Shown piece by piece: positions 1 through 64,000 of a stretch of DNA of 64,000 bases. A model generated the notes under the pieces. The model searched no databases. It was not told the DNA's origin and was given only the letters and a program-made list of their open reading frames with translations. Positions within the stretch are counted from its first letter, which is position 1. Each line of letters starts with the position of its first letter. The DNA is taken from the NCBI GenBank assembly GCA_024653345.1, contig JANLFV010000001.1:84387-148386 (forward strand), read 5' to 3'. Both the position numbers and the translations under genes were made by a program. Source of the stretch: Candidatus Acetothermia bacterium. Its GTDB lineage: Bacteria > Bipolaricaulota > Bipolaricaulia > RBG-16-55-9 > JANLFV01.

Positions 1-1461
1 AACCCGGTCTTCTTCCCCGATGGCCAGAGGCTCCTGTTCGCGAAGCAGCGCTGGGGCGAGCGAAGCCCGGCCTTGGCGGCCCTGGACCTCTCGACCGGTG
101 AGGAGGAGATCCTGCAGGAGTTTCCCGACGGCCTCCTTATCGACTCGTTCTCCATCTCTCCGGACGGGAGCCGACTGGCTCTCTCCATCTGGCACTGGGG
201 TGGCTTTCAAGACATCTATCTCCTGCCCGCCGCGGGCGGGGAGTTGCTCCCGATCACCCAAGACCGGGCGACCGACCTCGATCCCACTTGGTCGCCCGAT
301 GGGCGGTTCGTGGTCTTCTCCTCCGATCGCGATGGTGTCAACAATCTTTATGCCTATCGCCTCGCCGACGGCGCATTCTTCAAGGTCACGAACGTCACCA
401 GCGGAGCCTTTGCGCCCGATCTCTCACCAGATGGGCAGGAGATCGCCTATGTCGGCTACTCCGTCGAGGGCTACGACCTGCGGATCCTGGACTGCGTGCC
501 TGAATCGTGGCGAGCAGTGAGCTTCAACGACGAACCGGTGCCGGAGTGGCCCGGCTGGCCCGAGCTGGAAGGCCCGGTTCATCGCTACAGCCCTTGGCCC
601 TCGCTCCTGCCGAAGCTCTGGCTCCCGCTCATCACCCCCGACGGCATGGGCCTGTTCACCTTCGGGAGCGACTACCTCTCCCAGCACGATTACTCGCTCG
701 TCGCGGGCTACGATTGGCGGAATCGAGAACCGTTCTACACCTTCAACTACGCCTCCCGCCGGCTTGGGCCGAGCCTCTCTCTCGGCCTCGAGAGCGGCTC
801 CCAAGGGGGCCGGCAGCAACTCCAGCTCATCATCCCGGTAGTGGACAGCCTGACAGAGTCGCAAGAGCTTCTGCTCGCCTATGAGCGACGAGATGGCGAA
901 GACCTCGTCAAAGGGGCCTGGAGACTTGCGGGCCGGCAGGGGTTCGACCTCCAGCGCGAGGAGCATCGGCTCGAAGTCGAGGGCGAGCTACGGAGGACGA
1001 GCGCAGGCCCCTACCGCGGGCTCATCCTCGACTGGCGCGAGCGGCTTCGCCTGCCGCTCGAGCGCGAGAACGAGCTGGCCCTGAAACTGACCTACGGCTG
1101 GCGGAGCCCCGGCGGGGAGCTCGAGCTCGGCGGACACGAGGGCAGGTTCATGCTCCGCGGCCTCCACCGGGGCGCACTGACCGGCCCGCAGGCCTTGGCT
1201 ACCAGCCTGGAATATCGCTTCCTCATCGGGAATATCGAGCGGGGCCTCGGCCTCTGGCCGTTCTTCCTCAACTGGCTGAAGGGGAGCCTCTTTCTCGACC
1301 TGGGGATGGCCGGGGAGCGGCTGAGGGCCGGCTTCGGCGTGGAGCTGAGACCCCAGCTGATCCTCGGCTATGCCCTCCCGCTGGAACTCCGCTTCGGGGT
1401 AGCTCAAGGGCTTGGCGAGAGCCGGCCCTCCTTCTATCTGGCCCTCGGGTCGGCCTCTTGA
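1..1461 (+). CDS. C-terminal part of a large outer-membrane protein (N-terminus lies upstream of the window). It is a paralog of the 6044..8818 product and has a PD40/TolB-like beta-propeller plus an Omp85-like C-terminal beta-barrel.
   Basis: The frame is open from position 1. Repeated SPDG-x-x-[LI] PD40 motifs are present. It aligns by eye along its length with residues ~440-924 of the 6044..8818 product, including the aromatic-rich C-terminal region (FYLALGSAS here versus FYLGFGSAF there). Confidence 0.6.
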   Translation, partial: NPVFFPDGQRLLFAKQRWGERSPALAALDLSTGEEEILQEFPDGLLIDSFSISPDGSRLALSIWHWGGFQDIYLLPAAGGELLPITQDRATDLDPTWSPDGRFVVFSSDRDGVNNLYAYRLADGAFFKVTNVTSGAFAPDLSPDGQEIAYVGYSVEGYDLRILDCVPESWRAVSFNDEPVPEWPGWPELEGPVHRYSPWPSLLPKLWLPLITPDGMGLFTFGSDYLSQHDYSLVAGYDWRNREPFYTFNYASRRLGPSLSLGLESGSQGGRQQLQLIIPVVDSLTESQELLLAYERRDGEDLVKGAWRLAGRQGFDLQREEHRLEVEGELRRTSAGPYRGLILDWRERLRLPLERENELALKLTYGWRSPGGELELGGHEGRFMLRGLHRGALTGPQALATSLEYRFLIGNIERGLGLWPFFLNWLKGSLFLDLGMAGERLRAGFGVELRPQLILGYALPLELRFGVAQGLGESRPSFYLALGSAS

Positions 1462-1462
1462 G

Positions 1463-2335
1463 GTGAGATACCTTCCCCAGCTCGCTCTGCTCTCCGTAAC
1501 CGTCATCTGGGGCTGGACCTTCGTCTTAGTGAAGGAGGGGGCGAGTGAGCTCGGCCCGCTGAGCTTCCTCGCGCTCCGGTTCGCCCTGGCGTTCCTCGCG
1601 TTGCTCATCCTCTTCTGGCACCGGCTTCGGCGAGCTCAGCTCGGGGTAAGGGAGTTCCTCCAGGGCCTCGCGATCGGGCTGGCCCTCTTCGGTGGGTATC
1701 TCTTCCAGACCTGGGGCCTGCTCTATACCACGGCCACCAAGAGCGGCTTCATCACCGGGCTGTCAGTCGTCCTCGTCCCGCTACTGGCAGCCTTGGCCTT
1801 CAAGGATCGGGTCCCCTCTAGCGGCTGGCTCGGCGCAGGGCTCTCCGCGCTCGGGCTCGGGCTGATCCTCCTCGGGCAGGGCGGGATGGGAAGAGGGCTT
1901 AACCTTGGCGATCTCCTCACCCTGCTGTGCGCGCTCTGTTTCGCGCTCCAGATCATCCTCATCGGGCGGCTCGTCACCCGAGAGAACTACCCCGCGCTGC
2001 TCGTGATCCAGATCGGGCTGGTCTTCCTCCTCAGCCTCGCCGGGGCTCTCTCCCTCGAGCGCCCGACGCTGGCGATCTCGCCCCAAGGCTGGCAGGCGGT
2101 CCTCATCACCAGCTTCCTGGCGACCGCGCTGGCCTTCTTCATCCAGAACAGGTTCCAGCCGCTCTCCACCCCGACCCGAGCGGCGATCATCTTCTCCGCC
2201 GAGCCCGTCTTCGCCGGCCTCTTCGGGTATCTCTTGCTCGGCGAGCGGCTGGCAGGCCTCCAACTGCTAGGCGCCGGCGCGATCCTGAGCGGGATCGCCC
2301 TCTCGCAAAGGGTCTCGCTCACCCGCCCGGACTGA
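1463..2335 (+). CDS. EamA/DMT-family drug/metabolite transporter. The likely start is a GTG at 1463, just after the upstream stop.
   Basis: About 10 TM helices in a duplicated EamA-like arrangement (two ~140 aa hydrophobic halves). The track ORF starting at 1412 overlaps the upstream gene, and the in-frame GTG at 1463 removes the overlap. Confidence 0.65.
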   Translation: MRYLPQLALLSVTVIWGWTFVLVKEGASELGPLSFLALRFALAFLALLILFWHRLRRAQLGVREFLQGLAIGLALFGGYLFQTWGLLYTTATKSGFITGLSVVLVPLLAALAFKDRVPSSGWLGAGLSALGLGLILLGQGGMGRGLNLGDLLTLLCALCFALQIILIGRLVTRENYPALLVIQIGLVFLLSLAGALSLERPTLAISPQGWQAVLITSFLATALAFFIQNRFQPLSTPTRAAIIFSAEPVFAGLFGYLLLGERLAGLQLLGAGAILSGIALSQRVSLTRPD

Positions 2336-3206
2336 GCGAGATCAGCCTCAGCCGGTCAGCATTGAACTCCGGGACTAGGAGCAGGTTCCGCTCCGGGTCA
2401 ACGGCGATGTCGGCCGGGCTCTCGAGGCCCTCGGCGAAGATCTCGCTCGTGCCCTCCGGTGAGCGCTTGAAGATCCGCCCCCCGGCGTAGTCGCTGATGT
2501 AGAGGTTCCCCGCGGGATCGAAGGCCAGGCCATCCCCTCCGCCGAAGCCCTCGCCGATCACCTCAGCGGAGGAGCCGTTCGGCTCGATCTCCAGGAGCTT
2601 GCCCGTGCTGAGGTCGATCACGAGGAGGTTCCCAGCCCCGTCGAGGGCCAGCCCGTTCGGGGCTTGCAGCTCGGGGAAGCGGGCCCGTTGGGCAAAGATC
2701 GTCACGCCGCCGCAGATGCAGGTCCGGACGGTGAAGATCACCCCGAGCTGGGTGTCGGAGATATAGAGCCGATCGGAGGAAGGGGCGAGGGCCACATCGT
2801 TGAGGAAGGCCGGCCGGCGGGGGAAGTCCTCCGGCCGGAGGAAGAGCTCCTTGTGCCCGTTAAGAGAGACTCGCCAGACCTTGTCGATGTCCGCGACATA
2901 GAGGGCCTCGCCGTAGATCGCGAATCCCTTCGGATCGTCCAGGCCGAGCGCCAGGTCCTCCAGGGTGCCGTCCTTCCCGAGGGCCATGATCTTCCCGTCC
3001 CCCGCCCGGCCAGGCTGGCCGACATTCGAGACATAATACTTCCCTTCAGGCCCGACGGCCACGGACTCCGGTTTCGAGAAGCCGCCGATCGATCCGCCCT
3101 CCTCGCCGCTCACCTCGGTCTGAGCGACCCGCACGCTCTTCACCCCCAGGATGACCGTGAGGGCGACCAGTGCTCCTATGACCACCAGCCAGAGATAGCC
3201 TTTCAT
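2319..3206 (-). CDS. Secreted NHL-repeat beta-propeller protein (SMP-30/gluconolactonase/LRE-like fold).
   Basis: N-terminal signal/TM segment MKGYLWLVVIGALVALTV. Repeated YxSD/YIAD...G.V motifs typical of NHL repeats. Its ATG overlaps the mnmG stop (ATGA). Confidence 0.6.
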   Translation of the reverse strand: MKGYLWLVVIGALVALTVILGVKSVRVAQTEVSGEEGGSIGGFSKPESVAVGPEGKYYVSNVGQPGRAGDGKIMALGKDGTLEDLALGLDDPKGFAIYGEALYVADIDKVWRVSLNGHKELFLRPEDFPRRPAFLNDVALAPSSDRLYISDTQLGVIFTVRTCICGGVTIFAQRARFPELQAPNGLALDGAGNLLVIDLSTGKLLEIEPNGSSAEVIGEGFGGGDGLAFDPAGNLYISDYAGGRIFKRSPEGTSEIFAEGLESPADIAVDPERNLLLVPEFNADRLRLISLSPGG

Positions 3207-5089
3207 CTTCCACCTCCACTTAGGGCTCGTTCTCCGTGTCTATCGCTCCGCCGCCTGCTCTTAAGGTATACCATGAGGATCGAGAGATCGGCCTGAGAGA
3301 CGCCGGGGACCCTTGCTGCCTGGCCGAGGGTCCGCGGGCGGACGCGGGTGAGCTGCTCCCGCCCCTCAGTCGAGAGGTTCTTCACTGTCGCGTAGTCCAG
3401 CTCATCAGGGATCATCTTATCCTCCAGCCGCCGGAGGCGTTCGACCTGGAGGAGTTGGCGCTTAATGTATCCCTCATACTTCGCCTCGATCTCTACCTCC
3501 CCGACCACCTCCGCGGGCAGCGGGGGCCGGGTCGGGTCGACCGGAGCCAGGAGGTCGTAGTCCAACTCCGGCCGCTTGAGGAGTTGATACAGTGTCTGCC
3601 CCTCCTCGACGACGAAGGGGAGCCTCCCGTTCACCTTCACCCAGGTCCGCCGGAGCCGGTCCAATTCGGCACTGATCAGCCTCTGCCGCTCGCGCATCCG
3701 CTCATATTGCTCGTCCGGGACGAGTCGCAGCTCGTGGCCGAGGGCCATCAGCCTCAGGTCGGCGTTCCCCTCGCGCAACAGCAGACGATACTCCGCGCGA
3801 GAGGGGAGCATCCGATAGGGCTCGCTCGTCCCTTTCGTGACTAAGTCGTCGATGAGCACCCCGATGAAGGCCTCGGCCCGGCCGAGGATGATCGGCTCTT
3901 TCCCCTGCAGATACCGGACAGCGTTGATCCCAGCGATGATCCCCTGGGCCGCGGCCTCCTCATAGCCCGTGGTCCCGTTGATCTGCCCGGCGAGGAATAG
4001 GCCCCGGAGGGCCTTCGTCTCGAGCGAGGCCTTAAGCTGCGTGGGGAAGACGAAGTCGTAGTCGATGTCGTAGCCGTAGCGCTCGATCTTGGCCTCCTCC
4101 AGGCCGGGGATCGAGCGGACCATCGCCTCCTGGACCTCGGGCGGGGAAGAGGTGTTGAAGCCCTGCATGTAGACCTCTTCGGTGAAGCGGCCCTCCGGCT
4201 CGAGGAAGACCTTGTGGCTCAGACGGTCGGGGAATCTCAGGACCTTGGTCTCGATCGAAGGGCAGTAGCGCGGCCCGACGCCGCCGAGGGTCCCGTTCTT
4301 CCCAGGGTTCCGGTGGAGGTTTTCCCGAATGATCCTGTGGGTCTCCTCGGTCGTCCGGGTGATGTAGACCGGGAGGTCCTTGGGCAGGACCCGGGGCTCT
4401 GAAGCATAGGAGAGGGCAAGCGGCTCCTCGGCTGTGTCCTGGCGCTCCAGGACAGCCGTATCGATGGTGTGCCTATTCAGCCTCGGCGTCGTCCCGGTAT
4501 TGAGCCTGCCGAGCTCCAGGCCCAGTCTCCTCAAGGATTCAGACAGCCCGACGGCCGGTGGCTCGCCCGACCTCCCCGCGGGATAGACCCGCTCGCCGAT
4601 GTAGACCCTCCCGTCGAGGAAAGTCCCGGTGGTGACGACGACCGCGCGGGCCTGGAAGTGGACCCCCTCGCGGACGATCGCGCCCGTGATCTTGCCCCCG
4701 GACCAGGTGAGCTCCTCCACCAATCCCTCGACCAGGCGGAGGTTCGGGGTGCTCTCCAGGACCCGCTTCATCTCCAGCTTGTATAGATCCTTATCGATCT
4801 GGGCGCGCGTCACCTGCATCGCCGGCCCCTTCCCGGTGTTGAGCCTCCGGACATTGATCATCGTTCGGTCGGCATTCTTCGCCATCTCTCCCCCGAGGGC
4901 GTCGACCTCGCGGACGAGTTGGCTCTTCCCCGGCCCGCCGATCGCCGGATTGCAGGGGGCCCGTGCCACCTCGGTCAGGTTGAGCGTCACCAGGGTCGTG
5001 GCAAAGCCCATCCGGGCCGCGGCGAGCGCGGCCTCGCACCCGGCATGCCCCGCGCCGATCACCAAGATGTCGGACTCCTCCGTGAGCAT
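3203..5089 (-). CDS. mnmG: tRNA uridine-5-carboxymethylaminomethyl modification enzyme MnmG (GidA).
   Basis: N-terminal FAD motif DILVIGAGHAGCEAALAAARMG. Full-length (~628 aa) similarity to the MnmG family. Start taken at the ATG (MLTEES) rather than the upstream TTG. Confidence 0.95.
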   Translation of the reverse strand: MLTEESDILVIGAGHAGCEAALAAARMGFATTLVTLNLTEVARAPCNPAIGGPGKSQLVREVDALGGEMAKNADRTMINVRRLNTGKGPAMQVTRAQIDKDLYKLEMKRVLESTPNLRLVEGLVEELTWSGGKITGAIVREGVHFQARAVVVTTGTFLDGRVYIGERVYPAGRSGEPPAVGLSESLRRLGLELGRLNTGTTPRLNRHTIDTAVLERQDTAEEPLALSYASEPRVLPKDLPVYITRTTEETHRIIRENLHRNPGKNGTLGGVGPRYCPSIETKVLRFPDRLSHKVFLEPEGRFTEEVYMQGFNTSSPPEVQEAMVRSIPGLEEAKIERYGYDIDYDFVFPTQLKASLETKALRGLFLAGQINGTTGYEEAAAQGIIAGINAVRYLQGKEPIILGRAEAFIGVLIDDLVTKGTSEPYRMLPSRAEYRLLLREGNADLRLMALGHELRLVPDEQYERMRERQRLISAELDRLRRTWVKVNGRLPFVVEEGQTLYQLLKRPELDYDLLAPVDPTRPPLPAEVVGEVEIEAKYEGYIKRQLLQVERLRRLEDKMIPDELDYATVKNLSTEGREQLTRVRPRTLGQAARVPGVSQADLSILMVYLKSRRRSDRHGERALSGGGR

Positions 5090-5183
5090 CCCCACCAAAG
5101 CTCAAGGATAGAGGGTCGTCCGGGAGAATTCAACGCTTGGCCTGCGGGAGCCGCACTGCTAGAATTGGTTGTCGGAGCACAGG

Positions 5184-5948
5184 ATGGGGAAGAGAGAGCC
5201 GATCATCGCGGCGAACTGGAAGATGCACAAGACGGTCGCTGAGGCCCGCGAGTATGTCCGCCGCTTCCGCGAGCTGGTCGAGGGCTTCTCCGGGGTGGAG
5301 ATCGTCCTCGCCCCGCCGTTCACCGCGCTGCCAGCGGTGAGGGAGGAGCTCTGTGGGACCGCGATCGCGCTGGCGGCCCAGGACATGTGGCATGAGCCGC
5401 TGGGGGCCTACACCGGCGCGATCTCGCCCCTGATGCTCAGGGACCTCGGCTGCCAGTATGTGATCATCGGCCACTCTGAGCGCCGGGAGCACTGCAAGGA
5501 GACCGACGAACTGATCAACAAGAAGCTCCGGGCGGCCTTCGCCCATGGCCTAACGCCGATCCTCTGCGTGGGGGAGAAGCTGGAGGACCGCCGGGCCGGG
5601 TTGACCCAGGCGGTTCTGGAGAGGCAGGTCCGGGCTGACTTGGCCGGGCTGGCGAAAGGGGATGTCGCGCGGCTGGTGATCGCCTACGAGCCGGTTTGGG
5701 CCATCGGGACCGGTGAGACGGCCTCCCCCCAGGACGCCAATGAGGGGGCCAAGTTCATCCGGGCCCTCGTGGCCAAGCTCTGGGATGAGGCCACAGCCCA
5801 GTCCGCCCGGATCCAATACGGCGGGAGCGTCAAGCCCGAGAACATCGCGGCCCTGATGGCAGAAGAGAATGTAGATGGCGCCCTCGTCGGGGGGGCCTCG
5901 CTCGATCCGGCGGCCTTCGCGGAGATCGTCCGGCGGGCCAGGGGATGA
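5184..5948 (+). CDS. tpiA: Triosephosphate isomerase.
   Basis: IIAANWKMHKT N-terminus and the active-site region AYEPVWAIGTG. Start at the ATG (MGKRE) with an upstream GGAG. Confidence 0.93.
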   Translation: MGKREPIIAANWKMHKTVAEAREYVRRFRELVEGFSGVEIVLAPPFTALPAVREELCGTAIALAAQDMWHEPLGAYTGAISPLMLRDLGCQYVIIGHSERREHCKETDELINKKLRAAFAHGLTPILCVGEKLEDRRAGLTQAVLERQVRADLAGLAKGDVARLVIAYEPVWAIGTGETASPQDANEGAKFIRALVAKLWDEATAQSARIQYGGSVKPENIAALMAEENVDGALVGGASLDPAAFAEIVRRARG

Positions 5949-6043
5949 AGCGGCCCGAGCGATGACTGCTCGCAGGGCAGGCTATTGACGCTGGACCTCG
6001 ACTCTCTGTATCCTTCCATCAATCTGAGCCACAGGAGGGCCCT

Positions 6044-8818
6044 ATGCGCAGGCGGGTGATCTTCCTCGGGTTGCTGTGCGCGCTCCTCACTTCAGCGACC
6101 GCGGCCGCGCAGCTGACGCCGCCCTACGACTGGCAGATGATGGAGACCCCGCACTTCCGCATCATCTTCCATCCGGAGGTCGAGGGCCTGGCCTGTGAGG
6201 CGGCCGTGGCCGCGGAGGACGCCTATCAGCTCTGGGCCGCGGAGCTTGCCACCACTCCCCCACCCAAGACCGACATCGTGGTGATCGACTTCGACGATAG
6301 CCCCAACGGCTTCGCCGACCCATACGAGCTTCACAGCTGGGAGTTCGCCAGCCAGGTGCAATTCAGCGCCTGGTCCGGCGGGCGGGTCGCCTCTAACATC
6401 GCCGACACGATCTATCACGAGTATTGGCACATCGTCGATATCGGCAAGGTGAGCGGCCCCTCGCAGGTCCTGCGCCAGCTCTTGGGGCGGAAGGTCATCC
6501 CGAACGATCTGAAGCCGCTGTTCAACATCGAGGGCTCCGCTACCTACGGCGAGTATCTGAAATACGGCTACTCGAGGGCTAACTTCGCGACCGCGGCGAT
6601 GTATCTCCGCCAGATGGCCCTGGACAATGATTTCCCCCCGCTCGATCGCGCCGCCACCTACTTCACCAACACGCGCTGGCCGTCCCTCGGGACGCTCTGG
6701 TATCTCCTGGGCGCCTGGTTCATGCGCTACATCGAGGAAGAGCATGGCCGAGGCGTGCTGGCCAAGCTCGATGAGCTCAATGCGCGAAGCTGGTCCGCCA
6801 CGCTCTCCGCCCTCCTGGCGGACCTGCTCGCGGATCAGCTCGGCGTGGCCTTTTATGTCGGCCCCGACTTCGGGGAGTTGATGGCCCAGGCGACCGGCGT
6901 CTCGGCAAGAGAGCTCTACGAGGGCTTCCAGCAGTGGCTGAGGAGCCAAGCCCTCGAGCACCTGAGAGAAGTTGAGGCAGAGGGGATCACCTCGAGCATC
7001 CGGCTCACCTCCCACGGCTACTGGACGGCCCAGCCGAGATGGTCCCCCGACGGCCAGTGGATTGCCTACGAGCATGACGACCCCTTCCGGCTCGGCGGCG
7101 TCCGGCTCGTCCGGCCGGATGGAAGAGACGATCATCCGCTGCTTCCGGCCACTTTCGTGCTGGAAGGAGCGTTCAGTTGGTCCCCCGACGGCCGGAGGCT
7201 GGTCTACTCCAGCTACGATCGGTTCGGTCATTACTTCAGCTACAACGACCTCTACCTCTATGACCTGGAGGCAGGCAAGGCGGAGCGCCTGACTCGCGGC
7301 GCACGGGCCTATAACCCGGTCTTCACGCCTGATGGCAGCAGCATCCTCTTCGGGAAGCAGGGCCCGGGGGACCGGACCAGCCTCATGAGACTGGAGCTGG
7401 CAACTGGCGCGGTCGAGACGATCAAGGAGTTCCCGCCCGACACCTTCCTCGACTTCTTCGCCCTCTCTCCCGACGGACGGCGGCTGGCCCTCTCGATCTG
7501 GAAGCGCCCGGGCTTCTCCGACCTCTATCTCATGTCGGCCACCGGCGGGGGACTCCAACCGCTCACGCAAGACCGGAACGAGGACCTCCGGCCCACATGG
7601 TCGCCAGACGGCGAGTATGTGCTGTTCGACTCGATCCGGGACGAGACATTCAACGTCTACGCGGTCCACATCTCCGATCGGAGCTTCTTGCGCGTGACCA
7701 ATGCGGTCTCCGGGGCCTCTGCTCCCACGATCTCCCCGGACGGGAAGAGGATCGCCTTCATCGGCTACAGTAGCCGAGGCTACGACCTCCACCTGATGGA
7801 CTTCGACCCCACCAGCTGGAAGGCGGTTAGCTTCCCGTCGGAGTCCATCCCCTCCTGGCCCGGCTTCCCCGAGGTCGATTACCCCGTCCGGCCCTATGAT
7901 CCGTCCCAGACGATGAGGCCGAAGTATTGGGAGCCAGCGCTCTATGGGACCCGACTCGGCGCGCGCACCTCCGCTTGGGACGCACTCTACCGCCGGTCCT
8001 ACTTCGCCGAGGCTGGCTACGACTGGTCACAGCGCGGGCCGTTCGCCTCCCTCTCCTACACGGACTCGGAGCAGCTCTCGCCCCTGGTCTTGAGCCTCAG
8101 CCTCGACCTCTTGCCCTACGGCAACGCCGAGCAGCTGTCACTGGAGTATTGGCCGCTCGAGGGATTCTATCAGTCCCAGCGGCTCTCGCTGGCGGTGGAA
8201 CGAGCGGAGTCCGCGAAGTTGGCCTACAGCCTCTCCGCTGCGTGGGACGGCTTCGCACTCCTCGGAAAGGACCTCTTCTGGCAGGAGCTCGAGGCTTCAC
8301 TTGGCACCTCGCTTTACTACGACACCGAGACGGGGGAGTGGAGTCGCGAGGCAGTCCTCGAGCTCAGGGACTACCTCCACCTTCCGGTGATCGATCTTGC
8401 TGGGCCGCACGAGCTGGCGCTCCGGTTGGCAGCGGGCTGGAGCGATCGCGAGGGGAACTTCGCCTTGGGCGGGACCAGTGGGCAGTTCCTCCTCCGCGGC
8501 CAGCCGGATGGCGTCCTGGAAGGGAGCTTGATCGCCGGCACCAGCATCGAGTATCGCTTCCCATTGCTCTCCCTCGAGAAGGGCTGGGGCTTGAGGCCTC
8601 TCTTCCTTGACGACCTGCGCGGGGCGCTCTTCGCCGATGCCGGGCTGGCGGGGGACCGGCTGCCGACGCTCGCCGAGCTGAAGGCCGGCTATGGCCTGGA
8701 GCTCCAGCTGCTCTTCACCACGGGGTTTGGCGTGCCGCAGGCGCTCAGCCTCGGCGTGGCTTACGGGCTGGGGCAGCCCGAGCCAATCTTCTATCTCGGC
8801 TTCGGCTCGGCCTTCTAG
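6044..8818 (+). CDS. Large outer-membrane protein with a signal peptide, an HExxH zinc-peptidase-like N-domain, a PD40 (TolB-like) beta-propeller and an Omp85/BamA-like C-terminal beta-barrel.
   Basis: Signal peptide MRRRVIFLGLLCALLTSATAAAQ. The motif IYHEYWHIVD (HExxH) lies in the N-domain. At least six PD40 repeats (WSPDG/LSPDG/ISPDG). The C-terminus GYGLELQLLFTTGFGVPQALSLGVAYGL...FYLGFGSAF resembles the Omp85 barrel closing strands with a terminal Phe. Confidence 0.6.
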   Translation: MRRRVIFLGLLCALLTSATAAAQLTPPYDWQMMETPHFRIIFHPEVEGLACEAAVAAEDAYQLWAAELATTPPPKTDIVVIDFDDSPNGFADPYELHSWEFASQVQFSAWSGGRVASNIADTIYHEYWHIVDIGKVSGPSQVLRQLLGRKVIPNDLKPLFNIEGSATYGEYLKYGYSRANFATAAMYLRQMALDNDFPPLDRAATYFTNTRWPSLGTLWYLLGAWFMRYIEEEHGRGVLAKLDELNARSWSATLSALLADLLADQLGVAFYVGPDFGELMAQATGVSARELYEGFQQWLRSQALEHLREVEAEGITSSIRLTSHGYWTAQPRWSPDGQWIAYEHDDPFRLGGVRLVRPDGRDDHPLLPATFVLEGAFSWSPDGRRLVYSSYDRFGHYFSYNDLYLYDLEAGKAERLTRGARAYNPVFTPDGSSILFGKQGPGDRTSLMRLELATGAVETIKEFPPDTFLDFFALSPDGRRLALSIWKRPGFSDLYLMSATGGGLQPLTQDRNEDLRPTWSPDGEYVLFDSIRDETFNVYAVHISDRSFLRVTNAVSGASAPTISPDGKRIAFIGYSSRGYDLHLMDFDPTSWKAVSFPSESIPSWPGFPEVDYPVRPYDPSQTMRPKYWEPALYGTRLGARTSAWDALYRRSYFAEAGYDWSQRGPFASLSYTDSEQLSPLVLSLSLDLLPYGNAEQLSLEYWPLEGFYQSQRLSLAVERAESAKLAYSLSAAWDGFALLGKDLFWQELEASLGTSLYYDTETGEWSREAVLELRDYLHLPVIDLAGPHELALRLAAGWSDREGNFALGGTSGQFLLRGQPDGVLEGSLIAGTSIEYRFPLLSLEKGWGLRPLFLDDLRGALFADAGLAGDRLPTLAELKAGYGLELQLLFTTGFGVPQALSLGVAYGLGQPEPIFYLGFGSAF

Positions 8819-8827
8819 GAGGTGACG

Positions 8828-9940
8828 ATGACAAAGGTGCTGCTTCTGGCGATGGTCCTAGGGATCTTGGTGGTGGCGCTCGTCCCGCGCGGGCCGACAC
8901 TGCGGTTCATCGGGGCCTACTCGATCCCCACGGACGAGTGGTCCTTCGGGACGATGCCGGTCGGGGAGCTATCCGGGCTCGCTTACGATCGAGCGAAGGA
9001 TATCTACTACGCCATCAGCGATGATCGGGGGGACACGGGCACCCCGGGCAGGCTCTATACTCTGCGAATTACGCTAGATCAGCGAGGGATTCACGCTGTT
9101 CAAGCCTGCTGCGTCACCTTCCTGGACAGCGATGGCAGCACTTCGGGCCTCCAGCCCTATCCCGCCAAGGGGCTGGATCCCGAGGAGGTGGTCCTCACCC
9201 CTCAGGGGACTTTAGTGATTTCCTCCGAGCGGGATCTGGACGGCCGCCCCTGGATCCGCGAGTTTGCGCTCGATGGTTCCCTCCTTGGGGAGATCCCGAT
9301 CCCCGAGAGGTTCATGCCCTCCCAGGGCAAGGGCGTGCGGAACAACCTCGCCTTCGAGGGCCTGGCGCTGACCCCGGACGGGAAGACCCTCTTCACCATC
9401 AACGAGCAGGCGCTGGCCCAGGACGGCCCGCTCGCGACCGTCGAGCACGGGACAACGGTCCGGCTGAGCCGATACGATCTGAGCGGCCCGCACCCGAGCG
9501 TCGTCGCGGAGTATCCCTATGTGACCGAGCCGATCTTCGCCCCGCCTCAGGGGACTTACGCGGACAACGGCGTCACGGCCATCCTCTATGTGAAGGAGAT
9601 CCTGCCGCGCTACGAGCTGCTCGTCCTCGAGCGGGCCTTCTCTGAGGAGATAGGGAACGACATCAAGCTCTTCGCCGTCCGCCTCGCGGGAGCGGAGGAT
9701 GTCAAGGGCCTCCCCTCCCTCCCCTTCCCCTTCACCGGGAGGGCGGTGGAGAAGACCCTTCTCCTGAGGATTTCAGCGCTGAAGAGCCTCTCCGATCTCC
9801 CGGTCAGGCCGGACAACATCGAAGCGCTCGCCCTCGGGCCGCGGCTGAAGAACGGCCACTACACCCTCATCCTAGCGAGCGACAACAACTTCAATCAGGA
9901 CCAGACGAACCTCTTCCTGGCCTTCGAACTTGTGCCCTGA
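8828..9940 (+). CDS. Secreted protein with a phytase-like esterase domain (esterase-like activity of phytase family).
   Basis: N-terminal TM/signal segment (MTKVLLLAMVLGILVVALV). The GELSGLAYD...YYAISDDRG motif region is typical of the phytase-like beta-propeller family. It is co-directional with the upstream gene at a 3-10 nt gap, with AGGAGG before the ATG at 8828. Confidence 0.45.
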   Translation: MTKVLLLAMVLGILVVALVPRGPTLRFIGAYSIPTDEWSFGTMPVGELSGLAYDRAKDIYYAISDDRGDTGTPGRLYTLRITLDQRGIHAVQACCVTFLDSDGSTSGLQPYPAKGLDPEEVVLTPQGTLVISSERDLDGRPWIREFALDGSLLGEIPIPERFMPSQGKGVRNNLAFEGLALTPDGKTLFTINEQALAQDGPLATVEHGTTVRLSRYDLSGPHPSVVAEYPYVTEPIFAPPQGTYADNGVTAILYVKEILPRYELLVLERAFSEEIGNDIKLFAVRLAGAEDVKGLPSLPFPFTGRAVEKTLLLRISALKSLSDLPVRPDNIEALALGPRLKNGHYTLILASDNNFNQDQTNLFLAFELVP

Positions 9941-9948
9941 CCGTCAGT

Positions 9949-10890
9949 TCAGTTGTGATAGACCTTCCCCTGGAGGCGGTAGTCTCCGCTCGCCGACCTG
10001 ATGTAGGCCGCCTTGACGCAGGCCGCCTTCTCCTCGCTCGCCTGAACGAGGAAGGTGAACTCCGGGCCGACGGGGGCCGCGACCTTCGCCTCGCCTCTCT
10101 CGAGGATCGCGCTGAGGTAGAGGTAGTTCGGGGCGGTCACCAGGGCCAGGAGCGCGGGCCCGAGCAAGCTCACCGCCAGGCTACCGAGGCCGGCCTCCTT
10201 CACCGCAAAGGCGCCGGGAAGCTCGATGATCGTCGCTCCTGAGCCGACGGCGATGTCGAGCGCCCGCTGGGAGGGGAGCTTCTCGCAGTCGACAGAGACA
10301 TTGAAGCCGAAAGAGGCCCCCGGAACGGCGACCGGCGCCGCCGGCGGCTGGGGCGGAGTGATGAGCTGAAAGAGGAGGTAGAAGACGGAGGCCGGGGGAG
10401 CGAAGAGGCTGACCGATGTGACGACGAAGGCGGCGAGCTCCCCGGAGCGGCGACCGGCCAGGGTGATGACCACAGGGTTTCCATAGACGACGATCCCGTA
10501 TTCCCCGGCGAAGTCCCTCCCTCGAAGGAGTACCCCCTCAGGGACGGTGATCGTTCCATAGACGATGTGCGAAGGCTGCCCCAGTGGGAGGGTCATGAGG
10601 CTCCAGGCATCCTGGAAGATCGTCCCGACGAGGCCGGTCGAGGAGCGGACCTCGCCGATTGGCACTCCCTTATCGAACTCCGCGGCCAGGGCCGCACCCG
10701 GCCTCAGGCCAGTCCTGCTCGTGAACTCCTGCTCTCGCTCGCCGAAGCCTGGGTCGTCGGGAAAGAGGACCGTCATGCCCGCGCTGACCGAGACGGTCTG
10801 AGCCGGGGCTTCCGTTTCGAGCCCGCCGGTGCCGATCAAGACCATCAGCGAGAGGAGACCTGCTGCTATGACCAGGCGCTTTCGCATCAA
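9949..10890 (-). CDS. Hypothetical secreted protein.
   Basis: Clear signal peptide MMRKRLVIAAGLLSLMVLIGTGG. No recognisable domain. Convergent with the upstream phytase-like gene. Confidence 0.4.
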   Translation of the reverse strand: MMRKRLVIAAGLLSLMVLIGTGGLETEAPAQTVSVSAGMTVLFPDDPGFGEREQEFTSRTGLRPGAALAAEFDKGVPIGEVRSSTGLVGTIFQDAWSLMTLPLGQPSHIVYGTITVPEGVLLRGRDFAGEYGIVVYGNPVVITLAGRRSGELAAFVVTSVSLFAPPASVFYLLFQLITPPQPPAAPVAVPGASFGFNVSVDCEKLPSQRALDIAVGSGATIIELPGAFAVKEAGLGSLAVSLLGPALLALVTAPNYLYLSAILERGEAKVAAPVGPEFTFLVQASEEKAACVKAAYIRSASGDYRLQGKVYHN

Positions 10891-11076
10891 GACATCACCT
10901 CAGCTAATTCTACCACAGCGCGAGCAGGGAAGGCTTTCGCACCTCGGGATCACGAGCTCCTTGATCAATCCGACGGGGCGCGATCGGCCCCTCGCTGCCG
11001 CAGCGCCAATTAGCCCGTTGGGGAAGCAGCCGCCGCGCGATTGCAGGGGATTGTTGGGCCATGTTAAGCTAGAACC

Positions 11077-11808
11077 GTGAGCGCGGCAGCAGACCCGCGG
11101 CGTCCGCCAGACGCTGAGCACCCCAAGGTCTCCATCGTCATCCCCGCCCGGAACGAGGGCGGGGAGATCGAGGCGTGCCTGAAGAGCCTGATGGCCCAGA
11201 GGTTTCGCGACTTCGAGATCCTGGTAGTGGACAACGGCTCGACTGACGATACTGAGGCGATCGCCCGCCGCTACGGCTGCCGCGTGGTCCACGAGGCCCG
11301 GCCGGGGGTGGCCTTCGCCCGGCAGCGCGGGTTTGAAGCGGCCCGCGGGGAGATCATCGCCTCGACCGACGCCGATACGACCCTCCCGCCGGACTGGCTG
11401 GAGCTGATCGTCCGCTCCTTCGGGGAAAACCCCGACCAGGTCGGAGTCTTCGGGAAGATCCTCCTCCGCGGGCGGCAGGGGTTCGGGCAGTGGCTGGCGG
11501 AGTTCCTCTTTACGCTCTTCCTCAGGCTGAACTCCCTCCTCGGCCGGCCGCACTTCTGCGGCCCGAACTTCGCTGTCCGGCGGACGGCCTTCCACCGCGT
11601 CGGGGGCTTCAAGAATGGTGACCGGTTCTACACCGCCTCCGAAGACCTCCAGCTCTCCCTCAAGCTCGCCCGGGAGGGCTACATCCTCTTCCACCGAGAG
11701 CTCGTGGCCTACTCCTCCTCGCGGAAGCTGAGCGGCGGCTCGCTCCGCTACATCTGGGAGCACACCAAGAACTACTGGTCGGTCGCCTGGCTCCGCCGGA
11801 CGAGATGA
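11077..11808 (+). CDS. Family 2 glycosyltransferase (GT-A fold); GTG start.
   Basis: VSIVIPARNEG...ILVVDNGSTDDT...STDADT motifs, including a DxD-like DAD. Confidence 0.8.
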   Translation: MSAAADPRRPPDAEHPKVSIVIPARNEGGEIEACLKSLMAQRFRDFEILVVDNGSTDDTEAIARRYGCRVVHEARPGVAFARQRGFEAARGEIIASTDADTTLPPDWLELIVRSFGENPDQVGVFGKILLRGRQGFGQWLAEFLFTLFLRLNSLLGRPHFCGPNFAVRRTAFHRVGGFKNGDRFYTASEDLQLSLKLAREGYILFHRELVAYSSSRKLSGGSLRYIWEHTKNYWSVAWLRRTR

Positions 11809-12476
11809 TTGCCCTCCTCCTGAAGATAGTCGGCCTCTTCGTCTTCCTGCCGATGGAGCTGATCGCCAGGTCAGTCCGGCTCGAGGTCCAGGGGCGGGAG
11901 CACATCCCGGAAGGGGGCTACATCCTCTGCCCGACCCATGTGGGGGAGCTCGACCCTTATTTCGTCCGTCGCGCTCTCGGGGAGCGGTGGGCCTTCAAGG
12001 GGCGGAATCGGTTCCTCTTCCGGCTCGAGTTCGGCCTCTGGGTCCGACGGCTCTTCCTCGCCTACTGGGGCGGCTGGATTCTCGAGGAGTCTGGCCCGAA
12101 CCTTCCGGCCCTCCGCGGGGCCTTGGCCTGGCTAGCCCGCGAGCGGCCGGTGACGATCTTCCCCGAAGGGCACCAGCACGGCCAAGGGCTGATCTACAGC
12201 GGCGCGGCCTTCCTCGCCTGCCGCTCGGGCAAGCCCCTCCTGCCGCTAGTCATCGACCGCGGGGTCTTCGTCGGGGAGGGAACGCCTTTCTATGTTTTCC
12301 CCTTTCTCGTGCTCCGCCGCTATCGCCGCGCGGCACCGCGAGTCAAGCTCACCTTCCTCGAGCCGCTCCGCCCTGATCTCGAGCGGTATCGCCGTGAGGG
12401 GCGGGAGTATCTCCAGTCCCTCTCCAGGGAGTTGGGCCGAAGGCTCTTCGGCCAGGAGCTGGAGGTGGTCGGATGA
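11805..12476 (+). CDS. Lysophospholipid acyltransferase (PlsC/LPLAT family).
   Basis: HX4D motif in CPTHVGELDP and a later FPEG motif. Its ATG overlaps the stop of the glycosyltransferase gene. Confidence 0.7.
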   Translation: MIALLLKIVGLFVFLPMELIARSVRLEVQGREHIPEGGYILCPTHVGELDPYFVRRALGERWAFKGRNRFLFRLEFGLWVRRLFLAYWGGWILEESGPNLPALRGALAWLARERPVTIFPEGHQHGQGLIYSGAAFLACRSGKPLLPLVIDRGVFVGEGTPFYVFPFLVLRRYRRAAPRVKLTFLEPLRPDLERYRREGREYLQSLSRELGRRLFGQELEVVG

Positions 12477-12577
12477 TCAGGATTCCTGCGGGTGGAGTTG
12501 CCCGGCTCGAGCGCATTTGGTATGGTTGAGTTCACTTCAGCGATCTAGAGGAGACCGTCCGTAGGCAGGCTCGGGCT

Positions 12578-14215
12578 GTGAATAAGGTGGCAGTCTTCGC
12601 GCTGGACGGGGCGACCTTTGCGGTCATCCGTCCGGCTGTGGAGCAGGGTGAGCTCCCTCATCTTGGGGCGCTCCTGGAGAAGGGCGCTTCGGGCGAGCTG
12701 GAGAGCACGATCCCTCCCATCACCGGGGCGGCTTGGACGACCTTCCAGACGGGGGTCAACCCGGGGAGGCATGGGGCCTTCGATTGGCTGACCCGTGAGG
12801 AGGGGAGCTATCGCCTCCGGCCGATCAGCTCGCAGATGCTCCGCCAGCCCCGCCTCTGGGACTTCATCGGGCAGCAGGGCGGGAGGGTCTGCGTCCTCGG
12901 CGTGCCCGTCACCTACCCGCCGCGGGCCGTCAACGGCTGCCTCATCTCGGGAATCCTCACCCCCGAGGGGGCAGACTATACCTATCCCCCGGAGTTGGGC
13001 CGCGAGCTGGAGGCGCGCGTGGGGAAGTTCCCCTTCCAGCCGGAGCACTGGCGGGGCCGCTCCCGGGCTCGAGAGTGGCTGGCAGAGCTCAAGCGGACGA
13101 TCGAAGCGCGGAAGAAGATCGCCCAGTATCTGCTGCGCAGGACTGACTGGGACTTTTTTATGCTCCACCTCATGGAGCTCGACTCGGTCCAACACCAGAT
13201 GTGGCACCTCCGGGACGGGGTCACAAGGCCTCGGTATAGGGTTAGCGTCGAGGGAGACCCGATCCTCGAGATCTACCGCGCCGCTGACCTGGCGCTCGGG
13301 GAGTTGATGGCTGAACTGCCTCGCGGGACAACCGTGTTCGTCATCTCCGATCACGGCTTCGGGCCGCTGCATTGGAACATCTACCTCAATACATGGCTCC
13401 TCGAGGAGGGCTATCTCGTCCTCAAGCGGGGGTTGAGGACCGGTTTGAAGCGGGCGGCCTTCCGGCTCGGGCTGACTCAAGAGAGGCTCTTCCCCTGGGC
13501 TGAGCGGCTCCGGCTCTTGGAGCGGGGGGCCCAGCTCCGCCACGGCCAGCTTCACGATCTGCTCGGGCGGTTCTTCCTCTCCCTCGAGGATGTGGATTGG
13601 CAGCGGACTAGGGCCTATTCGTATGGCAACATCGGCCAGATCTATCTCAACCGGCGGGGGCGGGAGCCCGAGGGAGTTGTGCAAGAGGCGGAGGCCGAGG
13701 AGCTGATCGAGGAACTGCTGGGGAAGCTAAGAAAGCTCGCTAATCCCTATACCGGTGAGCCGGTGATCGAGCGGCTCTATCGGAAGGAAGAGCTCTATTC
13801 CGGAGAGAGCCTGGCTCAGGCAGCGGAGATCCTCCTTCTCCCCCGGCGGGGATGCATGATCTTAGGGACGACCGACTTCGCCGCAGCGCGGGTTGTGGCG
13901 CCCACCTTCGCCGGCTCGGGGTGGCATGAGCTCCTCGGGGTCCTCATCGCCGCGGGCGAGGGGCTGGCCCGGGGCCAGGTTGAGGGGGCCCGCCTGCTCG
14001 ACATGTGCCCGACGATCCTCTATGCGATGGGCCTGCGCATCCCCCGTGGCCTGGACGGGCGCGTGCTGGAGGAGCTCTTCCGCGAGGATTATCGGCGGAG
14101 CCAGCCGCTGGAGTGGTTTGCGGAGGAGGTAGAACTTGCCCTCGAGGTCGAGGAGGAGGGCGAGGGATGGGAGGAGGAGGCCCGGCGACGGCTCCAGGAT
14201 CTCGGCTACATCTGA
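12578..14215 (+). CDS. Alkaline-phosphatase-superfamily enzyme (type I phosphodiesterase/nucleotide pyrophosphatase family).
   Basis: N-terminal FALDGATF and the nucleophile region STIPPITGAAWTTFQTGVNPGRHG. Later DHGFGP metal-ligand motif. 545 aa. Confidence 0.65.
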   Translation: MNKVAVFALDGATFAVIRPAVEQGELPHLGALLEKGASGELESTIPPITGAAWTTFQTGVNPGRHGAFDWLTREEGSYRLRPISSQMLRQPRLWDFIGQQGGRVCVLGVPVTYPPRAVNGCLISGILTPEGADYTYPPELGRELEARVGKFPFQPEHWRGRSRAREWLAELKRTIEARKKIAQYLLRRTDWDFFMLHLMELDSVQHQMWHLRDGVTRPRYRVSVEGDPILEIYRAADLALGELMAELPRGTTVFVISDHGFGPLHWNIYLNTWLLEEGYLVLKRGLRTGLKRAAFRLGLTQERLFPWAERLRLLERGAQLRHGQLHDLLGRFFLSLEDVDWQRTRAYSYGNIGQIYLNRRGREPEGVVQEAEAEELIEELLGKLRKLANPYTGEPVIERLYRKEELYSGESLAQAAEILLLPRRGCMILGTTDFAAARVVAPTFAGSGWHELLGVLIAAGEGLARGQVEGARLLDMCPTILYAMGLRIPRGLDGRVLEELFREDYRRSQPLEWFAEEVELALEVEEEGEGWEEEARRRLQDLGYI

Positions 14216-14224
14216 GGTAGCGCT

Positions 14225-15232
14225 GTGAAGACAGTGGCCCTGGTCGCCTCGGTGATCGTCGGCCTGGGGATCCTTGCGGCGATCCTCTACTATGTCGGCT
14301 GGCAAGGGATCGCGCGCGAGATCTACCAGCTCGGCTGGCTCGGCTGCCTCGCCCTGGCCGGTAACTACCTCCTCACCTTCTTCTTCTGGGGCCTCACCTG
14401 GCGGATCATCCTGAGATCCTACGAGATCGACGCCCCCTGGCGCGCGGTCCTGCGGGCCCTCGTGAGCGGCTACACCGTGAGCTATCTCACCCCCTCGATG
14501 TATTTCGGCGGGGAGCCGGTCCGGGTCTATGTCTTCTCCAAGGAGATCGGCCTCCCCCAGCCCCGCCTCTACGCCACGGTCTTTGTGACCAAGCTCCTGG
14601 AGGCGGTCAGCTTGATCCTCTTCGTCCTCCTCGGCGTCTTCTACGCGCTCTTCGCCGGGGGGAACCTCTCGGAGATCCAGCGCCAGTCGCTCTTCTACGG
14701 CGCGATCATCTTCAGCTTCTGGGTCTTCTTGGGCGTCTTGAACTTCACCCTGAACCTCGGGCTGGCAACGCGCCTGCTCCGGGGGCTCCGCCGCCTCCTC
14801 CCCTGGAAGGGGCTCCTCGTCAAGGCCGAGGAGAAGGTAGCGGAGGTCGAACGGGAGATCAGGCAGGCCTTCCATCAGGGCTCCAAGCTCCCCGCCACGG
14901 CCCTAGCGCTGCTCACGAGCTTCGCCGCCAACTTGCTCATCTACCTCCGCCCGCAGATCTTCTTCTACTTCACCCAGGAGAGGCTCTTCTCGCTCGCCAA
15001 CCTCTCCCTCGTCTACGCCCTCTCGGTTATCGTGGCCTCCCTCTTCTGGATCACTCCCGGAGGGATCGGGATCGCCGAGGGCGGCTGGATCGGGATCCTC
15101 ACGCTCGTAGGGATCGGGAAGGCAGGAGCGGTGGCCTTCGCCCTGATCCTGAAAGGCTTCGAGTTGACCTTCGTCATCGTGGGGATATCATTATTGATGG
15201 AGTTCGGCGTGCACCGTCGCTGGAGGAGGTGA
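14225..15232 (+). CDS. Integral membrane protein of the lysylphosphatidylglycerol-synthase TM-region / flippase-like family (UPF0104).
   Basis: About 8 TM helices with the conserved GGxxxxxEG-like segment (PGGIGIAEGGWIG). This family is typically found beside GT2 genes. Confidence 0.6.
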   Translation: MKTVALVASVIVGLGILAAILYYVGWQGIAREIYQLGWLGCLALAGNYLLTFFFWGLTWRIILRSYEIDAPWRAVLRALVSGYTVSYLTPSMYFGGEPVRVYVFSKEIGLPQPRLYATVFVTKLLEAVSLILFVLLGVFYALFAGGNLSEIQRQSLFYGAIIFSFWVFLGVLNFTLNLGLATRLLRGLRRLLPWKGLLVKAEEKVAEVEREIRQAFHQGSKLPATALALLTSFAANLLIYLRPQIFFYFTQERLFSLANLSLVYALSVIVASLFWITPGGIGIAEGGWIGILTLVGIGKAGAVAFALILKGFELTFVIVGISLLMEFGVHRRWRR

Positions 15233-15236
15233 GGCG

Positions 15237-16172
15237 ATGGCCCGATCTATCTTGGCAGCTCTCGTCCTGCTCCTGGCCCTCTCCGGGTTGGCAAGAGCCG
15301 ACTCGCTGACCGTAATCCTGAACGGTGGCGAGGGCGGGGAGAGCCTACTGTGCGGACTAGCCCAGGACTCCTTCCTGATGGAGTATCGTCTGGCGTTCGC
15401 TAGCCCCGGGCTCAGGGAGATCGAGCTCGGCCTCCGCCCGCCGCTGGCCCCCATCCGCCGCTTGGGCATGGAGTTTCAGCCCTACCTGATGGTCAACCCC
15501 GCCCGGGGCTTGACCGCCGGCCTCTTCGCCGAGAGGATAGAGCTCTCGGGCCTGGCCTACCTGGCGACGCTGACGGACTTGGCCTTCTCCAACCGGGGCG
15601 TGATGTTCTTCCTCAAGGGCGAGTATGCCGTGGGGAACATCGGCCTCCGCGGCCACCTCCAGCTCGACTGGGGCCGGCTGGCCGTCCAGCCCTGGGCGGG
15701 GAGGCTGAAAGAGCCATACTTCCCGGAATGGGCCCTCCTCACCACCGCCAGCCGTCGCTCCGGCTACCTCCCCAACTCCAACCTCTACATAGAGATCCGC
15801 AGAAGGTTCTCCACCAATCTGACGCTCTCCGAGGGCTTCGCCACCCCGCTCGGCAGCTCGCAGCTCGTCCCGGCCATCTTGCTGAACGCCGAGGTGGGGA
15901 GCTTGGCTCTCCGCCTCCTCCGCCAATTCCCCCAAGAGCTAGGGGAGGCCTTTACCCTGATCTCGCTCGGCTTCCGCCAGGGAGTCCTCTACACCCCGGA
16001 GCAGAAAAGAGCGGCGATCGTCCAGCTCGACCTCCAGTTCCGCTGGTTCCCCCAACGGGTGGAGGTCGATCTCCTCTCGAGCTACACCACCGCGGAGTTC
16101 GCCATCCAGAGCGAGAGCCACCTGACCTCGGAGGGCCTCTCCTACAGCCTCAGCCTCGAGGTGGGCTTCTGA
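15237..16172 (+). CDS. Hypothetical secreted protein, possibly an outer-membrane beta-barrel.
   Basis: Signal peptide MARSILAALVLLLALSGLARA. Alternating hydrophobic pattern and a C-terminal ...SLEVGF ending in Phe. Confidence 0.4.
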   Translation: MARSILAALVLLLALSGLARADSLTVILNGGEGGESLLCGLAQDSFLMEYRLAFASPGLREIELGLRPPLAPIRRLGMEFQPYLMVNPARGLTAGLFAERIELSGLAYLATLTDLAFSNRGVMFFLKGEYAVGNIGLRGHLQLDWGRLAVQPWAGRLKEPYFPEWALLTTASRRSGYLPNSNLYIEIRRRFSTNLTLSEGFATPLGSSQLVPAILLNAEVGSLALRLLRQFPQELGEAFTLISLGFRQGVLYTPEQKRAAIVQLDLQFRWFPQRVEVDLLSSYTTAEFAIQSESHLTSEGLSYSLSLEVGF

Positions 16173-16173
16173 G

Positions 16174-17010
16174 TCAGGGCGCGAGCCGCCTCAGAGTGAG
16201 GAGGCTCCACATCCCGCCGAGGAGTCCGATCAGCAGGCCGAAGCCGATGGAGAGAAGCGCTAGGGCGAGGACGGTCTGGGGCTCCAGCAGGCCGGGGAAC
16301 GAGCGGTAGAGCGCTTCCGTGTGGACCCGCCCCCAGTTGTGGGTGAGATAGAGCCCGAGGGTGAGGAGCAGTCCTCCTCCCAGGCCCAGGAGGGCGGCCA
16401 GGAGGACGAACGGCCTTCCCATCGTCTTTCTCGCCACTCCGGAGAGGTGAAGAAGCCGGAGCTCGCCGCTGAAGCTGGTGATCAACGCTCGGAGCGCGGC
16501 GCGGAGGCGAATGAGCGCGAGTAGCCCGAGCACGACAATGAGGGCGAGGAGGGGCCAGCGGAGCCGGCCGAGGGTGCGGAAGAAGCCCTCGAGCGCGCCG
16601 CGATCGTAAGAGATCACCGAGGCGACGCCCGGCAACTTCTCCAATCTCTCCTTGACGCTCGCGACCTCCCCCGGGTCGCGGAGCTGGACGCGAAAGAGGT
16701 CCCCGGCTAGATCGGGCAGGGAGAGCTTCACCAGCCCGGCCCGCACCTCTTCACCGAAGATGAACCTCACCTGGGCCACCTCCTCCCACTCGCGGATCTC
16801 CAGGTAGAGCTGGTCGATCTTGCTCGGCAGGAGGCCGGGAGTGAGAGGGACGAGAAGCTCGCCTCCCGCCACCTCCTCGAGGCCCCTCCCAGCAAGGATG
16901 AACAGGTCGAGCAGGGCCAGGAACAGGACGAGCAGAAGCCAGGCGACCAGGAGCGAGCCGAGCCCCTTCCTGCGCAACAGCCGGAGAAGCTCTTGCAAGA
17001 GGCTGATCAT
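16174..17010 (-). CDS. ftsX: FtsX-like permease.
   Basis: Four predicted TM segments with a large extracytoplasmic loop after TM1. Lies immediately downstream of the FtsE-like ATPase gene, which it overlaps. Confidence 0.6.
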   Translation of the reverse strand: MISLLQELLRLLRRKGLGSLLVAWLLLVLFLALLDLFILAGRGLEEVAGGELLVPLTPGLLPSKIDQLYLEIREWEEVAQVRFIFGEEVRAGLVKLSLPDLAGDLFRVQLRDPGEVASVKERLEKLPGVASVISYDRGALEGFFRTLGRLRWPLLALIVVLGLLALIRLRAALRALITSFSGELRLLHLSGVARKTMGRPFVLLAALLGLGGGLLLTLGLYLTHNWGRVHTEALYRSFPGLLEPQTVLALALLSIGFGLLIGLLGGMWSLLTLRRLAP

Positions 17011-17678
17011 CTTCTCTCCTCTAAGCGGCCATCCTTAAAGAGGACGAGCCGGGGGCCGAAGGTTGCGGCCGGCCCCGCTTCCTCGGCCGTGACCAGCATG
17101 GTCAGTCTCCGCTGGTCGTGGAGGCGATCGAGGAGCTTCAGGATCGTGAGAACCCCCTCCTCATCGAGCCCCCGATAGGGCTCGTCCGCGAGGAGGAGGA
17201 TCGGATCATTGCAGACCGCCAGGGCGAGCTTGGCTTGAGCCTGCTCCAGGAGGCTCAACTCCTGCGGCGGGCGGCCCGCGAGGTCGCTCAACTGGAGGGC
17301 CTGCAGTGTCTCCAGGCTCTTCTGCTCAGCCTCATCCTGAGGCGAGCCGAGCGCCCGGAGCTTGAGGACCAGGCTCGCCATCACTGTCGGCTGATTGAGG
17401 TTGAGCGGCTGGTCCGGGACGATCCCCATGCTCCGGCGGAGCTCATAGAGCCGCGCGGGGCTCAGGCGGGTCACATTCCGCTCATCCACGAGGATCTGGC
17501 CCCGTCGCGGCCGGAGCTCCCCCCAGAGGAGCTTGAGGAAGACGGTCTTCCCCGCCCCGGGCTGGCCGAGGAGCATGAGCCACTCCCCCCACTCCACCCG
17601 GAGATGGACATCCTCGAAGACTGCTCGGCCCTCGTCGGTGTAGAAGCTCAGCTCTGAGACCTCGATCATCAGGGTCAT
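17007..17678 (-). CDS. ftsE: Cell-division ABC ATPase FtsE.
   Basis: Walker A GQPGAGKT, signature and Walker B LLLADEP. 223 aa, a typical FtsE size. Confidence 0.8.
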   Translation of the reverse strand: MTLMIEVSELSFYTDEGRAVFEDVHLRVEWGEWLMLLGQPGAGKTVFLKLLWGELRPRRGQILVDERNVTRLSPARLYELRRSMGIVPDQPLNLNQPTVMASLVLKLRALGSPQDEAEQKSLETLQALQLSDLAGRPPQELSLLEQAQAKLALAVCNDPILLLADEPYRGLDEEGVLTILKLLDRLHDQRRLTMLVTAEEAGPAATFGPRLVLFKDGRLEERR

Positions 17679-18547
17679 CGCGCCCTCCTCACCGCCCGGA
17701 AGAACCGCTCTCGCCCGCTAAGGTCGGGAAGAACCTCCATCCGTTCGTATGCCCCCGAGGCGAGGGCCAGACTGCGCACGCGCGCTCCCTGGCTCGCGCC
17801 GATCTCGAGATAGAGCCCTCCCCCAGCCTTGAGATACGGCGGCGCCTCGGTGACGATCCGTCGGAGAGCCTCCAGGCCCTCCTCGCCGCCGTCCCAGGCC
17901 GAGCGGGGCTCATGCTCCCGCACCTCGCGGGGGAGGCTCCGGGCCTCATCTCGACTGACATATGGCGGATTCGCCACGATCAAGTCAAATCGGCCCTCGA
18001 CGGCGGCGAACCAGTCCGATTGAATGAGGGCAATCCGCGACGCCACCCCGTTGCGGGCCGCATTCTCCCTTGCCAGAGCCAGGGCCGGGGTGGAGATGTC
18101 GGCGGCCGTGATCTCCCCTCGGGGAAGGGAGTGAGCGAGCGCGATGGCGATCGCCCCTGAGCCGGTCCCCAGCTCCAGAAGCTTCAACCCCGCCTCCGCT
18201 AGCGAGCCCAGGTCGCGGAGGATCAACTCCACGAGTTGCTCCGTCTCCGGTCGGGGGATGAGCGCCCGGCCGTCGACCCGCAGTGGGAGGCCCATGAACT
18301 CCACCTCGCCGAGGAGGTATTGGAGCGGGACGCCAGCATGGCGCTGCCTGATCAGCTCCCGGTAGCGAGCCCGCTCCTCCGCGGTCAGAGCCCGCTCCGG
18401 CTGGAGATAGAGCATGAGCCGCTCCACTCCCAGAACATGGGCGAGGAGCTCCTCAGCCTCGAAGCAGGCCCGCTCGACTCCGCCTCGCCTCAGGTAATCG
18501 CCCGTCCAGCCGAGGACCCGCCTCACCGTCCACTCGCCTTCCATCAC
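17675..18547 (-). CDS. prmC: Release-factor glutamine N5-methyltransferase PrmC (HemK).
   Basis: IVANPPY catalytic motif and the SAM-binding LELGTGSGAIAIAL region. Confidence 0.85.
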   Translation of the reverse strand: MMEGEWTVRRVLGWTGDYLRRGGVERACFEAEELLAHVLGVERLMLYLQPERALTAEERARYRELIRQRHAGVPLQYLLGEVEFMGLPLRVDGRALIPRPETEQLVELILRDLGSLAEAGLKLLELGTGSGAIAIALAHSLPRGEITAADISTPALALARENAARNGVASRIALIQSDWFAAVEGRFDLIVANPPYVSRDEARSLPREVREHEPRSAWDGGEEGLEALRRIVTEAPPYLKAGGGLYLEIGASQGARVRSLALASGAYERMEVLPDLSGRERFFRAVRRAR

Positions 18548-18638
18548 CTCCCGAGGTTAGCAAAGCGATTGTAAAGGTGTCAACCATTTGGTATGATGCA
18601 GCCGAAGGTATCTGCCCCTCAACTGAGGGGAGGGAGGC

Positions 18639-19673
18639 TTGACGGTGAAGGCGGGATTTTACGGCATTTTCTTGGCCCTGGGAGCTCTCATCTCTTGGGC
18701 GGCGCGGCTCGCCCCGCCCCTCTTCGGCCTGGAGAGCTGGGAGGTGAGCCTCATCTTCGGCAGCCTGGGCGGGCTGGCGATCGCCGGGGTCATCGACGGG
18801 ACCGCGGCGCTGGTCGAACGACACCTGGCCCACGGGGGTGGGCGGAATCTCCTCAGTGGCGCGGCGCTCGCCCTGATCGGGAGCCTGATCGGTGTCGTGC
18901 TCTACCTCATCCTTGAGCTGATCGCGCCCCCCAGCCGCTTCCTCGGCCTGGCCGAGGGGCTGATCATCCTCTTCCTCGCGATCCTCGGGGGCCGGATCGG
19001 CTACCTCCGGCCGGCACCGCTCCTCCGAATCCTCCAGGGGCGGGCCGAAGTGAGCACGGCCCCTCCGAAGCTCCTCGACACTTCGGTGATCATCGACGGT
19101 CGGATCGGGGACATCGTCAAGAGCGGCTTCATCGAGGGGAAGGTGATCATCCCCCAGTTCATCCTCGACGAGCTCCACAGCATCGCCGACTCCTCGGACA
19201 ACCTCCGGAGGCGGAAGGGCCGCCGCGGCCTGGACATCCTGGGCGAGCTGACCCGGAACCCGGAGATCGAGGTCGAGACGATGGAGCGGGACTCTCCCCG
19301 CCCGGTCGATGCCGACCGAGAACTGATCCAGCTGGCCAAGGAGCTCGGAGGGAAGATCATCACCACCGACTACAATCTGAACAAGGTCGCCAAGGTCGAG
19401 GGCGTGAGGGTGCTCAACATCAACGAACTGGCTAACTCCGTCAAGCCGCGCTTCCTCCCCGGCGAGGAGCTAGAAGTCGAGGTCCTTGATCGCGGGGAGG
19501 AGATCGGCCAAGGGGTCGGCTACCTCGACGACGGGACGATGGTCGTGGTGGAGAACGGCCGGCGGTTCATCGGGAAGAAGATCCAGGTGATCGTCAACTC
19601 CAGCCTCCAGACCGAGGCGGGGAAGATGCTCTTCGTCCGCCCGAAGGGTGAGCATCCCCGGCGATGGGACTAA
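18639..19673 (+). CDS. Membrane-anchored PIN/TRAM-domain protein (YacL-like).
   Basis: N-terminal TM helices, then a PIN domain (LLDTSVIIDGRI...) and a C-terminal TRAM-like beta-barrel. Located upstream of ispD, as in Bacillus yacL-ispD. Confidence 0.7.
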   Translation: MTVKAGFYGIFLALGALISWAARLAPPLFGLESWEVSLIFGSLGGLAIAGVIDGTAALVERHLAHGGGRNLLSGAALALIGSLIGVVLYLILELIAPPSRFLGLAEGLIILFLAILGGRIGYLRPAPLLRILQGRAEVSTAPPKLLDTSVIIDGRIGDIVKSGFIEGKVIIPQFILDELHSIADSSDNLRRRKGRRGLDILGELTRNPEIEVETMERDSPRPVDADRELIQLAKELGGKIITTDYNLNKVAKVEGVRVLNINELANSVKPRFLPGEELEVEVLDRGEEIGQGVGYLDDGTMVVVENGRRFIGKKIQVIVNSSLQTEAGKMLFVRPKGEHPRRWD

Positions 19674-20359
19674 GGGTTGGTGCGGTAGTCCTCGCAGCCG
19701 GGCGGAGCGAGCGGATGGGCCAGAGCAAGCTCTACCTGCCCCTCGACGGCCGGCCGGTCTTGGTGCATTCCCTCGAGCGGTTTGCCCGCTCTCCATTGGT
19801 GCAGGAGCTCGTTGTAGTGATCAACCCTGCGGAGAAGGAGCGGTTCGAGCGAGAGGTCCTCGACCTTCTTGCTCTTGAAAAGCAGCTCAAGGTCGCTCGC
19901 GGCGGGCGCGAGCGGCAGGATTCGGCCCTCGCTGGGGTTCGAGCATTGTCTGCGGGAATTGAGCTGGTCCTGGTCCATGACGGGGCTCGGCCGTTCTTCT
20001 CCGATGATCTGCTCGCGAAGCTCGTCGCGGCCGCCGGGGAATGCGGCGCGGCTCTCCCGGCCATCCCGGTGAAGGAGACGATCCGCAGCTTCGATCATGA
20101 GGGGGTCTCCAGCGGAGAGCTGGATCGGGGACGACTCTTCCAGGTCCAGACGCCCCAGTGCTTCTCTTATCAGCTCCTGCGCCGCTCTCTGGAGGAGGCC
20201 TGCGCCCAGGGGAGATACTTTACCGACGACGCCGGGGCGGTCGCGGCGATCTCGGGAGTGCGGGCGAAGCTTGTCCCGGGCGAGGAGTGGAATATCAAGA
20301 TCACCACCCCCTTCGACCTGGAGTTGGCCAGTGTCTTGGCTGGGTTGAACAAGGCCTAG
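19664..20359 (+). CDS. ispD: 2-C-methyl-D-erythritol 4-phosphate cytidylyltransferase.
   Basis: VVLAAGRSERMG nucleotide-binding N-terminus, IspD length and family similarity. Confidence 0.9.
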   Translation: MGLRVGAVVLAAGRSERMGQSKLYLPLDGRPVLVHSLERFARSPLVQELVVVINPAEKERFEREVLDLLALEKQLKVARGGRERQDSALAGVRALSAGIELVLVHDGARPFFSDDLLAKLVAAAGECGAALPAIPVKETIRSFDHEGVSSGELDRGRLFQVQTPQCFSYQLLRRSLEEACAQGRYFTDDAGAVAAISGVRAKLVPGEEWNIKITTPFDLELASVLAGLNKA

Positions 20360-20411
20360 CTGGCCGTTGTGCTCCTCCCCTCCGTTCAGTAGGATTGCCC
20401 TGAGGAGGCCG

Positions 20412-21407
20412 ATGATGCACCCGGCGATCGAGGTAGTCAAGCTTAAGCGGCTCTTTCGCAAGAAGCAGGCCCGCCGCTCCTGGCGGACGGTCGTGGCCCT
20501 GGAGGAAATCGACCTGGAGATCCAGGAGGGCGAGCTCTTCGGGGTGCTGGGCCCCAACGGGGCGGGGAAGACGACCCTGATCAAGATTCTCGCCACCCTG
20601 CTTCTGCCGACGAGCGGCCAGGCCTTCGTCGACGGGATCGATGTGGTCAAGGACCCCCGCGCGGTCCGCCGGAGGATCAACATGGTCTCGGGAGGGGAGC
20701 ACTCGGGCTACGGGATCCTGACGGTCAGGGAGACGCTGTGGATGTTCTCCCAGTTCTACGGCGTCCCCGGTAAGGTCGCCCGCGAACGGATTAACGAGCT
20801 TCTCCGGGTCGTCGGCCTGGAGGAGGAGGCCAATACGAGAATCAGCCGGCTCTCCACGGGGATGCGGCAGAAGATGAACTTCGCCCGAGGCTTCGTCTCC
20901 GACCCGAAGATCGTCTTCCTCGATGAGCCGACGCTCGGACTGGATGTGGGCGCGGCCCGCGACGCCCGGAACTTCATCAAGAGCTGGGTCAAGGACCGGC
21001 CAGGGAAGACCGTTCTCTTGACGACTCACTACATGACGGAGGCGGAGGAGCTGTGCGATCGGGTCGCGATCATCGACCGCGGGAAGATCCTGGCCTGCGA
21101 CACCCCGGAGAACCTCAAGCGGCGGGTGAAGAAGGACTCCATCTTCCACCTAGAGGTGGCGGGCCTGGACTCTTGGGAAGGGCTGCACGAGATTGCGGGC
21201 GTGAAACAGCTCGTCTCGACCCCGCGGGATGGGTTCACCGAGCTGAAATTCATCTTGGACCACGAGGATGTCCTCCCGCAGCTATTGGGGAAGATCACGG
21301 AGCGCGGCTCGCGCGTCCTCTACATGCGGAAGACCGAGCCGACCCTCGAGGATGTCTTCATCGAGCTGGTCGGGCGGTCCCTGGAGGTCGATACGGCCGA
21401 GCGATGA
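20412..21407 (+). CDS. ABC-2-type transporter ATP-binding subunit (DrrA-like).
   Basis: Walker A GPNGAGKTT, signature LSTGMRQK, Walker B VFLDEPT. AGGAGG before the ATGATG start at 20412. Confidence 0.85.
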   Translation: MMHPAIEVVKLKRLFRKKQARRSWRTVVALEEIDLEIQEGELFGVLGPNGAGKTTLIKILATLLLPTSGQAFVDGIDVVKDPRAVRRRINMVSGGEHSGYGILTVRETLWMFSQFYGVPGKVARERINELLRVVGLEEEANTRISRLSTGMRQKMNFARGFVSDPKIVFLDEPTLGLDVGAARDARNFIKSWVKDRPGKTVLLTTHYMTEAEELCDRVAIIDRGKILACDTPENLKRRVKKDSIFHLEVAGLDSWEGLHEIAGVKQLVSTPRDGFTELKFILDHEDVLPQLLGKITERGSRVLYMRKTEPTLEDVFIELVGRSLEVDTAER

Positions 21408-22222
21408 GCGCGTCAGGGCTTGTGATGAACCTGAGGGCGATATGGGCCCGGGCCTATGTGAGGGTCGTGGGGGCCAACCGGGAGCTCTCCTGGCTCTTCT
21501 TCGACACCTTCTTGCCGCTCCTGGGGACCTCGGCCTATGTCTTCATCTACAAGGCGATGAAGGCCCCGCCGGAGTTCACCGGCTTCGTGATCCTCGGCGG
21601 GGCGATGACTGCCTACTGGCTCAATGTGCTGTGGAACATGGCCAGCCAGTTCTACTGGGAGAAGGAACAGGGGCAGCTCCAGCTCTTCCTGATCTCCCCG
21701 ACCTCGCCGATGGTGATTCTCTTGGGGATGGCCCTCGGGGGGATGTTCATGACGACGATCCGGGCCGGCTCGATCCTCATTTTGGGGAGCCTGATCTTCC
21801 GCGTCCAGTTCACCGTCCAGCAGCCGCTCCTGCTCGCGCTGCTCTTCTTCCTGGCGCTGGCCGCGCTCTACGGGCTCGGCATGCTATTTGCCTCGCTCTT
21901 CATGCTCTACGGCCGCGAGGCGTGGCATCTCTCGAACTTGCTGCAGGAGCCGGTCTATCTGCTTTCGGGGCTCTACTTCCCCGTCCGGGGGCTGGGCTTC
22001 TGGGTGGCCGCGGCGGCCTCAGTGATCCCGCTCACCCTCGGGCTGGACGGGATCAGGCAGCTCGCGTTCGGCGGGGCCGGCTGGGGCTTCCTCGCCCCGG
22101 AGTATGAGCTGGCCTTGCTGGCTTTCTTGAGTATAGTCTTCATCTACTTTGCCCGGCGGGCCCTCCGGTTCATGGAGGAGCTGGCGAAGCGCGAGGGGAG
22201 GTTGACCCTGCGGTGGCAGTGA
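21404..22222 (+). CDS. ABC-2-type transporter permease.
   Basis: Six TM helices. The ATG overlaps the ATPase stop (ATGA). The long upstream extension in the track is a frame artefact. Confidence 0.7.
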   Translation: MSASGLVMNLRAIWARAYVRVVGANRELSWLFFDTFLPLLGTSAYVFIYKAMKAPPEFTGFVILGGAMTAYWLNVLWNMASQFYWEKEQGQLQLFLISPTSPMVILLGMALGGMFMTTIRAGSILILGSLIFRVQFTVQQPLLLALLFFLALAALYGLGMLFASLFMLYGREAWHLSNLLQEPVYLLSGLYFPVRGLGFWVAAAASVIPLTLGLDGIRQLAFGGAGWGFLAPEYELALLAFLSIVFIYFARRALRFMEELAKREGRLTLRWQ

Positions 22223-23088
22223 GCGTCTCGCGCCGGGTGCGCGAGGGCTTTGGCGCATTCCGGACGGCCACGCGGCTTGGCTGGCAGATCGAGTCGAACT
22301 GGGCTGATCCGCTCGTCTTTGCCATCTACTCGATCATCAAGCCGGTCGCTGCCTCGCTGATCTTGGTCTTCATGTATCTTGTAATCACCCGCGGGAAGGC
22401 CGGGACGGAGCTCTTCGCCTACATCTATGTGGGGAACGCCTTCTACATTTTCGTCGGCGGGGTGCTCTTCGGGATCAGTTGGGCGATCATCGACGACCGC
22501 GAGCACTACGAGATGCTGAAGTATATCTATCTCTCGCCGATCCGGATCTACATCTATCTCCTGGGCCGGGGGATGGCCAGGCTCTTCATCTCGGCGATCT
22601 CCGTGGCCATCGCGCTGAGCTTCGGGGCCCTCCTGCTCAAGGTCCCGCTTCGCATCACTGCCATCGACTACCCTTATCTCTTCGCCGGGCTGATCCTCGG
22701 CCTGGGAGGGGTCATTGCTCTTGGTATCATCCTGGCGGGGGTCTGCCTGATCACCGCCCGCCACTCCTGGGGGATCAGCGAGTCAGTCGCGGGCGCGTTC
22801 TATCTCCTTTGCGGCGTGGTCTTCCCCCTGGATGTCCTGCCCAGATGGGCTCAAGCAATCGGGGTGGTGCTGCCACCCACTTATTGGATCGAGGCGATGC
22901 GCCGCGCGGCCCTCGGGGAGGAGGTCGCGGGCGTGAGCCAGGTCTTGGGGAGGTTCTCGAACAGCTCGCTCCTGTTGGTCTTGCTCGGGACGACCGCGGG
23001 GCTGATGTTCATCTCGCACCTGTTCTTCCGGGCTGCGGAGGGGCGTGCCCGCCGGCGCGGGCTCATCGATCAGCGGACGGACTACTGA
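22213..23088 (+). CDS. ABC-2-type transporter permease (second subunit).
   Basis: Six TM helices, a GTG start overlapping the upstream permease stop, and the ABC-2 family pattern. Confidence 0.7.
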   Translation: MAVSVSRRVREGFGAFRTATRLGWQIESNWADPLVFAIYSIIKPVAASLILVFMYLVITRGKAGTELFAYIYVGNAFYIFVGGVLFGISWAIIDDREHYEMLKYIYLSPIRIYIYLLGRGMARLFISAISVAIALSFGALLLKVPLRITAIDYPYLFAGLILGLGGVIALGIILAGVCLITARHSWGISESVAGAFYLLCGVVFPLDVLPRWAQAIGVVLPPTYWIEAMRRAALGEEVAGVSQVLGRFSNSSLLLVLLGTTAGLMFISHLFFRAAEGRARRRGLIDQRTDY

Positions 23089-23297
23089 GCCTCGCCTTCT
23101 TCAGCGAATTGATGCTGGTAACGAACTTCGCCCGGCGACGGGCCGGGCCGAGCTCCTGCTGGAGCAACTGCAGCTTTCTCTTCAGCTCCGCGCGCATCGT
23201 CATGGCCCGATTGTAGAGTGGCGGATCAGGGGGTTCAGTGACCTGGACCACGGCAGACTGGAAATGGCCTCGGGAGGGGACAGGGTTCCGGGCCGGC

Positions 23298-23738
23298 TCA
23301 ATCCTCGCGCACCGTGGGCCTCTCCCTCTCGCGCTTCCTCTCGCTCCGGCCTCGCTTGGCGCGCAGTCGCCTCTCGTGCGCGGCAGGACCGGGGCGCGTC
23401 GGCCTGCGGGCCCTTCTCGGGCGAAGGGCGCGAGCGAGCAGTTCCCCGAACCGCCCGACGGCCTCGGCCCGATTCTGGAGCTGGCTCCGGGAGGCGCGAG
23501 CGATGAGGTGCAACACCCCCTCTTTGTCGATATGTCCCCTCAGCCGGTCGAGAACCTGGGCCTTCTCTAGATCGTTGAGGCTCGGCGAGTGGAGCACATC
23601 GAAGAGCAGCTCCACCCTCGTCTCGACCCGATTTACGTTCTGCCCGCCCGGGCCGCCGCTCCGGCTGAACCGGAATCGCAGCTCTGTAAGGGGGATTGCC
23701 ACCTTGTCCGTGATCCGCAGCAGCTTCTCCGCTTCCAT
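23298..23738 (-). CDS. arfB: Peptidyl-tRNA hydrolase ArfB (YaeJ-type ribosome rescue factor).
   Basis: GGQ motif in GGPGGQNVNRVETRVEL and a highly basic C-terminal tail. About 146 aa. Confidence 0.75.
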   Translation of the reverse strand: MEAEKLLRITDKVAIPLTELRFRFSRSGGPGGQNVNRVETRVELLFDVLHSPSLNDLEKAQVLDRLRGHIDKEGVLHLIARASRSQLQNRAEAVGRFGELLARALRPRRARRPTRPGPAAHERRLRAKRGRSERKRERERPTVRED

Positions 23739-23807
23739 CTGGAGGAGACACCGCCTCTATGGTAGAATTATCCGAAACAATCGAGATCGAGACAAGGAGC
23801 ATGGGCT

Positions 23808-24956
23808 ATGCCGGTCTATGTCGTGCATTACAGCGAGATCGCCCTAAAGGGGAAGAATCGGGCCTACTTCGAGGAGGCGCTCGCCCGGAATATCGCGCTG
23901 ATGCTCAAAGGCCATGGCGAGGTGAAGGTCCGGAAGAGATACGGCCGACTGCTTGTCGAGGGCGAGGGCGCTCTCGACCGCGAAGCGCTCCAGTTGATCC
24001 CGGGGATAAAGTCGTTCGCCCAAGCCGAGAGAGTGGAGCTTGACCTGGAGGCCATTGCGACGATGGCCCTCCGCCTGGCCCAGGGGGAACAGGCCAACTC
24101 GTTCATGATCCGGACGAAGCGCTCGGACAAGTCCTTCCCGCTCACCTCGCTGGAGGTCAATCGGCTGGTGGGGGAGCGGGTCGCGCGCCAGACCGGGAAG
24201 ACCGTCTCCCTCACGGCACCAGAGCTCACGATTCACATCGAGATCTGCAGCGATGAAGCCTATCTCTACAAGGAGATCGTCCCCGGCCTCGGCGGCCTCC
24301 CCGTGGGGACCTCGGGGCGAGTGATTGCCCTGGTCTCCGGGGGGATCGACAGCCCCGTGGCGGCCTTCCTGATGATGAAGCGGGGGTGCGAGGTCATCCT
24401 CCTCCACTTCTTCAACGAGACGATTCACTCCCTGAAGGTCGGGGGGAAGCTCGCCTCCCTGGCGGAGCGGCTGGCCCACTTCCAGGGCGAGACCAAGCTC
24501 TATATGGTCCCCTTCGGGGGCCTCCAGCGTGAGATCATCAAGGCTGTCCCGGCGAGGTATCGGATGCTCATCTACCGGCGGACGATGATGCGGCTCGCCG
24601 AGGAGGTCGCCCGCCTCGAGGGGGCCAAGGCCCTCGTCACCGGGGACAGCCTGGCCCAGGTCGCGAGCCAGACCCTCGACAACCTGCGGGTGATTTATGA
24701 GGCCACCGGCTTGCCCGTCCTGGCACCGCTGATCGGCTCCGACAAGGAGGAGACGATCGCCCTCGCCCGGAAGATCGGGACCTACGAGATCTCGATCTTG
24801 CCTTATGAGGACTGCTGCTCCTTCATGGTCGCGCCCCACCCCGAGACCCACGGGGATCCCCAGACCATCGCCGCGCTACAGAAGGGCCTGGCCTTGGACC
24901 TCGCCGACGCGATCAGTCGGGCCGAGATCGAGTCCTTCGGCCCAAACCGGGCTTAG
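23808..24956 (+). CDS. thiI: tRNA 4-thiouridine synthase ThiI.
   Basis: THUMP-like N-domain and the PP-loop SGGIDSPVAA. Confidence 0.9.
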   Translation: MPVYVVHYSEIALKGKNRAYFEEALARNIALMLKGHGEVKVRKRYGRLLVEGEGALDREALQLIPGIKSFAQAERVELDLEAIATMALRLAQGEQANSFMIRTKRSDKSFPLTSLEVNRLVGERVARQTGKTVSLTAPELTIHIEICSDEAYLYKEIVPGLGGLPVGTSGRVIALVSGGIDSPVAAFLMMKRGCEVILLHFFNETIHSLKVGGKLASLAERLAHFQGETKLYMVPFGGLQREIIKAVPARYRMLIYRRTMMRLAEEVARLEGAKALVTGDSLAQVASQTLDNLRVIYEATGLPVLAPLIGSDKEETIALARKIGTYEISILPYEDCCSFMVAPHPETHGDPQTIAALQKGLALDLADAISRAEIESFGPNRA

Positions 24957-24979
24957 CCCCCGTCTGTTTGGGGGCCCAC

Positions 24980-25003
24980 CCGAGGAGGGGTCCCTCCCCT
25001 CGG
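24980..25003 (+). terminator. GC-rich hairpin just downstream of the thiI stop, with no U-tract.
   Basis: ccgaggagggg tc ccctcccctcgg forms a ~10 bp stem. There is no T-run, so it is only a candidate. Confidence 0.25.
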
Positions 25004-25163
25004 CCCAGGCCGAAAGACCGTTGGACTTGGGCCGAGATCGATGGTAAACTTATGTCGCTTGATGGGCTAAGCTTCTTGCATGGCTTAAGCCCAAGTGGCT
25101 CGAGACGGGACTCCCCAGCCGGGGCGGCTCGAGCCTCAGGCCGCATAAGATGAGCATGAGGAG

Positions 25164-25394
25164 ATGATCGGGATGCACGAGAGAGTAGAAGCGGCACTGG
25201 AGCAGATCCGGCCGATGCTGCGGGCCGACGGCGGGGATGTCGAGCTTATTGATGTCACCGACGATGGGGTCGTCCTAGTGAGGCTTATTGGGGCCTGCGG
25301 CGGCTGCCCGATGGCCGCGATGACCCTCAAGGAGGGGATCGAGCGGCTCCTCAAGGAGGAGGTCCCCGAGGTCCAGGCCGTCGAGGCCGTCTAG
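25164..25394 (+). CDS. NifU-like Fe-S cluster scaffold domain protein (Nfu-type).
   Basis: CGGCPMAAMTLK CxxC motif and the conserved Nfu C-terminal domain. 76 aa. Confidence 0.8.
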   Translation: MIGMHERVEAALEQIRPMLRADGGDVELIDVTDDGVVLVRLIGACGGCPMAAMTLKEGIERLLKEEVPEVQAVEAV

Positions 25395-25590
25395 AGGATA
25401 GCATAGCTCGCATCCGAGTGATAACCTCCTGGCGGGCCTTGAGCCCGGTCCTGTCCCGACTTTGCTCCGCCTTCGTCTTCCCCTAGCCTACCCGGGGTCG
25501 GTACCGGCATCTCACGGCACCTTGCCCGGGTATTAGGCCAGCTTGTGTATGTGGCAAAACCTCTGAATCAATAGGGAAAATGGGCATCAC

Positions 25591-25619
25591 TTGCCGAGGC
25601 CGGGTCGCGGTGCTATAAT
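25591..25619 (+). promoter_or_regulatory. Sigma70-type promoter: TTGCCG, 17 nt spacer, TATAAT, upstream of the copper operon.
   Basis: The -35 TTGCCG (25591-25596) and a perfect -10 TATAAT (25614-25619) with 17 nt spacing, followed by the RBS AAAGGAG and an ATG at 25668. The surrounding intergenic region is AT-richer than the coding DNA. Confidence 0.5.
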
Positions 25620-25631
25620 CTGCTGGCTGAA

Positions 25632-25645
25632 CCCACCCGAGGTGG
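25632..25645 (+). promoter_or_regulatory. GC-rich inverted repeat CCCACCcgaGGTGG downstream of the -10; a candidate CsoR-type operator.
   Basis: Seen directly in the sequence. It resembles the GC-rich pseudo-palindromes bound by CsoR-family repressors, and a csoR gene terminates this operon. Confidence 0.3.
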
Positions 25646-25667
25646 AGTCGGCAAGAAAGGAGCGAAG

Positions 25668-26363
25668 ATGCGGGGAAGGGGCAAGGCTTGGATGGTCGTT
25701 GGGATCGTAGCTCTGGGGTTACTCTCTGGCGGGGCCCTTGGCCTCACTTACGGGACCCCCTGGGGGTCGGCTGGCGGAGGGATGATGGGCGGCTGCCCCA
25801 TGGGTGGGCCAGGGATGGGCTGGTATCCGGGCTTCGTGGCCCAGGACATGGCGCAGGCGGCCCAGGCCGCGCAACTGTATGTGGCGGCCTTCTGGGGCGA
25901 GCCCGATCTTGCGGTCAAGGAGGTCATGGAGTTCTCCAATCAGTTCTATGTCCAGATCGAGGAGCGGAGCACCGGCCTCGGGGCGATGGAGCTCTTGGTA
26001 GAAAGGCCCAGTGGCCTGGTCCATCCCGAGCCGGGGCCGAATATGATGTGGAACCTCAAATACGGCCATATGGCCCGGGGGATGGGCATGATGGGCCGGT
26101 GGCAGGGCTGGCAGGCCCCGCCGGCCGGGATGCCGCTCAGCCCGGAGCAGGCCGAGCAGCTCGCCCAGCAGTATCTGGATGCCTATATGCCCGGCGCAAA
26201 GGTTACTGAAGAGATCACGCCATTCTACGGCTACTATACCCTCGATCTTGAGAGAGCTGGCCGGATCTTTGGGATGCTCTCGGTCAATGGCTTCACTGGC
26301 CAGGTCTGGTATCACCACTGGCACGGCCAATTCCTGGGGATGTGGGAGCCCGAGGGGCATTGA
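25668..26363 (+). CDS. Secreted Met/His-rich protein, a putative periplasmic Cu(I)-binding protein.
   Basis: Signal/TM segment, then Met-rich motifs MMGGCPMGGPGMGW and HMARGMGMMGRW, and a His-rich C-terminus VWYHHWHG. First gene behind the promoter. Confidence 0.4.
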   Translation: MRGRGKAWMVVGIVALGLLSGGALGLTYGTPWGSAGGGMMGGCPMGGPGMGWYPGFVAQDMAQAAQAAQLYVAAFWGEPDLAVKEVMEFSNQFYVQIEERSTGLGAMELLVERPSGLVHPEPGPNMMWNLKYGHMARGMGMMGRWQGWQAPPAGMPLSPEQAEQLAQQYLDAYMPGAKVTEEITPFYGYYTLDLERAGRIFGMLSVNGFTGQVWYHHWHGQFLGMWEPEGH

Positions 26364-26993
26364 TTGAACCGAGTCCAAGCGACCGCTAGGACCCAGGCCC
26401 GCTACGACCGGCTCGCGCCGGTCTACGACCTTATGGGGGCCCTGATGGAGCGGACCGCCCAGAAGTGGCGGCGGCTCCTCTGGGAGGAGGTCGAGGGGGA
26501 GAGCATCCTAGAGGTCGGGGGGGGCACGGGGAAGAACATGCCCTTCTACCCTAAGGGCCCGAGGATCACGGCCATCGACCTGAGTGAGAGGATGCTCCAG
26601 CGGGCGCGGCGGCGGGCCGCGCGGCTCGGCTTAGAGGTCGAGCTCCGCCAGATGGATGTCCAGGCCCTCGATTTCCCCGATAAGTCGTTTGATATCGTGG
26701 TAGCGACCTTCGTCTTCTGCTCCGTCCCCGATCCCGTCCTCGGCCTGCGGGAATTAGGGCGGGTCGTGAAGCCCCGGGGCAAGATCTTGCTCCTCGAGCA
26801 CATCCGCCCGGAGTGCCCCTGGCTCGGGAGGCTCTTCGACCTCTTGAATCCCCTAGTCGTCCGCCTCTTCGGGTTCAACATTAACCGCCGCACGCTCTTG
26901 AGCCTCGCCGAGGCCGGGCTGAAGCTCGACTTCGTGAAGGATCTGGACAGGCTGGGCATCTTCAAGCTGATCGGGGCCAGACCGAGCGCTTAA
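26364..26993 (+). CDS. Class I SAM-dependent methyltransferase (Methyltransf_11/UbiE-like).
   Basis: Motif I ILEVGGGTGKN and a post-I acidic residue. 209 aa. TTG start abutting the upstream stop. Confidence 0.8.
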   Translation: MNRVQATARTQARYDRLAPVYDLMGALMERTAQKWRRLLWEEVEGESILEVGGGTGKNMPFYPKGPRITAIDLSERMLQRARRRAARLGLEVELRQMDVQALDFPDKSFDIVVATFVFCSVPDPVLGLRELGRVVKPRGKILLLEHIRPECPWLGRLFDLLNPLVVRLFGFNINRRTLLSLAEAGLKLDFVKDLDRLGIFKLIGARPSA

Positions 26994-27001
26994 GGAGGAA
27001 G

Positions 27002-27229
27002 GTGAACAGGATGCCTGAAAGGGTAAGGGACCCCGTCTGCGGGATGGAGCTCGAAGAGGACCAGGCGGCGGCGACCTACGAGTATAAGGGCAAGACCTAC
27101 TATTTCTGCGCTCTCAGCTGTCGGGAGGAGTTCGAGCGAGATCCAGAGAAGTATCTCGGCAAGGAAACTGAGGAGCATCGCAGGCGGAGGGGCCGGTTCT
27201 GGCGAGGCCTGATCGGCAGGTGCCATTAA
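27002..27229 (+). CDS. YHS-domain metal-binding protein.
   Basis: DPVCGMEL...YYFCALSCREEF YHS/TRASH-like motif. The alternative start at ATG 27011 has a better RBS. Confidence 0.75.
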   Translation: MNRMPERVRDPVCGMELEEDQAAATYEYKGKTYYFCALSCREEFERDPEKYLGKETEEHRRRRGRFWRGLIGRCH

Positions 27230-27251
27230 CTAAAGGAGAGGAGGTGCGATT

Positions 27252-27314
27252 ATGTGCCCACCGTGCCCACTGTGCCGAGGCGGAGCTAGGGCAAAGCGGG
27301 TCAGGAGGGCCTAG
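27252..27314 (+). CDS. 20-codon Cys-rich mini-ORF MCPPCPLCRGGARAKRVRRA. It may be a leader or metal-binding peptide; translation is unproven.
   Basis: Strong RBS AAAGGAGAGGAGGTG 5 nt upstream of the ATG. Three Cys in CPPCPLC. Its stop codon sits in the loop of a perfect 9-bp hairpin. Confidence 0.25.
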   Translation: MCPPCPLCRGGARAKRVRRA

Positions 27315-27323
27315 GCCCTCCTG
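27302..27323 (+). promoter_or_regulatory. Perfect GC-rich hairpin caggagggccTAGgccctcctg spanning the mini-ORF stop. A second imperfect hairpin follows at ~27338-27368.
   Basis: A 9-bp perfect inverted repeat seen directly. It lies between the YHS gene and the RBS of the PCYCGC gene. Confidence 0.3.
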
Positions 27324-27384
27324 GCCCTTCGAGGCGGCTTGCCCGCCGAGCTGCTAAGCGGCGGCAAGAACAGGAGGTGAGCGA

Positions 27385-27933
27385 ATGAAGAAAGGTCAAC
27401 AGAAGAGGCTGCTCTGGGCCGGGGCGAGCCTAATAGTGTTATTCCTCGGGCTCCTCGGCCTCTTCCTCTCCGGGAAGATCGGCGACGAGGAAGGCGCGAA
27501 CCGGTTCACGATCGGGGGCTATACCTTGCCCCGGGCGCTCCCGGATTACGCCCGCCGGGACAACTATACCCTCGCGAGCTATATGACCGCCCTAGCGATG
27601 CCAAGGGCGCTGGAGCACATCCCCTGCTACTGTAGCTGCGATGCGGCCGGCCATGAGAATCTCGCCGACTGCTTCCTCGAGGGCAAGGGGTTCACCGCAC
27701 ATGGGGCGAACTGCGGGATCTGCAAGGTCGAGGCGGCCAAGGCCGCTGAATTGTTGCTGAAGGGGGCTTCGATAAAGGAGGCCCGGGCCCTCATCGAGCA
27801 ACAGTTCGGGAACGGCCACTACGGCCGGCCGACGCCCACCCCGCCGATCGCGGAGGATCGCTATCTCAGTGAGCTAGCACCCGAGCTCGACCGCGAGGCC
27901 TTCCAACGGGCCTTGAAGGAGTTGTTCGAATAG
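27385..27933 (+). CDS. PCYCGC-motif domain protein, a membrane-anchored putative metal-binding protein.
   Basis: N-terminal TM helix, then HIPCYCSCDAAGHENLADC and a further CGIC motif. Confidence 0.6.
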   Translation: MKKGQQKRLLWAGASLIVLFLGLLGLFLSGKIGDEEGANRFTIGGYTLPRALPDYARRDNYTLASYMTALAMPRALEHIPCYCSCDAAGHENLADCFLEGKGFTAHGANCGICKVEAAKAAELLLKGASIKEARALIEQQFGNGHYGRPTPTPPIAEDRYLSELAPELDREAFQRALKELFE

Positions 27934-27947
27934 GAAAAGGAGCAAAG

Positions 27948-28586
27948 ATGGGGATCCAGAGAGGCATCAACAGCAAGGAGCTTGCCGCAATCTGGCGGCC
28001 GATACTGGTGCTCGCCGGCCTGGTCTTGCTCTTTCTGACGGTCCTCAATAGTGCGATGCCCTCGGCAGCCTCGGGCGGGCCGGCGGTAGACGGAGTGATC
28101 GGCCCGGAGGAATATCAGTTCCACTACGCCGACCCGGACATCGGGATGGAGGTCTATTGGGCAATCACTGACCACGACTTCTATATCGGGCTCAGGGCCC
28201 CGGCCAAGGGGTGGCTCGCCCTCGGCCTCTACCCCGGGATCCCTCCCGAGGCCGAGGGGATGAAAGGGGCGGACATCTACATCGCCTATGTGAGCGGAGG
28301 TCGGGCCTTCGGCGGGGACCACTTCGCCGATAGCCTCTTCGGCCATCAGCCGGATACCGCGCTGGGCGGGACCGCGGACATCGCCGAGCTCGCCGGCTCC
28401 GAGGAGGCCGGCTCTACCACCATCGAGTTCAAGCGGGCGCTGAACACACTGGACAAGTTCGACGCCGATCTGCCCGTCCGCGGGCTGGTCTACCTCGCCT
28501 ACGCCGAGGCCGACGACTTCGCGCGGATCCACACAGCCCGGACCGAGGCGATCTTCAACTTCGCCACCGGAAGGGTGGAGAAGTAG
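27948..28586 (+). CDS. Membrane-anchored protein with a DOMON-like beta-sandwich domain (tentative).
   Basis: N-terminal TM helix. The extracytoplasmic domain has a DOMON-like aromatic/His pattern (FHYADPD...YWAITDHDFYIGL). Assignment from pattern memory only. Confidence 0.35.
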   Translation: MGIQRGINSKELAAIWRPILVLAGLVLLFLTVLNSAMPSAASGGPAVDGVIGPEEYQFHYADPDIGMEVYWAITDHDFYIGLRAPAKGWLALGLYPGIPPEAEGMKGADIYIAYVSGGRAFGGDHFADSLFGHQPDTALGGTADIAELAGSEEAGSTTIEFKRALNTLDKFDADLPVRGLVYLAYAEADDFARIHTARTEAIFNFATGRVEK

Positions 28587-28649
28587 GGGAGGGTGGGCTG
28601 ACCAAGGTCCCCGGCAGGCTGGGATTCTCAAGAGAAGGAGGAGTAAACG

Positions 28650-29057
28650 ATGGAGGAGAAGGGGCCTCGGGCACAAGCAAGTGAGCGGCCGATCGCGGCC
28701 TTCGTCCTCGCGCTCCTAGCTGGCTTGTGGATGGTAGCGGCAGGAGGAATGATGGCCGGTTTCGGCTGGGGCGCGGGCGGGATGAGCTGGATGTGGGGCC
28801 ATGGGATGATGGGCCGCTTCGGAAGCTTCGCTTCACCTTCGCCCTGGTGGCCCTGGCTCGGGCTCATCGCGGGTATCGTTGTCCTGGTCGGCGCGACGAT
28901 GCTCTACGCCCGGCCGAAGCAGGCCCAGGGGTGGGGGATCGTCATCCTGGTCGCCTCAGCGCTCAACCTCTTCCTGGGGATGGGCGGCATCCTCGCGAGC
29001 CTCCTCGGCATCATCGGCGGGGCACTGGCCCTGGCCGGCGGATCGAAGGGCAGTTGA
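28650..29057 (+). CDS. Small integral membrane protein with a Gly/Met/Trp-rich loop.
   Basis: Two or three TM helices flanking [31 protein letters not shown] before the ATG. Confidence 0.45.
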
Positions 29058-29070
29058 AAGAGGTGAAACC

Positions 29071-29643
29071 ATAAGTTACGACCTGATCATCCTCGGCTCA
29101 GGCTCGGCGGCCTTCGCCGCGGCCCTCAAGCAGCTGGGGGTCGAGGTGGCGATGCTCACCGGGGACAGCCGGGCCGTTGCCGAGTGGGTCGCCGGGGAGC
29201 TCGGCCTGGATGTGGTCTTCGCCGAGGTCAAGCCGGAGGAGAAGGCGGCCAAGGTGAAGGAGCTCCAAGCCCAAGGGAAGGTCGTGGCGATGGTGGGCGA
29301 TGGGATCAACGACGCCCCGGCGCTCGTCCAGGCCGATGTGGGGATCGCCATCGGCGCGGGGACCGATGTGGCGATCGAGTCAGCCGATGTCGTCCTGGTG
29401 AAGAACGACCCCCGGGATGTGGTCAAGCTGATCCGCCTCTCCCGGGCGACGATGCGCAAGATGCGCCAGAACTTGGTCTGGGCTACGGGCTACAACGCCG
29501 TGGCCATCCCCGCCGCGGCCGGGGTCTTCTACCCCCTGGGGCTGGTCCTCCGCCCGGAGTGGGGGGCGCTGATCATGGCCGCGAGCACGCTGATCGTCGC
29601 CGCTAACGCGCTCTTACTGCAGCGGGCTCGGCTGGAGGTTTAG
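29071..29643 (+). pseudogene. Truncated duplicate of the C-terminal ~190 aa of a copper P-type ATPase (a copA fragment with no plausible start codon).
   Basis: Its translation matches the hinge/TM region of the downstream CopA (residues ~640-829) almost co-linearly: [34 protein letters not shown]. It lacks the N-terminal HMA, CPC and DKTGT regions. There is no in-frame ATG/GTG near its 5' end. Confidence 0.55.
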
Positions 29644-29661
29644 GCTGGACTAGGGAGAGGA

Positions 29662-32151
29662 GTGATGAGCATAGAGAAGCTGGAGCTGAAGATCTCCGGG
29701 ATGACCTGCGCCTCCTGTGTAGCCAGGATCGAGAAGGGCCTCTCCGCGCTGGACGGCGTGGTGGAAGCCAGCGTCAACCTGGCCACGGAGCGAGCTAGGG
29801 TGGGCTTCGATCCCTCCAAGACCCGGCCTCAGGAGCTCGTCAAGGCCATCGAGGAGCTCGGCTATGAGGTCGAGCTGGCAAAGCTCAGCCTCCCCATCCA
29901 GGGGATGACCTGTGCCTCCTGTGTCAGGAAGGTCGAGGAGGCCTTGAAGGGCGTTCCAGGGGTCATCAAAGCCAGCGTCAACCTGGCTACGGAGCGGGCT
30001 ACGGTCGAATATCTCCCCGGTGTGGCCGGCCTGCAAGACCTCAAGCGGGCCGTCCATGACGCTGGCTATGAAGTCCTGGAGGTCGAGCCAGAAGCTGCCC
30101 TGGAGCGGGAGGAGCGGGCCCGGCGGCAGGCCTACCTCGGGCTGAAGCGGAAGCTCAGCCTCGGGCTCGCGCTCACCGTTCCCATCTTCCTCCTCACTTA
30201 CGCCGATCCCTTGGGGCTCGCGGCGCTGATCCCCTGGCGGCTCAATTCCCTCTTGCAGCTCCTCCTGGCCACGCCGGTCCAGTTCTGGGTCGGCTGGCAG
30301 TTCTACCGCCGGGCCTGGGCCGCGGCCAAGCACAAGACCGCTGATATGAACACCCTCATCGCCGTGGGGACCTCCGCAGCCTATATCTACAGCATGGTCG
30401 CCACCTTCTTCCCCGGGCTATTCGCCGCCGAGGGCCTGGGGGCCCATGTCTACTTCGACACCGCTGCGGCGATCATCGTCCTGATCCTCTTAGGAAGGCT
30501 CCTCGAGGCCCGGGCCCGGGGCCGGACCTCGGAGGCAATCAAGAAGCTCATGGGCCTCCGGCCGAAGACCGCCCGGGTCATCCGTGAGGGCCAAGAGGTC
30601 GACATCCCCGTGGAGGAGGTCGCGGTCGGGGAGATCGTCGTCGTGCGCCCGGGGGAGAAGATCCCCGTCGATGGGATGATCGTCGAGGGCTACTCCTCAG
30701 TCGATGAGTCGATGCTCACCGGGGAGTCCCTGCCGGTGGAGAAGGGGCCCGGATCGGAGGTGATCGGGGGGACGCTCAACCGGACCGGCTCCTTCAAGTT
30801 CAGGGCGACCAAGGTGGGGAAGGAGACGGCCCTGGCCCAGATCATCAGGCTGGTCGAGGAGGCCCAGGGCTCGAAGCCCCCGATCGCCCGGCTCGCGGAC
30901 ACCATCGCCGGCTATTTTGTCCCCGCGGTCATCGGGATCGCCTTGCTCACTTTCATCGCCTGGCTCCTCTTCGGCCCCGAGCCGCGCCTTACTTATGCCT
31001 TGCTCAACTCGATCGCTGTCCTGATCATCGCCTGCCCCTGCGCCCTCGGGCTGGCCACCCCCACTTCGATCATCGTCGGGACGGGGAAGGGGGCAGAGCA
31101 CGGCATCTTGATCCGCGGCGGCGAGGCCCTGGAGACGGCCCATAAGCTGGATGCGATCGTCCTGGACAAGACCGGGACCCTCACTCGCGGCGAGCCCCAA
31201 GTCACTGAGGTCATCTCGCAAGACGGCAATGAGGAGGCGGTCCTGGCCCTGGCCGCCTCCGCGGAGCGGGGCAGCGAGCACCCCCTGGGGGAGGCGATCG
31301 TCCGGCGGGCTCAGGAGCTGGGGCTCGAGCTAGCCGATCCGGAGGAGTTCGAGGCCCTCCCTGGGAGGGGAGTCCGGGCCCGGGTCGATGGCCGAGAGGT
31401 CCTCTTGGGGAACCTCCGGCTGATGGAGGACGAAGGGCTCGATCTTGGAGGGCTGGGCGAGGAGGCCGCGCGGCTCTCCGCGGCGGGGAAGACGCCCATG
31501 TTCTTAGCCGTTGATCGAAGAGCGGTGGGGATCATCGCCGTGGCCGATACCCTGAAGGAGGGCTCGAAGGAGGCGGTGGCAGCCCTCAAGGGCCTGGGCC
31601 TCGAGGTGCTCATGATCACCGGGGACGACCGCCGGACCGCGGCGGCGATCGCCAGGGAGGCTGGGCTCGAGCCCGACCGCGTCCTGGCCGAGGTCCTCCC
31701 TCAAGACAAGGTCTTGGAGATCAAGAGGCTCCAGGCCCAGGGCCTGCGGGTGGCGATGGTCGGGGACGGGATCAACGATGCCCCGGCCCTGGCCCAAGCG
31801 GATGTGGGAATCGCGATCGGGACCGGGACGGATGTGGCCATGGAGGCCGCGGACATCACCCTGGTCGGGGGCGACCTCCGCGGGGTGGTCACGGCCATCG
31901 CTTTGAGCAGGGCCACGATCCGGAACATCCGGCAGAACCTCTTCTGGGCCTTCTTCTACAATGCCATCCTCATCCCTGTGGCTGCGGGGGTCCTCTATCC
32001 CTTCTTCGGGCTCTTGCTCTCCCCGATCTTCGCCGCCGCGGCGATGGGTGCCTCCTCGGTGACCGTAGTGAGCAACGCCCTCCGGCTCCGGCGGTTCGCG
32101 CCCCCGCTAGGGCGGGGAGTGCGGGTCGCTCCCGCTCCTATTGAAGCCTAG
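29662..32151 (+). CDS. copA: Copper-translocating P1B-type ATPase.
   Basis: Two N-terminal HMA domains (GMTCASCV twice), the CPC motif ([10 protein letters not shown]), [17 protein letters not shown] and HP. 829 aa. Confidence 0.95.
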
Positions 32152-32212
32152 GGCGGGCTCTGTTACGATCAATCCGATCCCCAAAAAGGATCGGCTGGGA
32201 AAGGAGCGGACA

Positions 32213-33001
32213 GTGAAAGGCTTCATCTCGATGAGGTGGTCGGCCCTGGTCATCGGGCTGGTCCTGGCCGGGGGGTTCTTCCTCGCCGGGCTCTTCACCC
32301 ATGAGTTGATCTTCCCCCAGCGGGGCTTGGAGGAGTTGAAGGCCCGGGTCGCAGAGCTCCAGGGGCAAGTGAAGGCCCTGAGTGAGCAGGTGGCCAAGCT
32401 AGCGGCCCAAGCCCAAGCTCCGGCCCAGGCTCAGGCCCAGAGGCCCGAGGGGCCGGAGCGGGTCGAGGTGAGCGTCGACGACGACCCCGCGCTCGGGCGG
32501 CCCGAGGCCCCGGTGGTGATCGTGGAGTTCTCCGACTTCCAGTGCCCCTACTGCGCCCGGTTCGCTCAACAGACCTTCCCCCAGCTCAAGAAGGAATACA
32601 TCGATACCGGGAAGGTGCGGCTCGTCTTCCGCGACTTCCCGCTCTCGTTCCACCAGAATGCCGCGCCGACGGCCGAGGCGGCCCAGTGCGCCCACGAGCA
32701 GGGCCGCTTCTGGGAGTATCACGACCGGCTCTTCGCCGGGCAGGGGGAGTGGTCCGGGAGCGCCAGCGCCAGCCAGATCTTCGCCGGCTATGCCGAGGGG
32801 CTCGGCCTGGATGGGGCGAGGTTCCGCGAGTGCCTCGCCTCCAGGCGCTACAAAGAGGAGGTGCAGCGGGATTTCAATGACGGTATAGGCTACGGCGTGA
32901 CGGGGACCCCGACCTTCTTCATCAACGGGCGGAAGCTCGTCGGGGCCCAGCCGTTCAGTGCCTTCCAGCAGATGATCGAGGCCGAGCTGAAGGGAGGATA
33001 G
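32213..33001 (+). CDS. Membrane-anchored DsbA-like thiol:disulfide oxidoreductase (thioredoxin fold).
   Basis: TM helix, a coiled-coil linker, then FSDFQCPYCARF (CPYC active site) and the DsbA-family C-terminus. Start chosen at a GTG with a nearby AAAGGAG; ATG 32231 is the alternative. Confidence 0.8.
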   Translation: MKGFISMRWSALVIGLVLAGGFFLAGLFTHELIFPQRGLEELKARVAELQGQVKALSEQVAKLAAQAQAPAQAQAQRPEGPERVEVSVDDDPALGRPEAPVVIVEFSDFQCPYCARFAQQTFPQLKKEYIDTGKVRLVFRDFPLSFHQNAAPTAEAAQCAHEQGRFWEYHDRLFAGQGEWSGSASASQIFAGYAEGLGLDGARFRECLASRRYKEEVQRDFNDGIGYGVTGTPTFFINGRKLVGAQPFSAFQQMIEAELKGG

Positions 33002-33005
33002 AGAG

Positions 33006-33308
33006 ATGGCCCAAGGAGCGGCCCTGAAGAAGGGGAGCTTGGCGGTCTTCCCCGAGGTCAAGCGGGGACTCCAGCGGAGGATGCGGACCGTCGTCGGCCA
33101 CATCCAGGCGATCGAGCGGATGATTGAGGAGGAGCGCTACTGCGTCGAGATCTTAAAGCAAATAGCGGCCGTCCAGGCCCAGCTCTCGAACATCGCCCAT
33201 GAATTGACCAAGAGCCACATGAAGGGCTGCCTCACCGGGGCGATCCACGCCGGCCACGGCGAGGAGGCGATCGAGGAGCTGGCCGAGATCCTCAAATACC
33301 TCCGCTAG
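33006..33308 (+). CDS. csoR: CsoR/RcnR-family metal-sensing transcriptional repressor.
   Basis: GHIQAIERMIEEERYCVEILKQ...HMKGC with the conserved Cys/His ligand positions of the CsoR family. Confidence 0.85.
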   Translation: MAQGAALKKGSLAVFPEVKRGLQRRMRTVVGHIQAIERMIEEERYCVEILKQIAAVQAQLSNIAHELTKSHMKGCLTGAIHAGHGEEAIEELAEILKYLR

Positions 33309-33315
33309 AGCCCGC

Positions 33316-33344
33316 TTGACTGGGGCGCCACCGCTCTATATAAT
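33316..33344 (+). promoter_or_regulatory. Consensus sigma70 promoter (TTGACT, 17 nt, TATAAT) for the pst operon.
   Basis: TTGACT at 33316-33321 and TATAAT at 33339-33344 with exactly 17 nt between. It lies 57 nt upstream of the pstS ATG. Confidence 0.55.
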
Positions 33345-33348
33345 CCGG

Positions 33349-33369
33349 CTGTGACATATATAGTCACAG
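33349..33369 (+). promoter_or_regulatory. Perfect 7-7-7 palindrome CTGTGAC-ATATATA-GTCACAG immediately downstream of the -10; a candidate operator.
   Basis: Seen directly. Its position at +1 to +25 relative to the promoter is typical of a repressor site. Confidence 0.4.
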
Positions 33370-33400
33370 ACCAAACTATAGATTAAAGGGGTGGTTCACT

Positions 33401-34309
33401 ATGGGCAAGCGGCTCCTCTGCTCGATCCTCCTCGGCCTGTTGTTCCTCGGGCTCCAAGCCGGTGCGCGCTCCCCGGCCGAGCTGAAGCTCGAGGGCTCGA
33501 CGACGGTGCTCCCGATCGCCGGGCGGGCGGCCGAGCTCTTCCAGGCCCTCTACCCCGAGATCTGGGTCACCATCAAGGGCGGCGGCTCCTCGGTCGGGAT
33601 CGCGGCCCTCATCAACGGGACGACCGACATCGCCAACGCCTCGAGGGCGATGAAGCCCGCGGAGCTGGCCAAGCTCCCCACCGCGGTGGAGCACGCGATC
33701 GCCAAGGACGGGATCGCCATCGTCGTCCATCCCAGCAACCCGATCGAGGGGCTCACCCTCGAGCAGATCGCGGAGATCTACACCGATCCTTCGATCAGGA
33801 ACTGGAGGGAGCTCGGCGGGCCCGATCTCCCGATCGTGGTGGTCTCCCGCGACACGACCTCCGGGACTTACGGCTCGTTCATCGAGCTGGTCATCGAGCC
33901 TGTGAAGGGCAAGGGTGCGCAACTCCGGCCGGACATCATCTATGTCGGCTCGAACGCCGAGGCCGTCGCGACCGTCGAGGGCGCGGAAGGTGCGATCGGC
34001 TACATCGGGCTCGGCTACCTGAAAGAGAGCCTGAGGCCCCTCCCGGTCTCCAAGGGCGGCGGGCCCTACATCCTGCCGACCGCCCGAGCCGTCCTCTCCG
34101 GGAGCTATCCGATCAGCCGCGACCTCTACATGTATACCGATGGGGTCCCGGATCCGCGCGAGCCGAGAGGGCTCTGGCTCGACTTCATCTACAGCCGGAC
34201 CGGCCAGTGCGTCGTCCTCGAGCAGGGGTTCGTGGCCTTCTACCCCATCGATCTCGCGGTTTGCGAGGCCCTCTTTTCGGCCCTGGGGAGCGAGTTCATT
34301 AAGAGATGA
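33401..34309 (+). CDS. pstS: Phosphate ABC transporter substrate-binding protein.
   Basis: Signal peptide, a PBP-like_2 family pattern (GSTTVLP...GGGSSVG...YPI) and its position before pstC/A/B. Confidence 0.9.
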   Translation: MGKRLLCSILLGLLFLGLQAGARSPAELKLEGSTTVLPIAGRAAELFQALYPEIWVTIKGGGSSVGIAALINGTTDIANASRAMKPAELAKLPTAVEHAIAKDGIAIVVHPSNPIEGLTLEQIAEIYTDPSIRNWRELGGPDLPIVVVSRDTTSGTYGSFIELVIEPVKGKGAQLRPDIIYVGSNAEAVATVEGAEGAIGYIGLGYLKESLRPLPVSKGGGPYILPTARAVLSGSYPISRDLYMYTDGVPDPREPRGLWLDFIYSRTGQCVVLEQGFVAFYPIDLAVCEALFSALGSEFIKR

Positions 34310-35187
34310 TCCGGCAGGCCTGGCGGGAGAGGTCGATCCGCGGGCTCTTCTTCCTCGCCGCGGCCACCTCGATCATCATCCTCTTGCTGATCATGCTCTT
34401 CCTCTTCGGCGAGGGCCTGCCGCTCTTCCGGGCTTATGGCCTCTGGGACTTCCTCGCGGGGCAGTTCTGGGCCCCTACCGCCGAGCCGCCAAGGTTCGGG
34501 CTCCTGCCCTTGCTCCTCGGCTCGCTCTGGGTCACCTTTGGGGCGCTCTTGCTGGCCGTCCCGCTCGGGCTCGGCGCGGCGATCTACATCGCCGAGCTCG
34601 CGCCCGCGGGCCTGCGCGAGCTGCTCAAGGCCCTGGTGGAGGTCCTCGCCGCGATCCCCTCGGTCGTCTACGGCTTCTTCGCCCTGGTGATCATCGTCCC
34701 CTGGGTCAAGGCGAGCTTCCATCTCCCGATCGGGAAGACGGCCCTCAGCGCCTCGCTCGTCCTGGGGGTGATGGCCCTCCCGACGATCGTCAGCCTGGCC
34801 GAGGACGCCCTCACTGGCGTCCCGAGGGGCTTCCGCGAGGCCGCGCTCGCGCTGGGGGCCACCAAGTGGCAGACGATCTGGCGGGTGACGGTCCCGGCAG
34901 CCCTCTCCGGGATCTCCACGGCCGTGATCCTCGGGGCGGGGCGGGCGATCGGGGAGACCATGACCGTCCTGATGGTGAGCGGGATGGCCCCCATCATCCC
35001 CCACTCCTTCCTCCAGCCGGTCCGGCCGCTCACGGCCACGATCGCCGCCGAGGTCGGGGAGGCCGTCTGGGGGAGCCCCCACTACCACGCGCTCTTCGCC
35101 CTGGGGATCGTCCTCTTCCTCCTCTCGCTGGGGATCAACCTCCTCGCGGAATGGCTCACCTCGCGCTACCGCGGAGTGAAGGTATGA
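34306..35187 (+). CDS. pstC: Phosphate ABC transporter permease PstC.
   Basis: Six TM helices and the EAA-like motif region ALGATKWQTIWRVTVPAA. Confidence 0.9.
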   Translation: MIRQAWRERSIRGLFFLAAATSIIILLLIMLFLFGEGLPLFRAYGLWDFLAGQFWAPTAEPPRFGLLPLLLGSLWVTFGALLLAVPLGLGAAIYIAELAPAGLRELLKALVEVLAAIPSVVYGFFALVIIVPWVKASFHLPIGKTALSASLVLGVMALPTIVSLAEDALTGVPRGFREAALALGATKWQTIWRVTVPAALSGISTAVILGAGRAIGETMTVLMVSGMAPIIPHSFLQPVRPLTATIAAEVGEAVWGSPHYHALFALGIVLFLLSLGINLLAEWLTSRYRGVKV

Positions 35188-36035
35188 GGCTCCGGCGGCT
35201 CACCCAGGCAGCGGCCTTCGCGTTCCTCACCCTGGCGATGGCCGCGGTCCTCCTCGCCTTGGGGACGATCCTTTACTACATCCTGGCGCGGGGGGCAGGC
35301 GCGATCTCCTGGGAGTTCCTCACCTCCTTCCCTAGGAGGGGGATGACCGCGGGCGGGATCTTCCCCGCGATCGTGGGGACCTTTTACCTTGCGGTCGGGA
35401 CCCTCATCTTCTCTCTCCCTTTGGGGATCTGCGCCGCGATCTACCTCGTGGAGTATGCCCCCCAGGGGCGGGCGGTCCGGCTCATCCGCATGGCGGTGAA
35501 CAACCTCGCGGGGGTCCCGTCGATCGTCTTCGGCCTCTTCGGCCTGGCCTTCTTTGTGAGGCTCCTCGGGCTGGGGGTCTCGATTCTCTCCGGCTCGCTC
35601 ACCCTGGCCTTCCTCGTCCTGCCGACGATCATCCGGGCGAGCGAGGAGGCCCTCCGCGCTGTGCCCCAGGAGTTCCGGGAGGGGGCCCTCGCCCTGGGGG
35701 CCACGCGGTGGCAGATGATCCGCAGGGTCGTCCTCCCCGCCGGGCTCCCGGGGGTCCTCACGGGGGCGATCCTGGCCTTGGGAAGGGCGGCGGGCGAGAC
35801 GGCCCCGATCATCTTCACCGCCGCGGTCTTCTCCGCCAGGCTCCCCAACTCCCCCCTCTCACCGGTCATGGCCCTCCCCTACCACCTCTTCGTCATGGCC
35901 ACGGAGAGCATCTTCTACGAGGAGACCCGCCCGATCCAGTATGGCACGGCGATCGTGCTTCTGGGGCTGGTCCTGGCGCTCGACCTGGTCGCGATCCTCG
36001 TCCGCGCCCGCCTCCGCCGCGGGAGGCGGTGGTAA
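35184..36035 (+). CDS. pstA: Phosphate ABC transporter permease PstA.
   Basis: The ATG overlaps the pstC stop (ATGA). TM protein with the motif ALGATRWQMIRRVVLPA. Confidence 0.9.
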   Translation: MRLRRLTQAAAFAFLTLAMAAVLLALGTILYYILARGAGAISWEFLTSFPRRGMTAGGIFPAIVGTFYLAVGTLIFSLPLGICAAIYLVEYAPQGRAVRLIRMAVNNLAGVPSIVFGLFGLAFFVRLLGLGVSILSGSLTLAFLVLPTIIRASEEALRAVPQEFREGALALGATRWQMIRRVVLPAGLPGVLTGAILALGRAAGETAPIIFTAAVFSARLPNSPLSPVMALPYHLFVMATESIFYEETRPIQYGTAIVLLGLVLALDLVAILVRARLRRGRRW

Positions 36036-36056
36036 CCGCGCCCGTGGGGGGATAGA

Positions 36057-36824
36057 ATGCCCAAGGAGATGCTCGAGCCGGTGATCGTCGTCGAGGACCT
36101 CGATTTCTACTACGGCAAGGAGCAGGCCCTCCGGGGTGTCTCCCTCTCGATCCCGAGGAACAAGGTCACCGCGATCATCGGCCCCTCCGGCTGCGGGAAG
36201 AGCACCTTCCTCAAGACACTGAACCGGCTCCATGAGCTGATCCCCGGCGCGAGGGTCAAGGGGCGGGTCCTCTTCAACGGCCGGGACATCCTCTCCAGGG
36301 AGGTCGACCCGGTGGAGCTGCGGCGGCGGATCGGGATGGTCTTCCAGAAGCCGAACCCTTTTCCCAAGTCGGTCTTCGAGAATGTGGCCTTCGGCCTAAG
36401 GGTGAACGGCGATGTCTCGAACCTCAAGGAGAAGGTCGAGCAGGCCCTCCGCCGCGCGGCCCTCTGGGATGAGGTGAAGGACAAGCTCCAACGGAGCGCC
36501 TTCGACCTCTCGGGTGGCCAGCAGCAGCGGCTCTGCATCGCCCGGGCGCTCGCGGTCGAGCCGGAGGTCTTGCTAATGGACGAGCCCTGCAGCGCACTCG
36601 ACCCGATCGCGACCGCCAAGATCGAGGACCTCATCCTCGAGTTGAAGGAGGACTATACGGTCATAATCGTGACCCACAACATGCAGCAGGCGGCCAGGGT
36701 GAGCGACTACACCGCCGTCTTTCTCACCGGCGGGGTGATGGTCGAGTTCGCCGAGACGAAGAAGATCTTCGAGAACCCGGCCAACAAGATGGTCGAGGAT
36801 TACATTACGGGGAAGTTCGGCTAA
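36057..36824 (+). CDS. pstB: Phosphate import ATP-binding protein PstB.
   Basis: Walker [10 protein letters not shown], signature LSGGQQQRL, Walker B LLMDEP. 255 aa. Confidence 0.95.
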
Positions 36825-36828
36825 TCTC

Positions 36829-37491
36829 ATGGCCCGCGAATCCTATCGGCGGCAGCTTGACGAGCTGAGCGACGCGGTCCTTTCGATGGGGAACCTCGTC
36901 GCCTCGAGGCTGGGGAAGGGATTAGAAGCCCTCAAGCGGCCCGAGCCGGAGCTGATCGAGGAGCTCTTCCGCGGGGACGACGAGGTCGACCGGCTCTACA
37001 GCAAGATCGAGCGGCGGTGCATCGACCTGTTGGCCCTCCAGCAGCCGGTGGCGGTCGACCTCCGGCTGATCACCACGGCCTTCAAGATCTCGACCGACAT
37101 CGAGCGGGTCGGGGACATCGCGGTCAACCTCGGCCAGTATGCCCGGAACTACCACCTCAATCTCAGGCTCCTCCCCCATGAGCAGCTCTTCTCCATCGGG
37201 GACCTGGTGACGACCATGGTCTATGAGTCGCTGAAGGCCTTCTACGATAAGGATCCCCGCCGGGCCGAGGAGGTCCTCGAGCTCGATGACCAGGTCGACC
37301 GGATGTTCTGGGACCTCGTCTCACGGCTGATCGAGGACCTGCGCGGCTCGCCTGACCGAGGCGAGGAGATCGTGACCGGGGCGGTCGCGCTCCTCCTCTC
37401 GATCCGGGACTTGGAGCGGGTCGCGGACCACGCGGTCAACATCGCCGCCCGGACGATCTACATGATCGAGAGCCGGGCCGACTATATCTGA
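36829..37491 (+). CDS. phoU: Phosphate transport system regulator PhoU.
   Basis: Two PhoU repeats with the conserved D/E..ER.GD motifs (ERVGDIAVN; ERVADHAVN). Confidence 0.9.
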   Translation: MARESYRRQLDELSDAVLSMGNLVASRLGKGLEALKRPEPELIEELFRGDDEVDRLYSKIERRCIDLLALQQPVAVDLRLITTAFKISTDIERVGDIAVNLGQYARNYHLNLRLLPHEQLFSIGDLVTTMVYESLKAFYDKDPRRAEEVLELDDQVDRMFWDLVSRLIEDLRGSPDRGEEIVTGAVALLLSIRDLERVADHAVNIAARTIYMIESRADYI

Positions 37492-38519
37492 ATCTGAGCC
37501 GGTCCGTCTCCGTGCAGCGGGGGCATGGCCGCGTTGAGCACGACCTCGGCGATGTTCGTAGTGTAGTCGCTCACGCGCCTGATGCTATCGACCACGATCC
37601 CCAGAGCTTCCGCAGCGCGCGGCCGCTTCGAGGCATCCAGCTCGAGCTGCCAGAGCAGCTCGCCCACCCTGAGAAGCAGTCCCTCCATCGCTGCGGCCCG
37701 GTCGATGACCTCGTTGGCTTTCGCGAGATCGAGTTGGCTCAGCGCCTGGGCCGCTCCTTCGAGACGAGTGACCACCTCCCGGTTCGCCCGCGCGATCGTC
37801 TCGCGCAGCCCCGGAGAGATCGACTGCTCCAGGGCCATGACTGCCCGGGCGATCTTCACCGCGTGGTCGGCGATGCGCTCCACCTGCTTGGTCGCGGTGT
37901 AGTAGTCGAAGAGCCTCAGCCGAGCCGCTTCCTCGCCCAGGATGTCCTGGAGCGCGATTCTCAATTGGCGCGAGAGCATGAGGAAGAGGCGGTCGACCTC
38001 GCTGTCCCGGCCGATCACATCGCGGGCCAGCTCGCTGTCCCGCTCGAGCAAGGCCCGGACGGCATCTTCGAGCATCGACTTGGCGATGGAGTAGATCCTC
38101 TCGAAGGTCCGCTCGGCCGAGACCTCGCTCAGATCAAGCAGGTTGTGGATCACTATGGACTCGCCTGACTCCTCGACGATCTCCGGGCCGATAAGGGTCC
38201 GGCTGACCTCGCGGATCACCCTGCGCTGGTCCGGGCTGATCCGCTCGCCCCGAATCTCGATGATCTCGAACCCCGCAATGTAGAGGGAGATGATCTCCCT
38301 GGCCAGGGCCTCACCTGCGAGCTGCCCCCTCTGATCGGTAAGCCTGAAGATGACCCTGGCCGGCCGAGGGCGCTCCTCCGGGAGGAGGATGAGGGCCTCC
38401 CCACGGGGCGCGAGCCGCAGGGGCGAGCCGGCCCGCAGCCCGACCTTCTCCGCCCAGCCCTTGGGGAGTGTGATCATGAACGTCGCCCCGCCAGTTATCT
38501 GGACCTTACGGACCTCCAT
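37482..38519 (-). CDS. Phosphate uptake regulator with an N-terminal SpoVT/AbrB DNA-binding domain fused to two PhoU domains.
   Basis: The N-terminus VQITGGATFMITLPKGWAEKVGL is an AbrB/MazE-type swapped-hairpin motif. Two PhoU-like repeats follow (RIADHAVKIA; RVSDYTTNIA). Confidence 0.75.
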   Translation of the reverse strand: MEVRKVQITGGATFMITLPKGWAEKVGLRAGSPLRLAPRGEALILLPEERPRPARVIFRLTDQRGQLAGEALAREIISLYIAGFEIIEIRGERISPDQRRVIREVSRTLIGPEIVEESGESIVIHNLLDLSEVSAERTFERIYSIAKSMLEDAVRALLERDSELARDVIGRDSEVDRLFLMLSRQLRIALQDILGEEAARLRLFDYYTATKQVERIADHAVKIARAVMALEQSISPGLRETIARANREVVTRLEGAAQALSQLDLAKANEVIDRAAAMEGLLLRVGELLWQLELDASKRPRAAEALGIVVDSIRRVSDYTTNIAEVVLNAAMPPLHGDGPAQIQI

Positions 38520-38632
38520 CTATATAGATCACCAAGGCATTATATAGGAGGAGAGAAGGCCGAGCAAGCCCAAGCTTGGCGGAGAGGGCCGATGAGGAGT
38601 AGGATGGCCTCAGCTCAGGCTGAGGAGGCAGT

Positions 38633-39358
38633 ATGGCAGAGTATCAGAAATTCCACCGCGCGAGCAGCCATACCCGTGAGCGGCTCTTCCTCACCCCTCG
38701 GACGGCCGCGAGGGGACCGGCGCCCGAGCTGCGCAAGGATTACCAGGCCGAGGCCATTCGGCTCCCGCCGGTCGAGCCGCGCGGGATGAGCTTGGAAGAG
38801 GCCATTCGCCGAAGGCGCTCGATCCGGGAGTATTCGCGAGAGCCCATCTCGCTCGAGGAGTTGGCAAGGCTGCTCTTCTACGGCGTGGGGGTGACCGGCC
38901 CTGCGGAATACAAGCGAGCGGCCCCGACCGCCGGGGGGCTGACGCCCATCGAGCTCTATCCTGTGGTGAACAATGTCGTGGGCCTGGACCGCGGGCTCTA
39001 CCATTATGATCCGCTGGAGCATCACCTCCACCTCCTCAAGCGGGCCGACTTGCGGCGGGAGATCGCCCGGGCCTGCCTCGAGCAGGACTTCCTGGCTGAT
39101 GCCGCGGCGGTCATCGTCCTGACGGCCGTCCACCGCCGGACGGCCTGGAAGTATGGCGAGCGAGCTTATCGTTACATCTTGCTCGATGCCGGCCATGCGG
39201 CCGAGAACATCCAGCTCGAGGCGACCGCCCTGGGGCTGGGAAGCTGCCCGATCGGGGCCTTCTTCGACGATGAGCTCAATAGACTTCTCGGCCTCGAGGG
39301 GGAGGAGCAGCTTGCCCTCCTCGCCGTGGCAGTCGGCCGCTGGCGGGCCTCATGGTGA
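38633..39358 (+). CDS. SagB-type dehydrogenase domain protein (nitroreductase superfamily).
   Basis: RRSIREY, PTAGGL.PIELY and GLYHYDP motifs characteristic of SagB/ThcOx-type FMN dehydrogenases. 241 aa. Confidence 0.65.
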   Translation: MAEYQKFHRASSHTRERLFLTPRTAARGPAPELRKDYQAEAIRLPPVEPRGMSLEEAIRRRRSIREYSREPISLEELARLLFYGVGVTGPAEYKRAAPTAGGLTPIELYPVVNNVVGLDRGLYHYDPLEHHLHLLKRADLRREIARACLEQDFLADAAAVIVLTAVHRRTAWKYGERAYRYILLDAGHAAENIQLEATALGLGSCPIGAFFDDELNRLLGLEGEEQLALLAVAVGRWRASW

Positions 39359-39471
39359 TCTCGGTTACATACATCTGCGCGAGAGGTGAGCTAGAATACG
39401 CTCGAGCGGAAAAGGCGGTCTGAGTTGCTGGCGCTACAGAGGCGAGCGGTCAGTCATTCAAGGAGGTTTGA

Positions 39472-42195
39472 ATGCGGAGGATACTCTTGCGTGCGGTGCT
39501 CCTAAGCGTGCTGACCCTGTTACTTTGCGGGGCAGCCTTGGGACAGGGGGGAGGTCGGATCCCCGTAGGCGAACATCCGCGCTCCATCGCCGTGCTGGAC
39601 TGCAATCGGGATGGGTGGGATGACTTTGTCGTGGGCAACGAGCTCTCCAACGATATCACCATAGCCGTTGCTCAAAGGAACGGCTTTTTTCAGGTAACAA
39701 CTCTGCCGACCCCGGCGATCATCCCCATGGCTACCGCGGCTGGTGATTTGGACTCTGATTCCGACAAAGATCTGGTCCTAGTGGCCTGCGGACTCGCTGT
39801 TGAGACAGCTCACTCCGAGGTTACGGGCGTCTATGTCACTAAGGCGTTCAACGTGTTCACCTTTGAGAACAACGGTAGTTGCGGTTTCTCTCTTAAACAT
39901 AAGCTCCGGGCTGGGGATTGTCCCAGCGCGGTCGCTCTCGCTGACTTGAATCGGAATCACAAGCTGGACATCATCGTAGTTAACTCTGAGTCAAGGAGTC
40001 TCACGCTCTTCATCGACGTCACGGGAATACCACCGGTAGAAGTGAGCCTTGCGGATTGTGCACAGCCAGTGGCCTTGGATATCGGGGACATCAACCGCGA
40101 TGCTATACCCGATGCCGTCGTCGCCTGCTCCGAATCTGACACGGTCTGGGCTCTCCTAGGGACCGGTGCTCCTCCTTTCTTCGTTCTTCCTCCTGCTCAG
40201 GTCATCGCTACTGGAGAACGGCCGATGGACGTGGAGCTCGCTGACATCAATGGTGACACTATTCTGGACCTAGTCGTGGCTCACTTCGAGTCCGACAAGG
40301 TATGGACCTTCTTCGGGGATGGGACGGGGCTCTTTGGCGATGCTACTCTCCAGAACAGCCGTATCGCTGCCGGCAGCTTTAAGAAAGGCCAGCCCCACGC
40401 CACGTATCATGTCGATCAGGCCCCCTCCGCTTTGCTCCTTCGGGACTTCAATCAGGACGGAATGCTGGACATGGTCGTGACAAATGCCTATGCTGACGAC
40501 GTTTGGCTCCTCTGCGGAAGGCACGATGAGAGGAGCAACAAGGGGGATTTCGTATCGGGAGGCAAGTGGCCCGTTGGCGAGAAGCCCGTAGCTCTAGCCT
40601 CGGGCGACTTCGACGCCGTCCGTGACGGCTGGCTCGATATAGTCGTAGCTAATGAGCTCTCCAATGATGTGAGCATCCTCCTAGGAAGGCCGAGAGAATG
40701 GTGCTACGAATTCCTTCCGCCGCCAGAGAACAAGCCGCCGGTCGCGGACTTCAGCTACTCCCCCGCTCAGCCGAAGGCCGGGGAGAAGGTGAGGTTCGAC
40801 GGCTCCTCCTCCAGCGACCCCGACGGCCAGGTCATCTCCTGGAGCTGGGACTTCGGCGACGGGAAGACCGGCACGGGGAAGATCGTCGAGCACACTTTCG
40901 AGAAGGAGGGCCAGTATAAGGTCTGCCTCACGGTCAAGGACGACAAGGGCGCGGAGGGGCAGGCCTGCGAGGACCTTACTGTCGGGCCTCCGCCGCCCCC
41001 GCCAGCGACCAAGCTGCCCACGGTCGGGGACGAGCCGAGCGGGCTGGCCTCGGGTGACTTCAATGGCGACAGGAAAGAAGACCTGGCCGTAGTGAACCAG
41101 AACTCGAACAACCTCTCGGTCCTCCTCGGGAGCGGGGACGGCAAGTTCAGCCCTGGCGGGACGGTCGCCACAGGCAGGGGCCCGAGCGCCGTCGTCTCTG
41201 CAGACTTCAACAAGGACAATCAGCTCGATCTGGCCGTGAGCAACGCTGGCTCGAACACCGTCTCGATCCTCATCGGCGACGGAAAGGGCGGATTCCACGG
41301 CCGGGGCGAGCTTGCGGTGGGGAGCAATCCCATGGGCCTGGCCTTCGAGGACTTCGACAAGGACGGGAAGCTCGACCTGGCTCTGGCCAACTCCGGGGCC
41401 AACAATGTCTCGATCCTGCTCGGGAACGGGGACGGAAGCTTCAAGGAGGCCCGGAACACCGAGCCGATCGGGAACTCGCCGGAGAAGCTGGCCCCGGCCG
41501 ACCTTAATGGTGATGGGAAGGTCGATCTGGCCGTAGCAAGCCTCAACTCCGGGGAGATCTTCATCCTGCTTGGCAACGGCGACGGGACCTTCGCAGTCGG
41601 GACCAAGCTTGCCGGCCTCAACCATCCTCGCGGCCTGACCATCGACGACTTCAACAACGACGGTAAGAAGGACATTGCCGTCGCGGTCTCCGATGCCAAC
41701 ACGGTAGCCCTCTTCTTGGGGAAGGGGGACGGGAGCTTCGAGGAGCCGCTCTCGGCCAAGGTCGGGGACTCCCCAAGGACGCTGGTGGCCGGGAAGTTCA
41801 ATGCCGACGCCAACCTCGATCTGGCCGTGGCAAACTACACCTCCGGCAATGTCTCGATCCTGCTGGGCAAGGGCGACGGCTCGTTCGAGGAGCAGAAGCT
41901 CTTCAAGGTAGGTGAAAAGCCCAATGGGATCGTGGCCGGGAAGTTCAACGCCGATGCCAATGTCGATCTAGCCGTGGCAAACGCCGGCTCGGACAACGTC
42001 ACAATCCTGCTCGGGAAGGGGGACGGGAGCTTCGAGGACCCGCCGCTCAGCTTCATAGGGAGCGCCTGGAGCGGGGTGCTCGTCGGGGGCCTGGGCTCGC
42101 TAGTCTTCTTCCCTCTCCTGCTCTGGCTCTGGGCGCTCTGGACGAGTGACGACCGCCGGAGGGCCCTCTGGGCTAAGCTCGGCCTGAGGAGGTGA
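39472..42195 (+). CDS. Large cell-surface protein with N-terminal and C-terminal blocks of FG-GAP/VCBS-like repeats, a central PKD domain and a C-terminal TM anchor followed by an Arg cluster.
   Basis: Signal peptide. Recurrent ~65 aa units ending D[LI]xVxNxxSN[DN]VSILLG (integrin-alpha FG-GAP-like). PKD motif WSWDFGDG. C-terminal LVFFPLLLWLWALW then DDRRR. Confidence 0.7.
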   Translation: MRRILLRAVLLSVLTLLLCGAALGQGGGRIPVGEHPRSIAVLDCNRDGWDDFVVGNELSNDITIAVAQRNGFFQVTTLPTPAIIPMATAAGDLDSDSDKDLVLVACGLAVETAHSEVTGVYVTKAFNVFTFENNGSCGFSLKHKLRAGDCPSAVALADLNRNHKLDIIVVNSESRSLTLFIDVTGIPPVEVSLADCAQPVALDIGDINRDAIPDAVVACSESDTVWALLGTGAPPFFVLPPAQVIATGERPMDVELADINGDTILDLVVAHFESDKVWTFFGDGTGLFGDATLQNSRIAAGSFKKGQPHATYHVDQAPSALLLRDFNQDGMLDMVVTNAYADDVWLLCGRHDERSNKGDFVSGGKWPVGEKPVALASGDFDAVRDGWLDIVVANELSNDVSILLGRPREWCYEFLPPPENKPPVADFSYSPAQPKAGEKVRFDGSSSSDPDGQVISWSWDFGDGKTGTGKIVEHTFEKEGQYKVCLTVKDDKGAEGQACEDLTVGPPPPPPATKLPTVGDEPSGLASGDFNGDRKEDLAVVNQNSNNLSVLLGSGDGKFSPGGTVATGRGPSAVVSADFNKDNQLDLAVSNAGSNTVSILIGDGKGGFHGRGELAVGSNPMGLAFEDFDKDGKLDLALANSGANNVSILLGNGDGSFKEARNTEPIGNSPEKLAPADLNGDGKVDLAVASLNSGEIFILLGNGDGTFAVGTKLAGLNHPRGLTIDDFNNDGKKDIAVAVSDANTVALFLGKGDGSFEEPLSAKVGDSPRTLVAGKFNADANLDLAVANYTSGNVSILLGKGDGSFEEQKLFKVGEKPNGIVAGKFNADANVDLAVANAGSDNVTILLGKGDGSFEDPPLSFIGSAWSGVLVGGLGSLVFFPLLLWLWALWTSDDRRRALWAKLGLRR
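41785..42078 (+). repeat. Near-identical tandem duplication (2 x 147 nt, 49 aa units) inside the FG-GAP gene.
   Basis: The two units (VAGKFNADANLDLAVANYTSGNVSILLGKGDGSFEE.. and VAGKFNADANVDLAVANAGSDNVTILLGKGDGSFED..) are far more similar at the DNA level than the other repeats. Coordinates are approximate to within 5 nt. Confidence 0.4.
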
Positions 42196-42199
42196 CTCC

Positions 42200-44086
42200 G
42201 TGAAAGCTAAGCTGACCGGCTTGAGCCTCGTCCTGGCGCTGGTCCTGCTGGCTGCGGGACCTCTCGCGGCTGACCCCTTGCCTCTTGCCGGGGCGATTAC
42301 GATCTCAAAGACCGTCCGGCCGGAGTTGATCAATCCCCGCGGCCAAGGGGCCCCCGATAGGGCGACCGTCACGATCACGGTGAGCGGGAGCATCGCGGGA
42401 GAGCGGCTCCCGCTTGATCTCGTCTTCGTAGTCGACCGCTCGGCCACGATGGACATGGCCCAGGTCAAGGCGGCGGTCGCGCAGACGCTGGCACTGCTTG
42501 GCGCCCGGGACCGGATCGGTCTGGTCTCGTTCGCGGACGACGCCCGAACTGAGATCGACCTCGTCGCAGCCACGGCGGAGAACAAGGCTGAATTGCTCCA
42601 GCTCGTGAGCGCCTTCCCCAACCGGGGGAGGACGGCCTGTGACGCGGGCGTGGCCCAGGCAACAGCCCTCCTGCAGGCCCAGGGCCAGACCACTGCCATC
42701 TGGGCGGAGCTGTTGCTTACGGACGGGACCTGCACGCACGGGCACGAGCCCGAGGCCGAGCTAGCCGAGGCAGTCGCGTTGGGGATCGCCCCTCTGATCG
42801 TGGCCGTCGGGCCACTGAGCCAGGCCTTCCCCGCCAAGATCCGGGATGTCCCGGGGGTGAAGTTCTTCTCCTCGCCCGCCTTCTTCCTCGACTACCTCGA
42901 GCGGACGCTCCGGGAGATCGCCGGCCTCGTCGCGCGAGACCTGGTGCTGATCGAGCGCCTCCCCAGCTACATCCACTACGAGGGCGGCGCGAGCGAGCTC
43001 CCCTCCAGCATCGATCCGAGCGGGGACCTGGTCATCGAATGGCGGCGCGAGCGGCTGGAGTCCAGCACGCGCTGGCAGATCTCCTTCCTCATCAGCGCCG
43101 AGAAGACGGGCAGGATCGTCGTGGAAGCGGGCGGCGAGCTCCGCTTCAGGAATCTGCTCACCGATAGCCCTATGCCGGCCCTGCCTCTCCCTCAAGCGAC
43201 GATCACGGTGAGGAACGCCGCGCCGGTCTGCGCCTTCACCTATGAGCCCGCTAAGCCGACCACGGCTGACGATGTCAACTTCTACGACCAGTCGGTCGAC
43301 GCCTTCGGAGGCACGATCGTCAGCTGGCAATGGGATTTCGGCGACGGAAGCGGCTCGCCCAAGCGGAACCCCTCCCATCGCTACACGAAGGACGGCTCAT
43401 ACCTAGTGAAGCTCCAGGTCACTGACGAGGAGGGCGCGACCTGCGAGACGAGCCAGACGATCACCGTCGGCCTGGTCGAGGTCCTCGCCTCCCGGACGAT
43501 CCTCACCTTCCCCAACGAGCGGGTCCTCCCAGGCCGGGCCTACGAGGCCGAGGTGACGATCGTTCCGAAGGTCTGCATCAACGGGATGGGGCTCCAAGAG
43601 GTCTACCCCCAGGGCTGGGGGATTGAGCTGGTCGACAGCGGCGAAGCGCGCTTCAGGCCGCCGAATGAGTGGATCTGGCAGGGACCGCTCTGTCCGCCTG
43701 CTGAGGCCGGAGTCCGCTATCGAGCAGCAGTGCCGCCGGGGACCGCTGTGGGGCGATATGCCATCTCCGGGACGGTCAGCAGCTTCTCCCCGAGGATCGA
43801 CATCCGCGTTGCGGGACTCTCCACCTTGGACGTCGTCGAGCGGCTGAGCATTGAGGTGGCGATCGCCTGCCTCGATGTAGCTGCGAACGAGCCGGACCCG
43901 GCGAGCTGTTACGATGCCCAGGGGCGGGTGCTGCTCAAGCCGGACCAGATCGAGCGGGCGAAGGAGTTCTATCAGAACGGCCAGCCGGTCCCGGGGACAG
44001 GAGGCGCGCTCATCGACTATGAGATGATGCTCCGGCTCCTCGCCTACTACCAGACGGGGACACCGGTCACGCAGCCGCTCCCCTAG
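42200..44086 (+). CDS. Secreted VWA-domain protein with an internal PKD domain.
   Basis: Signal peptide MKAKLTGLSLVLALVLLAAGPLAA. vWA MIDAS-like segment LDLVFVVDRSATMD. PKD motif WQWDFGDGSG...YLVKLQVTDEEG. Confidence 0.65.
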   Translation: MKAKLTGLSLVLALVLLAAGPLAADPLPLAGAITISKTVRPELINPRGQGAPDRATVTITVSGSIAGERLPLDLVFVVDRSATMDMAQVKAAVAQTLALLGARDRIGLVSFADDARTEIDLVAATAENKAELLQLVSAFPNRGRTACDAGVAQATALLQAQGQTTAIWAELLLTDGTCTHGHEPEAELAEAVALGIAPLIVAVGPLSQAFPAKIRDVPGVKFFSSPAFFLDYLERTLREIAGLVARDLVLIERLPSYIHYEGGASELPSSIDPSGDLVIEWRRERLESSTRWQISFLISAEKTGRIVVEAGGELRFRNLLTDSPMPALPLPQATITVRNAAPVCAFTYEPAKPTTADDVNFYDQSVDAFGGTIVSWQWDFGDGSGSPKRNPSHRYTKDGSYLVKLQVTDEEGATCETSQTITVGLVEVLASRTILTFPNERVLPGRAYEAEVTIVPKVCINGMGLQEVYPQGWGIELVDSGEARFRPPNEWIWQGPLCPPAEAGVRYRAAVPPGTAVGRYAISGTVSSFSPRIDIRVAGLSTLDVVERLSIEVAIACLDVAANEPDPASCYDAQGRVLLKPDQIERAKEFYQNGQPVPGTGGALIDYEMMLRLLAYYQTGTPVTQPLP

Positions 44087-46020
44087 GGGGCGATGACGGT
44101 GATCTGCTTCGAGGTGCGGCTCATCGCTCCCTTGTTGTCGATCACCCACAGCGTGACGGTATAGGTCCCTGGCGCGGTGTAGCGATGGGTTGGATTCCGG
44201 GTGTTGCCCGAGCCGCAATTGCTGGGGCAATTCGTGCCGTCACCGAAGTCCCAGCCCCAGTTCTCGATCCTTCCCGTAGGACTCGGGTCATGGGATAGAT
44301 CCGTGAACTGGACCTCATCCGCGACCGTCGGCCTCGTGGGGGAGAAACTGAAGTCGCAGATCGGCGGGGCGTTAGCCACCTGGATTGTCCTGGAAACGGT
44401 GTCGCTGTCCCCGTCGTTGTCCCACACGGTGAGCTCTAGCCCATAGTCGCCATCCACCTGATACTGGTGCGTCGGGTTCTGTTCGGTCGAGCTTGTCCCA
44501 TCGCCGAAGTCCCAGGACCACTTGACAACCTGGCCGTCTGGGTCTGAGGAATCATCCTTGAATTGGATCGTGTCCGCATCGGTCGGCTTCTCCGGATCGA
44601 AGCTCAAGGCCGCCCTCGGGGCACGGTTGAGGACCTGCACCTGGCCCTGGGCGGTGGCCGTTTCTCCCTCGTCGTCGGTGACCCGGAGCTTGACGGCATA
44701 GGTCCCGTTATCGGCGTAGGAATGGGTGACCTTCGCGGCGGTCAGGCACTCCTCGAACTCTCCATTCCCGTCGAAGTCCCACTCATACTTGACGATCTCG
44801 CCGTCGGGATCGTCAGAGGCGGAGGCGTCGAAGGTGATCACCTCGCCGGTGTAGGCCCGCTCGGGGCTGACAGTGAATGAGGCCTTCGGCGGGACGCCTC
44901 TGACTCTTATCTCTTGGGAGGTGTCATCGGTCCCGCCCCGATCGTCCGTCACGCTCAGCGTCACCGTGTATGTCCCGCTCTTGGCGTAGCGATGGGAAGG
45001 GCTCTGGACCTCCGCGGTCGCGCCGTCCCCGAAGTCCCAGCGCCAGGCGACGATCTCGCCATCCTGGGCGCTTGACTGGTCCATGAACTGGATCTCGTCC
45101 TCGGTCGTGGGGTCGAGCGGCCAGTAGCTGAAGTCCGCTACGGGGAGGGGCCGCGGCTCTTCCCGGACGACCACGTCCTTCTCGGCGGTCCCTTGGGCCA
45201 ACCGGTCGTCGGTCACCGTCAGTCGGACGGTGTAACTTCCGGCCTTCTCATACTTATGCGAGGCGGTTTGGCCCTCGCCGGTGAACCCATCCCCGAAGCT
45301 CCAGTCGAACCGGATGATCTTCCCGTCGGGATCGGTGGAGGAAGAGCCGTCGAAGATCACCAACTCCTCGACCAGCGGCTCGCTTGGCGAGAAGGTGAAC
45401 GCCGCGACAGGTGGCCGATTGGAGGCGGAGTTCGTGGCCTTGGGCGTCCCGTTTAGCGGGTTCCCTCGGGCATCGAGGCCGCAGCGATGGGTCCCATCGT
45501 TGCTTGCCCAGTTGGCGTCCGTGTCCTCTTTCGTTGGGTCGATCCGCTCCATGCTGGCATAGGGCGGCTTCCCTTGGGCCTCGGTCCCTCCGGGCCAGGG
45601 CCCGCCGTCCCCATTGGCTGAGTCGATCAGCTCCCCTTCAGGGTCGAGGAGCCGGAGCGCTTCCCCGGAGTTGGTGAGGGCCCCCTGATAGATCTGATCG
45701 GCAGTGATGTCGCTGATCGTCCCGTCGTCGCTCCGCTCGAGGAGGAAGAACCCCCGGGCGGGGATCTTCCCGGAGAGTTTAACATCGGGGCTGCCATCAT
45801 CGGACTTCAAGTGCCAGCCGGTCAGGTCGATAGCCTCGTCGGTGTTGTTGTATAGCTCGATCCACTCATCGCTCGAGCTGGCCGCGGTCCCGGCCCAGGC
45901 CACCTCGTTGATCACCACCGTCCGCTCGGGTGCCTCGTCGCCGGTCGACCAGCCCGCCAAAGATCCGGCTAGGAGCAAGAGAACCATTAGATAGCGCCAG
46001 ACTCTTCTCACGCTCATCAC
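44083..46020 (-). CDS. Secreted protein with an N-terminal lamin-tail domain (LTD) followed by ~6 tandem PKD domains.
   Basis: Signal peptide. LTD signature VVINEVAWAG...DEWIELYN...DLTGWHL. Six W[RS]WDFGDG-containing PKD units. Confidence 0.7.
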   Translation of the reverse strand: MMSVRRVWRYLMVLLLLAGSLAGWSTGDEAPERTVVINEVAWAGTAASSSDEWIELYNNTDEAIDLTGWHLKSDDGSPDVKLSGKIPARGFFLLERSDDGTISDITADQIYQGALTNSGEALRLLDPEGELIDSANGDGGPWPGGTEAQGKPPYASMERIDPTKEDTDANWASNDGTHRCGLDARGNPLNGTPKATNSASNRPPVAAFTFSPSEPLVEELVIFDGSSSTDPDGKIIRFDWSFGDGFTGEGQTASHKYEKAGSYTVRLTVTDDRLAQGTAEKDVVVREEPRPLPVADFSYWPLDPTTEDEIQFMDQSSAQDGEIVAWRWDFGDGATAEVQSPSHRYAKSGTYTVTLSVTDDRGGTDDTSQEIRVRGVPPKASFTVSPERAYTGEVITFDASASDDPDGEIVKYEWDFDGNGEFEECLTAAKVTHSYADNGTYAVKLRVTDDEGETATAQGQVQVLNRAPRAALSFDPEKPTDADTIQFKDDSSDPDGQVVKWSWDFGDGTSSTEQNPTHQYQVDGDYGLELTVWDNDGDSDTVSRTIQVANAPPICDFSFSPTRPTVADEVQFTDLSHDPSPTGRIENWGWDFGDGTNCPSNCGSGNTRNPTHRYTAPGTYTVTLWVIDNKGAMSRTSKQITVIAP

Positions 46021-46182
46021 TCCTTCCCTGGTCTTAGTTTTATTATATCCCCAAAGGGTGAAGATCCTGTGGAAGAGTTGAGGAGGTTTTTGGGAACTCC
46101 ATCCCTCCGCCGGGGGACAAGGAGCCGTTGCACCGCCGCCGCGAGAGCGCTATCCTCGAAGCGAGGAGGCTAAGCGCGAGAG

Positions 46183-46833
46183 ATGCGAGTAGTCGGGGGA
46201 GAGAAGGGCGGGGCCCGGCTCCTGGAGCTGGAGCACGAGCAGATCCGGCCGATGCGGGCGGAGGTCCGAGCGGGCCTGTTCAATATGATCCAGGACTTCG
46301 TCCCCGAGAGCCGGTTCCTCGACCTCTTCGCCGGGACAGGGTCCGTAGGGATCGAGGCCCTCAGCCGCGGCGCAGCGGAATGCACCTTCGTGGACAACCT
46401 CCCCGAGGCGGTCCGGCTGATCAAGATGAACCTGGCCAAGCTCGGCCTGACCGGCCGGGCGAAGGTCTATCAGCTCGATGTCTTCGAGGCGCTCGCGCGG
46501 TTCGAGCGCCGGGGAAGGAGATACGACCTCGTCTTCATCGGCCCTCCTTATGGCCAAGGACTGGGGGTCCGGACGCTGGCGCGGCTCGCCAGCTCGAGCA
46601 TCTTGAGTGATGATAGCCTCGTGATCGTCGAGCTGTTCAAGAAGGAGCGCCCGGAGGTCGGGGAGAGCTACGGCCAGCTCGGCCTCGTCCGCGAGCGGAG
46701 GTATGGGGACAACTTAATCCTGATCTACCGCCGAGGCCAGCCTGTCCCCTCAGTAGAGCAAGACGGCCAGGACCGCGGCCGCGGCCAGGGCCAGGCCCGC
46801 GGGGAGAGCGAGCCTCCCCAGGAAGGCCCGTAG
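46183..46833 (+). CDS. rsmD: 16S rRNA (guanine966-N2)-methyltransferase RsmD.
   Basis: LDLFAGTGSVGIEALSRGA SAM motif and DPPY (IGPPYG). The 3' end overlaps the convergent gene, so the true stop may be as annotated but with a low-complexity tail. Confidence 0.8.
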   Translation: MRVVGGEKGGARLLELEHEQIRPMRAEVRAGLFNMIQDFVPESRFLDLFAGTGSVGIEALSRGAAECTFVDNLPEAVRLIKMNLAKLGLTGRAKVYQLDVFEALARFERRGRRYDLVFIGPPYGQGLGVRTLARLASSSILSDDSLVIVELFKKERPEVGESYGQLGLVRERRYGDNLILIYRRGQPVPSVEQDGQDRGRGQGQARGESEPPQEGP

Positions 46834-47940
46834 GGAGATGCCGAAATACTCGGTCGAGACCGCGATGCAGGGATGCATCGGGGTCAGGACATACCCGAGG
46901 AAGATGCTGTAGAAGATCACGGCAAAGACCGGCAGGGTCACCCCGGTTGCCCCGACGCCGAGGATGGGGATGATGATCGAGGCCGAGGCCTCGATCCGGC
47001 CCGTGATCAGCCCCAAGAGGAAGCCCCCGACCACGCCGAGGGCTGCCGGGGGGAGGGCCAGCCCGGCCAGGAGCTGGGGGGCCTCCGACCGCTGAAAGAC
47101 GGCGATGAAGAAGAACATCCCCAGGATCACCAGGCTGAAGCGCCAGACCCTCATCTTCTTCCCCACTGCAAGGAGGTCCCTCCCGCTCAGCCGGCCGAAG
47201 CTGGCCACGAGGAGGAGGCTGATCGAGACCCCGGCGAGGGTCCCCAGCTCGCGGACCGGCAGGGCGAGGGTGCTCTCGAGGATCAGGTCCGTGACCGGGG
47301 CAGCCAGGAGGGCCCCCAGAGGGAGCAAGAGCCCCCTCAGCGAGAACGAGCCGGGATAGTCCATCCGGCCCTCGACTCTCCGCAGCAGGAAGAGGTAGCC
47401 GAGCAGGATCGAGAGCAGGCATAGCGGCAAGAGATACGGAATCACGTGATAGATCTCCAAGCCGGCGACCTTGGCTGAGGCGATCAGCGCCGGGCCGAGA
47501 GGATAGACCAGGAAGAGGACATGTCTGAACCAGACATTGACCGCGGCCTGGAGGGCTCGATCGGTCTCCCCGCCGCCGCGCTCGACGAGCGGCGCGGAGA
47601 GGAGCGCTCCGCCAGGCATGGGGAGCATCCCGACGATCGCGGGGGCGAAGGCGAGAAAGGCCCTCCGGCCGATCCGCATGTTCCTGACCAGCCCCTCCAT
47701 CTGGCCCGAGTCCTCCAGCCCGCCGCCGATCAGGGGGATGATCGCCACGACCAAGGCCAGGAGCAAGATCCCCGGATCACGGAAGAGCCCGAGGAGTGCC
47801 GCCCCGACCTGCTCGGGCGAGAGGGCGAGGAAGCCGAACACTATCGCCGCGCTGAAGAGCGCGACATACAGCCTCCACCGCGCCAGCCCCAAGAGCACCG
47901 CTACCGCGAGGAGCAGGCCGAGCCAAGTGCGGAGTTCCAT
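46750..47940 (-). CDS. Polytopic membrane protein, possibly DUF401-family.
   Basis: About 10-12 TM helices and 396 aa. Family assignment from pattern memory only. Last gene of an ACAD-M24-membrane operon. Confidence 0.4.
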   Translation of the reverse strand: MELRTWLGLLLAVAVLLGLARWRLYVALFSAAIVFGFLALSPEQVGAALLGLFRDPGILLLALVVAIIPLIGGGLEDSGQMEGLVRNMRIGRRAFLAFAPAIVGMLPMPGGALLSAPLVERGGGETDRALQAAVNVWFRHVLFLVYPLGPALIASAKVAGLEIYHVIPYLLPLCLLSILLGYLFLLRRVEGRMDYPGSFSLRGLLLPLGALLAAPVTDLILESTLALPVRELGTLAGVSISLLLVASFGRLSGRDLLAVGKKMRVWRFSLVILGMFFFIAVFQRSEAPQLLAGLALPPAALGVVGGFLLGLITGRIEASASIIIPILGVGATGVTLPVFAVIFYSIFLGYVLTPMHPCIAVSTEYFGISLRAFLGRLALPAGLALAAAAVLAVLLY

Positions 47941-47941
47941 C

Positions 47942-49105
47942 TCAGACCGTCAGGCTCCCCAGGTCCCGGGGGTAGTCGGTTAAGACCTCGACCCCTTCCT
48001 CGGTGATCAAGATCGTATCGCTGTGGCGGTAGCCGCCGTGGCCGGGGATGTAGATCCCCGGCTCGATGGAATAGACCTGGCCGGGGCGCATCTCGCCCTC
48101 GCTGTTCCGGTCGATGAACGGCGGCTCATGCGCCGCGAAGCCGAGGTGGTGGCCGGTGTGGTGGCGAAGGTAGGGCTCCCTCCCCTGCGCGACGAGGAAG
48201 CCGTGGACGGCCCGGTCGACCTCGGCCAAGGGGACCCCGGGGCCGCTCCGCTCGAGCCCGAGCTGCTGGGCCTCGAGCATGATCTCGAAGAAACGGCGCT
48301 GCTCGGCCGTCGGCTCCCCCACGATGAGGGTCCGCTCGAGCTCACTACAATAGCCCCAGATGTCCGCGCTCGCGCCGGTGATCAAGAGGTCGCCGGGCTG
48401 GATCTTCCGGTTCAGGCTCATCGCGTGCGGGAGGGCCGTCCGCTCGCCGCTGATCAGCCCGGCCTCGGCGGGGAACCCGCCGCGCATGTGGCCGCCGTAT
48501 TCCGGCCCTAGGGCCGCGAGCATCTCCCGGCTCGCCTCGTATGAGGCGCGCAGGCCGAGCTCGAGCTCGCTCAGCCCTACCTGAATGAGCTCTTGGAGCT
48601 TGCGATGGGCCAATGCGCCCCACTTGGCCGACTCGCGGATCAGCTCGAGCTCCGCTGGGCTCTTGACCAGCCAGAGGTCGTCGATCAGCTTGGGCTCGAC
48701 CTTCACCTCAGCCCGGACCAGCTCGGAGAGCTTCGGCCCCTCATACCCCCAGATCCCGGGGTAGCCGTCGCTGTCGGCCACGATGCGCTTGGCCCCTTTG
48801 AGCAGGCTGGCTAAGAGCCGAAGCGGCGGCTCCGCGCCGGGATACTCGAAGTAGTGATGGACCTCGTCGATCAAGGGGCAGGCCTGGGCCGGCTCGAGCT
48901 CGAGCCGGGGGATGAAGGCTACGAGCCTCTTCTCATCGACGATCAACGCCACCGGCCGCTCGGTGGCCAAGAGATGGTAGCCGCAGAGCCAGGCGATCCG
49001 CTTGGCACTGAACAAGACGAGCCGGTCCGCCCCGCGCTCATCCAGCCGCTCCCGGACCCGCCCGATCCGGGCAAGATACTCTTTCTCTTCAATCTTCAGC
49101 CCCAT
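47942..49105 (-). CDS. M24-family metallopeptidase (Xaa-Pro aminopeptidase/dipeptidase-like).
   Basis: Pita-bread fold metal ligands in HHTGHHLG...SIEPGIY...H. RBS GGAGG before the ATG. Confidence 0.8.
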   Translation of the reverse strand: MGLKIEEKEYLARIGRVRERLDERGADRLVLFSAKRIAWLCGYHLLATERPVALIVDEKRLVAFIPRLELEPAQACPLIDEVHHYFEYPGAEPPLRLLASLLKGAKRIVADSDGYPGIWGYEGPKLSELVRAEVKVEPKLIDDLWLVKSPAELELIRESAKWGALAHRKLQELIQVGLSELELGLRASYEASREMLAALGPEYGGHMRGGFPAEAGLISGERTALPHAMSLNRKIQPGDLLITGASADIWGYCSELERTLIVGEPTAEQRRFFEIMLEAQQLGLERSGPGVPLAEVDRAVHGFLVAQGREPYLRHHTGHHLGFAAHEPPFIDRNSEGEMRPGQVYSIEPGIYIPGHGGYRHSDTILITEEGVEVLTDYPRDLGSLTV

Positions 49106-49182
49106 CTGCGCCTCCTCAGATCAGCGCGAGATTGTAGCCCGAGGCTCATCTCAAGTCCAATGCGGTTCACGCCAGGAGAGGT

Positions 49183-50346
49183 TCACTTGAACGCCGAGAG
49201 CCCGGTGATCGCCTCCCCCAGGATCAGGGTGTGGATCTCGTGGGTCCCCTCGTAGGTCTTGACCGCCTCGAGGTTCATCAGGTGGCGGACCGCCTGGTAG
49301 TCCAGGGTGATCCCGTTCGCCCCGAGGATCTCCCGGGCCGAGCGGGCGACCATCTGGGCCATCGCCACATTATTCCGCTTGGCGAGCGAGATCTGGACAT
49401 GATCGGCCCGGCCTTCCTCCTTGAGCTGGGCCAGCCGGAAGACCAAGAGCTGGGCCTTGGTGATCTCGGTGAGCATCTCCGCCAGCTTCTCCTGGATCAG
49501 TTGGAAGGAGCCGATCGGCCTCCCGAACTGGACCCGCTCGAGTGCGTAAGCCCTGGCCTCCTCATAGCAGGCTAAGGCCGCTCCGACCGCCCCCCAGGCG
49601 ATCGAATACCGGGCCTGGTTGAGGCACATCAATGCCGGCTTCAGCCCTTGAGCCTGAGGGAGCATGTTCTCCGCGGGGATGCGGCAGTCGGTGAAGACGA
49701 GCTCGCCGGTGTCCGAGGTTCGGAGGGACATCTTATGCTCGATCTTGGCCTGGGTGAACCCCGGAGTCCCCCGCTCGACGAGGAAGCCACGAATCCCCTC
49801 ATCAGTCCTGGCCCAGACTAGAGCCACATCTGCTAGGGTCGCATTAGTGATCCAGGTCTTGACCCCGTTCAGGACATAATAATCCCCGTCGCGGTCGGCC
49901 CGGGTCTGGAGCCCCCCGGGGTTTGAGCCGAACTCCGGCTCGGTCAGCCCGAAGCAGCCCACGGCCTCGCCCCTGGCTAGCCTAGGGAGCCACCTTTCTT
50001 TTTGCTCCTCCGAGCCGAAGGTGTAGATCGGCCACATCACCAGGCCGCCCTGGACCGAGGCGAAGCTCCGGATAGCGGAGTCGCCCCGCTCGAGCTCCTC
50101 CATCACCAGGCCATAGGAGAGTTCATCAACACCGGCCGCGCCGTAGCCCTCGAGGTTGGCCCCCAAGAAGCCGAGTTCCCCGAGCCTGGGGATCAACTCC
50201 GTGGGGAACCGCCTTACCTCGAAGGCCCCCTTGATGATCGGGAGGACCTCCTCATCGACGAACTCGCGGGCCGTCTTGCGGATCAGCCGCTGCTCCTCGT
50301 TCAGCAGGGAATCGAGCTCATAAAGATCGGCCCCTCTGAAGCCCAT
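49183..50346 (-). CDS. Acyl-CoA dehydrogenase (glutaryl-CoA dehydrogenase-like).
   Basis: ACAD N-terminal, middle and C-terminal domains. GCFGLTEPEFGSNP region. Start at the ATG (MGFRGAD) with a GGAGGTG RBS rather than the upstream TTG. Confidence 0.85.
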   Translation of the reverse strand: MGFRGADLYELDSLLNEEQRLIRKTAREFVDEEVLPIIKGAFEVRRFPTELIPRLGELGFLGANLEGYGAAGVDELSYGLVMEELERGDSAIRSFASVQGGLVMWPIYTFGSEEQKERWLPRLARGEAVGCFGLTEPEFGSNPGGLQTRADRDGDYYVLNGVKTWITNATLADVALVWARTDEGIRGFLVERGTPGFTQAKIEHKMSLRTSDTGELVFTDCRIPAENMLPQAQGLKPALMCLNQARYSIAWGAVGAALACYEEARAYALERVQFGRPIGSFQLIQEKLAEMLTEITKAQLLVFRLAQLKEEGRADHVQISLAKRNNVAMAQMVARSAREILGANGITLDYQAVRHLMNLEAVKTYEGTHEIHTLILGEAITGLSAFK

Positions 50347-50398
50347 CGCCCACCTCCAGGTAGGAAGCTCGCTCAAGGGGAGTATAAGCTAAGGCGGG

Positions 50399-50474
50399 TG
50401 GCGGTCCCAAGGGGATTCGAACCCCTGTTTCCGGCTTGAGAGACCAGTGTCCTAGGCCGCTAGACGATGGGACC
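50399..50474 (-). tRNA. tRNA-Glu (anticodon CUC).
   Basis: Reverse complement GGTCCCATCGTCTAGCGGCCTAGGACA CTGGT CTCTCAA GCCGG AAAC AGGGGTTCGAATCCCCTTGGGACCGCCA. Cloverleaf with 7-bp acceptor, TTCGAAT T-loop and encoded CCA. The body closely resembles bacterial tRNA-Glu. Ends are within 2 nt. Confidence 0.7.
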
Positions 50475-50495
50475 TCTAAGGGAGGCCGCGCCTCC

Positions 50496-50569
50496 TGGCT
50501 GGGAGAGGAGGATTCGAACCCCCACTAACAGGTCCAGAGCCTGTCGTCCTACCGTTAGACGATCTCCCA
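50496..50569 (-). tRNA. tRNA-Gln (anticodon CUG).
   Basis: Reverse complement TGGGAGATCGTCTAACGGTAGGACG ACAGG CTCTGGA CCTGT TAGT GGGGGTTCGAATCCTCCTCTCCCAGCCA. U1:A72 is typical of bacterial tRNA-Gln. Anticodon loop CU-CUG-GA. Confidence 0.7.
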
Positions 50570-50684
50570 ATCCGGCCCTAATCTTACCGGAGGGGGCAGT
50601 TCTTGTCAAACCCTTCCCGTCTCGACCTGAGCTTGACACCCCCGCGCGGAGAGGATTAGACTCGATCGGAAGGGGAGGGATGGG

Positions 50685-51536
50685 ATGGCCGTCCGCAGAC
50701 CATATGTCGCCGGGCTCTTCTATGCCGGGAGCGAGGCCCAGCTCCGCAGGCAGCTCGAGTGGTGCTTCTCCTGCGAGCTCGGCCCGGGGAAGCTCCCTGA
50801 GCCGCCGAGCCGCGAGCTGGCTGGCCCGGTGGCGCTCGTCCTCCCCCATGCGGGCTACCAGTATTCCGGGCCGGTCGCGGCCTGGGGGTTCGCCTGGCTC
50901 GCCAGACAGGGCCGGCCCGCGGCGGCCGTGATCGTCGGGACGAACCATACCGCCTATGGCGGGCGGGTCTCGATCATGACCTCCGGGCTCTGGGAGACGC
51001 CTCTGGGGGCAGCGGAGATCGACGCCCCGCTGGCGGAGTCAATCATGAGCCTCAACCCTGCCGTTGCCCTCCGCCCCGAGGCCTTCGCCGCGGAGCACTC
51101 AGTCGAGGTCCAGCTCCCCTTTCTCCAGTATCTCTTCGGCAAGCTCAAGTTCGTCCCGCTCGTCTCGCGCGACCAGGAGCTCGAGACCTCGAGGGAGCTG
51201 GGGCGGGCGCTCGCCGAGGCGCTGAAGGGCCGGCCGATCGCGCTCATCGCCAGCAGCGACTTCACCCACTACGAGCCGCACGAGGCCGCGAGCCGGAAGG
51301 ACCGGGCCGCGATCGAGCGGATCAGGGAGCTCGACCTCGAGGGCTTCTACGAGGTTATCGCGCGCCATTCCATCACCATCTGCGGGTATGGCCCGATCGC
51401 GGCGGTGATGGAGGCCGCTCAGCTCCTGGATCTGGGAACTGTGGAGTTGCTCAAGTATGCCACCTCGGGGGAGCTCGGCGGGGACCGCTCGGCGGTCGTG
51501 GGCTACGCCAGCATCTCCTTCGGAGGGGCGCGATGA
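50685..51536 (+). CDS. MEMO1-family protein (AmmeMemoRadiSam system protein B).
   Basis: VAGLFYAG...VLPHAGYQYSG...His ligands of the Memo/LigB-like fold. 283 aa. Confidence 0.8.
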   Translation: MAVRRPYVAGLFYAGSEAQLRRQLEWCFSCELGPGKLPEPPSRELAGPVALVLPHAGYQYSGPVAAWGFAWLARQGRPAAAVIVGTNHTAYGGRVSIMTSGLWETPLGAAEIDAPLAESIMSLNPAVALRPEAFAAEHSVEVQLPFLQYLFGKLKFVPLVSRDQELETSRELGRALAEALKGRPIALIASSDFTHYEPHEAASRKDRAAIERIRELDLEGFYEVIARHSITICGYGPIAAVMEAAQLLDLGTVELLKYATSGELGGDRSAVVGYASISFGGAR

Positions 51537-52390
51537 TCCGGTCCATGACCGGCTTCGGGCGGGGGAGCGCCAGCTCCGGTGCCTGGATGGTCGAGGCGAG
51601 GCTGAAGACGGTTAACCATCGCTACCTCGAACTGCAGCTCCGCGGGCTGGAGGGGCGCGAGACGCTGGAGATCGCGGCGCGACGGCTCCTCGAGGGAGCG
51701 TTTGCCCGTGGCCGGATTGAGCTCGCAGTGGAGCTGGAGAGCGCTGGCGAGGGGGGCCTGATCTTCGACCTCGAGACCGCCCGGCGCTACTACCGCTCGC
51801 TGAACGGGCTGTGCAACGAGCTAGGACTCGAGGACTGGGTCAGGCTGAGCGACCTCATCGCCTTGGGAGCCCTCCGTCCCCAGGAGGACGAGGAGGAGCT
51901 CTGGCTGCTCCTGGAGAGGGCGATCAACGAGGCGATCGCCTCGGTCCAGGAGATGCGGGCTCGCGAGGGCGAGCACCTTCAGCGAGATCTGGAGGGAGCG
52001 CTGGGGCGATTGAGCCAGATACTGGATCAGGTCGAGGCCCGTGCCCCTGAGGTGAAGGTCTACTACCGCGAGAAGCTGCGCGAGCGCGTGGAGGAGCTAT
52101 TGCAATCGCCGATAGTTCGGGAGCGGCTCGAGGAGGAGGTCGTGCTCTTCGTCGAGCGAGCTGACATCTCTGAAGAGTTGGTGAGGCTGCGGAGTCACCT
52201 GGCGGGGGCGCGCGCTGCGTTCGACTCGCCCGAGCCCGCGGGGCGAGTCCTCGACTTCCTGGCTCAGGAGATGGCCCGCGAGGCGAACACGATCGCGGCC
52301 AAGGCCCGCGACACGGAGATCCTCCGCCAGACCGTGGCGATGCGGGCGGAGATCGAGAGGCTAAGAGAGCAGGTGAGGAACATTGAGTAG
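51533..52390 (+). CDS. yicC: YicC-family stress-induced protein.
   Basis: MIRSMTGFGRG N-terminus and the C-terminal DUF1732-like helix region. ATG overlaps the upstream stop. Confidence 0.85.
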   Translation: MIRSMTGFGRGSASSGAWMVEARLKTVNHRYLELQLRGLEGRETLEIAARRLLEGAFARGRIELAVELESAGEGGLIFDLETARRYYRSLNGLCNELGLEDWVRLSDLIALGALRPQEDEEELWLLLERAINEAIASVQEMRAREGEHLQRDLEGALGRLSQILDQVEARAPEVKVYYREKLRERVEELLQSPIVRERLEEEVVLFVERADISEELVRLRSHLAGARAAFDSPEPAGRVLDFLAQEMAREANTIAAKARDTEILRQTVAMRAEIERLREQVRNIE

Positions 52391-52625
52391 GGAGCTGATT
52401 GCTCTGGGTCCGCAGAGCCTGGTGTTGCGCGACCGAGTTGTGCTGATCGCCCGGCCGGACACAGTCCCGCTCCAGCGGCTGATCCGGCGCTACGAGGGGG
52501 AGGGGAGGCTGATCGACCTCACCCAGGGCCGGGGAGCCCGCGCGGCGGTCATCACTGACGCTGGGTTCATCATCCTCTCGCCGCTCCGGCCGAAGACGAT
52601 CGCCGAGCGGTTCCTCGAGGAATGA
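52383..52625 (+). CDS. DUF370 (RemA/YlzA-like) small protein.
   Basis: 80 aa. The family is typically found between yicC/yloC and gmk, exactly as here. TTG start. Confidence 0.7.
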   Translation: MSRELIALGPQSLVLRDRVVLIARPDTVPLQRLIRRYEGEGRLIDLTQGRGARAAVITDAGFIILSPLRPKTIAERFLEE

Positions 52626-53194
52626 CCCCGCGGCTCTTCGTCCTGAGCGGCCCCTCAGGCGTGGGGAAGACGACGATTGTCCGGGCCGTGCTGGAGAGGA
52701 TCGGGAACCTGGAGTTCTCCGTCTCCTGCACTACCCGCCCGCCGCGAGCTGGGGAGAGAGAAGGGGTAGACTACTACTTCATCTCGCCCCAGCAGTTCGC
52801 GGCCCTGGTCCGGGCCGGGCAGTTCCTCGAGCACGCCTGGGTCTACGGCCATCGCTACGGGACGCCCTTGGCGGAGGTGGAGCAGCGCTTGCAGCGGGGG
52901 AAGAGCGTGCTCTTGGACATCGACACCCAGGGAGCGGCAGCGGTCCACCGGCGGAGGGCCAGGCTCGGCTTCCCCACGAGCTTCATCTTCGTCCTCCCCC
53001 CGTCGCGGGAGGAGCTCCTCCGCCGCCTTGAAGGGAGGAAGAGCGAGACGGTCGAGGAGCTGCGGCGGCGACTCGAGGAGGCCTGGGAGCAGACCGCGGC
53101 CGGGATGTGGTTCGACTATCTCGTGATCAACCGCCATCTGGAGGAGGCGATCTCATGGGTCACGCGGCTGATCCGACTGGAGTTATTAGGATAG
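52622..53194 (+). CDS. gmk: Guanylate kinase.
   Basis: P-loop SGPSGVGKTT and the downstream TTRPPR.GE..G.DY motif. Confidence 0.9.
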   Translation: MTPRLFVLSGPSGVGKTTIVRAVLERIGNLEFSVSCTTRPPRAGEREGVDYYFISPQQFAALVRAGQFLEHAWVYGHRYGTPLAEVEQRLQRGKSVLLDIDTQGAAAVHRRRARLGFPTSFIFVLPPSREELLRRLEGRKSETVEELRRRLEEAWEQTAAGMWFDYLVINRHLEEAISWVTRLIRLELLG

Positions 53195-53607
53195 GGCTGG
53201 ATCTCGTGGAGATCGGGCGGATCGAGCGACTGGTCGACCGCTGGGGCGAGCGATTCCTGAAGAGGGTCTTCACCGAGGAGGAGCTACGCTCCTCTCTCGG
53301 GCGGCGGAGGAGCGCGGAGCACCTGGCCGCGCGGTTCGCGGCGAAGGAGGCCCTCATCAAAGCCGCGGGGCTGCCGTCCGGCTGGCGGAGGATCGAGATC
53401 TCGAACAGGCGCTCGGGCGAACCTTACTTCTCCCAACTTCCTGAAGGCCTGGCCCCGGAACGGGTCCGACTGAGCCTCTCCCACGCCGCTGGGGTGGCGA
53501 TGGCCATCGTCCTGATCGAGGCCAGTCTCCCTAGAAGGCCCGTTGCTCCTCCCCGCGCCGGAGCTGGGCGATGTTCGTCCGATGGCGGAAGAGGGCGAGC
53601 AGGGTGA
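53155..53607 (+). CDS. acpS: Holo-[acyl-carrier-protein] synthase.
   Basis: IGLDLVEI...FTEEE...AARFAAKEA AcpS motifs. The start is uncertain (ATG 53155 overlaps gmk). The C-terminal extension overlaps convergent plsY. Confidence 0.7.
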   Translation: MGHAADPTGVIRIGLDLVEIGRIERLVDRWGERFLKRVFTEEELRSSLGRRRSAEHLAARFAAKEALIKAAGLPSGWRRIEISNRRSGEPYFSQLPEGLAPERVRLSLSHAAGVAMAIVLIEASLPRRPVAPPRAGAGRCSSDGGRGRAG

Positions 53608-54118
53608 GAGCGGCCATCAGAACTACCCCCCAGAGATCATGGGTGAAGAGCCACACCGTCAGCGGAGAGAGGGAAAGGGCCGCGAGCGAGGCGACCGAGG
53701 CAAATCGCGTCCGCCACAACGCCAGAGCCCAAAGGGCGATCGAGATCAAGAGCGCCTCCCAGGAGAGGGCGGCCAGGAGGCCGAGGGAGGTCGAGACCCC
53801 CTTCCCCCCGCTGAACCTGATGAAGATGCTCCAGTCGTGGCCCACGACCGCCAGCCCCGCCAAAAGGAGCGGCCAAGCCCCGGTCAAGCCCCAATGGCTG
53901 GCCAATAGCCCGGCGGCCAGCCCCTTCCCCAGGTCGAGGGCCAGGGCCAGAGGATAGTAGCGCCGGCCGAGGACCCGTCCGACATTCGTCGCCCCGACGT
54001 TCCCGCTCCCGTGCTCGCGGATGTCGATCCCCTTCAGCCGGCCGATGATGTAGCTGCAGGGGATCGCCCCGAGGAGATAGAAGACAGCCGCAACGAGGAG
54101 GCCTTCGAGGAGCCTCAA
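53531..54118 (-). CDS. plsY: Glycerol-3-phosphate acyltransferase PlsY.
   Basis: GSGNVGATN signature and five TM helices. 195 aa. Confidence 0.9.
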   Translation of the reverse strand: MRLLEGLLVAAVFYLLGAIPCSYIIGRLKGIDIREHGSGNVGATNVGRVLGRRYYPLALALDLGKGLAAGLLASHWGLTGAWPLLLAGLAVVGHDWSIFIRFSGGKGVSTSLGLLAALSWEALLISIALWALALWRTRFASVASLAALSLSPLTVWLFTHDLWGVVLMAALTLLALFRHRTNIAQLRRGEEQRAF

Positions 54119-54182
54119 CGCCCGATCACTCCTGTCACCCGATCCCGCAGCGCCACAGCGCGCAGCCGCCGGACCGACGGCT

Positions 54183-55823
54183 CTAGGAGAGCCTCTTCCC
54201 CTGGAGGTGCTCGCGCATGGTCAGCATCTCGTGGCCCTGGTCTTCCTTATAGAGCTCTTGCGGCGCGAGGTTGCGCATCGAGAGCCGGACCTGCCGCTTC
54301 TCCTCGTTGATCCCGATGATGCGGGCCTCGACCTCATCCCCGACAGCGAGGACCTCGTGGGGCGTGGCGATCCGGTCCTCGGAGATCTCCGAGACATGGA
54401 TCAGCCCCTCCACATCTGGGGTGATCTGCATGAAGGCCCCGAAGTCCTTGATCTCGATGATCTTCCCCCGCACGGTCGAGTTGAGGGAATACTCCTCGAG
54501 GAACTTGTGCCAGGGGTCCTCGCGCAGCTCCTTGAGGGAGAGGCGGATCTTCCGCCGAGCCTTGTCGACCTTCAGGACCTTCGCCTCGACCTCGTCGCCA
54601 TCCTTGAGGAGCTCCTCCGGCCGGCTGACCCGCTCCCAGCTCATCTCGGAGATGTGCAACAGCGCCTCGACGCCCTCCTCCAGCTCGACGAAGGCCCCGA
54701 AGTCGGCCAGCTTCGTGACCCTTCCCCTGACGATCGACCCCTGCGGGTAATGCCGGTCGACCGCATCCCAGGGGTCTGGCAGGGCCCGCTTCAATGAGAG
54801 CGAGATGCGGTGCGACTTCTCGTCGCACCCCAGCACGACCACCTCGAGCTCATCCCCTTCGGAGACAACCTGGCGCGGGTCCTTCGGAAAGCCCCAAGAG
54901 AGCTCCGAGATGTGGACCAGGCCCTCGACATCCGGCTCGAGCTCCAGGAAGGCCCCGAACTCGGTGATGCTCACGACCTTCCCCTTCACCCTCTTCCCGA
55001 CAGGGTAGCGCTGGGCGAGCCCCTCCCAAGGGTTGGGCCGGAGCCGCTTGATCGAGAGGGAGATCCGCCCCTTCTCCGGGTCGAAGCCCAAGACGCGGAC
55101 GGGGATCTTCTGCCCCACCTTGTAGTTGTGGGCCGGGAAGGGGACGTCCTTCCAGGAGATCTCCGAGCGGTGGACGAGCCCCTCGAAGCCCCCGATGTCC
55201 ACGAAGATCCCGAAATCGACGATCGACTTGACCACTCCCTCGCGGACCTGCCCTTCCTCGAGGCTGGCGAAGAGCTTGGCCTTCCGCTCCTCCTCCAACT
55301 TCTCCAGATACCGCTTGTGGGAGACGACGAGGTTCTTCTCCCAGCGGTCGAGCTCGATGATGATGAAGTCCGTCTCGCGCCCGCGCAGCTTCTCAATGTC
55401 CCCGGGGAGATCGTTGCCCAGGTGGGAGCCGGGGAGGAAGGCCCTGATCCCGGAGAGGTTCACATGGTAGCCGGCGCCGGAGACCTCGGCCTCGATCCTG
55501 CCCCGGACCGGAAAGCCCTTGTGATAGGCCTCCTCCAGCCGGGAGATCGACCGCTCGTAGAGGGCCTGCTTCTCCGAGACATAGACCGTCCCCTCTTCTT
55601 CGTCGATGTAGGTTACGAGGACCTCGAGCTCCTCGCCCTCGGTCACCTTCCCATTCCTGAAGGACGAGAGCTCGCTCCAGCGCAGGATCCCCTCGGTCTT
55701 GTAGCCGATGTCCACGGAGATCACCTGATCCGAGATCTGGAGGACCTTGCCCCTGATGATGTCACCCCGCGTGTAGGTATGCACGTCACTGTTCGCGACG
55801 AACTCTTCCATCTTCCTTGCCAT
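54183..55823 (-). CDS. rpsA: 30S ribosomal protein S1.
   Basis: Six S1 domains (repeated G.V..I...G.FV.L pattern). 546 aa. Confidence 0.9.
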   Translation of the reverse strand: MARKMEEFVANSDVHTYTRGDIIRGKVLQISDQVISVDIGYKTEGILRWSELSSFRNGKVTEGEELEVLVTYIDEEEGTVYVSEKQALYERSISRLEEAYHKGFPVRGRIEAEVSGAGYHVNLSGIRAFLPGSHLGNDLPGDIEKLRGRETDFIIIELDRWEKNLVVSHKRYLEKLEEERKAKLFASLEEGQVREGVVKSIVDFGIFVDIGGFEGLVHRSEISWKDVPFPAHNYKVGQKIPVRVLGFDPEKGRISLSIKRLRPNPWEGLAQRYPVGKRVKGKVVSITEFGAFLELEPDVEGLVHISELSWGFPKDPRQVVSEGDELEVVVLGCDEKSHRISLSLKRALPDPWDAVDRHYPQGSIVRGRVTKLADFGAFVELEEGVEALLHISEMSWERVSRPEELLKDGDEVEAKVLKVDKARRKIRLSLKELREDPWHKFLEEYSLNSTVRGKIIEIKDFGAFMQITPDVEGLIHVSEISEDRIATPHEVLAVGDEVEARIIGINEEKRQVRLSMRNLAPQELYKEDQGHEMLTMREHLQGKRLS

Positions 55824-56673
55824 CGTTCACACCACCCATCAATCGCTCAATCTCTCCTTGGACTGCCCGTAGAGACGTCTCGGGGGTGGAGGTGCCGCCC
55901 GAGATCCCGATCCGATGCTTCCCCATCAACCACCTCCTCTCCAGCTGGTTCGGACTCTCTATATGATAGCATCCAGTATAGCGCGCTGCAATCTCGGCGA
56001 GCCGGGCGGTGTTAGAGCTGTTCCGGCCCCCGATTACGAGCATGAGCTCCACCCGGCAGGCCGCCTCCCGGACGGCCTCCTGGCGACGGAGGGTCTCCTG
56101 GCAGAGGGTGTTGACCGCCTTCAGCTCCCGGACCTGTCTCGCGGCCGCAGCGACCACGGCCGTGAACTGCTCGGGGAGGAGCGTCGTCTGGGAGAGGACT
56201 CCCAGGCGATCGCCCGGCCGGAAGGATAGCTCCTCCGGGGTAAGGACGACCTCCGCCCTCCCGCCGACCGCACCCAGCAGGCCGGCGAGCTCCGGATGCT
56301 CCCGGTGGCCGACGAGCACCAGCCGATAGCCCTCGGCGGCCAGGCGGAGCGCCTCCGAGTGGGCAGCCAGCACCCGGGGACAGGTTCCGTCAACGATCTG
56401 GTAGCCTCGCTGCTTGACCTCTTCCAGGATCTGGGGCGGGAGCCCGTGAGCGCGGATGAGAAACCGCTTGCCAGCCCCCTCAATCGGGAGCTCCTCGAGG
56501 CTGGAGACGGTCCTCAATCCGAGCGCGGCGAGGCGAGCCACCTCTTCCAGGTTATGGATCAGCTCGCCGAAGCAGTAGAGCTGGCCCCGCTCGCGGAGGA
56601 GGCGCTCGACCAGCCCGACAGTCCGCCGCACCCCGGAGCAGAAGCCGTATGGCCGGACCAGCTCGATCTCCAT
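55786..56673 (-). CDS. ispH: 4-hydroxy-3-methylbut-2-enyl diphosphate reductase.
   Basis: YGFCSGV Cys ligand motif at the N-terminus and the LytB family. Immediately upstream of rpsA with an overlap. Confidence 0.9.
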   Translation of the reverse strand: MEIELVRPYGFCSGVRRTVGLVERLLRERGQLYCFGELIHNLEEVARLAALGLRTVSSLEELPIEGAGKRFLIRAHGLPPQILEEVKQRGYQIVDGTCPRVLAAHSEALRLAAEGYRLVLVGHREHPELAGLLGAVGGRAEVVLTPEELSFRPGDRLGVLSQTTLLPEQFTAVVAAAARQVRELKAVNTLCQETLRRQEAVREAACRVELMLVIGGRNSSNTARLAEIAARYTGCYHIESPNQLERRWLMGKHRIGISGGTSTPETSLRAVQGEIERLMGGVNDGKEDGRVRREQ

Positions 56674-57308
56674 CAGCGCCCGTCCCCGGTGTCGATCCGC
56701 TCCATCATCATCAGCGTCAGCCGAGCCTCCCGCTCCCTTCTATCAAGACCAGGTGGAAGTTCTTCAGCCAATTCCTGAAGGCGGAACGGGCGGCCGATGT
56801 AGATCTCGGCGCGGGGGAAGCCGAAGGGATAGCGAGGCGGATAGGGCCCGTGAGTGACGATCTTCACAGGGAGGAGCTTCTGCCCGGTCTTCTCGGCAAA
56901 CCGGACCACGCCGATCTTCGGCGCGGCCCCCTTCGTCGTCCCCTCAGGGAAGATTCCGACGAGCTGGCCTGCTGAGATCGCCTGCAGGACCCGGCGATAA
57001 TCGGTGGGCCTGAAGTTCTCGCGGTCGATGGGAATGGCGTAGAGCAAGACGAAGATCCCGATAAGGGGGTTCTCTCGGATCAGGCTCCGCCGGGCCACGA
57101 ACGAGATCCTCCGCCGAGCGCCGCAGGCCACGGCGATGATGGGGATATCCCAATAGCTCCGGTGGCGCGCGATGAGGATCGCCCCGTCATCGGGGATCTT
57201 CTCGCGGCCCTCGACCCGCAAGCGGAAGAGGAGCTTACAAGCGAGCGCAACGACCGCCACGCTCACCAGGTAGAGGAGATCCTTCGCTAGTCTTCCCAGC
57301 CGGTTCAT
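56673..57308 (-). CDS. plsC: 1-acyl-sn-glycerol-3-phosphate acyltransferase.
   Basis: HRSYWD (HX4D) and FPEGT motifs. Confidence 0.8.
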   Translation of the reverse strand: MNRLGRLAKDLLYLVSVAVVALACKLLFRLRVEGREKIPDDGAILIARHRSYWDIPIIAVACGARRRISFVARRSLIRENPLIGIFVLLYAIPIDRENFRPTDYRRVLQAISAGQLVGIFPEGTTKGAAPKIGVVRFAEKTGQKLLPVKIVTHGPYPPRYPFGFPRAEIYIGRPFRLQELAEELPPGLDRREREARLTLMMMERIDTGDGR

Positions 57309-57924
57309 CTTTTTCCAAGGCCTCTCTCACCGCCGCGAGGGCTCGTGCAACGACCTCTTCCACACTCAGGCCGTCGGTGGCAATGATGATCGCGTCAGGG
57401 GCCGGGTCGAGCCGACCGAAGTCGTGGTCCCGCGCGTCTCGTTCTGCCAACTCCTGCTCGACCTCTTCGCGCGAGCCGCCCCGCTCGCGAGCCCGCCGCC
57501 TCGCCCGCTCCTCAAGCGAGGCCTCGAGGAAGATCTTCACTTCTGCCTCGGGGAGGACGACCCGGCCGATGTCCCGCCCCTCCATCACCACATTCCTCCC
57601 CTGGGCCAGTTGGCGTTGCTTCTCGATCAAGAAGGCCCGCACGCTCGGGTCCCTGGCGATCTCCGAGGCGCGGAGGTCCACCTCTTCATTATACAGGTTC
57701 GGCGTGACGTCCTCGCCGTTGAGCAGGACCCGCTCATCTGCCAGGTCAAGCTCCATCCCCTCGAGCGTCAACCCCTGGCACAGACCCCAGGCCACGGCGC
57801 GATACATCGAGCCGGTGTTGATGAACTGAAACCCGAGCCGCCGCGCCAGCAGCCGCCCCACGGTCGTCTTCCCCGACCCGGCGGGGCCGTCGATCGCGAT
57901 CCAGATGGCCTTAGCAGCACTCAT
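57235..57924 (-). CDS. cmk: Cytidylate kinase.
   Basis: IAIDGPAGSGKTT P-loop and the Cmk family. Long charged C-terminal tail. Confidence 0.9.
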   Translation of the reverse strand: MSAAKAIWIAIDGPAGSGKTTVGRLLARRLGFQFINTGSMYRAVAWGLCQGLTLEGMELDLADERVLLNGEDVTPNLYNEEVDLRASEIARDPSVRAFLIEKQRQLAQGRNVVMEGRDIGRVVLPEAEVKIFLEASLEERARRRARERGGSREEVEQELAERDARDHDFGRLDPAPDAIIIATDGLSVEEVVARALAAVREALEKDEPAGKTSEGSPLPGERGGRCARL

Positions 57925-58740
57925 AGCTTCTCTCGATCGTCTCCGTCAAGATGGCCTGGCCGGGGAGGCCGGCCGCCCGCGCGGCCAAGGCTGCGGCCCG
58001 CTCCCGCTCGCTGAAGCCGGCAAACCAAGCGGGCCCGCTCCCGCTCATCCCCCAGAACTCCGCGCTAGCCCCCCGAAGAAAGTCGCGATAGTCCTCAAGC
58101 TCCGGGCGGAGAGCGAGCGCGGCTCGCTGGAGGTCGTTCCTCAGCAGCCCGGGGATGTCGTCACCCGAATCCACGCTCTGATGCCCAATCTTGTCGAACG
58201 CGGCGTAGACCTCGGGAGTGGGGAGGGGAAAGGGCGGGACGAGCAATACGAGATGATACAGCGGTAGCCGAGGGAGCCGCTTCACCCTCTCACCGCGCCC
58301 GCTCACGGAGCAGGTCCCGCCCTCGAAGAAGAAGGGGACATCGCTCCCGAGCTCCAGGCCCAGGGCCTTCAGCTCATCCTTCCCGAAGCCCAGGCCCAAC
58401 AGCTCATTGAGCCCGGCGAGCGTGGCCGCGCCGTCGCTGCTCGCGCCGCCCAAGCCCGCGCCGGCGGGGATGCCCTTCGATAGGCGGATGTGGACCCCCT
58501 TTCGGCAGCCGGCTCGCTCCAAGATCAGCCGGGCCGCACGATAGGCGAGGTTCTCCGCGGCGGGCAGGCCCAGGTCCGGCTCGACCTCCAGGGTCACCCC
58601 CTCCGCCCCAGGCCGGGGCTCGAGCACCAGCTCGTCGGCGAGAGAGATGCTCTGCATCACAGTCTGGATCTGGTGGTAGCCGTCCTCTCGCCTTCCGAGG
58701 ACCCTCAGGCCGAGGTTAGTCTTGGCATAGGCCCGGATGC
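57911..58740 (-). CDS. ispE: 4-(cytidine 5'-diphospho)-2-C-methyl-D-erythritol kinase.
   Basis: AKTNLGL N-terminus and the GHMP kinase motif PAGAGLGGASSDGAA. Start placed at the ATG (MRVRIRAYAK); the track start is 52 nt further upstream. Confidence 0.85.
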
Positions 58741-59972
58741 GCACGCGCATAGACCACCTCGCCCCGCTTGAGGACATACTTGACCAAGTCATGGCCGAGG
58801 AAGTAGGAGATCTGCCTGTAGCTCTTAAGGTCCAGGACCACGAGGTCGGCGAGCTTCCCTGGGGCGATCACCCCCCGATCCTCGAGGGCCAAAGCCCGGG
58901 CCGCGTTCCGCGTCGCGGCGATGAGGGCCTCCTCGACGGTCATCCCCATCTTCATGACCGTCAGGGCGATGATGAAGAGCATCGAGTTGATCAGGCAGGT
59001 TCCGGGGTTGAAGTCCGTGGCCAAGGCCACGGGGAGCCCGGCGGCCAGCATCTTCCTGGCAGGAGCGTATTCGGCGTTCAGGGTGAAGGGTGTCCCCGGC
59101 AAGAGCACGGGGATCACGCCCGCCTCCCTCAGCCGTGCGATCCCCTCGTCCGAGACCTTCAGGAGATGGTCGGCCGAGACGGCCCCCAGCTCGGCCGCGA
59201 GCTCCGCCCCGCCGGAATTCTGGAATTCATCGGCATGGAGCTTGAGCTTTAGCCCCGCGGCGCGGCAGGCCGACAAGATCTTGCGGCTCTCCTCGACGGA
59301 GAAGAAGCCCGGCTCGCAGAAGACATCGCAGAACTCTGCCAGGCCCGCGCTCTTGACCTTGGGGATCATGGCGAGCACTTCCTCGAGATACTCCGAGCTG
59401 CCCTTCCCCTCGGGGAGGGCGTGGGCCCCGAGGAAGGTCGGGACGAGGTCGAGCGGTAGATCTTCGTTCAGTCGCTTGATCACCCGGAGCAGCTTCAGCT
59501 CGTTCTCCAGGTCGAGGCCGTAGCCGCTCTTCACCTCGACGGTCGTGGTGCCGGAGCGGAGCATCTCGAGCAGGAAGTGCCGGCCATTCCGGTAGAGCTC
59601 CTCTTCGCTCGCCGCCCGGACCGCCGCGACGGTCGCCCGGATCCCCCCGGAGGTGTAGCGCTCGCCGCGGCAGCGCCTCAGGAACTCCTCCTCCCTCGTC
59701 CCGGCGAAGACCGCGTGGGTGTGGGGATCGACCAGGCCGGGGAGGACCACGCCCCCTTCAACATCCAGCACCTTGCGGCCCCGGAGGGGCGGGGCCTCCT
59801 CCAGCGGCCCGAGCGCGGCGATCCTCCCCTCGTTAATCCGGATATAGCAATCCTCGAGGACCACGAGCTCCGGCCCCTGGACTTGAGGGGTGATGAGCTG
59901 GCCGATCCCGGTGATCAAGAGCTCCACAGCTCGAATATTATGTGAAGGGCGCACCAGTGCGCAAGGGGCCAA
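58716..59972 (-). CDS. hutI: Imidazolonepropionase.
   Basis: GLVDPHTHAVFAG metal-ligand motif and the amidohydrolase fold, HutI family. Lies beside hutH. Confidence 0.85.
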   Translation of the reverse strand: MAPCALVRPSHNIRAVELLITGIGQLITPQVQGPELVVLEDCYIRINEGRIAALGPLEEAPPLRGRKVLDVEGGVVLPGLVDPHTHAVFAGTREEEFLRRCRGERYTSGGIRATVAAVRAASEEELYRNGRHFLLEMLRSGTTTVEVKSGYGLDLENELKLLRVIKRLNEDLPLDLVPTFLGAHALPEGKGSSEYLEEVLAMIPKVKSAGLAEFCDVFCEPGFFSVEESRKILSACRAAGLKLKLHADEFQNSGGAELAAELGAVSADHLLKVSDEGIARLREAGVIPVLLPGTPFTLNAEYAPARKMLAAGLPVALATDFNPGTCLINSMLFIIALTVMKMGMTVEEALIAATRNAARALALEDRGVIAPGKLADLVVLDLKSYRQISYFLGHDLVKYVLKRGEVVYARAHPGLCQD

Positions 59973-60017
59973 GGGTTGCAGCCCGGCGGCTAGGCCGCTA
60001 TATTCAAAAGCAGGCGA

Positions 60018-61505
60018 ATGGCGAAAGCGGCGGTCGAGCTGGAGCTGGACGGGGCCGGGCTGACGGTCGAGGCCGCAGAGGAGGTGGTCTTCGGCCTCCG
60101 TGAGGTCAGGCCGACGGAGGCGAGCCTCGCGCGGGTCGAGCAGGCCTACCGGGCCTTATGCGCCGCCCTCGCCCGCGGCGAGCGGATTTACGGGGTGAAC
60201 ACGGGCTTCGGAAAGCTGAGCGAGGTTCTCATCCCCCAAGAGAGGCAACCGAAGCTGCAAGAGAACTTGCTGAGGAGCCATGCCGTCGGGGTCGGTGAGC
60301 CCCTCCCCGATGCTGCCAGTCGCGCGGCCCTGCTCTTCCGGCTCAATTCGCTCCTTCTTGGCCATTCCGGTGTCCGGCCCAAGGTCATCGCCTACCTCGT
60401 CGCGCTCCTGAACCGGCGGGGCTATCCCCTGATCCCGGCCAGGGGGTCGGTCGGGGCCTCCGGCGACCTCGCGCCCTTGGCCCACCTCGCCTTGATCCTG
60501 ATCGGCGAGGGCCAGGCCAAGCTCGACGGCCAGCTCCTGCCAGGGCGGGAGGTCCTGCGGCGGCTGGGGCTCGAGCCGCTCGAGCTCGAGCCGAAGGAGG
60601 GGCTGGCCCTGATCAACGGGACCCAGGTCTCGCTGGCCGTGGGCTTTGTCGCCTTCGTCCGGGCTTGGCGGCTCCTCGAGGCCGCGACCCTCCTCTCCGC
60701 GATGGCCCTCGAGGCCTACGGCGGTCAGATCGGCCCCTACGATGAGCAACTCCACCGGGCCCGACCCCATCCGGGACAACTCGCGGTCGCGGCCCGGATC
60801 AGTGAACTGCTCCAGGGAAGCGGCCTGGTAGACAGCAACGGTGCCGTCCAAGACCCCTACTCGCTGCGCTGCGTCCCCCAGATCCTGGGAGCCTCGTCCG
60901 ACGCTCTTGGGTTCGTGGAGCGAACGCTCGAGCTCGAGATGAACTCCGCAACTGATAATCCCCTTGTCTTCCCCGAGACCGGCCAGATCCTCTCCGGTGG
61001 GAACTTCCACGGCGAGCCCTTGGCCCTGGCCTTCGAGCTCTTGGCCCAGGCCACGGCCGAGATCGGGGCCCTCGCCGAGCGCCAGCTCAATCTGCTGTTG
61101 AATGCCCCGGGGCTCCCGCCGTTCTTGGCTGAAGAGCCCGGCTCGAACTCCGGGTTGATGATGGTCCAATACACCGCCGCGGCCCTGGTGAGCGAGAACA
61201 AGGTCCTGGCCCACCCCGCGGCTGTGGACTCGATCCCCACCTCCGGAGGGGTCGAGGACCACAACAGCCTCTGCTCCGTCTCGGCCCAGAAGGCCCTCGA
61301 GATCGCCGAGAATGTCGAGCAGATCCTCGCGCTCGAGCTCCTGGCCCTCGCCCAGGCCCTCGACTTCCGCGAGAACTCGAAGATGGCGCCGGCCACGAGG
61401 GGGGCCTACGAGCGGGTCCGGGCCGCGATTCCCCATCTCACCGAGGACCGGGTGATGCAGGAGGACATCCAGCGAGCCCTTGGGCTCATCCGGGAGGGGC
61501 TATGA
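60018..61505 (+). CDS. hutH: Histidine ammonia-lyase.
   Basis: GSVGASGDLAPLAHLA, including the ASG triad that forms the MIO cofactor. Confidence 0.9.
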   Translation: MAKAAVELELDGAGLTVEAAEEVVFGLREVRPTEASLARVEQAYRALCAALARGERIYGVNTGFGKLSEVLIPQERQPKLQENLLRSHAVGVGEPLPDAASRAALLFRLNSLLLGHSGVRPKVIAYLVALLNRRGYPLIPARGSVGASGDLAPLAHLALILIGEGQAKLDGQLLPGREVLRRLGLEPLELEPKEGLALINGTQVSLAVGFVAFVRAWRLLEAATLLSAMALEAYGGQIGPYDEQLHRARPHPGQLAVAARISELLQGSGLVDSNGAVQDPYSLRCVPQILGASSDALGFVERTLELEMNSATDNPLVFPETGQILSGGNFHGEPLALAFELLAQATAEIGALAERQLNLLLNAPGLPPFLAEEPGSNSGLMMVQYTAAALVSENKVLAHPAAVDSIPTSGGVEDHNSLCSVSAQKALEIAENVEQILALELLALAQALDFRENSKMAPATRGAYERVRAAIPHLTEDRVMQEDIQRALGLIREGL

Positions 61506-62392
61506 AGTCCGGGTTCGTCGGTGTCCTCGGCCAGACGAATGTCGGGAAGTCGACCTTCATCAACGCAATCTTAGGGCGGAAGGTCGTGATCGTCTCGGAA
61601 AAGATCCAGACCACAAGGAACCGGATCCGCTGCATCTACAACGATGAGGAGTCCCAGGTCATCTTGGTCGACACCCCCGGACTCCACAAGCCGGTGAACC
61701 GGCTGAGCAACTACCTCCTCCAGCAGGCCTACGGGGCGCTTCAGGGGCTGGACCTGCTCTTGTATATGGTCGAGCCGTGGGTCGAGGTCCAGCCCTACGA
61801 CCGTGAGGTCTTCAAGCGGCTACGGGAGATGAAGCCCCAGCCCCCGGCGATCCTCCTGGTGAACAAGATCGACCGGGCCAAGGGGAACGAGGTCCCCGAG
61901 ACGCTCAAGAACTACGGCGAGCTCGGGCTCTTCAAGGAGCTGGTCCCGATCTCCTGCAAGGAGAGGATCAACCTCGGTATAGCGCTGAAATTGGTGAAGG
62001 AGAACCTCCCCGAGGGGCCGGCCTACTTCCCGAAAGAGGAGCTGACCGACCGCTCGGAGGAGTTCCTGATCGCGGAGTTCGTGCGGGAGCAGATCTTCCA
62101 GTTGACCTACCAGGAGGTCCCCTACTCCACGGCCGTGGAGGTGGTCGAGCTCCGCGAGCGCGAAGAAGATCACCTGATCGAGATCTATGCCGACATCTAC
62201 GTGGCGCGGGACTCTCAGAAGGGGATCCTGGTGGGCGAGGGCGGAAGGATGATCCGCGAGATCGGGGCCCGCGCGCGAAAGGAGATCGAGCGCCTCCTGG
62301 GAGCCCATGTCTACCTCGATCTGCGGGTCAAGGTCCGAAAGGACTGGGTGGAGGACGAGCGCCAGATCGTCCGCCTGGTCGGGCAGGATTGA
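61502..62392 (+). CDS. era: GTPase Era.
   Basis: G1 GQTNVGKST, G3 DTPG, G4 NKID and a C-terminal KH domain. Confidence 0.92.
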   Translation: MKSGFVGVLGQTNVGKSTFINAILGRKVVIVSEKIQTTRNRIRCIYNDEESQVILVDTPGLHKPVNRLSNYLLQQAYGALQGLDLLLYMVEPWVEVQPYDREVFKRLREMKPQPPAILLVNKIDRAKGNEVPETLKNYGELGLFKELVPISCKERINLGIALKLVKENLPEGPAYFPKEELTDRSEEFLIAEFVREQIFQLTYQEVPYSTAVEVVELREREEDHLIEIYADIYVARDSQKGILVGEGGRMIREIGARARKEIERLLGAHVYLDLRVKVRKDWVEDERQIVRLVGQD

Positions 62393-62464
62393 GCGAAGCA
62401 GTTGGCTAAGTTGAGCGGTGGAAAAGGCCGACTGAGAGTTGTATCATGACAACTCGCGTGAGGG

Positions 62465-63367
62465 ATGATTGAGATCACGCCGATCACTGACCTGGCCGGG
62501 CTTCGGGAGTGCGAGCGCCTCCAGCGGGAGATCTGGGGCTTCAGCGAACAAGCGGTCGTCCCGGATCATCTGATGCTCACGGCGATCCGCAGTGGCGGGT
62601 GTCTGCTCGGGGCCTACGATGGGACCAGCCTCGTGGGGTTCGCCTTCAGCTTCGTCGGGCTCGAGCGCGGGCGGCCGAAGCATGCCTCGCTCATGGCCGG
62701 CGTCCTTCCCCAAGCCCGCTACCGCGGGGTCGGCTACAAGCTGAAGCTGGCCCAGCGGGAGTTCGCCCTCGAGCAGGGGATCGAGCTGATCACCTGGACC
62801 TTCGACCCGCTCCAGAGCGCGAACGCCCACTTCAACTTCAAGAAGCTGGGGGTGATCTCCCGCCGGTATGAGGAGAACTACTACGGCGACATGCGGGACC
62901 GGCTCAACCGGGGCCTGCCGAGCGACCGCCTCATCGTCGAGTGGTGGCTCACCTCCCCCAGGGTCGAGGCCCGGCTCAAGCTCGCGGGGCGCTACCCCCT
63001 CCCCTCGGTCGAGGCCCTCCTCGCCCAGGGCGCGGAGGTGGTGAACCGGACCGAGCTGGCCCTCCTCTCCCCCTCAAGGGGGGAGGGCCAGGGAGAGGGT
63101 GCTCAACTTGAGGAGGGCTTCCGAGTCAACCTCGATTATCGGCTCGACCTGGAAAGCGCGAAGCTCCTCCTCGAGATCCCCACCAATACCCCGGAGATGC
63201 GGGAAAGGGCCCCAGAGCTGGCGAGCCGCTGGCGGCTCGAGACTCGCCCGGTCTTCGAGCACTACCTGTCTCGAGGGTATCTCGTCTCGGAGTTCATCCT
63301 GGAGGGAGGAAGGGGCTTCTACCTCCTCGAGCGGGCCTCGCCCGAGGAGCTCCTCTCCCGGAGATGA
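62465..63367 (+). CDS. Protein with an N-terminal GNAT acyltransferase fold (~170 aa) and an uncharacterised C-terminal extension.
   Basis: GNAT motif A region QARYRGVGYKL...ELITWTFDP. 300 aa. Its stop overlaps the start of the downstream enolase-superfamily gene. Confidence 0.5.
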   Translation: MIEITPITDLAGLRECERLQREIWGFSEQAVVPDHLMLTAIRSGGCLLGAYDGTSLVGFAFSFVGLERGRPKHASLMAGVLPQARYRGVGYKLKLAQREFALEQGIELITWTFDPLQSANAHFNFKKLGVISRRYEENYYGDMRDRLNRGLPSDRLIVEWWLTSPRVEARLKLAGRYPLPSVEALLAQGAEVVNRTELALLSPSRGEGQGEGAQLEEGFRVNLDYRLDLESAKLLLEIPTNTPEMRERAPELASRWRLETRPVFEHYLSRGYLVSEFILEGGRGFYLLERASPEELLSRR

Positions 63368-64000
63368 GGCTCAAGATCGAGATCGAGCGGGCCGAGCTAC
63401 GGCTGATCGAGCTCCGGCTGGTCCAGCCGTTCGAGACCAGCTTCGGGCGGGAGGAGGAGCGGCCAGCCCTCATCGTCGCCCTATACAGCGATGGGGCGGT
63501 CGGGTGGGGCGAGTGCGTCGCCTCGAGCGGGCCGTGGTATTCCTACGAGACGGCCACGACCGCCTGGCATGTGCTCGAGGAGTTCCTGCTCCCGAGGGTC
63601 TTGCATCAGGAGCTGGACGGGCCGCAAGCCCTTTGGGCCCAGCTGGCCCCGGTCCGCGGCCACAACATGGCCAAGGCGGCCCTGGAGATGGCCTTCTGGG
63701 ACCTCTGGGCCAAGCTTAAGGGGGTCTCGCTCGCCCACCTCCTCGGGGGGACCAAGGAGCGGGTCGAAAGCGGGGTCTCGCTCGGGATCAAAAGGACGAT
63801 CCCCGAGCTCTTGGAGGAGATCGCCCGCCGCTTAGAGGAGGGCTATCCCCGGATCAAGCTCAAGATCAAGCCCGGCTGGGACCTAAAAGTCCTGGAGCAG
63901 GTCCGGGCCCATTTCCCGGACATCAAGCTCCAGGTGGACGCGAACGCGGCCTACACCCTCGCGGACCTCCCGCTCCTCAAGGGGCTCGACCGCTTCGGGC
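63364..64000 (+). CDS. Enolase-superfamily enzyme of the o-succinylbenzoate synthase / N-succinylamino-acid racemase (MenC/NSAR) subgroup; partial, continuing beyond the window.
   Basis: The capping domain and the start of the barrel with the KxK motif (RIKLKIKPGW) and the first metal ligand D (QVDANAAY) are characteristic of the MR/MLE-OSBS family. Confidence 0.75.
   Translation, partial: MRLKIEIERAELRLIELRLVQPFETSFGREEERPALIVALYSDGAVGWGECVASSGPWYSYETATTAWHVLEEFLLPRVLHQELDGPQALWAQLAPVRGHNMAKAALEMAFWDLWAKLKGVSLAHLLGGTKERVESGVSLGIKRTIPELLEEIARRLEEGYPRIKLKIKPGWDLKVLEQVRAHFPDIKLQVDANAAYTLADLPLLKGLDRFG

Follow-up and report, generated by a model that had tools for sequence, protein, structure and literature searches.

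A WD40-like Omp85 protein with a predicted zinc-peptidase head and TolB-type propeller in Candidatus Acetothermia

The WD40-like Omp85 subfamily and the 924-aa protein

Heinz & Lithgow distinguished ten Omp85/TpsB subfamilies, one of which was called WD40-Omp85 or WD40-like (2014, Front Microbiol 5:370; PMC4104836). In Table S3 of that survey, the WD40-like members (H1XQ58, D0MEQ5, and A9FGN9 are UniProt examples) have BamA (4k3b) or TamA (4c00) as the best barrel match, TolB (2w8b or 2ivz) as the best WD40 match, and 1z5h, 4kxd, 4fgm, 4ar1, or 3qnf as the best aminopeptidase match. The text of the article deals with the propeller, for which an analogy with BamA-BamB was drawn; the peptidase-like head appears there only as a column of Table S3. 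The subfamily was still listed as uncharacterised by Hanson et al. (2024; PMC11116518), and our literature search found no functional study of it. The architecture is not a named family in NCBIfam or Pfam. [quoted passage not shown]

The DNA analyzed here, referred to as the window, is a stretch of 64,000 nt. An open reading frame at 6044..8818 on the + strand begins with ATG, ends with TAG at 8816-8818, and is preceded by a ribosome-binding site read in the sequence (AGGAGG; 6029..6034, + strand), 8 nt 5' of the ATG at 6044. Its 924-aa product is identical to a protein (P0001) annotated in a Candidatus Acetothermia metagenome-assembled genome. The translation starts with a Sec signal peptide (residues 1-23, MRRRVIFLGLLCALLTSATAAAQ; 6044..6112, + strand); a regular-expression search of the N-terminus found no lipobox, and in the AlphaFold2 model, the signal-peptide region forms a helix that gives way to a segment of low confidence (residues 17-24). 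The model of the entire protein (pLDDT 92.8, pTM 0.90) comprises three domains. As modelled, the product is a secreted three-part outer-membrane protein with a zinc-peptidase-like head, a TolB-type propeller, and a BamA-type barrel; the preliminary description had read the frame in this way, and all three assignments held when tested.

The same description had taken the architecture to be undescribed, which proved incorrect, as it was catalogued in 2014 (PMC4104836); the protein therefore adds one more member to a kind already on record. According to that source, the WD40-like proteins lack POTRA domains and consist of an aminopeptidase-like N-terminal part, then a propeller of the TolB-like PD40/WD40 type, then an Omp85 barrel; their Pfam signature, which the 924-aa protein shares, is PF07676 repeats with or without PF01103. 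In the 924-aa protein, the propeller likewise lies directly N-terminal to the barrel, and the Foldseek matches of the head are of the same kinds as those in the aminopeptidase column of Table S3. The protein is a WD40-like Omp85 member, assigned by shared architecture; the homologs found here have this architecture too and come from taxa that overlap with those of the survey, among them Gemmatimonadetes-type diderms, Myxococcales, and Rhodothermus. The WD40-like members given in the text and tables of PMC4104836 apparently include none from Bipolaricaulota or Fraserbacteria, whose barrels differ in being too divergent for the Pfam Omp85 threshold.

Domain architecture and putative catalytic site

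The head (residues 24-322; 6113..7009, + strand) was delimited as a gluzincin-like (M1/M9-like) zinc-peptidase domain from invariant columns, a domain model, and Foldseek. Its IYHEYWH motif occupies residues 123-129, with HEYWH at 125-129. H125, E126, H129, E163, and E170 are unchanged in 65 of 65 diverse homologs; R178 is also invariant, and Y220 is nearly so (59/65). All but one of 114 full-length homologs (113) carry an HExxH motif, and its commonest variant, HEYTH (37 of the 113 motif-bearing proteins), is also the motif of M9 collagenases. Sequence conservation points to E163, within an 'EG' motif, as the candidate third zinc ligand (HExxH-X33-E). The second His and this Glu are 34 positions apart in the 924-aa protein and in 65 of the 113 motif-bearing homologs, and 36-41 apart in most of the others.

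Modelled alone, the head reached a pLDDT of 87.6. A Foldseek search of this model against the PDB returned M1 aminopeptidases, TAF2, and the peptidase domains of ColH and ColG (E about 1e-5, TMq 0.45-0.54); for the M1 and M9 catalytic domains as a whole, the probability was 1.00, with E 9e-6 to 2e-4 and TMq 0.39-0.54. ERAP1 (3qnf), 4fgm, and collagenases are among the matches. No Pfam or NCBIfam model matched the head above threshold, and some family members gave weak Pfam matches, to zincins only (M48, M9, and BSP). The head is modelled as a gluzincin fold, and by sequence its zinc site looks complete (HExxH, Glu163, and the conserved Glu170 and Tyr220). The earlier reading of an HExxH peptidase-like head also held, as a gluzincin-like domain in which E163 may be the third ligand.

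The head shares with the M1/M9 gluzincins the thermolysin-like fold, the HExxH motif, and a Glu further along that sits in an 'EG' pair; however, it lacks an above-threshold Pfam M1 or M9 match and is only approximately 300 residues long. We considered membership of peptidase family M1 and rejected it: the GxMEN motif was found in none of 120 homologs, the spacing is X33 rather than the X18 of M1 aminopeptidases, and PF01433 was not matched. Since GxMEN is absent, the head is probably not an M1-type aminopeptidase.

The strict invariance of HExxH, E163, and E170 between phyla whose proteins are 26-30% identical overall leads us to predict that catalysis has been retained; inactive zincin homologs usually lose zinc-site residues. 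This signature speaks against a non-catalytic assembly factor, that is, a BamA/BamB-like fusion that aids the insertion of outer-membrane proteins and uses the head as a binding module only. TAF2, the best-ranked Foldseek match of the head, is an inactive M1-like scaffold and is consistent with such a role, as are the functional Omp85 motifs kept by the barrel (L6 RG and FxDxG) and the BamA-BamB-like platform proposed by Heinz & Lithgow (PMC4104836). We nevertheless regard an assembly factor as unlikely, since the occurrence of two to four paralogs per genome also suits enzymes of differing specificity better than an essential insertase.

The second domain (residues ~327-595; 7022..7828, + strand) is a six-bladed TolB-type PD40 beta-propeller, and this assignment withstood testing. 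The TIGR02800 match spans the propeller only and scores 126.5 bits (cutoff 343), and TolB_N gave no match in the 924-aa protein. An orthologous relationship to TolB of the Tol-Pal system was rejected, as the N-terminal domain of TolB is absent and the TIGR02800 score is far under the cutoff. Several homologs are annotated as 'TolB protein'. Between the propeller and the barrel lies a linker (residues ~596-629; 7829..7930, + strand), recognized by its conservation and high pLDDT, with the motif PYxPxxTxxPxxWxP, in which Y618 is invariant and P626 is nearly invariant. The linker is not a POTRA domain: PF07244 was unmatched in the protein, and residues 596-629 do not show the beta-alpha-alpha-beta-beta pattern. 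A missing POTRA is expected, since Omp85 subfamilies without this domain are recognized in PMC4104836.

The C-terminal domain (residues 630-924; 7931..8818, + strand) is a 16-stranded Omp85-type beta-barrel according to the AlphaFold2 model and its motifs. In the model, loop L6 comprises 28 residues (801-828) between strands 11 and 12 and contains R818-G819, which is invariant in 65/65 homologs and aligns with LRGY of 9ccg and LRGL of 8xnb. In 52 of the 65 homologs, RG is followed by Tyr or Phe; in the 924-aa protein it is followed by Gln, as in 8/65. Strand 12 carries E836-Y-R-F-P and strand 13 carries F863-A-D865-A-G867 (FxDxG), and the protein ends in ...GFGSAF with F924 as the terminal residue; an FxDxG-like motif was present in 110, and a C-terminal Phe or Tyr in 109, of 114 homologs. 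The PF01103 match of the 924-aa protein had an E-value of 0.023 for the whole sequence and 19.7 bits for the C-terminal part against a gathering score of 24, and the same model matched 9 of 17 family barrels (best E 9e-10). A single-sequence search with the 924-aa protein did not find BamA, and a family profile reached BamA 8xnb at E 1.9e-13. Homology of the barrel to the Omp85 superfamily is established at the level of sequence profiles. The Omp85-type barrel without POTRA claimed earlier was confirmed by the 16 modelled strands, the L6 RG and FxDxG motifs, and the C-terminal Phe.

Because the long RG loop lies between strands 11 and 12, with the strand parity of BamA, the N-terminus of strand 1 is predicted to be at the periplasmic face. 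Extracellular loops other than L6 and L7 have 2-6 residues each in the model, so that the functional mass would be N-terminal. The preliminary description had raised the idea of a surface-exposed protease. In such a case the barrel would have to export its own N-terminal domains, much as in type V secretion, and the head would digest extracellular protein for nutrition. We consider this improbable in view of the BamA-like parity. There is no POTRA domain, and the model predicts neither a helix nor an extended segment running through the barrel lumen; the linker (residues 596-629) is compact, conserved, and modelled with high confidence; and TolB-type propellers are periplasmic modules. PlpD, the one tested enzyme-Omp85 fusion, has a periplasmic enzyme domain, and exporting a domain that has already folded was considered energetically unfavourable (PMC11116518).

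The barrel could also be a passive channel, with the periplasmic peptidase and propeller trimming incoming or periplasmic oligopeptides for uptake. Propeller-gated S9 and Tricorn peptidases act on oligopeptides, matches to S9 and Tricorn were obtained here, and the very short extracellular loops could leave the barrel less capped than that of BamA. However, the L6 RG lock and FxDxG, which close Omp85 barrels, are conserved, and no linkage to a peptide transporter was seen in any genomic context examined. Peptide scavenging is in our estimation a rather poor candidate.

Genomic context and distribution

A Phytase-like gene (PF13449, Pfam E 4.9e-72; 8828..9940, + strand; JGI gene call with ATG at 8828) follows the 924-aa frame after a gap of 9 nt, and its ribosome-binding site overlaps the stop codon of that frame. 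The two genes are probably co-transcribed in the window. An operon of the two had been suggested; the short gap was confirmed, but the two genes do not stay together at other loci. No phytase-like neighbour occurs at the four other Bipolaricaulota/Fraserbacteria loci examined in which a close relative is encoded (those of P0003, P0013, and P0015, and a 952-aa copy in L008) or at three distant homologs, and the orthologs P0003, P0013, and P0015 each lie 3' of an MgsA/RarA-type AAA gene. In locus L004, from a related genome, the phytase-like gene comes immediately after tpiA and no WD40-like Omp85 gene separates the two; the 924-aa gene was therefore apparently inserted between them in the lineage of the window. 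That the barrel protein and the phytase-like esterase form one machine, for example for processing or anchoring the latter, is consistent with the short gap, the common strand, and the overlapping ribosome-binding site, but the contiguity in L004 and the missing neighbours elsewhere make it very improbable. The gene order is incidental, without a conserved partner. Neighbours of the family genes differ across every lineage examined, and the genomic context provides no functional hint.

A second paralog had been noted at the start of the window (1..1461, + strand), where the C-terminal 486 aa are encoded and the N-terminus lies outside. It is real: the upstream part was recovered, giving a protein of 911 aa with the same three-domain architecture, the motif HEHGH, and 44% identity to the 924-aa protein over its full length. 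A local HMM built from the family barrel matched it at E 1.5e-74. The head domain is found in >3,000 clusters (50% identity) at E<=1e-30 in many diderm phyla, in proteins of which nearly all are 900-1050 aa long. Because the head occurs almost only in proteins of this size, we suggest that the three domains form one working unit. Bipolaricaulota and Fraserbacteria carry 2-4 copies per genome. These deep-branching lineages are atypical diderms (PMC6092417; bioRxiv 2025.11.21.689855; bioRxiv 2021.05.31.446380), and their several divergent paralogs are an addition made here to the known record.

Proposed function and comparison with known systems

Overall, we favour, with moderate confidence, a periplasm-facing, propeller-gated zinc peptidase of the WD40-like Omp85 subfamily anchored in the outer membrane. 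After Sec export, the C-terminal 16-stranded barrel would anchor the protein in an outer membrane that is toga-like and LPS-free, the host being a bacterium of the Bipolaricaulota/Fraserbacteria type. The head and propeller would remain beneath the barrel on the periplasmic side, like POTRA domains and the enzyme domain of PlpD. The head would be an active zinc endopeptidase, and the propeller would limit access to it or bring substrates to it, as happens in Tricorn and S9 peptidases. Its substrates might be envelope polypeptides met at the outer membrane, conceivably stalled or mis-assembled beta-barrel proteins caught at the Omp85 seam; the protein would then do in one polypeptide what BAM and the protease BepA do together.

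A role in outer-membrane-protein quality control is speculative. In its broadest form, which we offer as a long shot, WD40-like Omp85 proteins would be single-chain outer-membrane proteases that pass unfolded or stalled barrels captured at the seam to a propeller-gated periplasmic peptidase. The family would have diversified into 2-4 paralogs in Bipolaricaulota and Fraserbacteria, toga-bearing lineages without LPS that may lack the customary BAM lipoproteins and the periplasmic proteases of quality control. Should outer-membrane proteins be its substrates, the enzyme would offer a compact system for studying how quality control in this membrane is coupled to proteolysis.

The 924-aa protein itself is an ordinary representative of a family already known. 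That family is among the few Omp85 branches in which a barrel is fused to an apparently active enzyme, and the strict invariance of the zinc-site residues across it, shown here, favours a catalytic protein over the pure scaffold proposed in 2014 (PMC4104836). That the head is M1/M9-like yet without the aminopeptidase motif is added by the present analysis.

Among known systems, BamA and TamA share approximately 19% sequence identity with the 924-aa protein, which differs from them in having no POTRA domain, very short extracellular loops, and an enzyme and a propeller at its N-terminus. PlpD (PMC11116518) likewise has an enzyme domain N-terminal to an Omp85 barrel; however, that enzyme is a lipase, and PlpD has one POTRA domain and dimerises, whereas the 924-aa protein combines a zinc-peptidase-like head with a propeller and no POTRA. 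In the BAM-BepA system (PMC13478230, PMC13655028), an M48 protease docks on BamA, which likewise places a zinc metalloprotease at the periplasmic face. This likeness is a functional analogy only, as BepA is a separate M48/TPR protein that is not fused to a barrel and is non-homologous to the head described here.

Domain organization of the 924-aa protein and its paralog

The ORF at 6044..8818 on the forward strand encodes a 924-aa protein with an ATG start and an AGGAGG ribosome-binding site 8 nt upstream of it. An identical protein, P0001, is carried by a Candidatus Acetothermia MAG, in which it is annotated as hypothetical. Residues 1-23 (MRRRVIFLGLLCALLTSATAAAQ) read as a Sec signal peptide with no lipobox. 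Nucleotides 1-1461 (frame +1) encode 486 aa of a second copy, paralog 1, which is collinear with the C-terminal half of the 924-aa protein (paralog 2). The N-terminus of paralog 1 was found on a longer JGI contig; the full-length product of 911 aa is 44% identical to the 924-aa protein from end to end and carries a HEHGH motif itself. The ORF, motifs, domains and second copy reported in the preliminary description were all recovered, and its reading of the sequence was accurate. An HMM of the barrel matched only these two paralogs over the 64-kb window.

A Pfam and NCBIfam scan of the 924-aa protein returned no peptidase model for the head and only weak Omp85 and Deinococcus-type BamA matches for the barrel (residues 630-924). 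Against the PDB, phmmer with the C-terminal 313 aa gave only chance matches and a profile of the N-terminal domain gave no meaningful match, so that residues 24-322 matched nothing in Pfam, NCBIfam or PDB sequences. Since these single-sequence searches supported neither head nor barrel, fold comparison was needed. The AlphaFold2 model built from 65 diverse homologs was confident throughout (mean pLDDT, 92.8; pTM, 0.90). The best 50 Foldseek matches of the whole model covered only the propeller (residues ~327-595), and the N-terminal domain was therefore modelled separately (pLDDT, 87.6). This domain-only model matched the M1 aminopeptidases IRAP, ERAP1, APN and PepN, the M1-like TAF2, and the peptidase domains of the clostridial M9 collagenases ColH and ColG (probability 1.00; E ~1e-5; TMq 0.45-0.54). 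The 924-aa product is exported by Sec and has three domains, among them an Omp85 barrel and a zincin head.

Residues H125, E126, H129, E163, E170 and R178 were invariant across 65 homologs with only 26-30% identity to the query, and Y220 was kept in 59 of the 65; the alignment indicates that the catalytic-type residues of the head are under strict purifying selection. E163 lies 34 positions past the second His in an 'xEGxAxxxE' helix, which we take to be equivalent to the 'NEGFA' third-ligand helix of M1 enzymes, and Y220 is at about the distance of the M1 catalytic Tyr, to which it presumably corresponds. The peptidase-like character first assigned to the HExxH head is thus borne out by its similarity to M1 and M9 folds and by a candidate third ligand, E163, but not by the peptidase models of Pfam and NCBIfam. 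The M1 exopeptidase motif GxMEN was absent from all 120 homologs inspected, which suggests that the head is an endopeptidase. Membership of the M1 aminopeptidases was rejected because of the missing GxMEN motif and the different spacing. In the barrel, residue 820 (8501-8503), the aromatic position of the Omp85 L6 RG-Y/F motif, is Gln in the 924-aa protein and its closest relatives (8/65 homologs); the Arg-Gly is invariant.

Distribution and earlier description of the family

A search with the 924-aa protein found over 1,140 relatives, almost all of 900-1050 aa and with the same layout, several of which are annotated as 'TolB protein' or 'PD40 domain-containing protein'. Orthology to TolB was rejected for the 924-aa protein, which scored far below the cutoff and has no TolB N-terminal domain. 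Among 1.84 billion representative proteins, an HMM of the head alone gave 10,633 matches at E<=1e-3, of which 3,141 reached E<=1e-30. The best of these were again mostly of 900-1050 aa, so the head is essentially confined to the head-propeller-barrel fusion.

Carriers among species-representative genomes, surveyed with an alignment of 13 closer sequences, include Bipolaricaulota/Acetothermia, Fraserbacteria, Latescibacterota, Gemmatimonadota, Rhodothermales, Cytophagia, KSB1 and Neomarinimicrobiota. MAGs of Bipolaricaulota and Fraserbacteria have 2-4 copies each: one Acetothermia MAG has four loci (L014, L015, L031 and L068), another has three (L018, L022 and L039), and two Fraserbacteria MAGs have two apiece (L010/L016 and L011/L013). 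The paralogs form two clades by motif, HE[YF]WH versus HEYGH/HEHGH. The exact match of the 924-aa protein is labelled Candidatus Acetothermia and its closest species-representative relatives (L010 and L011; 65-67% identity) are labelled Candidatus Fraserbacteria; given these relatives, the label of the source MAG may be imprecise.

The preliminary description took the architecture to be undescribed. However, one of the ten Omp85/TpsB subfamilies of Heinz & Lithgow 2014 (PMC4104836) is 'WD40-Omp85' or 'WD40-like', with the architectures PF07676 with or without PF01103 in Table S2. For each member, Table S3 gives a best barrel match (4k3b or 4c00) and a best WD40 match (2w8b or 2ivz), together with a 'best aminopeptidase hit' column (1z5h, 4kxd, 4fgm, 4ar1 and 3qnf). 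The subfamily definition and these tables show that the claim of novelty was wrong, and no named Pfam or TIGR family for the architecture was found. The main text of PMC4104836 likens the TolB-like propeller to a BamA-BamB fusion; for a protein whose head keeps its catalytic-type residues, a non-catalytic assembly factor of the BamA-BamB kind is an unlikely reading. Hanson et al. 2024 (PMC11116518) still counted the WD40-like subfamily as one of those 'not well characterized', and our literature search found no functional study of WD40-like Omp85 proteins. The 924-aa protein is a new member of an Omp85 subfamily that is known, widespread and experimentally untouched; in its lineage the barrel is unusually divergent and the gene multi-copy. 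The family as a whole is a worthwhile experimental target.

Genomic context

The gene order is paralog 1, EamA, an NHL-like gene (-), mnmG (-), tpiA, paralog 2 and a gene for a Phytase-like protein (PF13449; E 4.9e-72), whose called start (ATG at 8828) leaves a 9-nt gap. The gap is as close as the proposal of an operon with this gene had implied, but the linkage is not conserved. At L004, in a related MAG, the neighbours of the paralog 1 ortholog are the same, but tpiA and the phytase-like gene are adjacent, in that order (12449-14351 for the pair); the 924-aa gene, which separates the two in the present genome (5169-9940 for all three), is absent there. This adjacency points to relocation or insertion of the 924-aa gene in the present lineage. 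The genes of the paralog 2 orthologs P0003 (67%) and P0013 and P0015 (53% identity) are located 3' of an MgsA/RarA-type AAA gene with no phytase-like neighbour, another MAG has two paralogs separated by 4.3 kb, again in a different context, and three distant homologs have no neighbouring genes in common, either with one another or with the present locus.

Across the 9 loci we found no conserved gene neighbourhood that could serve as a functional clue. The operon hypothesis was rejected because the adjacency is not conserved; from these differing neighbours, the phytase adjacency is lineage-specific and the family behaves as a stand-alone gene. That the 924-aa and phytase-like proteins form a functional pair, as the 9-nt gap might suggest, is very improbable in the face of these loci.

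Just upstream of the window (L001, 1139-2686), a gene for a 515-aa protein with NosD/beta-helix and thioredoxin-like (Thioredoxin_4/DSBA) regions lies 5' of paralog 1, which it overlaps by 4 nt, and is missing from the orthologous position in L004. A convergent 313-aa ORF directly 3' of the phytase-like gene (9949-10890, -; 312 aa in the JGI call) had no Pfam match in two independent look-ups. A tight same-strand cluster of five genes follows (11077-16172, +), encoding by Pfam label a GT2 glycosyltransferase (11077-11808), an acyltransferase (11805-12476), a Phosphodiest/ENPP-type enzyme (12578-14215) and an LPG_synthase_TM protein (14225-15232), and an unannotated 311-aa product (15237-16172). 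The cluster resembles a locus for the modification of membrane lipids or glycolipids and could bear on the LPS-free outer membrane of the lineage. Three large repeat proteins, secreted or surface-located by appearance, are encoded within 39472-46020: FG-GAP and PKD (907 aa, +), VWA and PKD (628 aa, +), and a Lamin-tail domain with five PKD repeats (645 aa, -).

Predicted location and activity

The host lineage has a toga-like outer membrane without LPS, according to the literature on the lineage. In our model, strands 11 and 12 flank the RG loop, as they do in BamA, and strand 1 therefore starts at the periplasmic face. This placement argues, with reasonable support, that the head and propeller are periplasmic. 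The linker (residues 596-629), a short, ordered and conserved segment, shows no predicted element spanning the lumen, and TolB-type propellers are periplasmic modules, both of which favour the same location. So does PlpD, the only Omp85-enzyme fusion tested, whose enzyme domain stays in the periplasm (PMC11116518). A surface protease, as originally envisaged for an outer-membrane protein with a peptidase-like head, is improbable given this predicted orientation.

Tricorn and S9 peptidases were among the propeller matches of the 924-aa protein. We consider a unit for scavenging peptides improbable. We speculate instead that the 924-aa protein would be a propeller-gated endopeptidase at the outer membrane, acting on envelope polypeptides, possibly including stalled outer-membrane proteins. 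This proposal draws on analogy with Tricorn and the S9 peptidases, and with BepA, which docks on BAM and so offers a parallel for a protease held at an Omp85 barrel.

Follow-up and report, generated by a model that had tools for sequence, protein, structure and literature searches.

A copper-detoxification gene cluster with CsoR, CopA and conserved accessory proteins in an uncultured Bipolaricaulota (Acetothermia) bacterium

Described copper systems

The closest described relatives of the locus reported here are the operons in which the Cu(I) sensor CsoR is combined with a P1B-1 Cu(I) ATPase, such as the M. tuberculosis cso operon (csoR-Rv0968-ctpV-Rv0970) and copZ-csoR-copA of Thermus thermophilus. 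Shared with these are the Cu(I)-sensing CsoR with its Cys-His-Cys ligands and Tyr/Glu pair, a GC-rich dyad operator, the P1B-1 pump and, if our view of the transcription unit is right, autoregulation by co-transcription. Outside the cytoplasm, CusF, PcoE/SilE, CopM and CopC act as periplasmic Met/His-rich copper binders, and Salmonella scsABCD represents a Dsb-type copper tolerance. A copper-responsive upstream open reading frame (ORF) with a CxxC motif, CruR, is also on record (DUF2946, PMC9426467).

In the cluster described here an ordinary sensor and export pump are accompanied by several conserved proteins of unknown function. It differs from the CsoR-CopA operons in that csoR stands last, six further conserved genes lie between the promoter and the pump, and there is no CopZ gene but a stand-alone YHS protein and two HMA domains on the pump. 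Two of the products, here called g1 and g7, resemble CusF, PcoE/SilE, CopM and CopC in exposing Met/His/Trp-rich segments outside and in being encoded beside copper pumps; however, there is no sequence or fold relation, g1 being a tandem PepSY-like protein and g7 a three-helix membrane protein. A membrane-anchored CxxC thioredoxin-fold protein with a Cys-rich partner (the DsbA-like and PCYCGC proteins) is found in a copper cluster here as in scsABCD, whereas ScsA/B/D homologues were not identified. No paper was found that describes this gene combination, in agreement with a preliminary description of the DNA, in which it was called not a described copper system.

Organization of the gene cluster

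The analysed DNA, referred to as the window, is a stretch of 64,000 nt in which the housekeeping genes thiI and nifU are located upstream and pstS downstream of a genuine copper-detoxification gene cluster. ORF calling and direct reading of the sequence recovered, at 25668-33308 and all on the + strand, the eleven elements of the preliminary description, and its domain names (methyltransferase, YHS, PCYCGC, DOMON, P-type ATPase fragment, CopA, DsbA-like and CsoR) were confirmed by Pfam. The gaps of 0-70 nt that it reported were likewise found, the distance between the YHS and PCYCGC genes being 155 nt when the mini-ORF between them is not counted. Neither terminator-like sites on the + strand nor Rfam matches were detected inside the cluster. 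Solely from the gene spacing and the absence of other recognizable signals we infer a single putative transcript.

The gene order is shared by two further genomes of Bipolaricaulota and, in part, by one of Fraserbacteria. In loci L002 and L129 the cluster occupies the same chromosomal place (thiI-nifU...pstS) with intact ORFs and 70-87% protein identity, which argues that the clustering is more than chance. Synteny of the small genes with copA and csoR in relatives, proposed earlier as a check, thus holds within the Bipolaricaulota lineage.

Promoter, operator and CsoR

The near-consensus promoter claimed in front of the first gene is indeed present: a sigma-70-type promoter (TTGCCG-17 nt-TATAAT, 10/12 matches, TG before the -10 element) is located at 25591-25619 on the + strand, as one of just two sigma-70-like matches on that strand in 8.5 kb. 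Its -10 element and spacer length are kept in L002, L009 and L129. It is followed at 25630-25651 (+ strand) by a CsoR-type operator-like box, AACCCACCCGAGGTGGAGTCGG, which occurs once in the window and has counterparts at the same place in the same three loci. The box of L129 is a perfect palindrome (CCCACCCG-AGGG-CGGGTGGG), as is that of L009 (CCCACCCCCAGGAGGGGTGGGG), the latter being nearly identical to the published CsoR site of M. tuberculosis, GTAGCCCACCCCCAGTGGGGTGGGATAC (PMC10601412). In the window's box only the left arm is intact; the right one, unlike in the CsoR-CopA operons, is degenerate, with 5/9 positions matching the L129 palindrome, so that repression may be weak. No second promoter or box was found in the 18-nt gap before copA in the window, unlike in L009, where a promoter/box directly precedes copA.

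CsoR itself (33006-33308, + strand; Trns_repr_metal, 3.8e-23) is of the Cu(I)-sensing type. Residue-by-residue alignment with M. tuberculosis CsoR (2hh7, E 1.5e-17) revealed that the ligands C46, H71 and C75 and the second-shell residues Y45 and E91 are all retained.

CopA and a deletion scar

CopA (29662-32151, + strand, likely start ATG 29665) was rightly called canonical, as the motif set of Cu(I)-exporting P1B-1 ATPases is complete: CPC, DKTGT, MxxSS and two GMTCxxC motifs, the latter corresponding to two N-terminal HMA domains. It is 85% identical to the L002 ATPase.

The preceding element had been described as a C-terminal remnant of copA. It is just 56% identical to the neighbouring copA, and its origin as a piece of that gene is rejected. 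Instead, it is a merA'-'copB chimera, in which the first ~19 codons of merA (29071-29130, + strand) are fused to the terminal ~170 codons of an ATPase gene of the CopB type (P1B-3-like; 29120-29643, + strand; Hydrolase / ATPase-IB, 1.4e-65). The merA stub has a Shine-Dalgarno (SD) site, AGAGGTGA, and ATA in place of the expected ATG; 47/54 nt are identical to the merA start of L128, and its 29-mer has mercuric reductase 5x1y as best solved match (E 0.003). Compared with the mer operon, the stub thus corresponds to the beginning of a core-only merA of the kind seen in L128; the L128 gene ends in a vicinal Cys pair (SCCAE) and passes the TIGR02053 MerA model (594 bits, cut-off 454). L128 is the only one of the approximately 130 fetched loci with a merA passing this model; one further, weaker merA-like match was seen in L064. 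The CopB-type part is 93.5% (nucleotides) and 97% (amino acids) identical to residues 617-779 of the L009 ATPase, which has a CPH motif and a His-rich N-terminus, and it shares with CopB-type (P1B-3) ATPases the MxxST of the last helix. The two parts are joined within a shared microhomology of 11-12 nt (29119-29130). Since ~615 codons are gone, and with them the CPH helix and the phosphorylation site, the CopB-type fragment cannot be a working pump; the element between g7 and copA is dead. In an ancestral Hg/Cu island, a microhomology-mediated deletion took out merA together with most of a copB-type pump and left this scar; the history of the island is therefore a mixed one.

Accessory genes linked to copper pumps

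The first gene, g1 (25668-26363, + strand), encodes a Met/His/Trp-rich, membrane-anchored or secreted protein of two PepSY-like units. Searches of Pfam and NCBIfam gave no match to g1, and it belongs to a very large, unannotated tandem PepSY-like family with more than 5600 homologues in bacteria and archaea (no fewer than 583 matching stretches when each species is represented by one genome), in which the motifs PEPGPNMMWN, FYGYYT and GMLSVNGxxGxVWYHxWHG occur. The best solved match of g1 is the tandem PepSY domain of YpeB (E 5.6e-3), and its AF2 model has a pLDDT of 78.6 (core >90). In 20-31 of 80 loci a P1B ATPase lies next to the g1 relative; of 23 such ATPases, 16-17 belong to a copper type (CPC/MxxSS or CPH/MxxST). 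The regulators found there are mostly two-component systems (37/80 loci) and ArsR-type proteins (19/80); CsoR was seen in 2/80 loci, plus L002, which counts against the copper reading, as the family may serve other metals.

The class I SAM methyltransferase gene (26364-26993, + strand; UbiE/PmtA-like, Methyltransf_11 2.5e-23) follows g1 with a 0-nt gap, and its orthologues adjoin g1 relatives in 13/80 loci. Its product has phosphatidylethanolamine N-methyltransferase 8ys9 as best solved relative (E 2.3e-22), and its L128 orthologue is fused to DUF302. The stand-alone YHS protein (27002-27229, + strand, likely start ATG 27011; YHS 3.6e-17) carries a C-terminal Cys-His, and in related loci P1B ATPases again have YHS next to them, as a stand-alone gene or as a domain fused to an ATPase N-terminus. 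The small membrane protein g7 (28650-29057, + strand), conserved in L002, L129, L128, L009 and L010, has three helices, a Gly/Met/Trp-rich loop and no Cys; the Pfam search gave just a weak, sub-threshold DUF4064 match. Relatives of g7 adjoin those of g1 in 7 loci, archaea included. Outside the Bipolaricaulota lineage only g1, the methyltransferase, YHS and g7 stay linked to copper ATPases.

PCYCGC, DOMON and DsbA-like proteins

The membrane-anchored PCYCGC protein (27385-27933, + strand; 6.6e-19) is a CYCSC variant, and the conserved positions of the family, in which five Cys are invariant, are occupied by 6 Cys and 2 His. No solved or characterized relative was found; the best structural match is CcmH, and relatives elsewhere occur together with CcdA, DUF1573, Ccm (CcmF-like) genes and DsbA (adjacent or fused). 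Among 41 homologues of the membrane-anchored DOMON protein (27948-28586, + strand; 2.4e-15), H195 is invariant and H133 nearly so, with an MKGAD consensus, and relatives of 42-50% identity are encoded beside Rieske/cytochrome b, Mo-oxidoreductase/NrfD, cupredoxin/COX2-like and cytochrome c genes. The earlier view of both proteins as copper components is not upheld by these respiratory or thiol-redox settings outside the lineage, and their copper role here is suggested by gene position alone. The membrane-anchored DsbA-like thioredoxin-fold protein (32141-33001, + strand; Thioredoxin_4 1.7e-39) probably starts at GTG 32213, where an SD site is present; its active site is CPYC, and it scores 162 bits against the Rcas_1661 family (cut-off 190).

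Interpretation

Based on the promoter with its CsoR-type box, the full-ligand CsoR, the P1B-1 ATPase and the conserved order, we read the locus as a CsoR-repressed copper (soft-metal) defence operon, with a probability of about 0.62. Without copper, CsoR on the box just 3' of the -10 element would block transcription; Cu(I) at C46/H71/C75 would free it, allowing one long mRNA that includes csoR. CopA would then expel Cu(I) from the cytoplasm, probably with the small cytosolic YHS protein as its metal-binding partner, and g1 and g7 on the extracytoplasmic side of the membrane would probably bind the expelled ion. For the PCYCGC protein and the DsbA-like oxidoreductase, a role in protecting or repairing thiols outside the cytoplasm, or in sequestering metal, is probable, and the DOMON protein is probably an electron carrier, possibly via haem. 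The PmtA-like methyltransferase is a conserved partner of g1, a membrane lipid being a guess for its substrate. The position of csoR as the last gene, called atypical earlier, is real and recurs in L002, but its significance is minor: with one autoregulated promoter it would have no obvious consequence.

Part of the island once handled mercury, as the merA stub shows, which speaks against the copper operon. The genes from g1 to g7 could be a module chiefly for mercury, or for thiophilic metals in general (Hg/Ag/Cu), that worked with the lost MerA, with the PCYCGC and membrane proteins standing in for MerP/MerT, and now be leftovers co-transcribed with copA by chance. The stub directly 3' of g7, the five invariant Cys of PCYCGC and the L128 order (methyltransferase::DUF302, PCYCGC, g7-like, YgaP-like, MerA, YHS/His-rich ATPase, with merT and merP not called) are in line with such a module. 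It is nevertheless quite improbable, as all six genes are intact without merA in L002 and L129, a merA is rare among the fetched loci, g7 is devoid of Cys, the regulator is a CsoR of the Cu(I) type and not MerR, and g1 relatives adjoin copper-type ATPases. No MerR-, MerT- or MerP-like protein was detected among the ten cluster ORFs scanned. The merA-copB piece is moreover far nearer to L009 than the remaining cluster is (68-87%) and therefore looks like a later addition. We also consider it unlikely that the PCYCGC, DOMON and DsbA-like proteins are envelope redox or cytochrome-maturation helpers, not copper-specific and here by position, and that the system is a plain csoR-copA pair with unrelated neighbours under their own unrecognized promoters. 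The respiratory neighbourhoods of DOMON relatives, and the thiol-redox neighbours and CcmH likeness of PCYCGC, would fit this; however, the sole promoter and CsoR box precede g1, not copA, in four genomes, the short gaps contain no + strand terminator or promoter matches, three genomes keep the block and copA in the same order, and thioredoxin-like proteins such as Salmonella Scs are known copper-tolerance factors.

Within the proposed copper operon, the mini-ORF (27252-27314, + strand; MCPPCPLCRGGARAKRVRRA, 20 codons), which is under the size cut-off of the ORF list and was read directly from the sequence, has a strong SD site (GGAGAGGAGGTG, 5 nt spacer). A near-perfect hairpin at 27298-27327 (+ strand; dG -32 kcal/mol, z -3.2), with no T-run after it, contains the mini-ORF stop codon in its loop. 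There is only a slim chance that the two form a metal- or cysteine-responsive leader tuning the operon from PCYCGC, 70 nt downstream, onward. In its favour, L129 has a counterpart (MCPFCRGGARRARKK) with the SD at the same place, the ATG and MCPxC...RGGAR in common, and CruR is likewise a small ORF with CxxC inside a copper operon; in addition, the L002 island has an insertion of cysK-cysE. The mini-ORF is, however, absent from L002/L004 and L006, with no homologue beyond L129 in any fetched locus, the hairpin is not kept in L129 (z +0.5), and, unlike CruR, the mini-ORF lies mid-operon instead of heading it and has no RAPP arrest motif. Its 15-20 residues, presumably much fewer than in the DUF2946 family member described as CruR, would still be within the ribosome tunnel at the end of translation, making CruR-like sensing unlikely. 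As a further likeness to scsABCD, L002 has a divergent multi-pass membrane protein with a CxxC (CTFPC) motif; Pfam gives nothing for it but a SfLAP hit below threshold, and we read it as putatively CcdA/DsbD-like.

Organization and Regulation of the Cluster

The cluster (25591-33308, + strand) is bordered by housekeeping genes on both sides, with an RF-1-domain gene, thiI and a nifU-like gene upstream and pstSCAB-phoU downstream, and the GC content is level throughout the region. All eleven elements that the preliminary description had placed in a copper operon were found on the + strand, and the gaps of 0-70 nt reported between them hold once a 20-codon mini-ORF is counted. Pfam and NCBIfam searches supported a class I SAM methyltransferase (g2), a YHS protein (g3), a PCYCGC protein (g5), a DOMON protein (g6), a C-terminal P1B-ATPase fragment, CopA (g9), a DsbA-like thioredoxin-fold protein (g10) and a CsoR-family repressor (g11). 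The Met/His/Trp-rich product of the first gene (g1) and the membrane protein g7 had no family assignment in these two databases.

The promoter ahead of g1 (TTGCCG-17-TATAAT, 25591-25619, + strand) is one of only two sigma-70-like matches on that strand in 8.5 kb. Eleven bases 3' of its -10 element lies a GC-rich, CsoR-type operator-like box, AACCCACCCGAGGTGGAGTCGG (25630-25651), in which the left arm is intact and the right arm degenerate. AACCCACCCGAGGTGGAGTCGG is unique, and no second CsoR box was detected in the 64-kb window. A scan of the + strand revealed no terminator-like sites inside the cluster, no promoter was seen in the 18 nt between the ATPase fragment and copA, and neither the leader nor the 155-nt gap between YHS and PCYCGC matched a known RNA or riboswitch in Rfam at E-values up to 1. 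The simplest reading of these signals would be one CsoR-controlled transcript extending from approximately 25626 to the end of csoR.

The repressor belongs to PF02583 (82.1 bits against a cut-off of 22.8), and in a column-by-column alignment with Mycobacterium tuberculosis CsoR (2hh7) its residues C46, H71 and C75 occupy the positions of the Cu(I) ligands Cys36-His61-Cys65, and Y45 and E91 those of the second-shell residues Tyr35 and Glu81 (M. tuberculosis numbering). Boxes were found at the corresponding place in three related loci: AACCCACCCGAGGAGGGGTCGG in L002, the perfect palindrome AACCCACCCG-AGGG-CGGGTGGG in L129, and the perfect dyad CACCCACCCCCAGGAGGGGTGGGG in L009, which is nearly identical to GTAGCCCACCCCCAGTGGGGTGGGATAC, the CsoR site published for M. 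tuberculosis (PMC10601412). L009 has two further boxes, one of them behind a second promoter ahead of its copA part. In L129, two AACCCACCCGA boxes (9818-9828 on the - strand; 9961-9971 on the + strand) point in opposite directions in the interval separating g1 from a divergent FTR1/DUF6125 pair, so that one box faces the FTR1 operon. Judging from these opposed sites, that iron-permease-like operon of L129 may be under the same CsoR control.

CopA has the full set of P1B-1 Cu(I) ATPase motifs (ACPCALG, DKTGT, MGASS and two GMTCASC) and scored 650 bits with TIGR01511 (cut-off 397). The DsbA-like protein matched Thioredoxin_4 with 136 bits and has its CxxC active site in FQCPYCARF. The core matches the standard CsoR/CopA copper operon; it is textbook, and the cluster as a whole is no new type of system. 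It departs from the standard operon in three ways: six conserved accessory genes share the putative operator, a YHS protein standing alone replaces CopZ, and there is an additional Hg/Cu deletion scar. The combination had been considered not to be a described one, and literature searches on PCYCGC, on PepSY with copper and methionine-rich proteins, on DUF302 with YHS and copper, and on the YHS domain with CsoR yielded no account of it. The cluster places several conserved proteins without known function in a well-defined setting, probably controlled by a copper sensor. We infer the functions of these accessory proteins from sequence features and neighbors.

Two other signals were noted at the cluster borders. 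A separate, strong promoter precedes pstS at 33316-33344 (TTGACT-17-TATAAT, 11/12 matches), and the perfect palindrome CTGTGAC-ATATATA-GTCACAG at 33349-33369, between the pstS -10 element and ribosome-binding site, resembles an operator controlling the phosphate-transport operon. An imperfect 18-nt inverted repeat, TACCCGGGGTCGGTACCG ... CGGCACCTTGCCCGGGTA, lies at 25489-25532, past nifU and ahead of the cluster promoter. L002 retains it in part, and it might mark where the nifU transcript ends or be a site for another protein.

Conservation in Related Genomes

Two loci, L002 (Bipolaricaulia, GCA_052745335) and L129 (JGI 3300059600), have the same flanks as the window and share the gene order g1 - methyltransferase - YHS - PCYCGC - DOMON - g7 - copA. 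In L002 copA is followed by cysK-cysE, the DsbA-like gene and csoR; the L129 contig stops shortly past copA. The proteins of L002 are 58-87% identical to those of the window, all at 70% or above except YHS. In this lineage the small genes are thus syntenic with copA, and with csoR where the contig extends that far, the opposite of the missing synteny that the preliminary description would have counted against a copper operon. The marine metagenome contig L006 has the order methyltransferase - YHS - PCYCGC - DOMON - hemerythrin - g7. An IS110-family transposase neighbors this set, PCYCGC is split by a frameshift, and the hemerythrin-domain gene lies between DOMON and g7 (L006 108-1025 and 2822-3369).

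The Fraserbacteria locus L009 is 68-87% identical to the window at the nucleotide level across shared genes and is organized as cysK - DsbA-like - g1 - NfeD-like - methyltransferase - DUF302 - g7 - CopB-type ATPase - HMA/copA - YHS. The cysK gene stands at the edge of this island (7433-8425), and in L002 the genes for cysK and serine acetyltransferase lie between copA and the DsbA-like gene (14262-15912); cysteine supply seems to be tied to the metal island in these relatives.

A merA-copB Deletion Scar

The element between g7 and copA, which ends at 29643, had been regarded as a C-terminal remnant of copA. This identification did not stand. The fragment shares no more than 56% identity with the copA beside it, and a recent duplication of that gene is ruled out as its source by the 97% identity to a CopB-type ATPase of L009. 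Specifically, residues 21-183 share 97% amino acid and 93.5% nucleotide identity with the C-terminus of the ATPase encoded just after g7 in L009. Its CPH in TM4, last-helix MxxST and His-rich N-terminus assign that ATPase to the CopB type.

In the 60 nt ahead of the copB homology (29071-29130) there is a 19-residue peptide behind a ribosome-binding site, with ATA at the expected ATG, and among solved structures the peptide matches mercuric reductase best. An intact version of the layout is found on the related contig L128, with the order g1 - NfeD - methyltransferase::DUF302 - PCYCGC - g7-like - YgaP-like - MerA - YHS/His-rich ATPase N-terminus. The L128 MerA has 468 aa, scores 594 bits with TIGR02053 (cut-off 454), contains GGTCVNRGCIPSK and ends in SCCAE. 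The window and the start of L128 merA are identical at 47/54 nt, after which the window changes to copB sequence, and the switch falls within the shared GCGGC(C/G)CT(C/A)AAG. Just ~19 N-terminal codons of merA are left in the window, the core with the redox CxxxxC and the C-terminal Cys pair being absent. Since the merA match is followed by a switch inside shared sequence, the fragment is, judging from the alignments, the scar of a microhomology-mediated deletion in which merA codon ~19 became joined to copB codon ~616. No working protein can come from it.

The part derived from copB resembles L009 far more closely than the remaining cluster does: window 29120-29625 and L009 14468-14973 share 93.5% DNA identity, compared to 68-87% for the surrounding genes. 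The merA-copB segment is therefore probably a more recent, laterally shared addition between lineages. Directly after the copB stop, L009 has a perfect 10-bp dyad, ACCCACCCGA-GG-TCGGGTGGGT (15019-15045), and further on (15120-15180) the second promoter with its box ahead of the HMA/copA part. Both are absent from the window, which is consistent with their loss in the deletion. The scar is a clean natural case of microhomology-mediated deletion and shows how such an island is built up and trimmed.

PCYCGC Protein, DOMON Protein and the Mini-ORF

The PCYCGC protein scored 68.8 bits with PF13798 (cut-off 25) and 69.7 bits, under the cut-off of 90, with the NCBIfam CYCXC family (seleno)protein NF041379. 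Seven of its residues (C81, C83, C85, C96, H106, C110 and C113) are invariant across 40 sequences, and the motif reads PCYCSC here. The wider family was rejected as a copper marker, as 0/33 metagenome loci, mostly short, had a copA or csoR neighbor; YHS was found in one of the 33 and DsbA in two. Distant metagenome relatives adjoin not copA but CcdA, DUF1573 and CcmF-like genes and DsbA, the last either adjacent or fused.

The DOMON protein (PF03351, 57.3 bits, cut-off 32.7) has 41 homologs. Among candidate axial heme ligands in their alignment, H195 was invariant, H133 nearly so, and M105 lay within an MKGAD consensus. Relatives at 42-50% identity adjoin Rieske/cytochrome b, Mo-oxidoreductase/NrfD, cupredoxin/COX2-like and cytochrome c genes, and the cluster of one relative also holds an HMA ATPase. 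With its relatives in respiratory clusters, DOMON was likewise rejected as a copper marker; a role in electron transfer, possibly via heme, is plausible.

The mini-ORF MCPPCPLCRGGARAKRVRRA (27252-27314, + strand) has 20 codons and a strong ribosome-binding site. The segment of approximately 125 nt that holds it is missing in the relatives L002/L004 and L006, and L129 apart, no homolog was found in the other fetched loci. This absence at first favored pure chance as its origin. In L129, MCPFCRGGARRARKK with a ribosome-binding site occupies the position of the mini-ORF, and SD-ATG-MCPxC-RGGAR is conserved, so that chance is no longer the favored explanation; the mini-ORF might be a genuine small gene or act as a leader. 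The protein of a CruR/DUF2946 upstream ORF is expected to have ~100 residues or more. The mini-ORF has 20 residues and no RAPP, and is thus set apart from CruR/DUF2946, which has a CxxC and a C-terminal RAPP arrest motif (PMC9426467). A hairpin around the stop codon (27298-27327) is specific to the window and, occurring once there, was rejected as a repeated element. A 45-aa ORF at 27220-27357 was discounted, as it is in a different frame, without SD and without a JGI call.

A Widespread Family Around g1

A profile search retrieved more than 5600 homologs of g1, commonly at 45-60% identity, and a scan of one genome per species gave at least 583 matches. Hosts among the matches listed include Chloroflexota, Bipolaricaulota, Fraserbacteria, Bathyarchaeia, Methanoperedens, Nitrososphaera, Halobacteria and others. 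The motifs PEPGPNMMWN, FYGYYT and GMLSVNGxxGxVWYHxWHG are invariant, with variable Gly/Met-rich linkers on either side. The AlphaFold model (pLDDT 78.6, core above 90) consists of an N-terminal helix and two helix-plus-sheet units, and the modeled fold resembles a tandem PepSY domain. The closest solved match is the YpeB tandem PepSY domain at a non-significant E-value of 5.6e-3; comparison to solved structures yielded no characterized relative. Pfam gave no PepSY (PF03413) match to g1 at E-values up to 0.01, and a precomputed PF03413 match exists in only a few family members.

Wide neighborhood scans were anchored on g1 and PCYCGC only, and the g1 counts come from 80 fetched loci, many of which are short contigs. 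P1B ATPases were near g1 in 31/80 loci by clustering and in 20/80 with strong scores. Among 23 such ATPases, 12 had CPC/MxxSS, 4-5 CPH- or SPS/MxxST and two SPC/HEGxT. Since a genome holds just a few such pumps, the linkage is by a rough estimate much more frequent than chance would give, and it points to copper. Small membrane proteins of the SHOCT type, with GMMG repeats, were near g1 in 31 of the 80 loci, ArsR-type regulators in 19, g2-type methyltransferases in 13 and g7 relatives in seven. Zinc-ribbon GMMG membrane proteins were counted in up to 17/80 by clustering, the true number being lower as this cluster includes alternative-frame g1 ORFs.

The g7 product is a conserved three-helix membrane protein in which a Gly-, Met- and Trp-rich loop connects helices 1 and 2, and archaeal versions directly adjoin g1. 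The best characterized relatives of the methyltransferase are phospholipid N-methyltransferases, the closest solved one being a PE N-methyltransferase (E 2.3e-22); the score with the NCBIfam PmtA equivalog, 97.3 bits, is far below the cut-off of 390. Since the methyltransferase keeps its link to g1 and DUF302, it probably acts in the same process as they do. In L002 and L129 the enzyme (255-257 aa) is approximately 45-50 residues longer at the C-terminus than in the window, the window and L006 versions having no such tail; in L002 the tail (9600-9737) is Cys-rich (CPECG...CERWC...C).

The g1/g7/methyltransferase set is the most promising lead, a candidate for a widespread, unannotated copper-handling module at the outer face of the membrane. 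In its full form, to which we give a probability of roughly one in three, the proposal is that g1, g7 and the PmtA-like methyltransferase, often with NfeD-like, DUF302, SHOCT-type and zinc-ribbon 'GMMG' membrane proteins, might make up an undescribed and very widespread module of Chloroflexota, Bipolaricaulota and several archaeal phyla, which would handle or sense Cu(I) on the outward-facing side of the cell membrane. The module would take the role of CusF/CopC/PcoE of proteobacteria and be wired to the metal sensor of the host, be it CsoR, ArsR or a two-component system. Of the conserved proteins without known function in the cluster, g1 is the most useful, with thousands of unannotated relatives in bacteria and archaea, invariant Met/His/Trp motifs and a strong link to copper ATPases and metal regulators. 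If g1 binds Cu(I) or signals to neighboring kinases, a large block of 'hypothetical proteins' would be annotated, and extracytoplasmic copper handling in organisms without proteobacterial Cus/Pco/CopC would be easier to explain.

An OmpR-type regulator and a histidine kinase lie directly downstream of g1 in 37/80 loci, and several of the kinases have Met-rich sensor loops. In L013, L018, L019 and other Chloroflexota loci the downstream kinases contain Gly/Met-rich stretches, e.g., GMMMPGMTGQPGGMMGPGMM, in predicted outer loops, and these are of the same sequence kind as those in g1, g7 and the nearby SHOCT and zinc-ribbon small membrane proteins.

Follow-up and report, generated by a model that had tools for sequence, protein, structure and literature searches.

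In a 64-kb window of genomic DNA from a Candidatus Acetothermia bacterium (the window denotes the whole stretch of 64,000 nucleotides that was analyzed), the spacer between the genes of a YHS-domain protein and a PCYCGC-domain protein contains a Cys-encoding micro-ORF of 20 codons, which has its own Shine–Dalgarno (SD) sequence, ends in the loop of a GC-rich hairpin, and recurs in three related lineages (Table 1). The surrounding genes appear to form a CsoR-type soft-metal operon (Cu/Hg-like) in a small clade of Bipolaricaulota. We tentatively read the micro-ORF as a real SD-led micro-cistron, which probably encodes a soft-metal/thiol peptide and carries a terminal mRNA stem-loop, and not as a trp-type attenuator.

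Table 1. Positions of the micro-ORF and neighboring features in the window.
Feature	Positions	Strand	Details
Likely operon promoter (TTGCCG-17-TATAAT, TG-extended) and CsoR-like operator candidate	25591..25645	+	CCCACCCgaGGTGG
Upstream cistron, 72-aa YHS/TRASH-type metal-binding protein	27011..27229	+	Pfam PF04945, E = 3e-17
SD region of the micro-ORF	27234..27245	+	AGGAGAGGAGGT; GGAGG at 27240–27244, 7 nt 5′ of ATG
Micro-ORF	27252..27314	+	ATG, 20 codons plus TAG; product MCPPCPLCRGGARAKRVRRA; from sequence reading and ORF list
Cys-motif codons C2-P-P-C5-P-L-C8	27255..27275	+	From sequence reading
Linker (R-G-G-A) and cationic Ala/Arg/Lys tail	27276..27311	+	Last five codons (from G27298) form the hairpin 5′ arm
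13-bp GC-rich stem-loop	27298..27327	+	Loop CUAG holds the micro-ORF stop; −30.3 kcal/mol, z −5.25
Second, imperfect hairpin	about 27331..27368	+	Weak; z = −0.45 versus shuffled
SD (CAGGAGG) and ATG of the PCYCGC gene	27371..27387	+	SD complementary to hairpin 3′ arm CCUCCUG (27317–27323)
Downstream cistron, PCYCGC-domain protein with N-terminal membrane anchor	27385..27933	+	Pfam PF13798, E = 7e-19

The micro-ORF and its operon

The preliminary description of this locus had reported a Cys-rich 20-codon mini-ORF preceded by one of the strongest ribosome-binding sites in the window, and reading of the sequence together with the list of open reading frames confirmed the ORF behind a canonical GGAGG site. 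The leader immediately 5′ of the start is AAAGGAGAGGAGGTGCGATT-ATG, and the TAG stop occupies positions 27312–27314. The same start signal precedes most long ORFs of the window: of 43 GGAGG-N4–10-ATG sites, 27 are followed by an ORF of at least 60 codons. As a measure of chance, the 64-kb window contains 13 sites with an SD, an ATG, and a short ORF, corresponding to 12 distinct ORFs of at most 40 codons; because there are about 12 such ORFs, this combination alone is unremarkable. The micro-ORF is lifted above chance by its intergenic position, by the hairpin, and above all by its conservation in other lineages, and no other ORF in the window fits the pattern SD-ATG-M-C-P-x-C followed by a basic tail. 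The Cys residues of the peptide (residues 2, 5, and 8; CxxCxxC) are never adjacent. The codons of this motif hold a 9-nt in-frame tandem repeat (TGCCCACCG TGCCCACTG), and the homologs in lineages L006 and L008 have a single CPxC.

The gene order of the operon is Met-rich protein, methyltransferase, YHS, micro-ORF, PCYCGC, DOMON, CopA, DsbA, and CsoR, with three cistrons (Met-rich protein, methyltransferase, and YHS) preceding the micro-ORF. The PCYCGC protein is 100% identical to a protein of a Ca. Acetothermia metagenome-assembled genome, and the DsbA-like protein carries CPYC. Comparison of ten neighboring genes (25164–29643 and 32141–33308) with Pfam revealed a class I SAM methyltransferase as the sole possible modifying enzyme. 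The locus also contains a chimeric MerA-like/ATPase fragment at 28879–29643. The only promoter-like site on the + strand between 25000 and 30000 is at 25591–25619, approximately 1.6 kb from the micro-ORF, and none was found on the + strand of the 155-nt spacer between the YHS and PCYCGC genes. Promoters in the window are sigma-70-like. The repeat at the operon promoter, which is a CsoR-like operator candidate by its resemblance to CsoR operators, is conserved and extended in lineage L015.

Conservation and substitution pattern in related lineages

The micro-ORF was found in only 4 lineages (the window, L015–17, L006, and L008), which are all metagenomic and closely related, and its conservation statistics rest on 15–21 codons. 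SD-led homologs of 15–21 codons, which encode M-C-P-x-C, a short linker, and an Ala/Arg/Lys tail, were found in the 3 lineages other than that of the window (L015, MCPPCPLCSGGAKAKGAKRRA; L016/17, ...LCPGG...; L006, MCPFCRGGARRARKK; L008, MCPLCIAKAKARNRERR), and owing to this recurrence the micro-ORF is probably a real micro-gene. The CXXC motif varies between CPPC/CPLC in the window, CPFC in L006, and CPLC in L008. An SD of the GGAGG/GAGGTG type with a spacing of 6–8 nt is kept in L015, L006, and L008, and the spacer around the SD is merely 42–64% identical where measured (L015 and L006). The peptide tail differs in sequence among lineages and retains its basic composition (C-termini RRA, RKK, and RERR). 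None of the peptides, which are 15–21 aa in total length, has a hydrophobic segment.

The micro-ORF is absent from the syntenic locus of L002, which has a 54-nt spacer, and from L007; therefore, it is dispensable. In L008, a reduced spacer of only 20 nt separates the YHS gene from the PCYCGC gene, and a homologous micro-ORF, which shares the 13-nt string GCTAAGGCGAAGG with L015, is instead located 5′ of the methyltransferase gene. The micro-ORF is thus relocated in L008, and the operon keeps a copy despite the changed position. An IS110 copy and a truncated PCYCGC gene are also present at the L008 locus. The preliminary description had suggested searching orthologous loci for the peptide and the hairpin. 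This check was passed with qualifications: the peptide was found to be conserved in 4 lineages, in one of them relocated, and the hairpin with the stop in its loop in 2.

Between the window and L015, nucleotide identity is 81% in the micro-ORF, compared with 62–64% in the spacers on either side and 56% in another intergenic region; peptide identity is 80% (16 of 20 residues, counted from the alignment), compared with 72–84% for the flanking genes. Codons 1–8 and 10–12 differ by a single change, which is synonymous. Three single-base changes in conserved codons (TGC/TGT, GCA/GCG, and GCC/GCT) are synonymous in the micro-ORF frame and non-synonymous in both other frames, and synonymous changes between the window and L006 preserve Arg9 (CGA/AGG) and Gly10 (GGC/GGT). 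The indels between lineages (9 nt and 3 nt) are both in frame. Over the whole ORF, the window and L015 differ by about 12 nucleotide changes, 3–4 of them synonymous, which is near the neutral expectation; judged from these alignments, clear constraint is confined to the first 8 codons at the N-terminus and to the GGA/A(K/R) core.

Of the three frames, only that of the micro-ORF combines a start codon with an open, conserved reading frame in each of the 4 lineages; in both other frames the start codon is missing or stops occur early in some lineages. The +1 frame (GTG 27244 to TAA 27357, MRLCAHRAHC...), which has a Cys/His-rich look, lacks a start codon in L015, reaches a stop after five codons in L008, and was also ruled out by the non-synonymous substitutions in it. 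A frameshift or read-through product joining YHS, the micro-ORF, and PCYCGC was rejected as well; the frames differ and stops intervene. The conserved signals, frame, and residue pattern and the coding-type substitutions are those of a gene for a small protein (<50 aa), as seen in a small sample.

The micro-ORF peptide matched no Pfam or NCBIfam family even at E = 10, and PDB and plasmid tblastn searches with it revealed nothing significant. A concatenate of three peptides retrieved nothing from a collection of 5.8 billion proteins, not even a longer protein with an N-terminus of this kind. A search of GTDB genomes with a degenerate DNA pattern of the micro-ORF revealed no homolog, the only hit being a longer ORF with a zinc-finger-like motif (CPCCGGAKLSKIGED), which is presumably an IS66-type transposase. 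The search with the PCYCGC alignment yielded no further loci in GTDB genomes and, in JGI metagenomes, only L008 again and 2 unrelated loci of 36% identity. The more distant YHS genes (P0010, P0013, and P0016) lie in unrelated gene neighborhoods that leave no space for a micro-ORF.

The hairpins and the attenuator, switch, and precursor readings

The TAG stop had been described as lying inside the loop of a perfect hairpin, and folding agreed: the stem has 13 pairs (arms GGGUCAGGAGGGC/GCCCUCCUGGCCC as RNA), and none of 200 shuffled sequences folded equally well. The 5′ arm carries GGAGG and the 3′ arm CCUCC. The exact palindrome CAGGAGGGCC-TA-GGCCCTCCTG (27302–27323) occurs once in the window (0 expected), and the hairpin is the sole perfect hairpin of at least 9 bp outside long ORFs in the window. 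Hairpins of the type GGAGGG...CCCTCC are not enriched in the window (2 found versus 1.1 expected), and an Rfam scan of 24000–31000 with E up to 1 revealed no match. The stop codon is located in the loop in the window and L015 because the stem came to overlap the last five codons; since the hairpin overlaps the coding sequence, each translating ribosome must unwind it. The stem-loop is GC-rich, as in an intrinsic terminator, and lacks the 3′ U-tract: it is followed by CUUCGAGGCGG, which has no U-run, and a terminator scan found nothing there. Canonical terminators are at or below chance over the whole window, and therefore the missing U-run neither supports nor excludes termination.

In L015–17, the stop is likewise located in a hairpin loop. 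The hairpin of L015 and L010 comprises 10 bp, a 2-nt bulge, and 5 bp, with TAA in the loop, and its stem differs from that of the window by 2 compensatory double changes (C-G to G-C and U·G to A-U). In L008, the stop precedes a new 12-bp hairpin (−31 kcal/mol, z −3.67) by 13 nt; the stem sequences of the window lineage and L008 differ, and their place relative to the micro-ORF is the same. No significant hairpin was found at the micro-ORF of L006. Hence, a strong hairpin is located at or just after the stop in 3 of the 4 lineages, and the stop lies in the loop in 2 of the 4.

The preliminary description had also considered a leader-peptide attenuator or a Cys-tRNA sensor, a reading that gained no support: the ORF is operon-internal, there is no U-run, the Cys codons are spaced, and the hairpin is untouched by a pause at them. 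In trp/his-type systems, (i) the leader ORF is found downstream of the promoter and ahead of the first structural gene, where here three cistrons precede it; (ii) a U-run follows the terminator hairpin, where here there is none; and (iii) a ribosome stalled at the regulatory codons selects, by its position, between mutually exclusive structures. For the last point, the second imperfect hairpin noted earlier is present; it is no better than shuffled sequences and not conserved in L010, and it is probably not a functional element. The Cys codons end 23 nt 5′ of the hairpin, and therefore a ribosome that pauses there does not disrupt it; the hairpin still formed in folds in which a ribosome footprint covered Cys codon 5 or 8. 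Thus, the micro-ORF is probably not a classical (trp-type) leader-peptide attenuator. The metal-sensing leader that the preliminary description had offered as well may apply, but the micro-ORF is unlike the known Cu-sensing uORFs (CruR and CutF).

A different switch was predicted by folding of the window sequence. When the 5′ arm is blocked (P-site near codon 16), the 3′ arm CCUCCUG pairs with the SD of the PCYCGC gene, and the probability of this SD being unpaired drops from 0.44 to 0.02. As a conserved mechanism, this SD/anti-SD pairing (CCUCCUG with CAGGAGG) was rejected, as it is not predicted in the L015 and L010 composite.

The suggestion of a genuine tiny thiolate peptide is favored, in part, by conservation in 4 lineages and coding-like substitutions; its RiPP-like variant is not. 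A RiPP precursor comprises an N-terminal leader and a C-terminal Cys/Ser/Thr core and is accompanied by a maturation enzyme (e.g., radical SAM, YcaO, or LanM). Here, the Cys residues occupy positions 2–8 at the extreme N-terminus and the C-terminal half consists of Ala/Arg/Lys. Because the Cys residues are N-terminal and only the class I methyltransferase was found among the scanned neighbors, a RiPP precursor is unlikely.

Proposed role, alternative explanations, and known systems

We infer that the micro-ORF is translated. The product would be a cytoplasmic peptide of 15–21 residues with an N-terminal CPxC thiolate (CPPCPLC in the window) joined by a short Gly/Ala linker to a cationic Ala/Arg/Lys tail. 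This small dithiol peptide may serve as a ligand for soft metal ions such as Cu(I) or Hg(II), either on its own or as a dimer bridged by the metal; alternatively, the CPxC could act as a redox dithiol alongside the neighboring YHS protein. A dithiol-peptide role, metal or redox, seems most likely. The hairpin would be the 3′ stem-loop of the micro-cistron, that is, an RNA element accompanying the ORF. It is probably a 3′-end stabilizer or a leaky U-less terminator, and may set the ratio of the upstream cytoplasmic to the downstream envelope cistrons (PCYCGC, DOMON, and CopA).

It is very unlikely that the peptide is a minimal metal-responsive regulator acting on its own transcript. In such a regulator, the CPxC would capture Cu(I), Hg(II), or Zn(II), possibly with the metal between 2 peptides. 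The RGG/Arg-rich tail, which is similar to arginine-rich RNA-binding peptides such as those of lambda N or Tat, would bind the GC-rich hairpin that ends the peptide's own cistron, and this contact would govern how far the PCYCGC-DOMON-CopA part of the mRNA is read through or how stable it is. In a variant, the nascent peptide would sense metal while the ribosome melts the hairpin. Either would amount to a metal switch made from a 15–21-codon ORF and one stem-loop.

Among the rival explanations, we consider a regulatory upstream ORF (uORF), in which the act of translation matters and not the product, rather unlikely. The ribosome would melt the hairpin to reach the stop in the loop, so that translation would decide whether the hairpin forms, and hairpin formation would decide transcription or translation into PCYCGC-DOMON-CopA; translation would possibly be modulated by Cys-tRNA supply, by slowing at Pro-Pro or poly-basic codons, or by metal on the nascent CPxC. 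Such a role is consistent with the stop-in-loop geometry kept in 2 lineages with compensatory changes, the strong hairpin that also follows the L008 ORF, and the predicted sequestration of the PCYCGC SD by CCUCCUG in the window upon 5′ arm blocking (P-site near codon 16), and it has precedents in copper-sensing Cys-motif uORFs (CruR, PMC9426467; CutF, PMC9973294) and in Cys-codon sORF attenuators (bioRxiv 10.1101/834739). However, the peptide is conserved at its N-terminus and variable at its C-terminus, which is the opposite of arrest peptides, and it is too short for the CPxC to exit the tunnel, as judged from the tunnel length, compared with a spacing of 45 residues in CruR (PMC9426467). 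The RNA also argues against this role: L015 and L010 are not predicted to form the SD-sequestering alternative, L006 is without significant structure, the L008 stop is so far before its hairpin (13 nt) that a terminating ribosome would barely touch it, and a pause at the Cys codons leaves the hairpin intact. Finally, the ORF is operon-internal, and the operon already has a CsoR gene and a candidate operator.

Also unlikely is a non-functional leftover, either a fortuitous ORF or a decaying relic (e.g., of a lost gene for a zinc-ribbon or metal-binding protein, of which the 5′ end is left), which a few close relatives would carry passively next to an unrelated intercistronic or terminator-like hairpin. 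The absence of the micro-ORF from L002 and L007, the almost neutral evolution of the tail (counted from the alignment), the rearrangement scars in the locus (the MerA-like/ATPase fragment and, in L008, IS110 and the truncated PCYCGC gene), and the chance occurrence of about 12 SD-led short ORFs per 64 kb all fit a leftover. Against it, the SD spacing, ATG, and open frame are kept in 4 lineages, where adjacent spacers are 42–64% identical as far as measured; changes in the conserved core are synonymous in the micro-ORF frame only, and indels are in frame; L008 lost the old site yet retains a copy at a new one; and the protein-collection search found no longer protein with a similar N-terminus. 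A DNA-level element, in which the 22-bp palindrome would be a recombination or mobile-element end or would be bound by a dimeric metalloregulator of the CsoR, ArsR, or MerR type as its operator, and the ORF would be incidental, is very unlikely. In both lineages, the perfect dyad continues into the loop (window, GGCC-TA-GGCC; L015, GGGCTTAAGCCC), which an RNA hairpin does not need; the operon includes a CsoR gene; and the unit of micro-ORF and hairpin occupies different positions in different lineages. However, the spacer has no + strand promoter-like site, a better CsoR-like operator candidate is located at the operon promoter, the window holds no second copy of the palindrome, and no terminal repeats stood out when the flanks were read. 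Moreover, the window and L008 stems are unrelated in sequence and L006 has no hairpin, which fits selection for pairing and not for a protein recognition sequence.

The micro-cistron that we favor resembles several known systems in part. CruR and CutF (DUF2946) are copper-sensing uORFs of Bordetella pertussis and Rhodobacter capsulatus (PMC9426467, PMC9973294). CruR has approximately 145 aa with RAPP at residues 139–142, three residues from the C-terminus, and the CXXC of CruR/CutF lies about 45 residues before the RAPP arrest motif (PMC9426467); because this spacing is conserved, the CXXC is outside the ribosome tunnel. CutF-like proteins are similar in kind to CruR, with an export signal and a C-terminal RAPP or Pro-rich arrest motif (PMC9426467, PMC9973294). 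As in these systems, a CXXC-encoding ORF is located in a copper-homeostasis operon 5′ of envelope metal-handling genes, with an mRNA stem-loop or termination event before the next gene. In contrast, the micro-ORF peptide is of 15–21 aa, has no signal peptide, arrest motif, DUF2946 match, or homology to them, and carries its CPxC at residues 2–5(8); the whole peptide would still be in the tunnel at termination.

The polycysteine sORFs of mycobacteria are leaderless, start at the transcript 5′ end, and contain at least 2 consecutive Cys codons; they control cysteine-metabolism genes, and the stalled ribosome blocks an RBS-sequestering duplex (bioRxiv 10.1101/834739). The micro-ORF is likewise a very short Cys-encoding ORF 5′ of operonic genes with an RNA duplex nearby. 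By contrast, it is SD-led and operon-internal, has CxxC(xxC) spacing, and accompanies metal-handling genes, and a ribosome paused on its Cys codons does not touch the hairpin. The C(P)XCG zinc-finger micro-proteins of Haloferax volcanii have about 40–70 aa, and their two knuckles jointly bind one Zn (PMC10716476). The micro-ORF peptides are similarly tiny, falling within the same limit of 70 aa, and their only recognizable feature is a CPxC(G)-type knuckle (CPLC-RGG or CPFC-RGG). They differ in having one knuckle (L006 and L008) or an overlapping CxxCxxC (window and L015) and not two, and a basic tail, and no homology was detected. A tetrathiolate site could form only as a dimer or with a partner. 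The Rad50 zinc hook is such an intermolecular CxxC metal site.

CxxC motifs are also found in the metallochaperones CopZ/HMA and MerP, and CPxC forms the oxidoreductase active sites of glutaredoxin (CPYC/CPFC) and DsbA (CPHC). The micro-ORF encodes the same dithiol motif beside genes for a CopA ATPase, a YHS protein, and a DsbA-like protein (CPYC); the motifs of these families, however, are in folded domains of 70–200 aa, and a peptide of 15–21 aa cannot fold so. As for the RNA, the pufBA-pufL hairpins of Rhodobacter and the REP elements in malEFG are intercistronic stem-loops that stabilize mRNA or partially terminate transcription. In its layout, the hairpin of the window is comparable, being a stable GC-rich hairpin between cistrons directly 3′ of the gene for a very small product; unlike these, it overlaps coding sequence, and unlike REP elements, it is not repeated elsewhere in the window. 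An intercistronic hairpin as in pufBA-pufL and malEFG would allow unequal amounts of the upstream and downstream products.

A micro-ORF coupled to so stable a hairpin lends itself to simple tests with synthetic material (the peptide for metal binding and a cassette of roughly 160 nt for reporter assays). If the ORF proves regulatory, the Cys-motif uORFs of copper operons would comprise a third type, without relation to either CruR or CutF. Bipolaricaulota (Acetothermia) is a phylum known almost only from metagenomes, and the grammar of its operons is therefore poorly known. If the peptide is made, it would be among the smallest dedicated gene products in a metal-homeostasis operon, matched by no described family, and would be one more of the unannotated micro-proteins that are being recognized in growing numbers.

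Genomic setting of the micro-ORF

The gene order and the position of the promoter reveal that the micro-ORF is a cistron inside a metal operon, one that has a transcriptional metal sensor of its own; every gene of the neighbourhood is on the + strand (see the table in this section). A Candidatus Acetothermia (Bipolaricaulota) MAG encodes a protein with 100% identity to the PCYCGC protein, and the contig is also present in JGI sample 3300038743. An inverted repeat, CCCACCCgaGGTGG, lies just 3' of the promoter and is kept in the related contig L015 as CCCACCCGGGGAGGGGTGGG. We take this repeat to resemble CsoR operators and regard it as a candidate CsoR site, in which case the entire operon would be under CsoR control. 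In the ORF preceding CopA, an FAD-binding start, typical of MerA-type pyridine-nucleotide disulfide reductases, is joined directly to the C-terminal portion of a P-type ATPase, with its HAD and membrane part (Pfam Hydrolase). This chimera, which is absent from the syntenic contig L002, looks like a rearrangement scar, and may point to a merA-like gene in the ancestral locus. In the related contig L007, the genes around PCYCGC encode a methyltransferase-DUF302 fusion, a YgaP-like membrane protein and a MerA-like flavoprotein reductase; thus, the conserved methyltransferase–PCYCGC pair may belong to a mercury or other soft-metal system as much as to a copper system. Beyond CsoR, a near-consensus promoter and, after it, a perfect inverted repeat that is probably an operator lie upstream of a gene (33401–34309) whose product was judged by eye to be a PstS-like phosphate-binding protein.

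Features of the operon region and of the related metagenomic contigs (identities are amino acid identities to the window)
Sequence	Feature	Position	Strand	Description
Window	ThiI, NifU genes		+	first in order, before promoter-like site
Window	structured region	24955–25045	+	directly past thiI stop
Window	promoter-like site	25591–25619	+	TTGCCG-17-TATAAT, TG extension; sole one on + strand within 25000–30000
Window	promoter and inverted repeat	25591–25645	+	candidate CsoR site
Window	Met-rich protein, then class I methyltransferase		+	between promoter and YHS
Window	YHS	27011–27229	+	directly before micro-ORF
Window	promoter-like match	27249–27278	-	TCGGCA-18-CATAAT, 9/12
Window	micro-ORF	27252–27314	+	ATG, 20 codons, peptide MCPPCPLCRGGARAKRVRRA, stop TAG 27312–27314
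Window	main hairpin	27298–27327		13 pairs, loop CUAG
Window	PCYCGC	27385–27933	+	directly after micro-ORF
Window	DOMON, then membrane protein		+	after PCYCGC
Window	chimeric ATPase-fragment ORF	28879–29643	+	between membrane protein and CopA
Window	CopA	29662–32151	+	intact
Window	DsbA-like protein		+	after CopA
Window	CsoR	33006–33308	+	after DsbA-like protein
Window	promoter and inverted repeat	33316–33375	+	TTGACT-17-TATAAT, then CTGTGAC-ATATATA-GTCACAG
L015–L017 with L010/L011	lineage			shared SRR277300xx samples; YHS 72%, PCYCGC 78–80%
L015	inverted repeat	~1540–1586
L015–L017	micro-ORF	after YHS		GAAAGGAGGG-N8-ATG, peptide MCPPCPLC(S/P)GGAKAKGAKRRA
L015/L010	hairpin			AGAGGAGGGC-UUAA-GCCCUCCUCU, TAA in loop
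L006	micro-ORF			PCYCGC 71%; AAAGGAGGG-N6-ATG, MCPFCRGGARRARKK; no significant hairpin (z 0.43)
L008	IS110-family transposase gene	108–1025
L008	micro-ORF and hairpin unit	1789–1883		YHS 74%; GAGGTG-N6-ATG, MCPLCIAKAKARNRERR, between Met-rich gene and methyltransferase
L008	hairpin	13 nt past stop		GGUGGGGGGACC-cgcu-GGUCCCCCCACC, perfect 12-bp; -31 kcal/mol, z -3.67
L002	no micro-ORF			PCYCGC 70%; 54-nt spacer
L007	PCYCGC neighbourhood	503–4125		PCYCGC 65%; no micro-ORF

Conservation of the micro-ORF

The strong ribosome-binding site and Cys-rich 20-codon frame noted in the preliminary description were confirmed: in the sequence read over 27230–27384, a canonical Shine-Dalgarno (SD) sequence, AAAGGAGAGGAGGTG, places its GGAGG 7 nt from the ATG. 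An SD-led short ORF is not rare alone (the 64-kb window has 13 such sites, heading 12 different ORFs no longer than 40 codons), and the case must therefore stand on context and conservation. An SD, a CxxC close to the N-terminus and four or more basic residues are combined in the window only at the micro-ORF, and in the related loci only in its homologues. Family, structure and protein searches found no match of the peptide to any family, solved structure or longer protein. The weak minus-strand promoter-like match overlapping the micro-ORF start is probably due to chance because no gene on that strand is near.

Relatives were found by word-indexed searches in which the PCYCGC and YHS proteins served as queries; these yielded only 5 other PCYCGC clusters and 2 close YHS clusters, on contigs that keep the gene order; the clade is small. 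The neighbourhoods of remoter YHS genes, from other phyla, are tight and unrelated. Nucleotide identity between the window and L015 is 81% in the micro-ORF, compared with 62–64% in its flanking spacers and 56% in another intergenic region; the peptides share 16 of 20 residues by our own count, and the 3 flanking proteins are 72–84% identical, with third-codon-position identity of 65–78%. Codons 1–8 and 10–12 differ by one synonymous change, and wherever a conserved codon differs by one base (3 cases, TGC/TGT, GCA/GCG and GCC/GCT), the change is synonymous in the micro-ORF frame and non-synonymous in the other two. Arg9 (CGA/AGG) and Gly10 (GGC/GGT) are retained in L006 through synonymous changes, length differences between lineages are in frame (a 9-nt tandem unit, TGCCCACNG, and a 3-nt one), and in some lineages the +1 and +2 frames have no start codon or run into an early stop. 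Against coding, the sequence of the C-terminal tail is not kept, only its basic composition, and over the full micro-ORF the synonymous share of changes is close to the neutral expectation, on a tiny number of changes. The conservation is real but narrow, as read from metagenomic sequence alone, and the micro-ORF is probably translated and under selection.

The L008 copy has a 13-nt string, GCTAAGGCGAAGG, in common with L015 and is therefore taken as one and the same element in another location. The L008 YHS–PCYCGC spacer (20 nt) holds no micro-ORF; what is left at the old position, ...acATGAGGTAAacggATG, has the look of a deletion sparing the micro-ORF start codon. In L008 the IS110-family transposase gene is adjacent to the relocated unit, and the PCYCGC gene is truncated to 129 aa.

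The stem-loop at the stop codon

The stop codon was earlier placed in the loop of a perfect hairpin, and this holds: an exact palindrome, CAGGAGGGCC-TA-GGCCCTCCTG, is centred on the TAG; the window has a single copy of it, and shuffled sequences have none. As RNA the stem, extended to 13 pairs, folds at -30.3 kcal/mol (z = -5.25 against dinucleotide shuffles). Among the 5 perfect hairpins of at least 9 bp in the 64 kb, it alone falls outside long ORFs. The second, imperfect hairpin has the sequence described but folds no better than shuffles (z = -0.45).

Homology with the window and the extra pairs formed on joining suggest that the L015 and L010 contigs are adjacent; the joined hairpin comprises 10 bp, a 2-nt bulge and 5 bp. 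Compared with the window, its inner 8 pairs are identical, and in the next 2 both partners have changed (C-G to G-C and U.G to A-U), so that pairing has been maintained. A very stable stem lies at or shortly past the stop in 3 of the 4 micro-ORF lineages.

No U-run follows any of these stems. Canonical hairpin-plus-T-run sites are at or below chance in all scanned segments of the window (found versus expected, 1 versus 2.1, 5 versus 9.4, 7 versus 9.2 and 2 versus 7.9), and the missing U-run therefore carries no information in this organism, in which termination probably proceeds via Rho or U-less hairpins. Sigma-70-like promoters are enriched 2- to 6-fold in window segments. The region past thiI is likewise strongly structured and U-less (-50.9 kcal/mol, z -3.35) and includes a GGAGGGGUCCCUCC hairpin, with SD/anti-SD-like composition as in the micro-ORF hairpin. 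An Rfam scan of 24000–31000 gave no match.

Competing readings and known Cys-motif systems

The suggested leader-peptide attenuator was not supported by folding simulation, and a translation-dependent regulatory uORF is doubtful. With a ribosome on Cys codon 5 or 8 the main hairpin still forms; the last Cys codon ends 23 nt ahead of the stem. Blocking the 5' arm (P-site near codon 16) lets the 3' arm CCUCCUG pair with the PCYCGC SD CAGGAGG in the window, lowering its unpaired probability from 0.44 to 0.02. We rejected this switch as a conserved alternative-structure mechanism: the same simulation on L015+L010 did not show it, L006 is unstructured, and in L008 the stop precedes the stem. The micro-ORF also fails each testable defining feature of known Cys-motif uORF systems, sharing with them only a Cys motif, a short ORF and the stem-loop idea. 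CruR (DUF2946), which controls Rho-dependent termination, has a CXXC 45 residues ahead of its C-terminal arrest motif, RAPP (PMC9426467), and in CutF an RBS-shielding stem-loop goes together with a Cu-binding motif, a stalling motif and cotranslational export (PMC9973294); the micro-ORF, by contrast, has no DUF2946 match, arrest motif, export signal or CXXC-exposing spacing. Mycobacterial cysteine-responsive attenuators are leaderless sORFs with consecutive Cys codons (10.1101/834739), whereas the micro-ORF is not leaderless and lacks both consecutive Cys codons and cysteine-metabolism genes.

A non-functional relic is unlikely. A DNA operator or mobile element is highly improbable. Although stems are kept in 3 of 4 lineages, the window stem and the L008 stem have unrelated sequences, which speaks for selection acting on an RNA stem-loop that goes with the micro-cistron and against a protein-binding DNA operator.

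The most economical account, which we hold tentatively, would be a genuine micro-protein cistron of a soft-metal operon followed by a stem-loop acting on the mRNA. The tiny thiolate peptide suggested earlier is favoured; its predicted CPxC dithiol head and cationic tail may bind metal or thiols. The stem-loop would serve as a stabiliser or leaky terminator; in the window lineage the stem overlaps the stop codon. The closest protein-level kind is the Haloferax C(P)XCG micro-proteins (PMC10716476), which, however, carry two knuckles; no homologue of the peptide, itself a variant among small proteins and CxxC metal peptides, has been described. The Logan contigs of the L015/L010 lineage (L015–L017 at their 3' ends, L010/L011 at their 5' ends) all break at the hairpin, with SNPs between them inside the micro-ORF (Ser/Pro at residue 9); the palindrome or strain variation may have caused the break. 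Similar elements may be hidden by such breaks in short-read assemblies.
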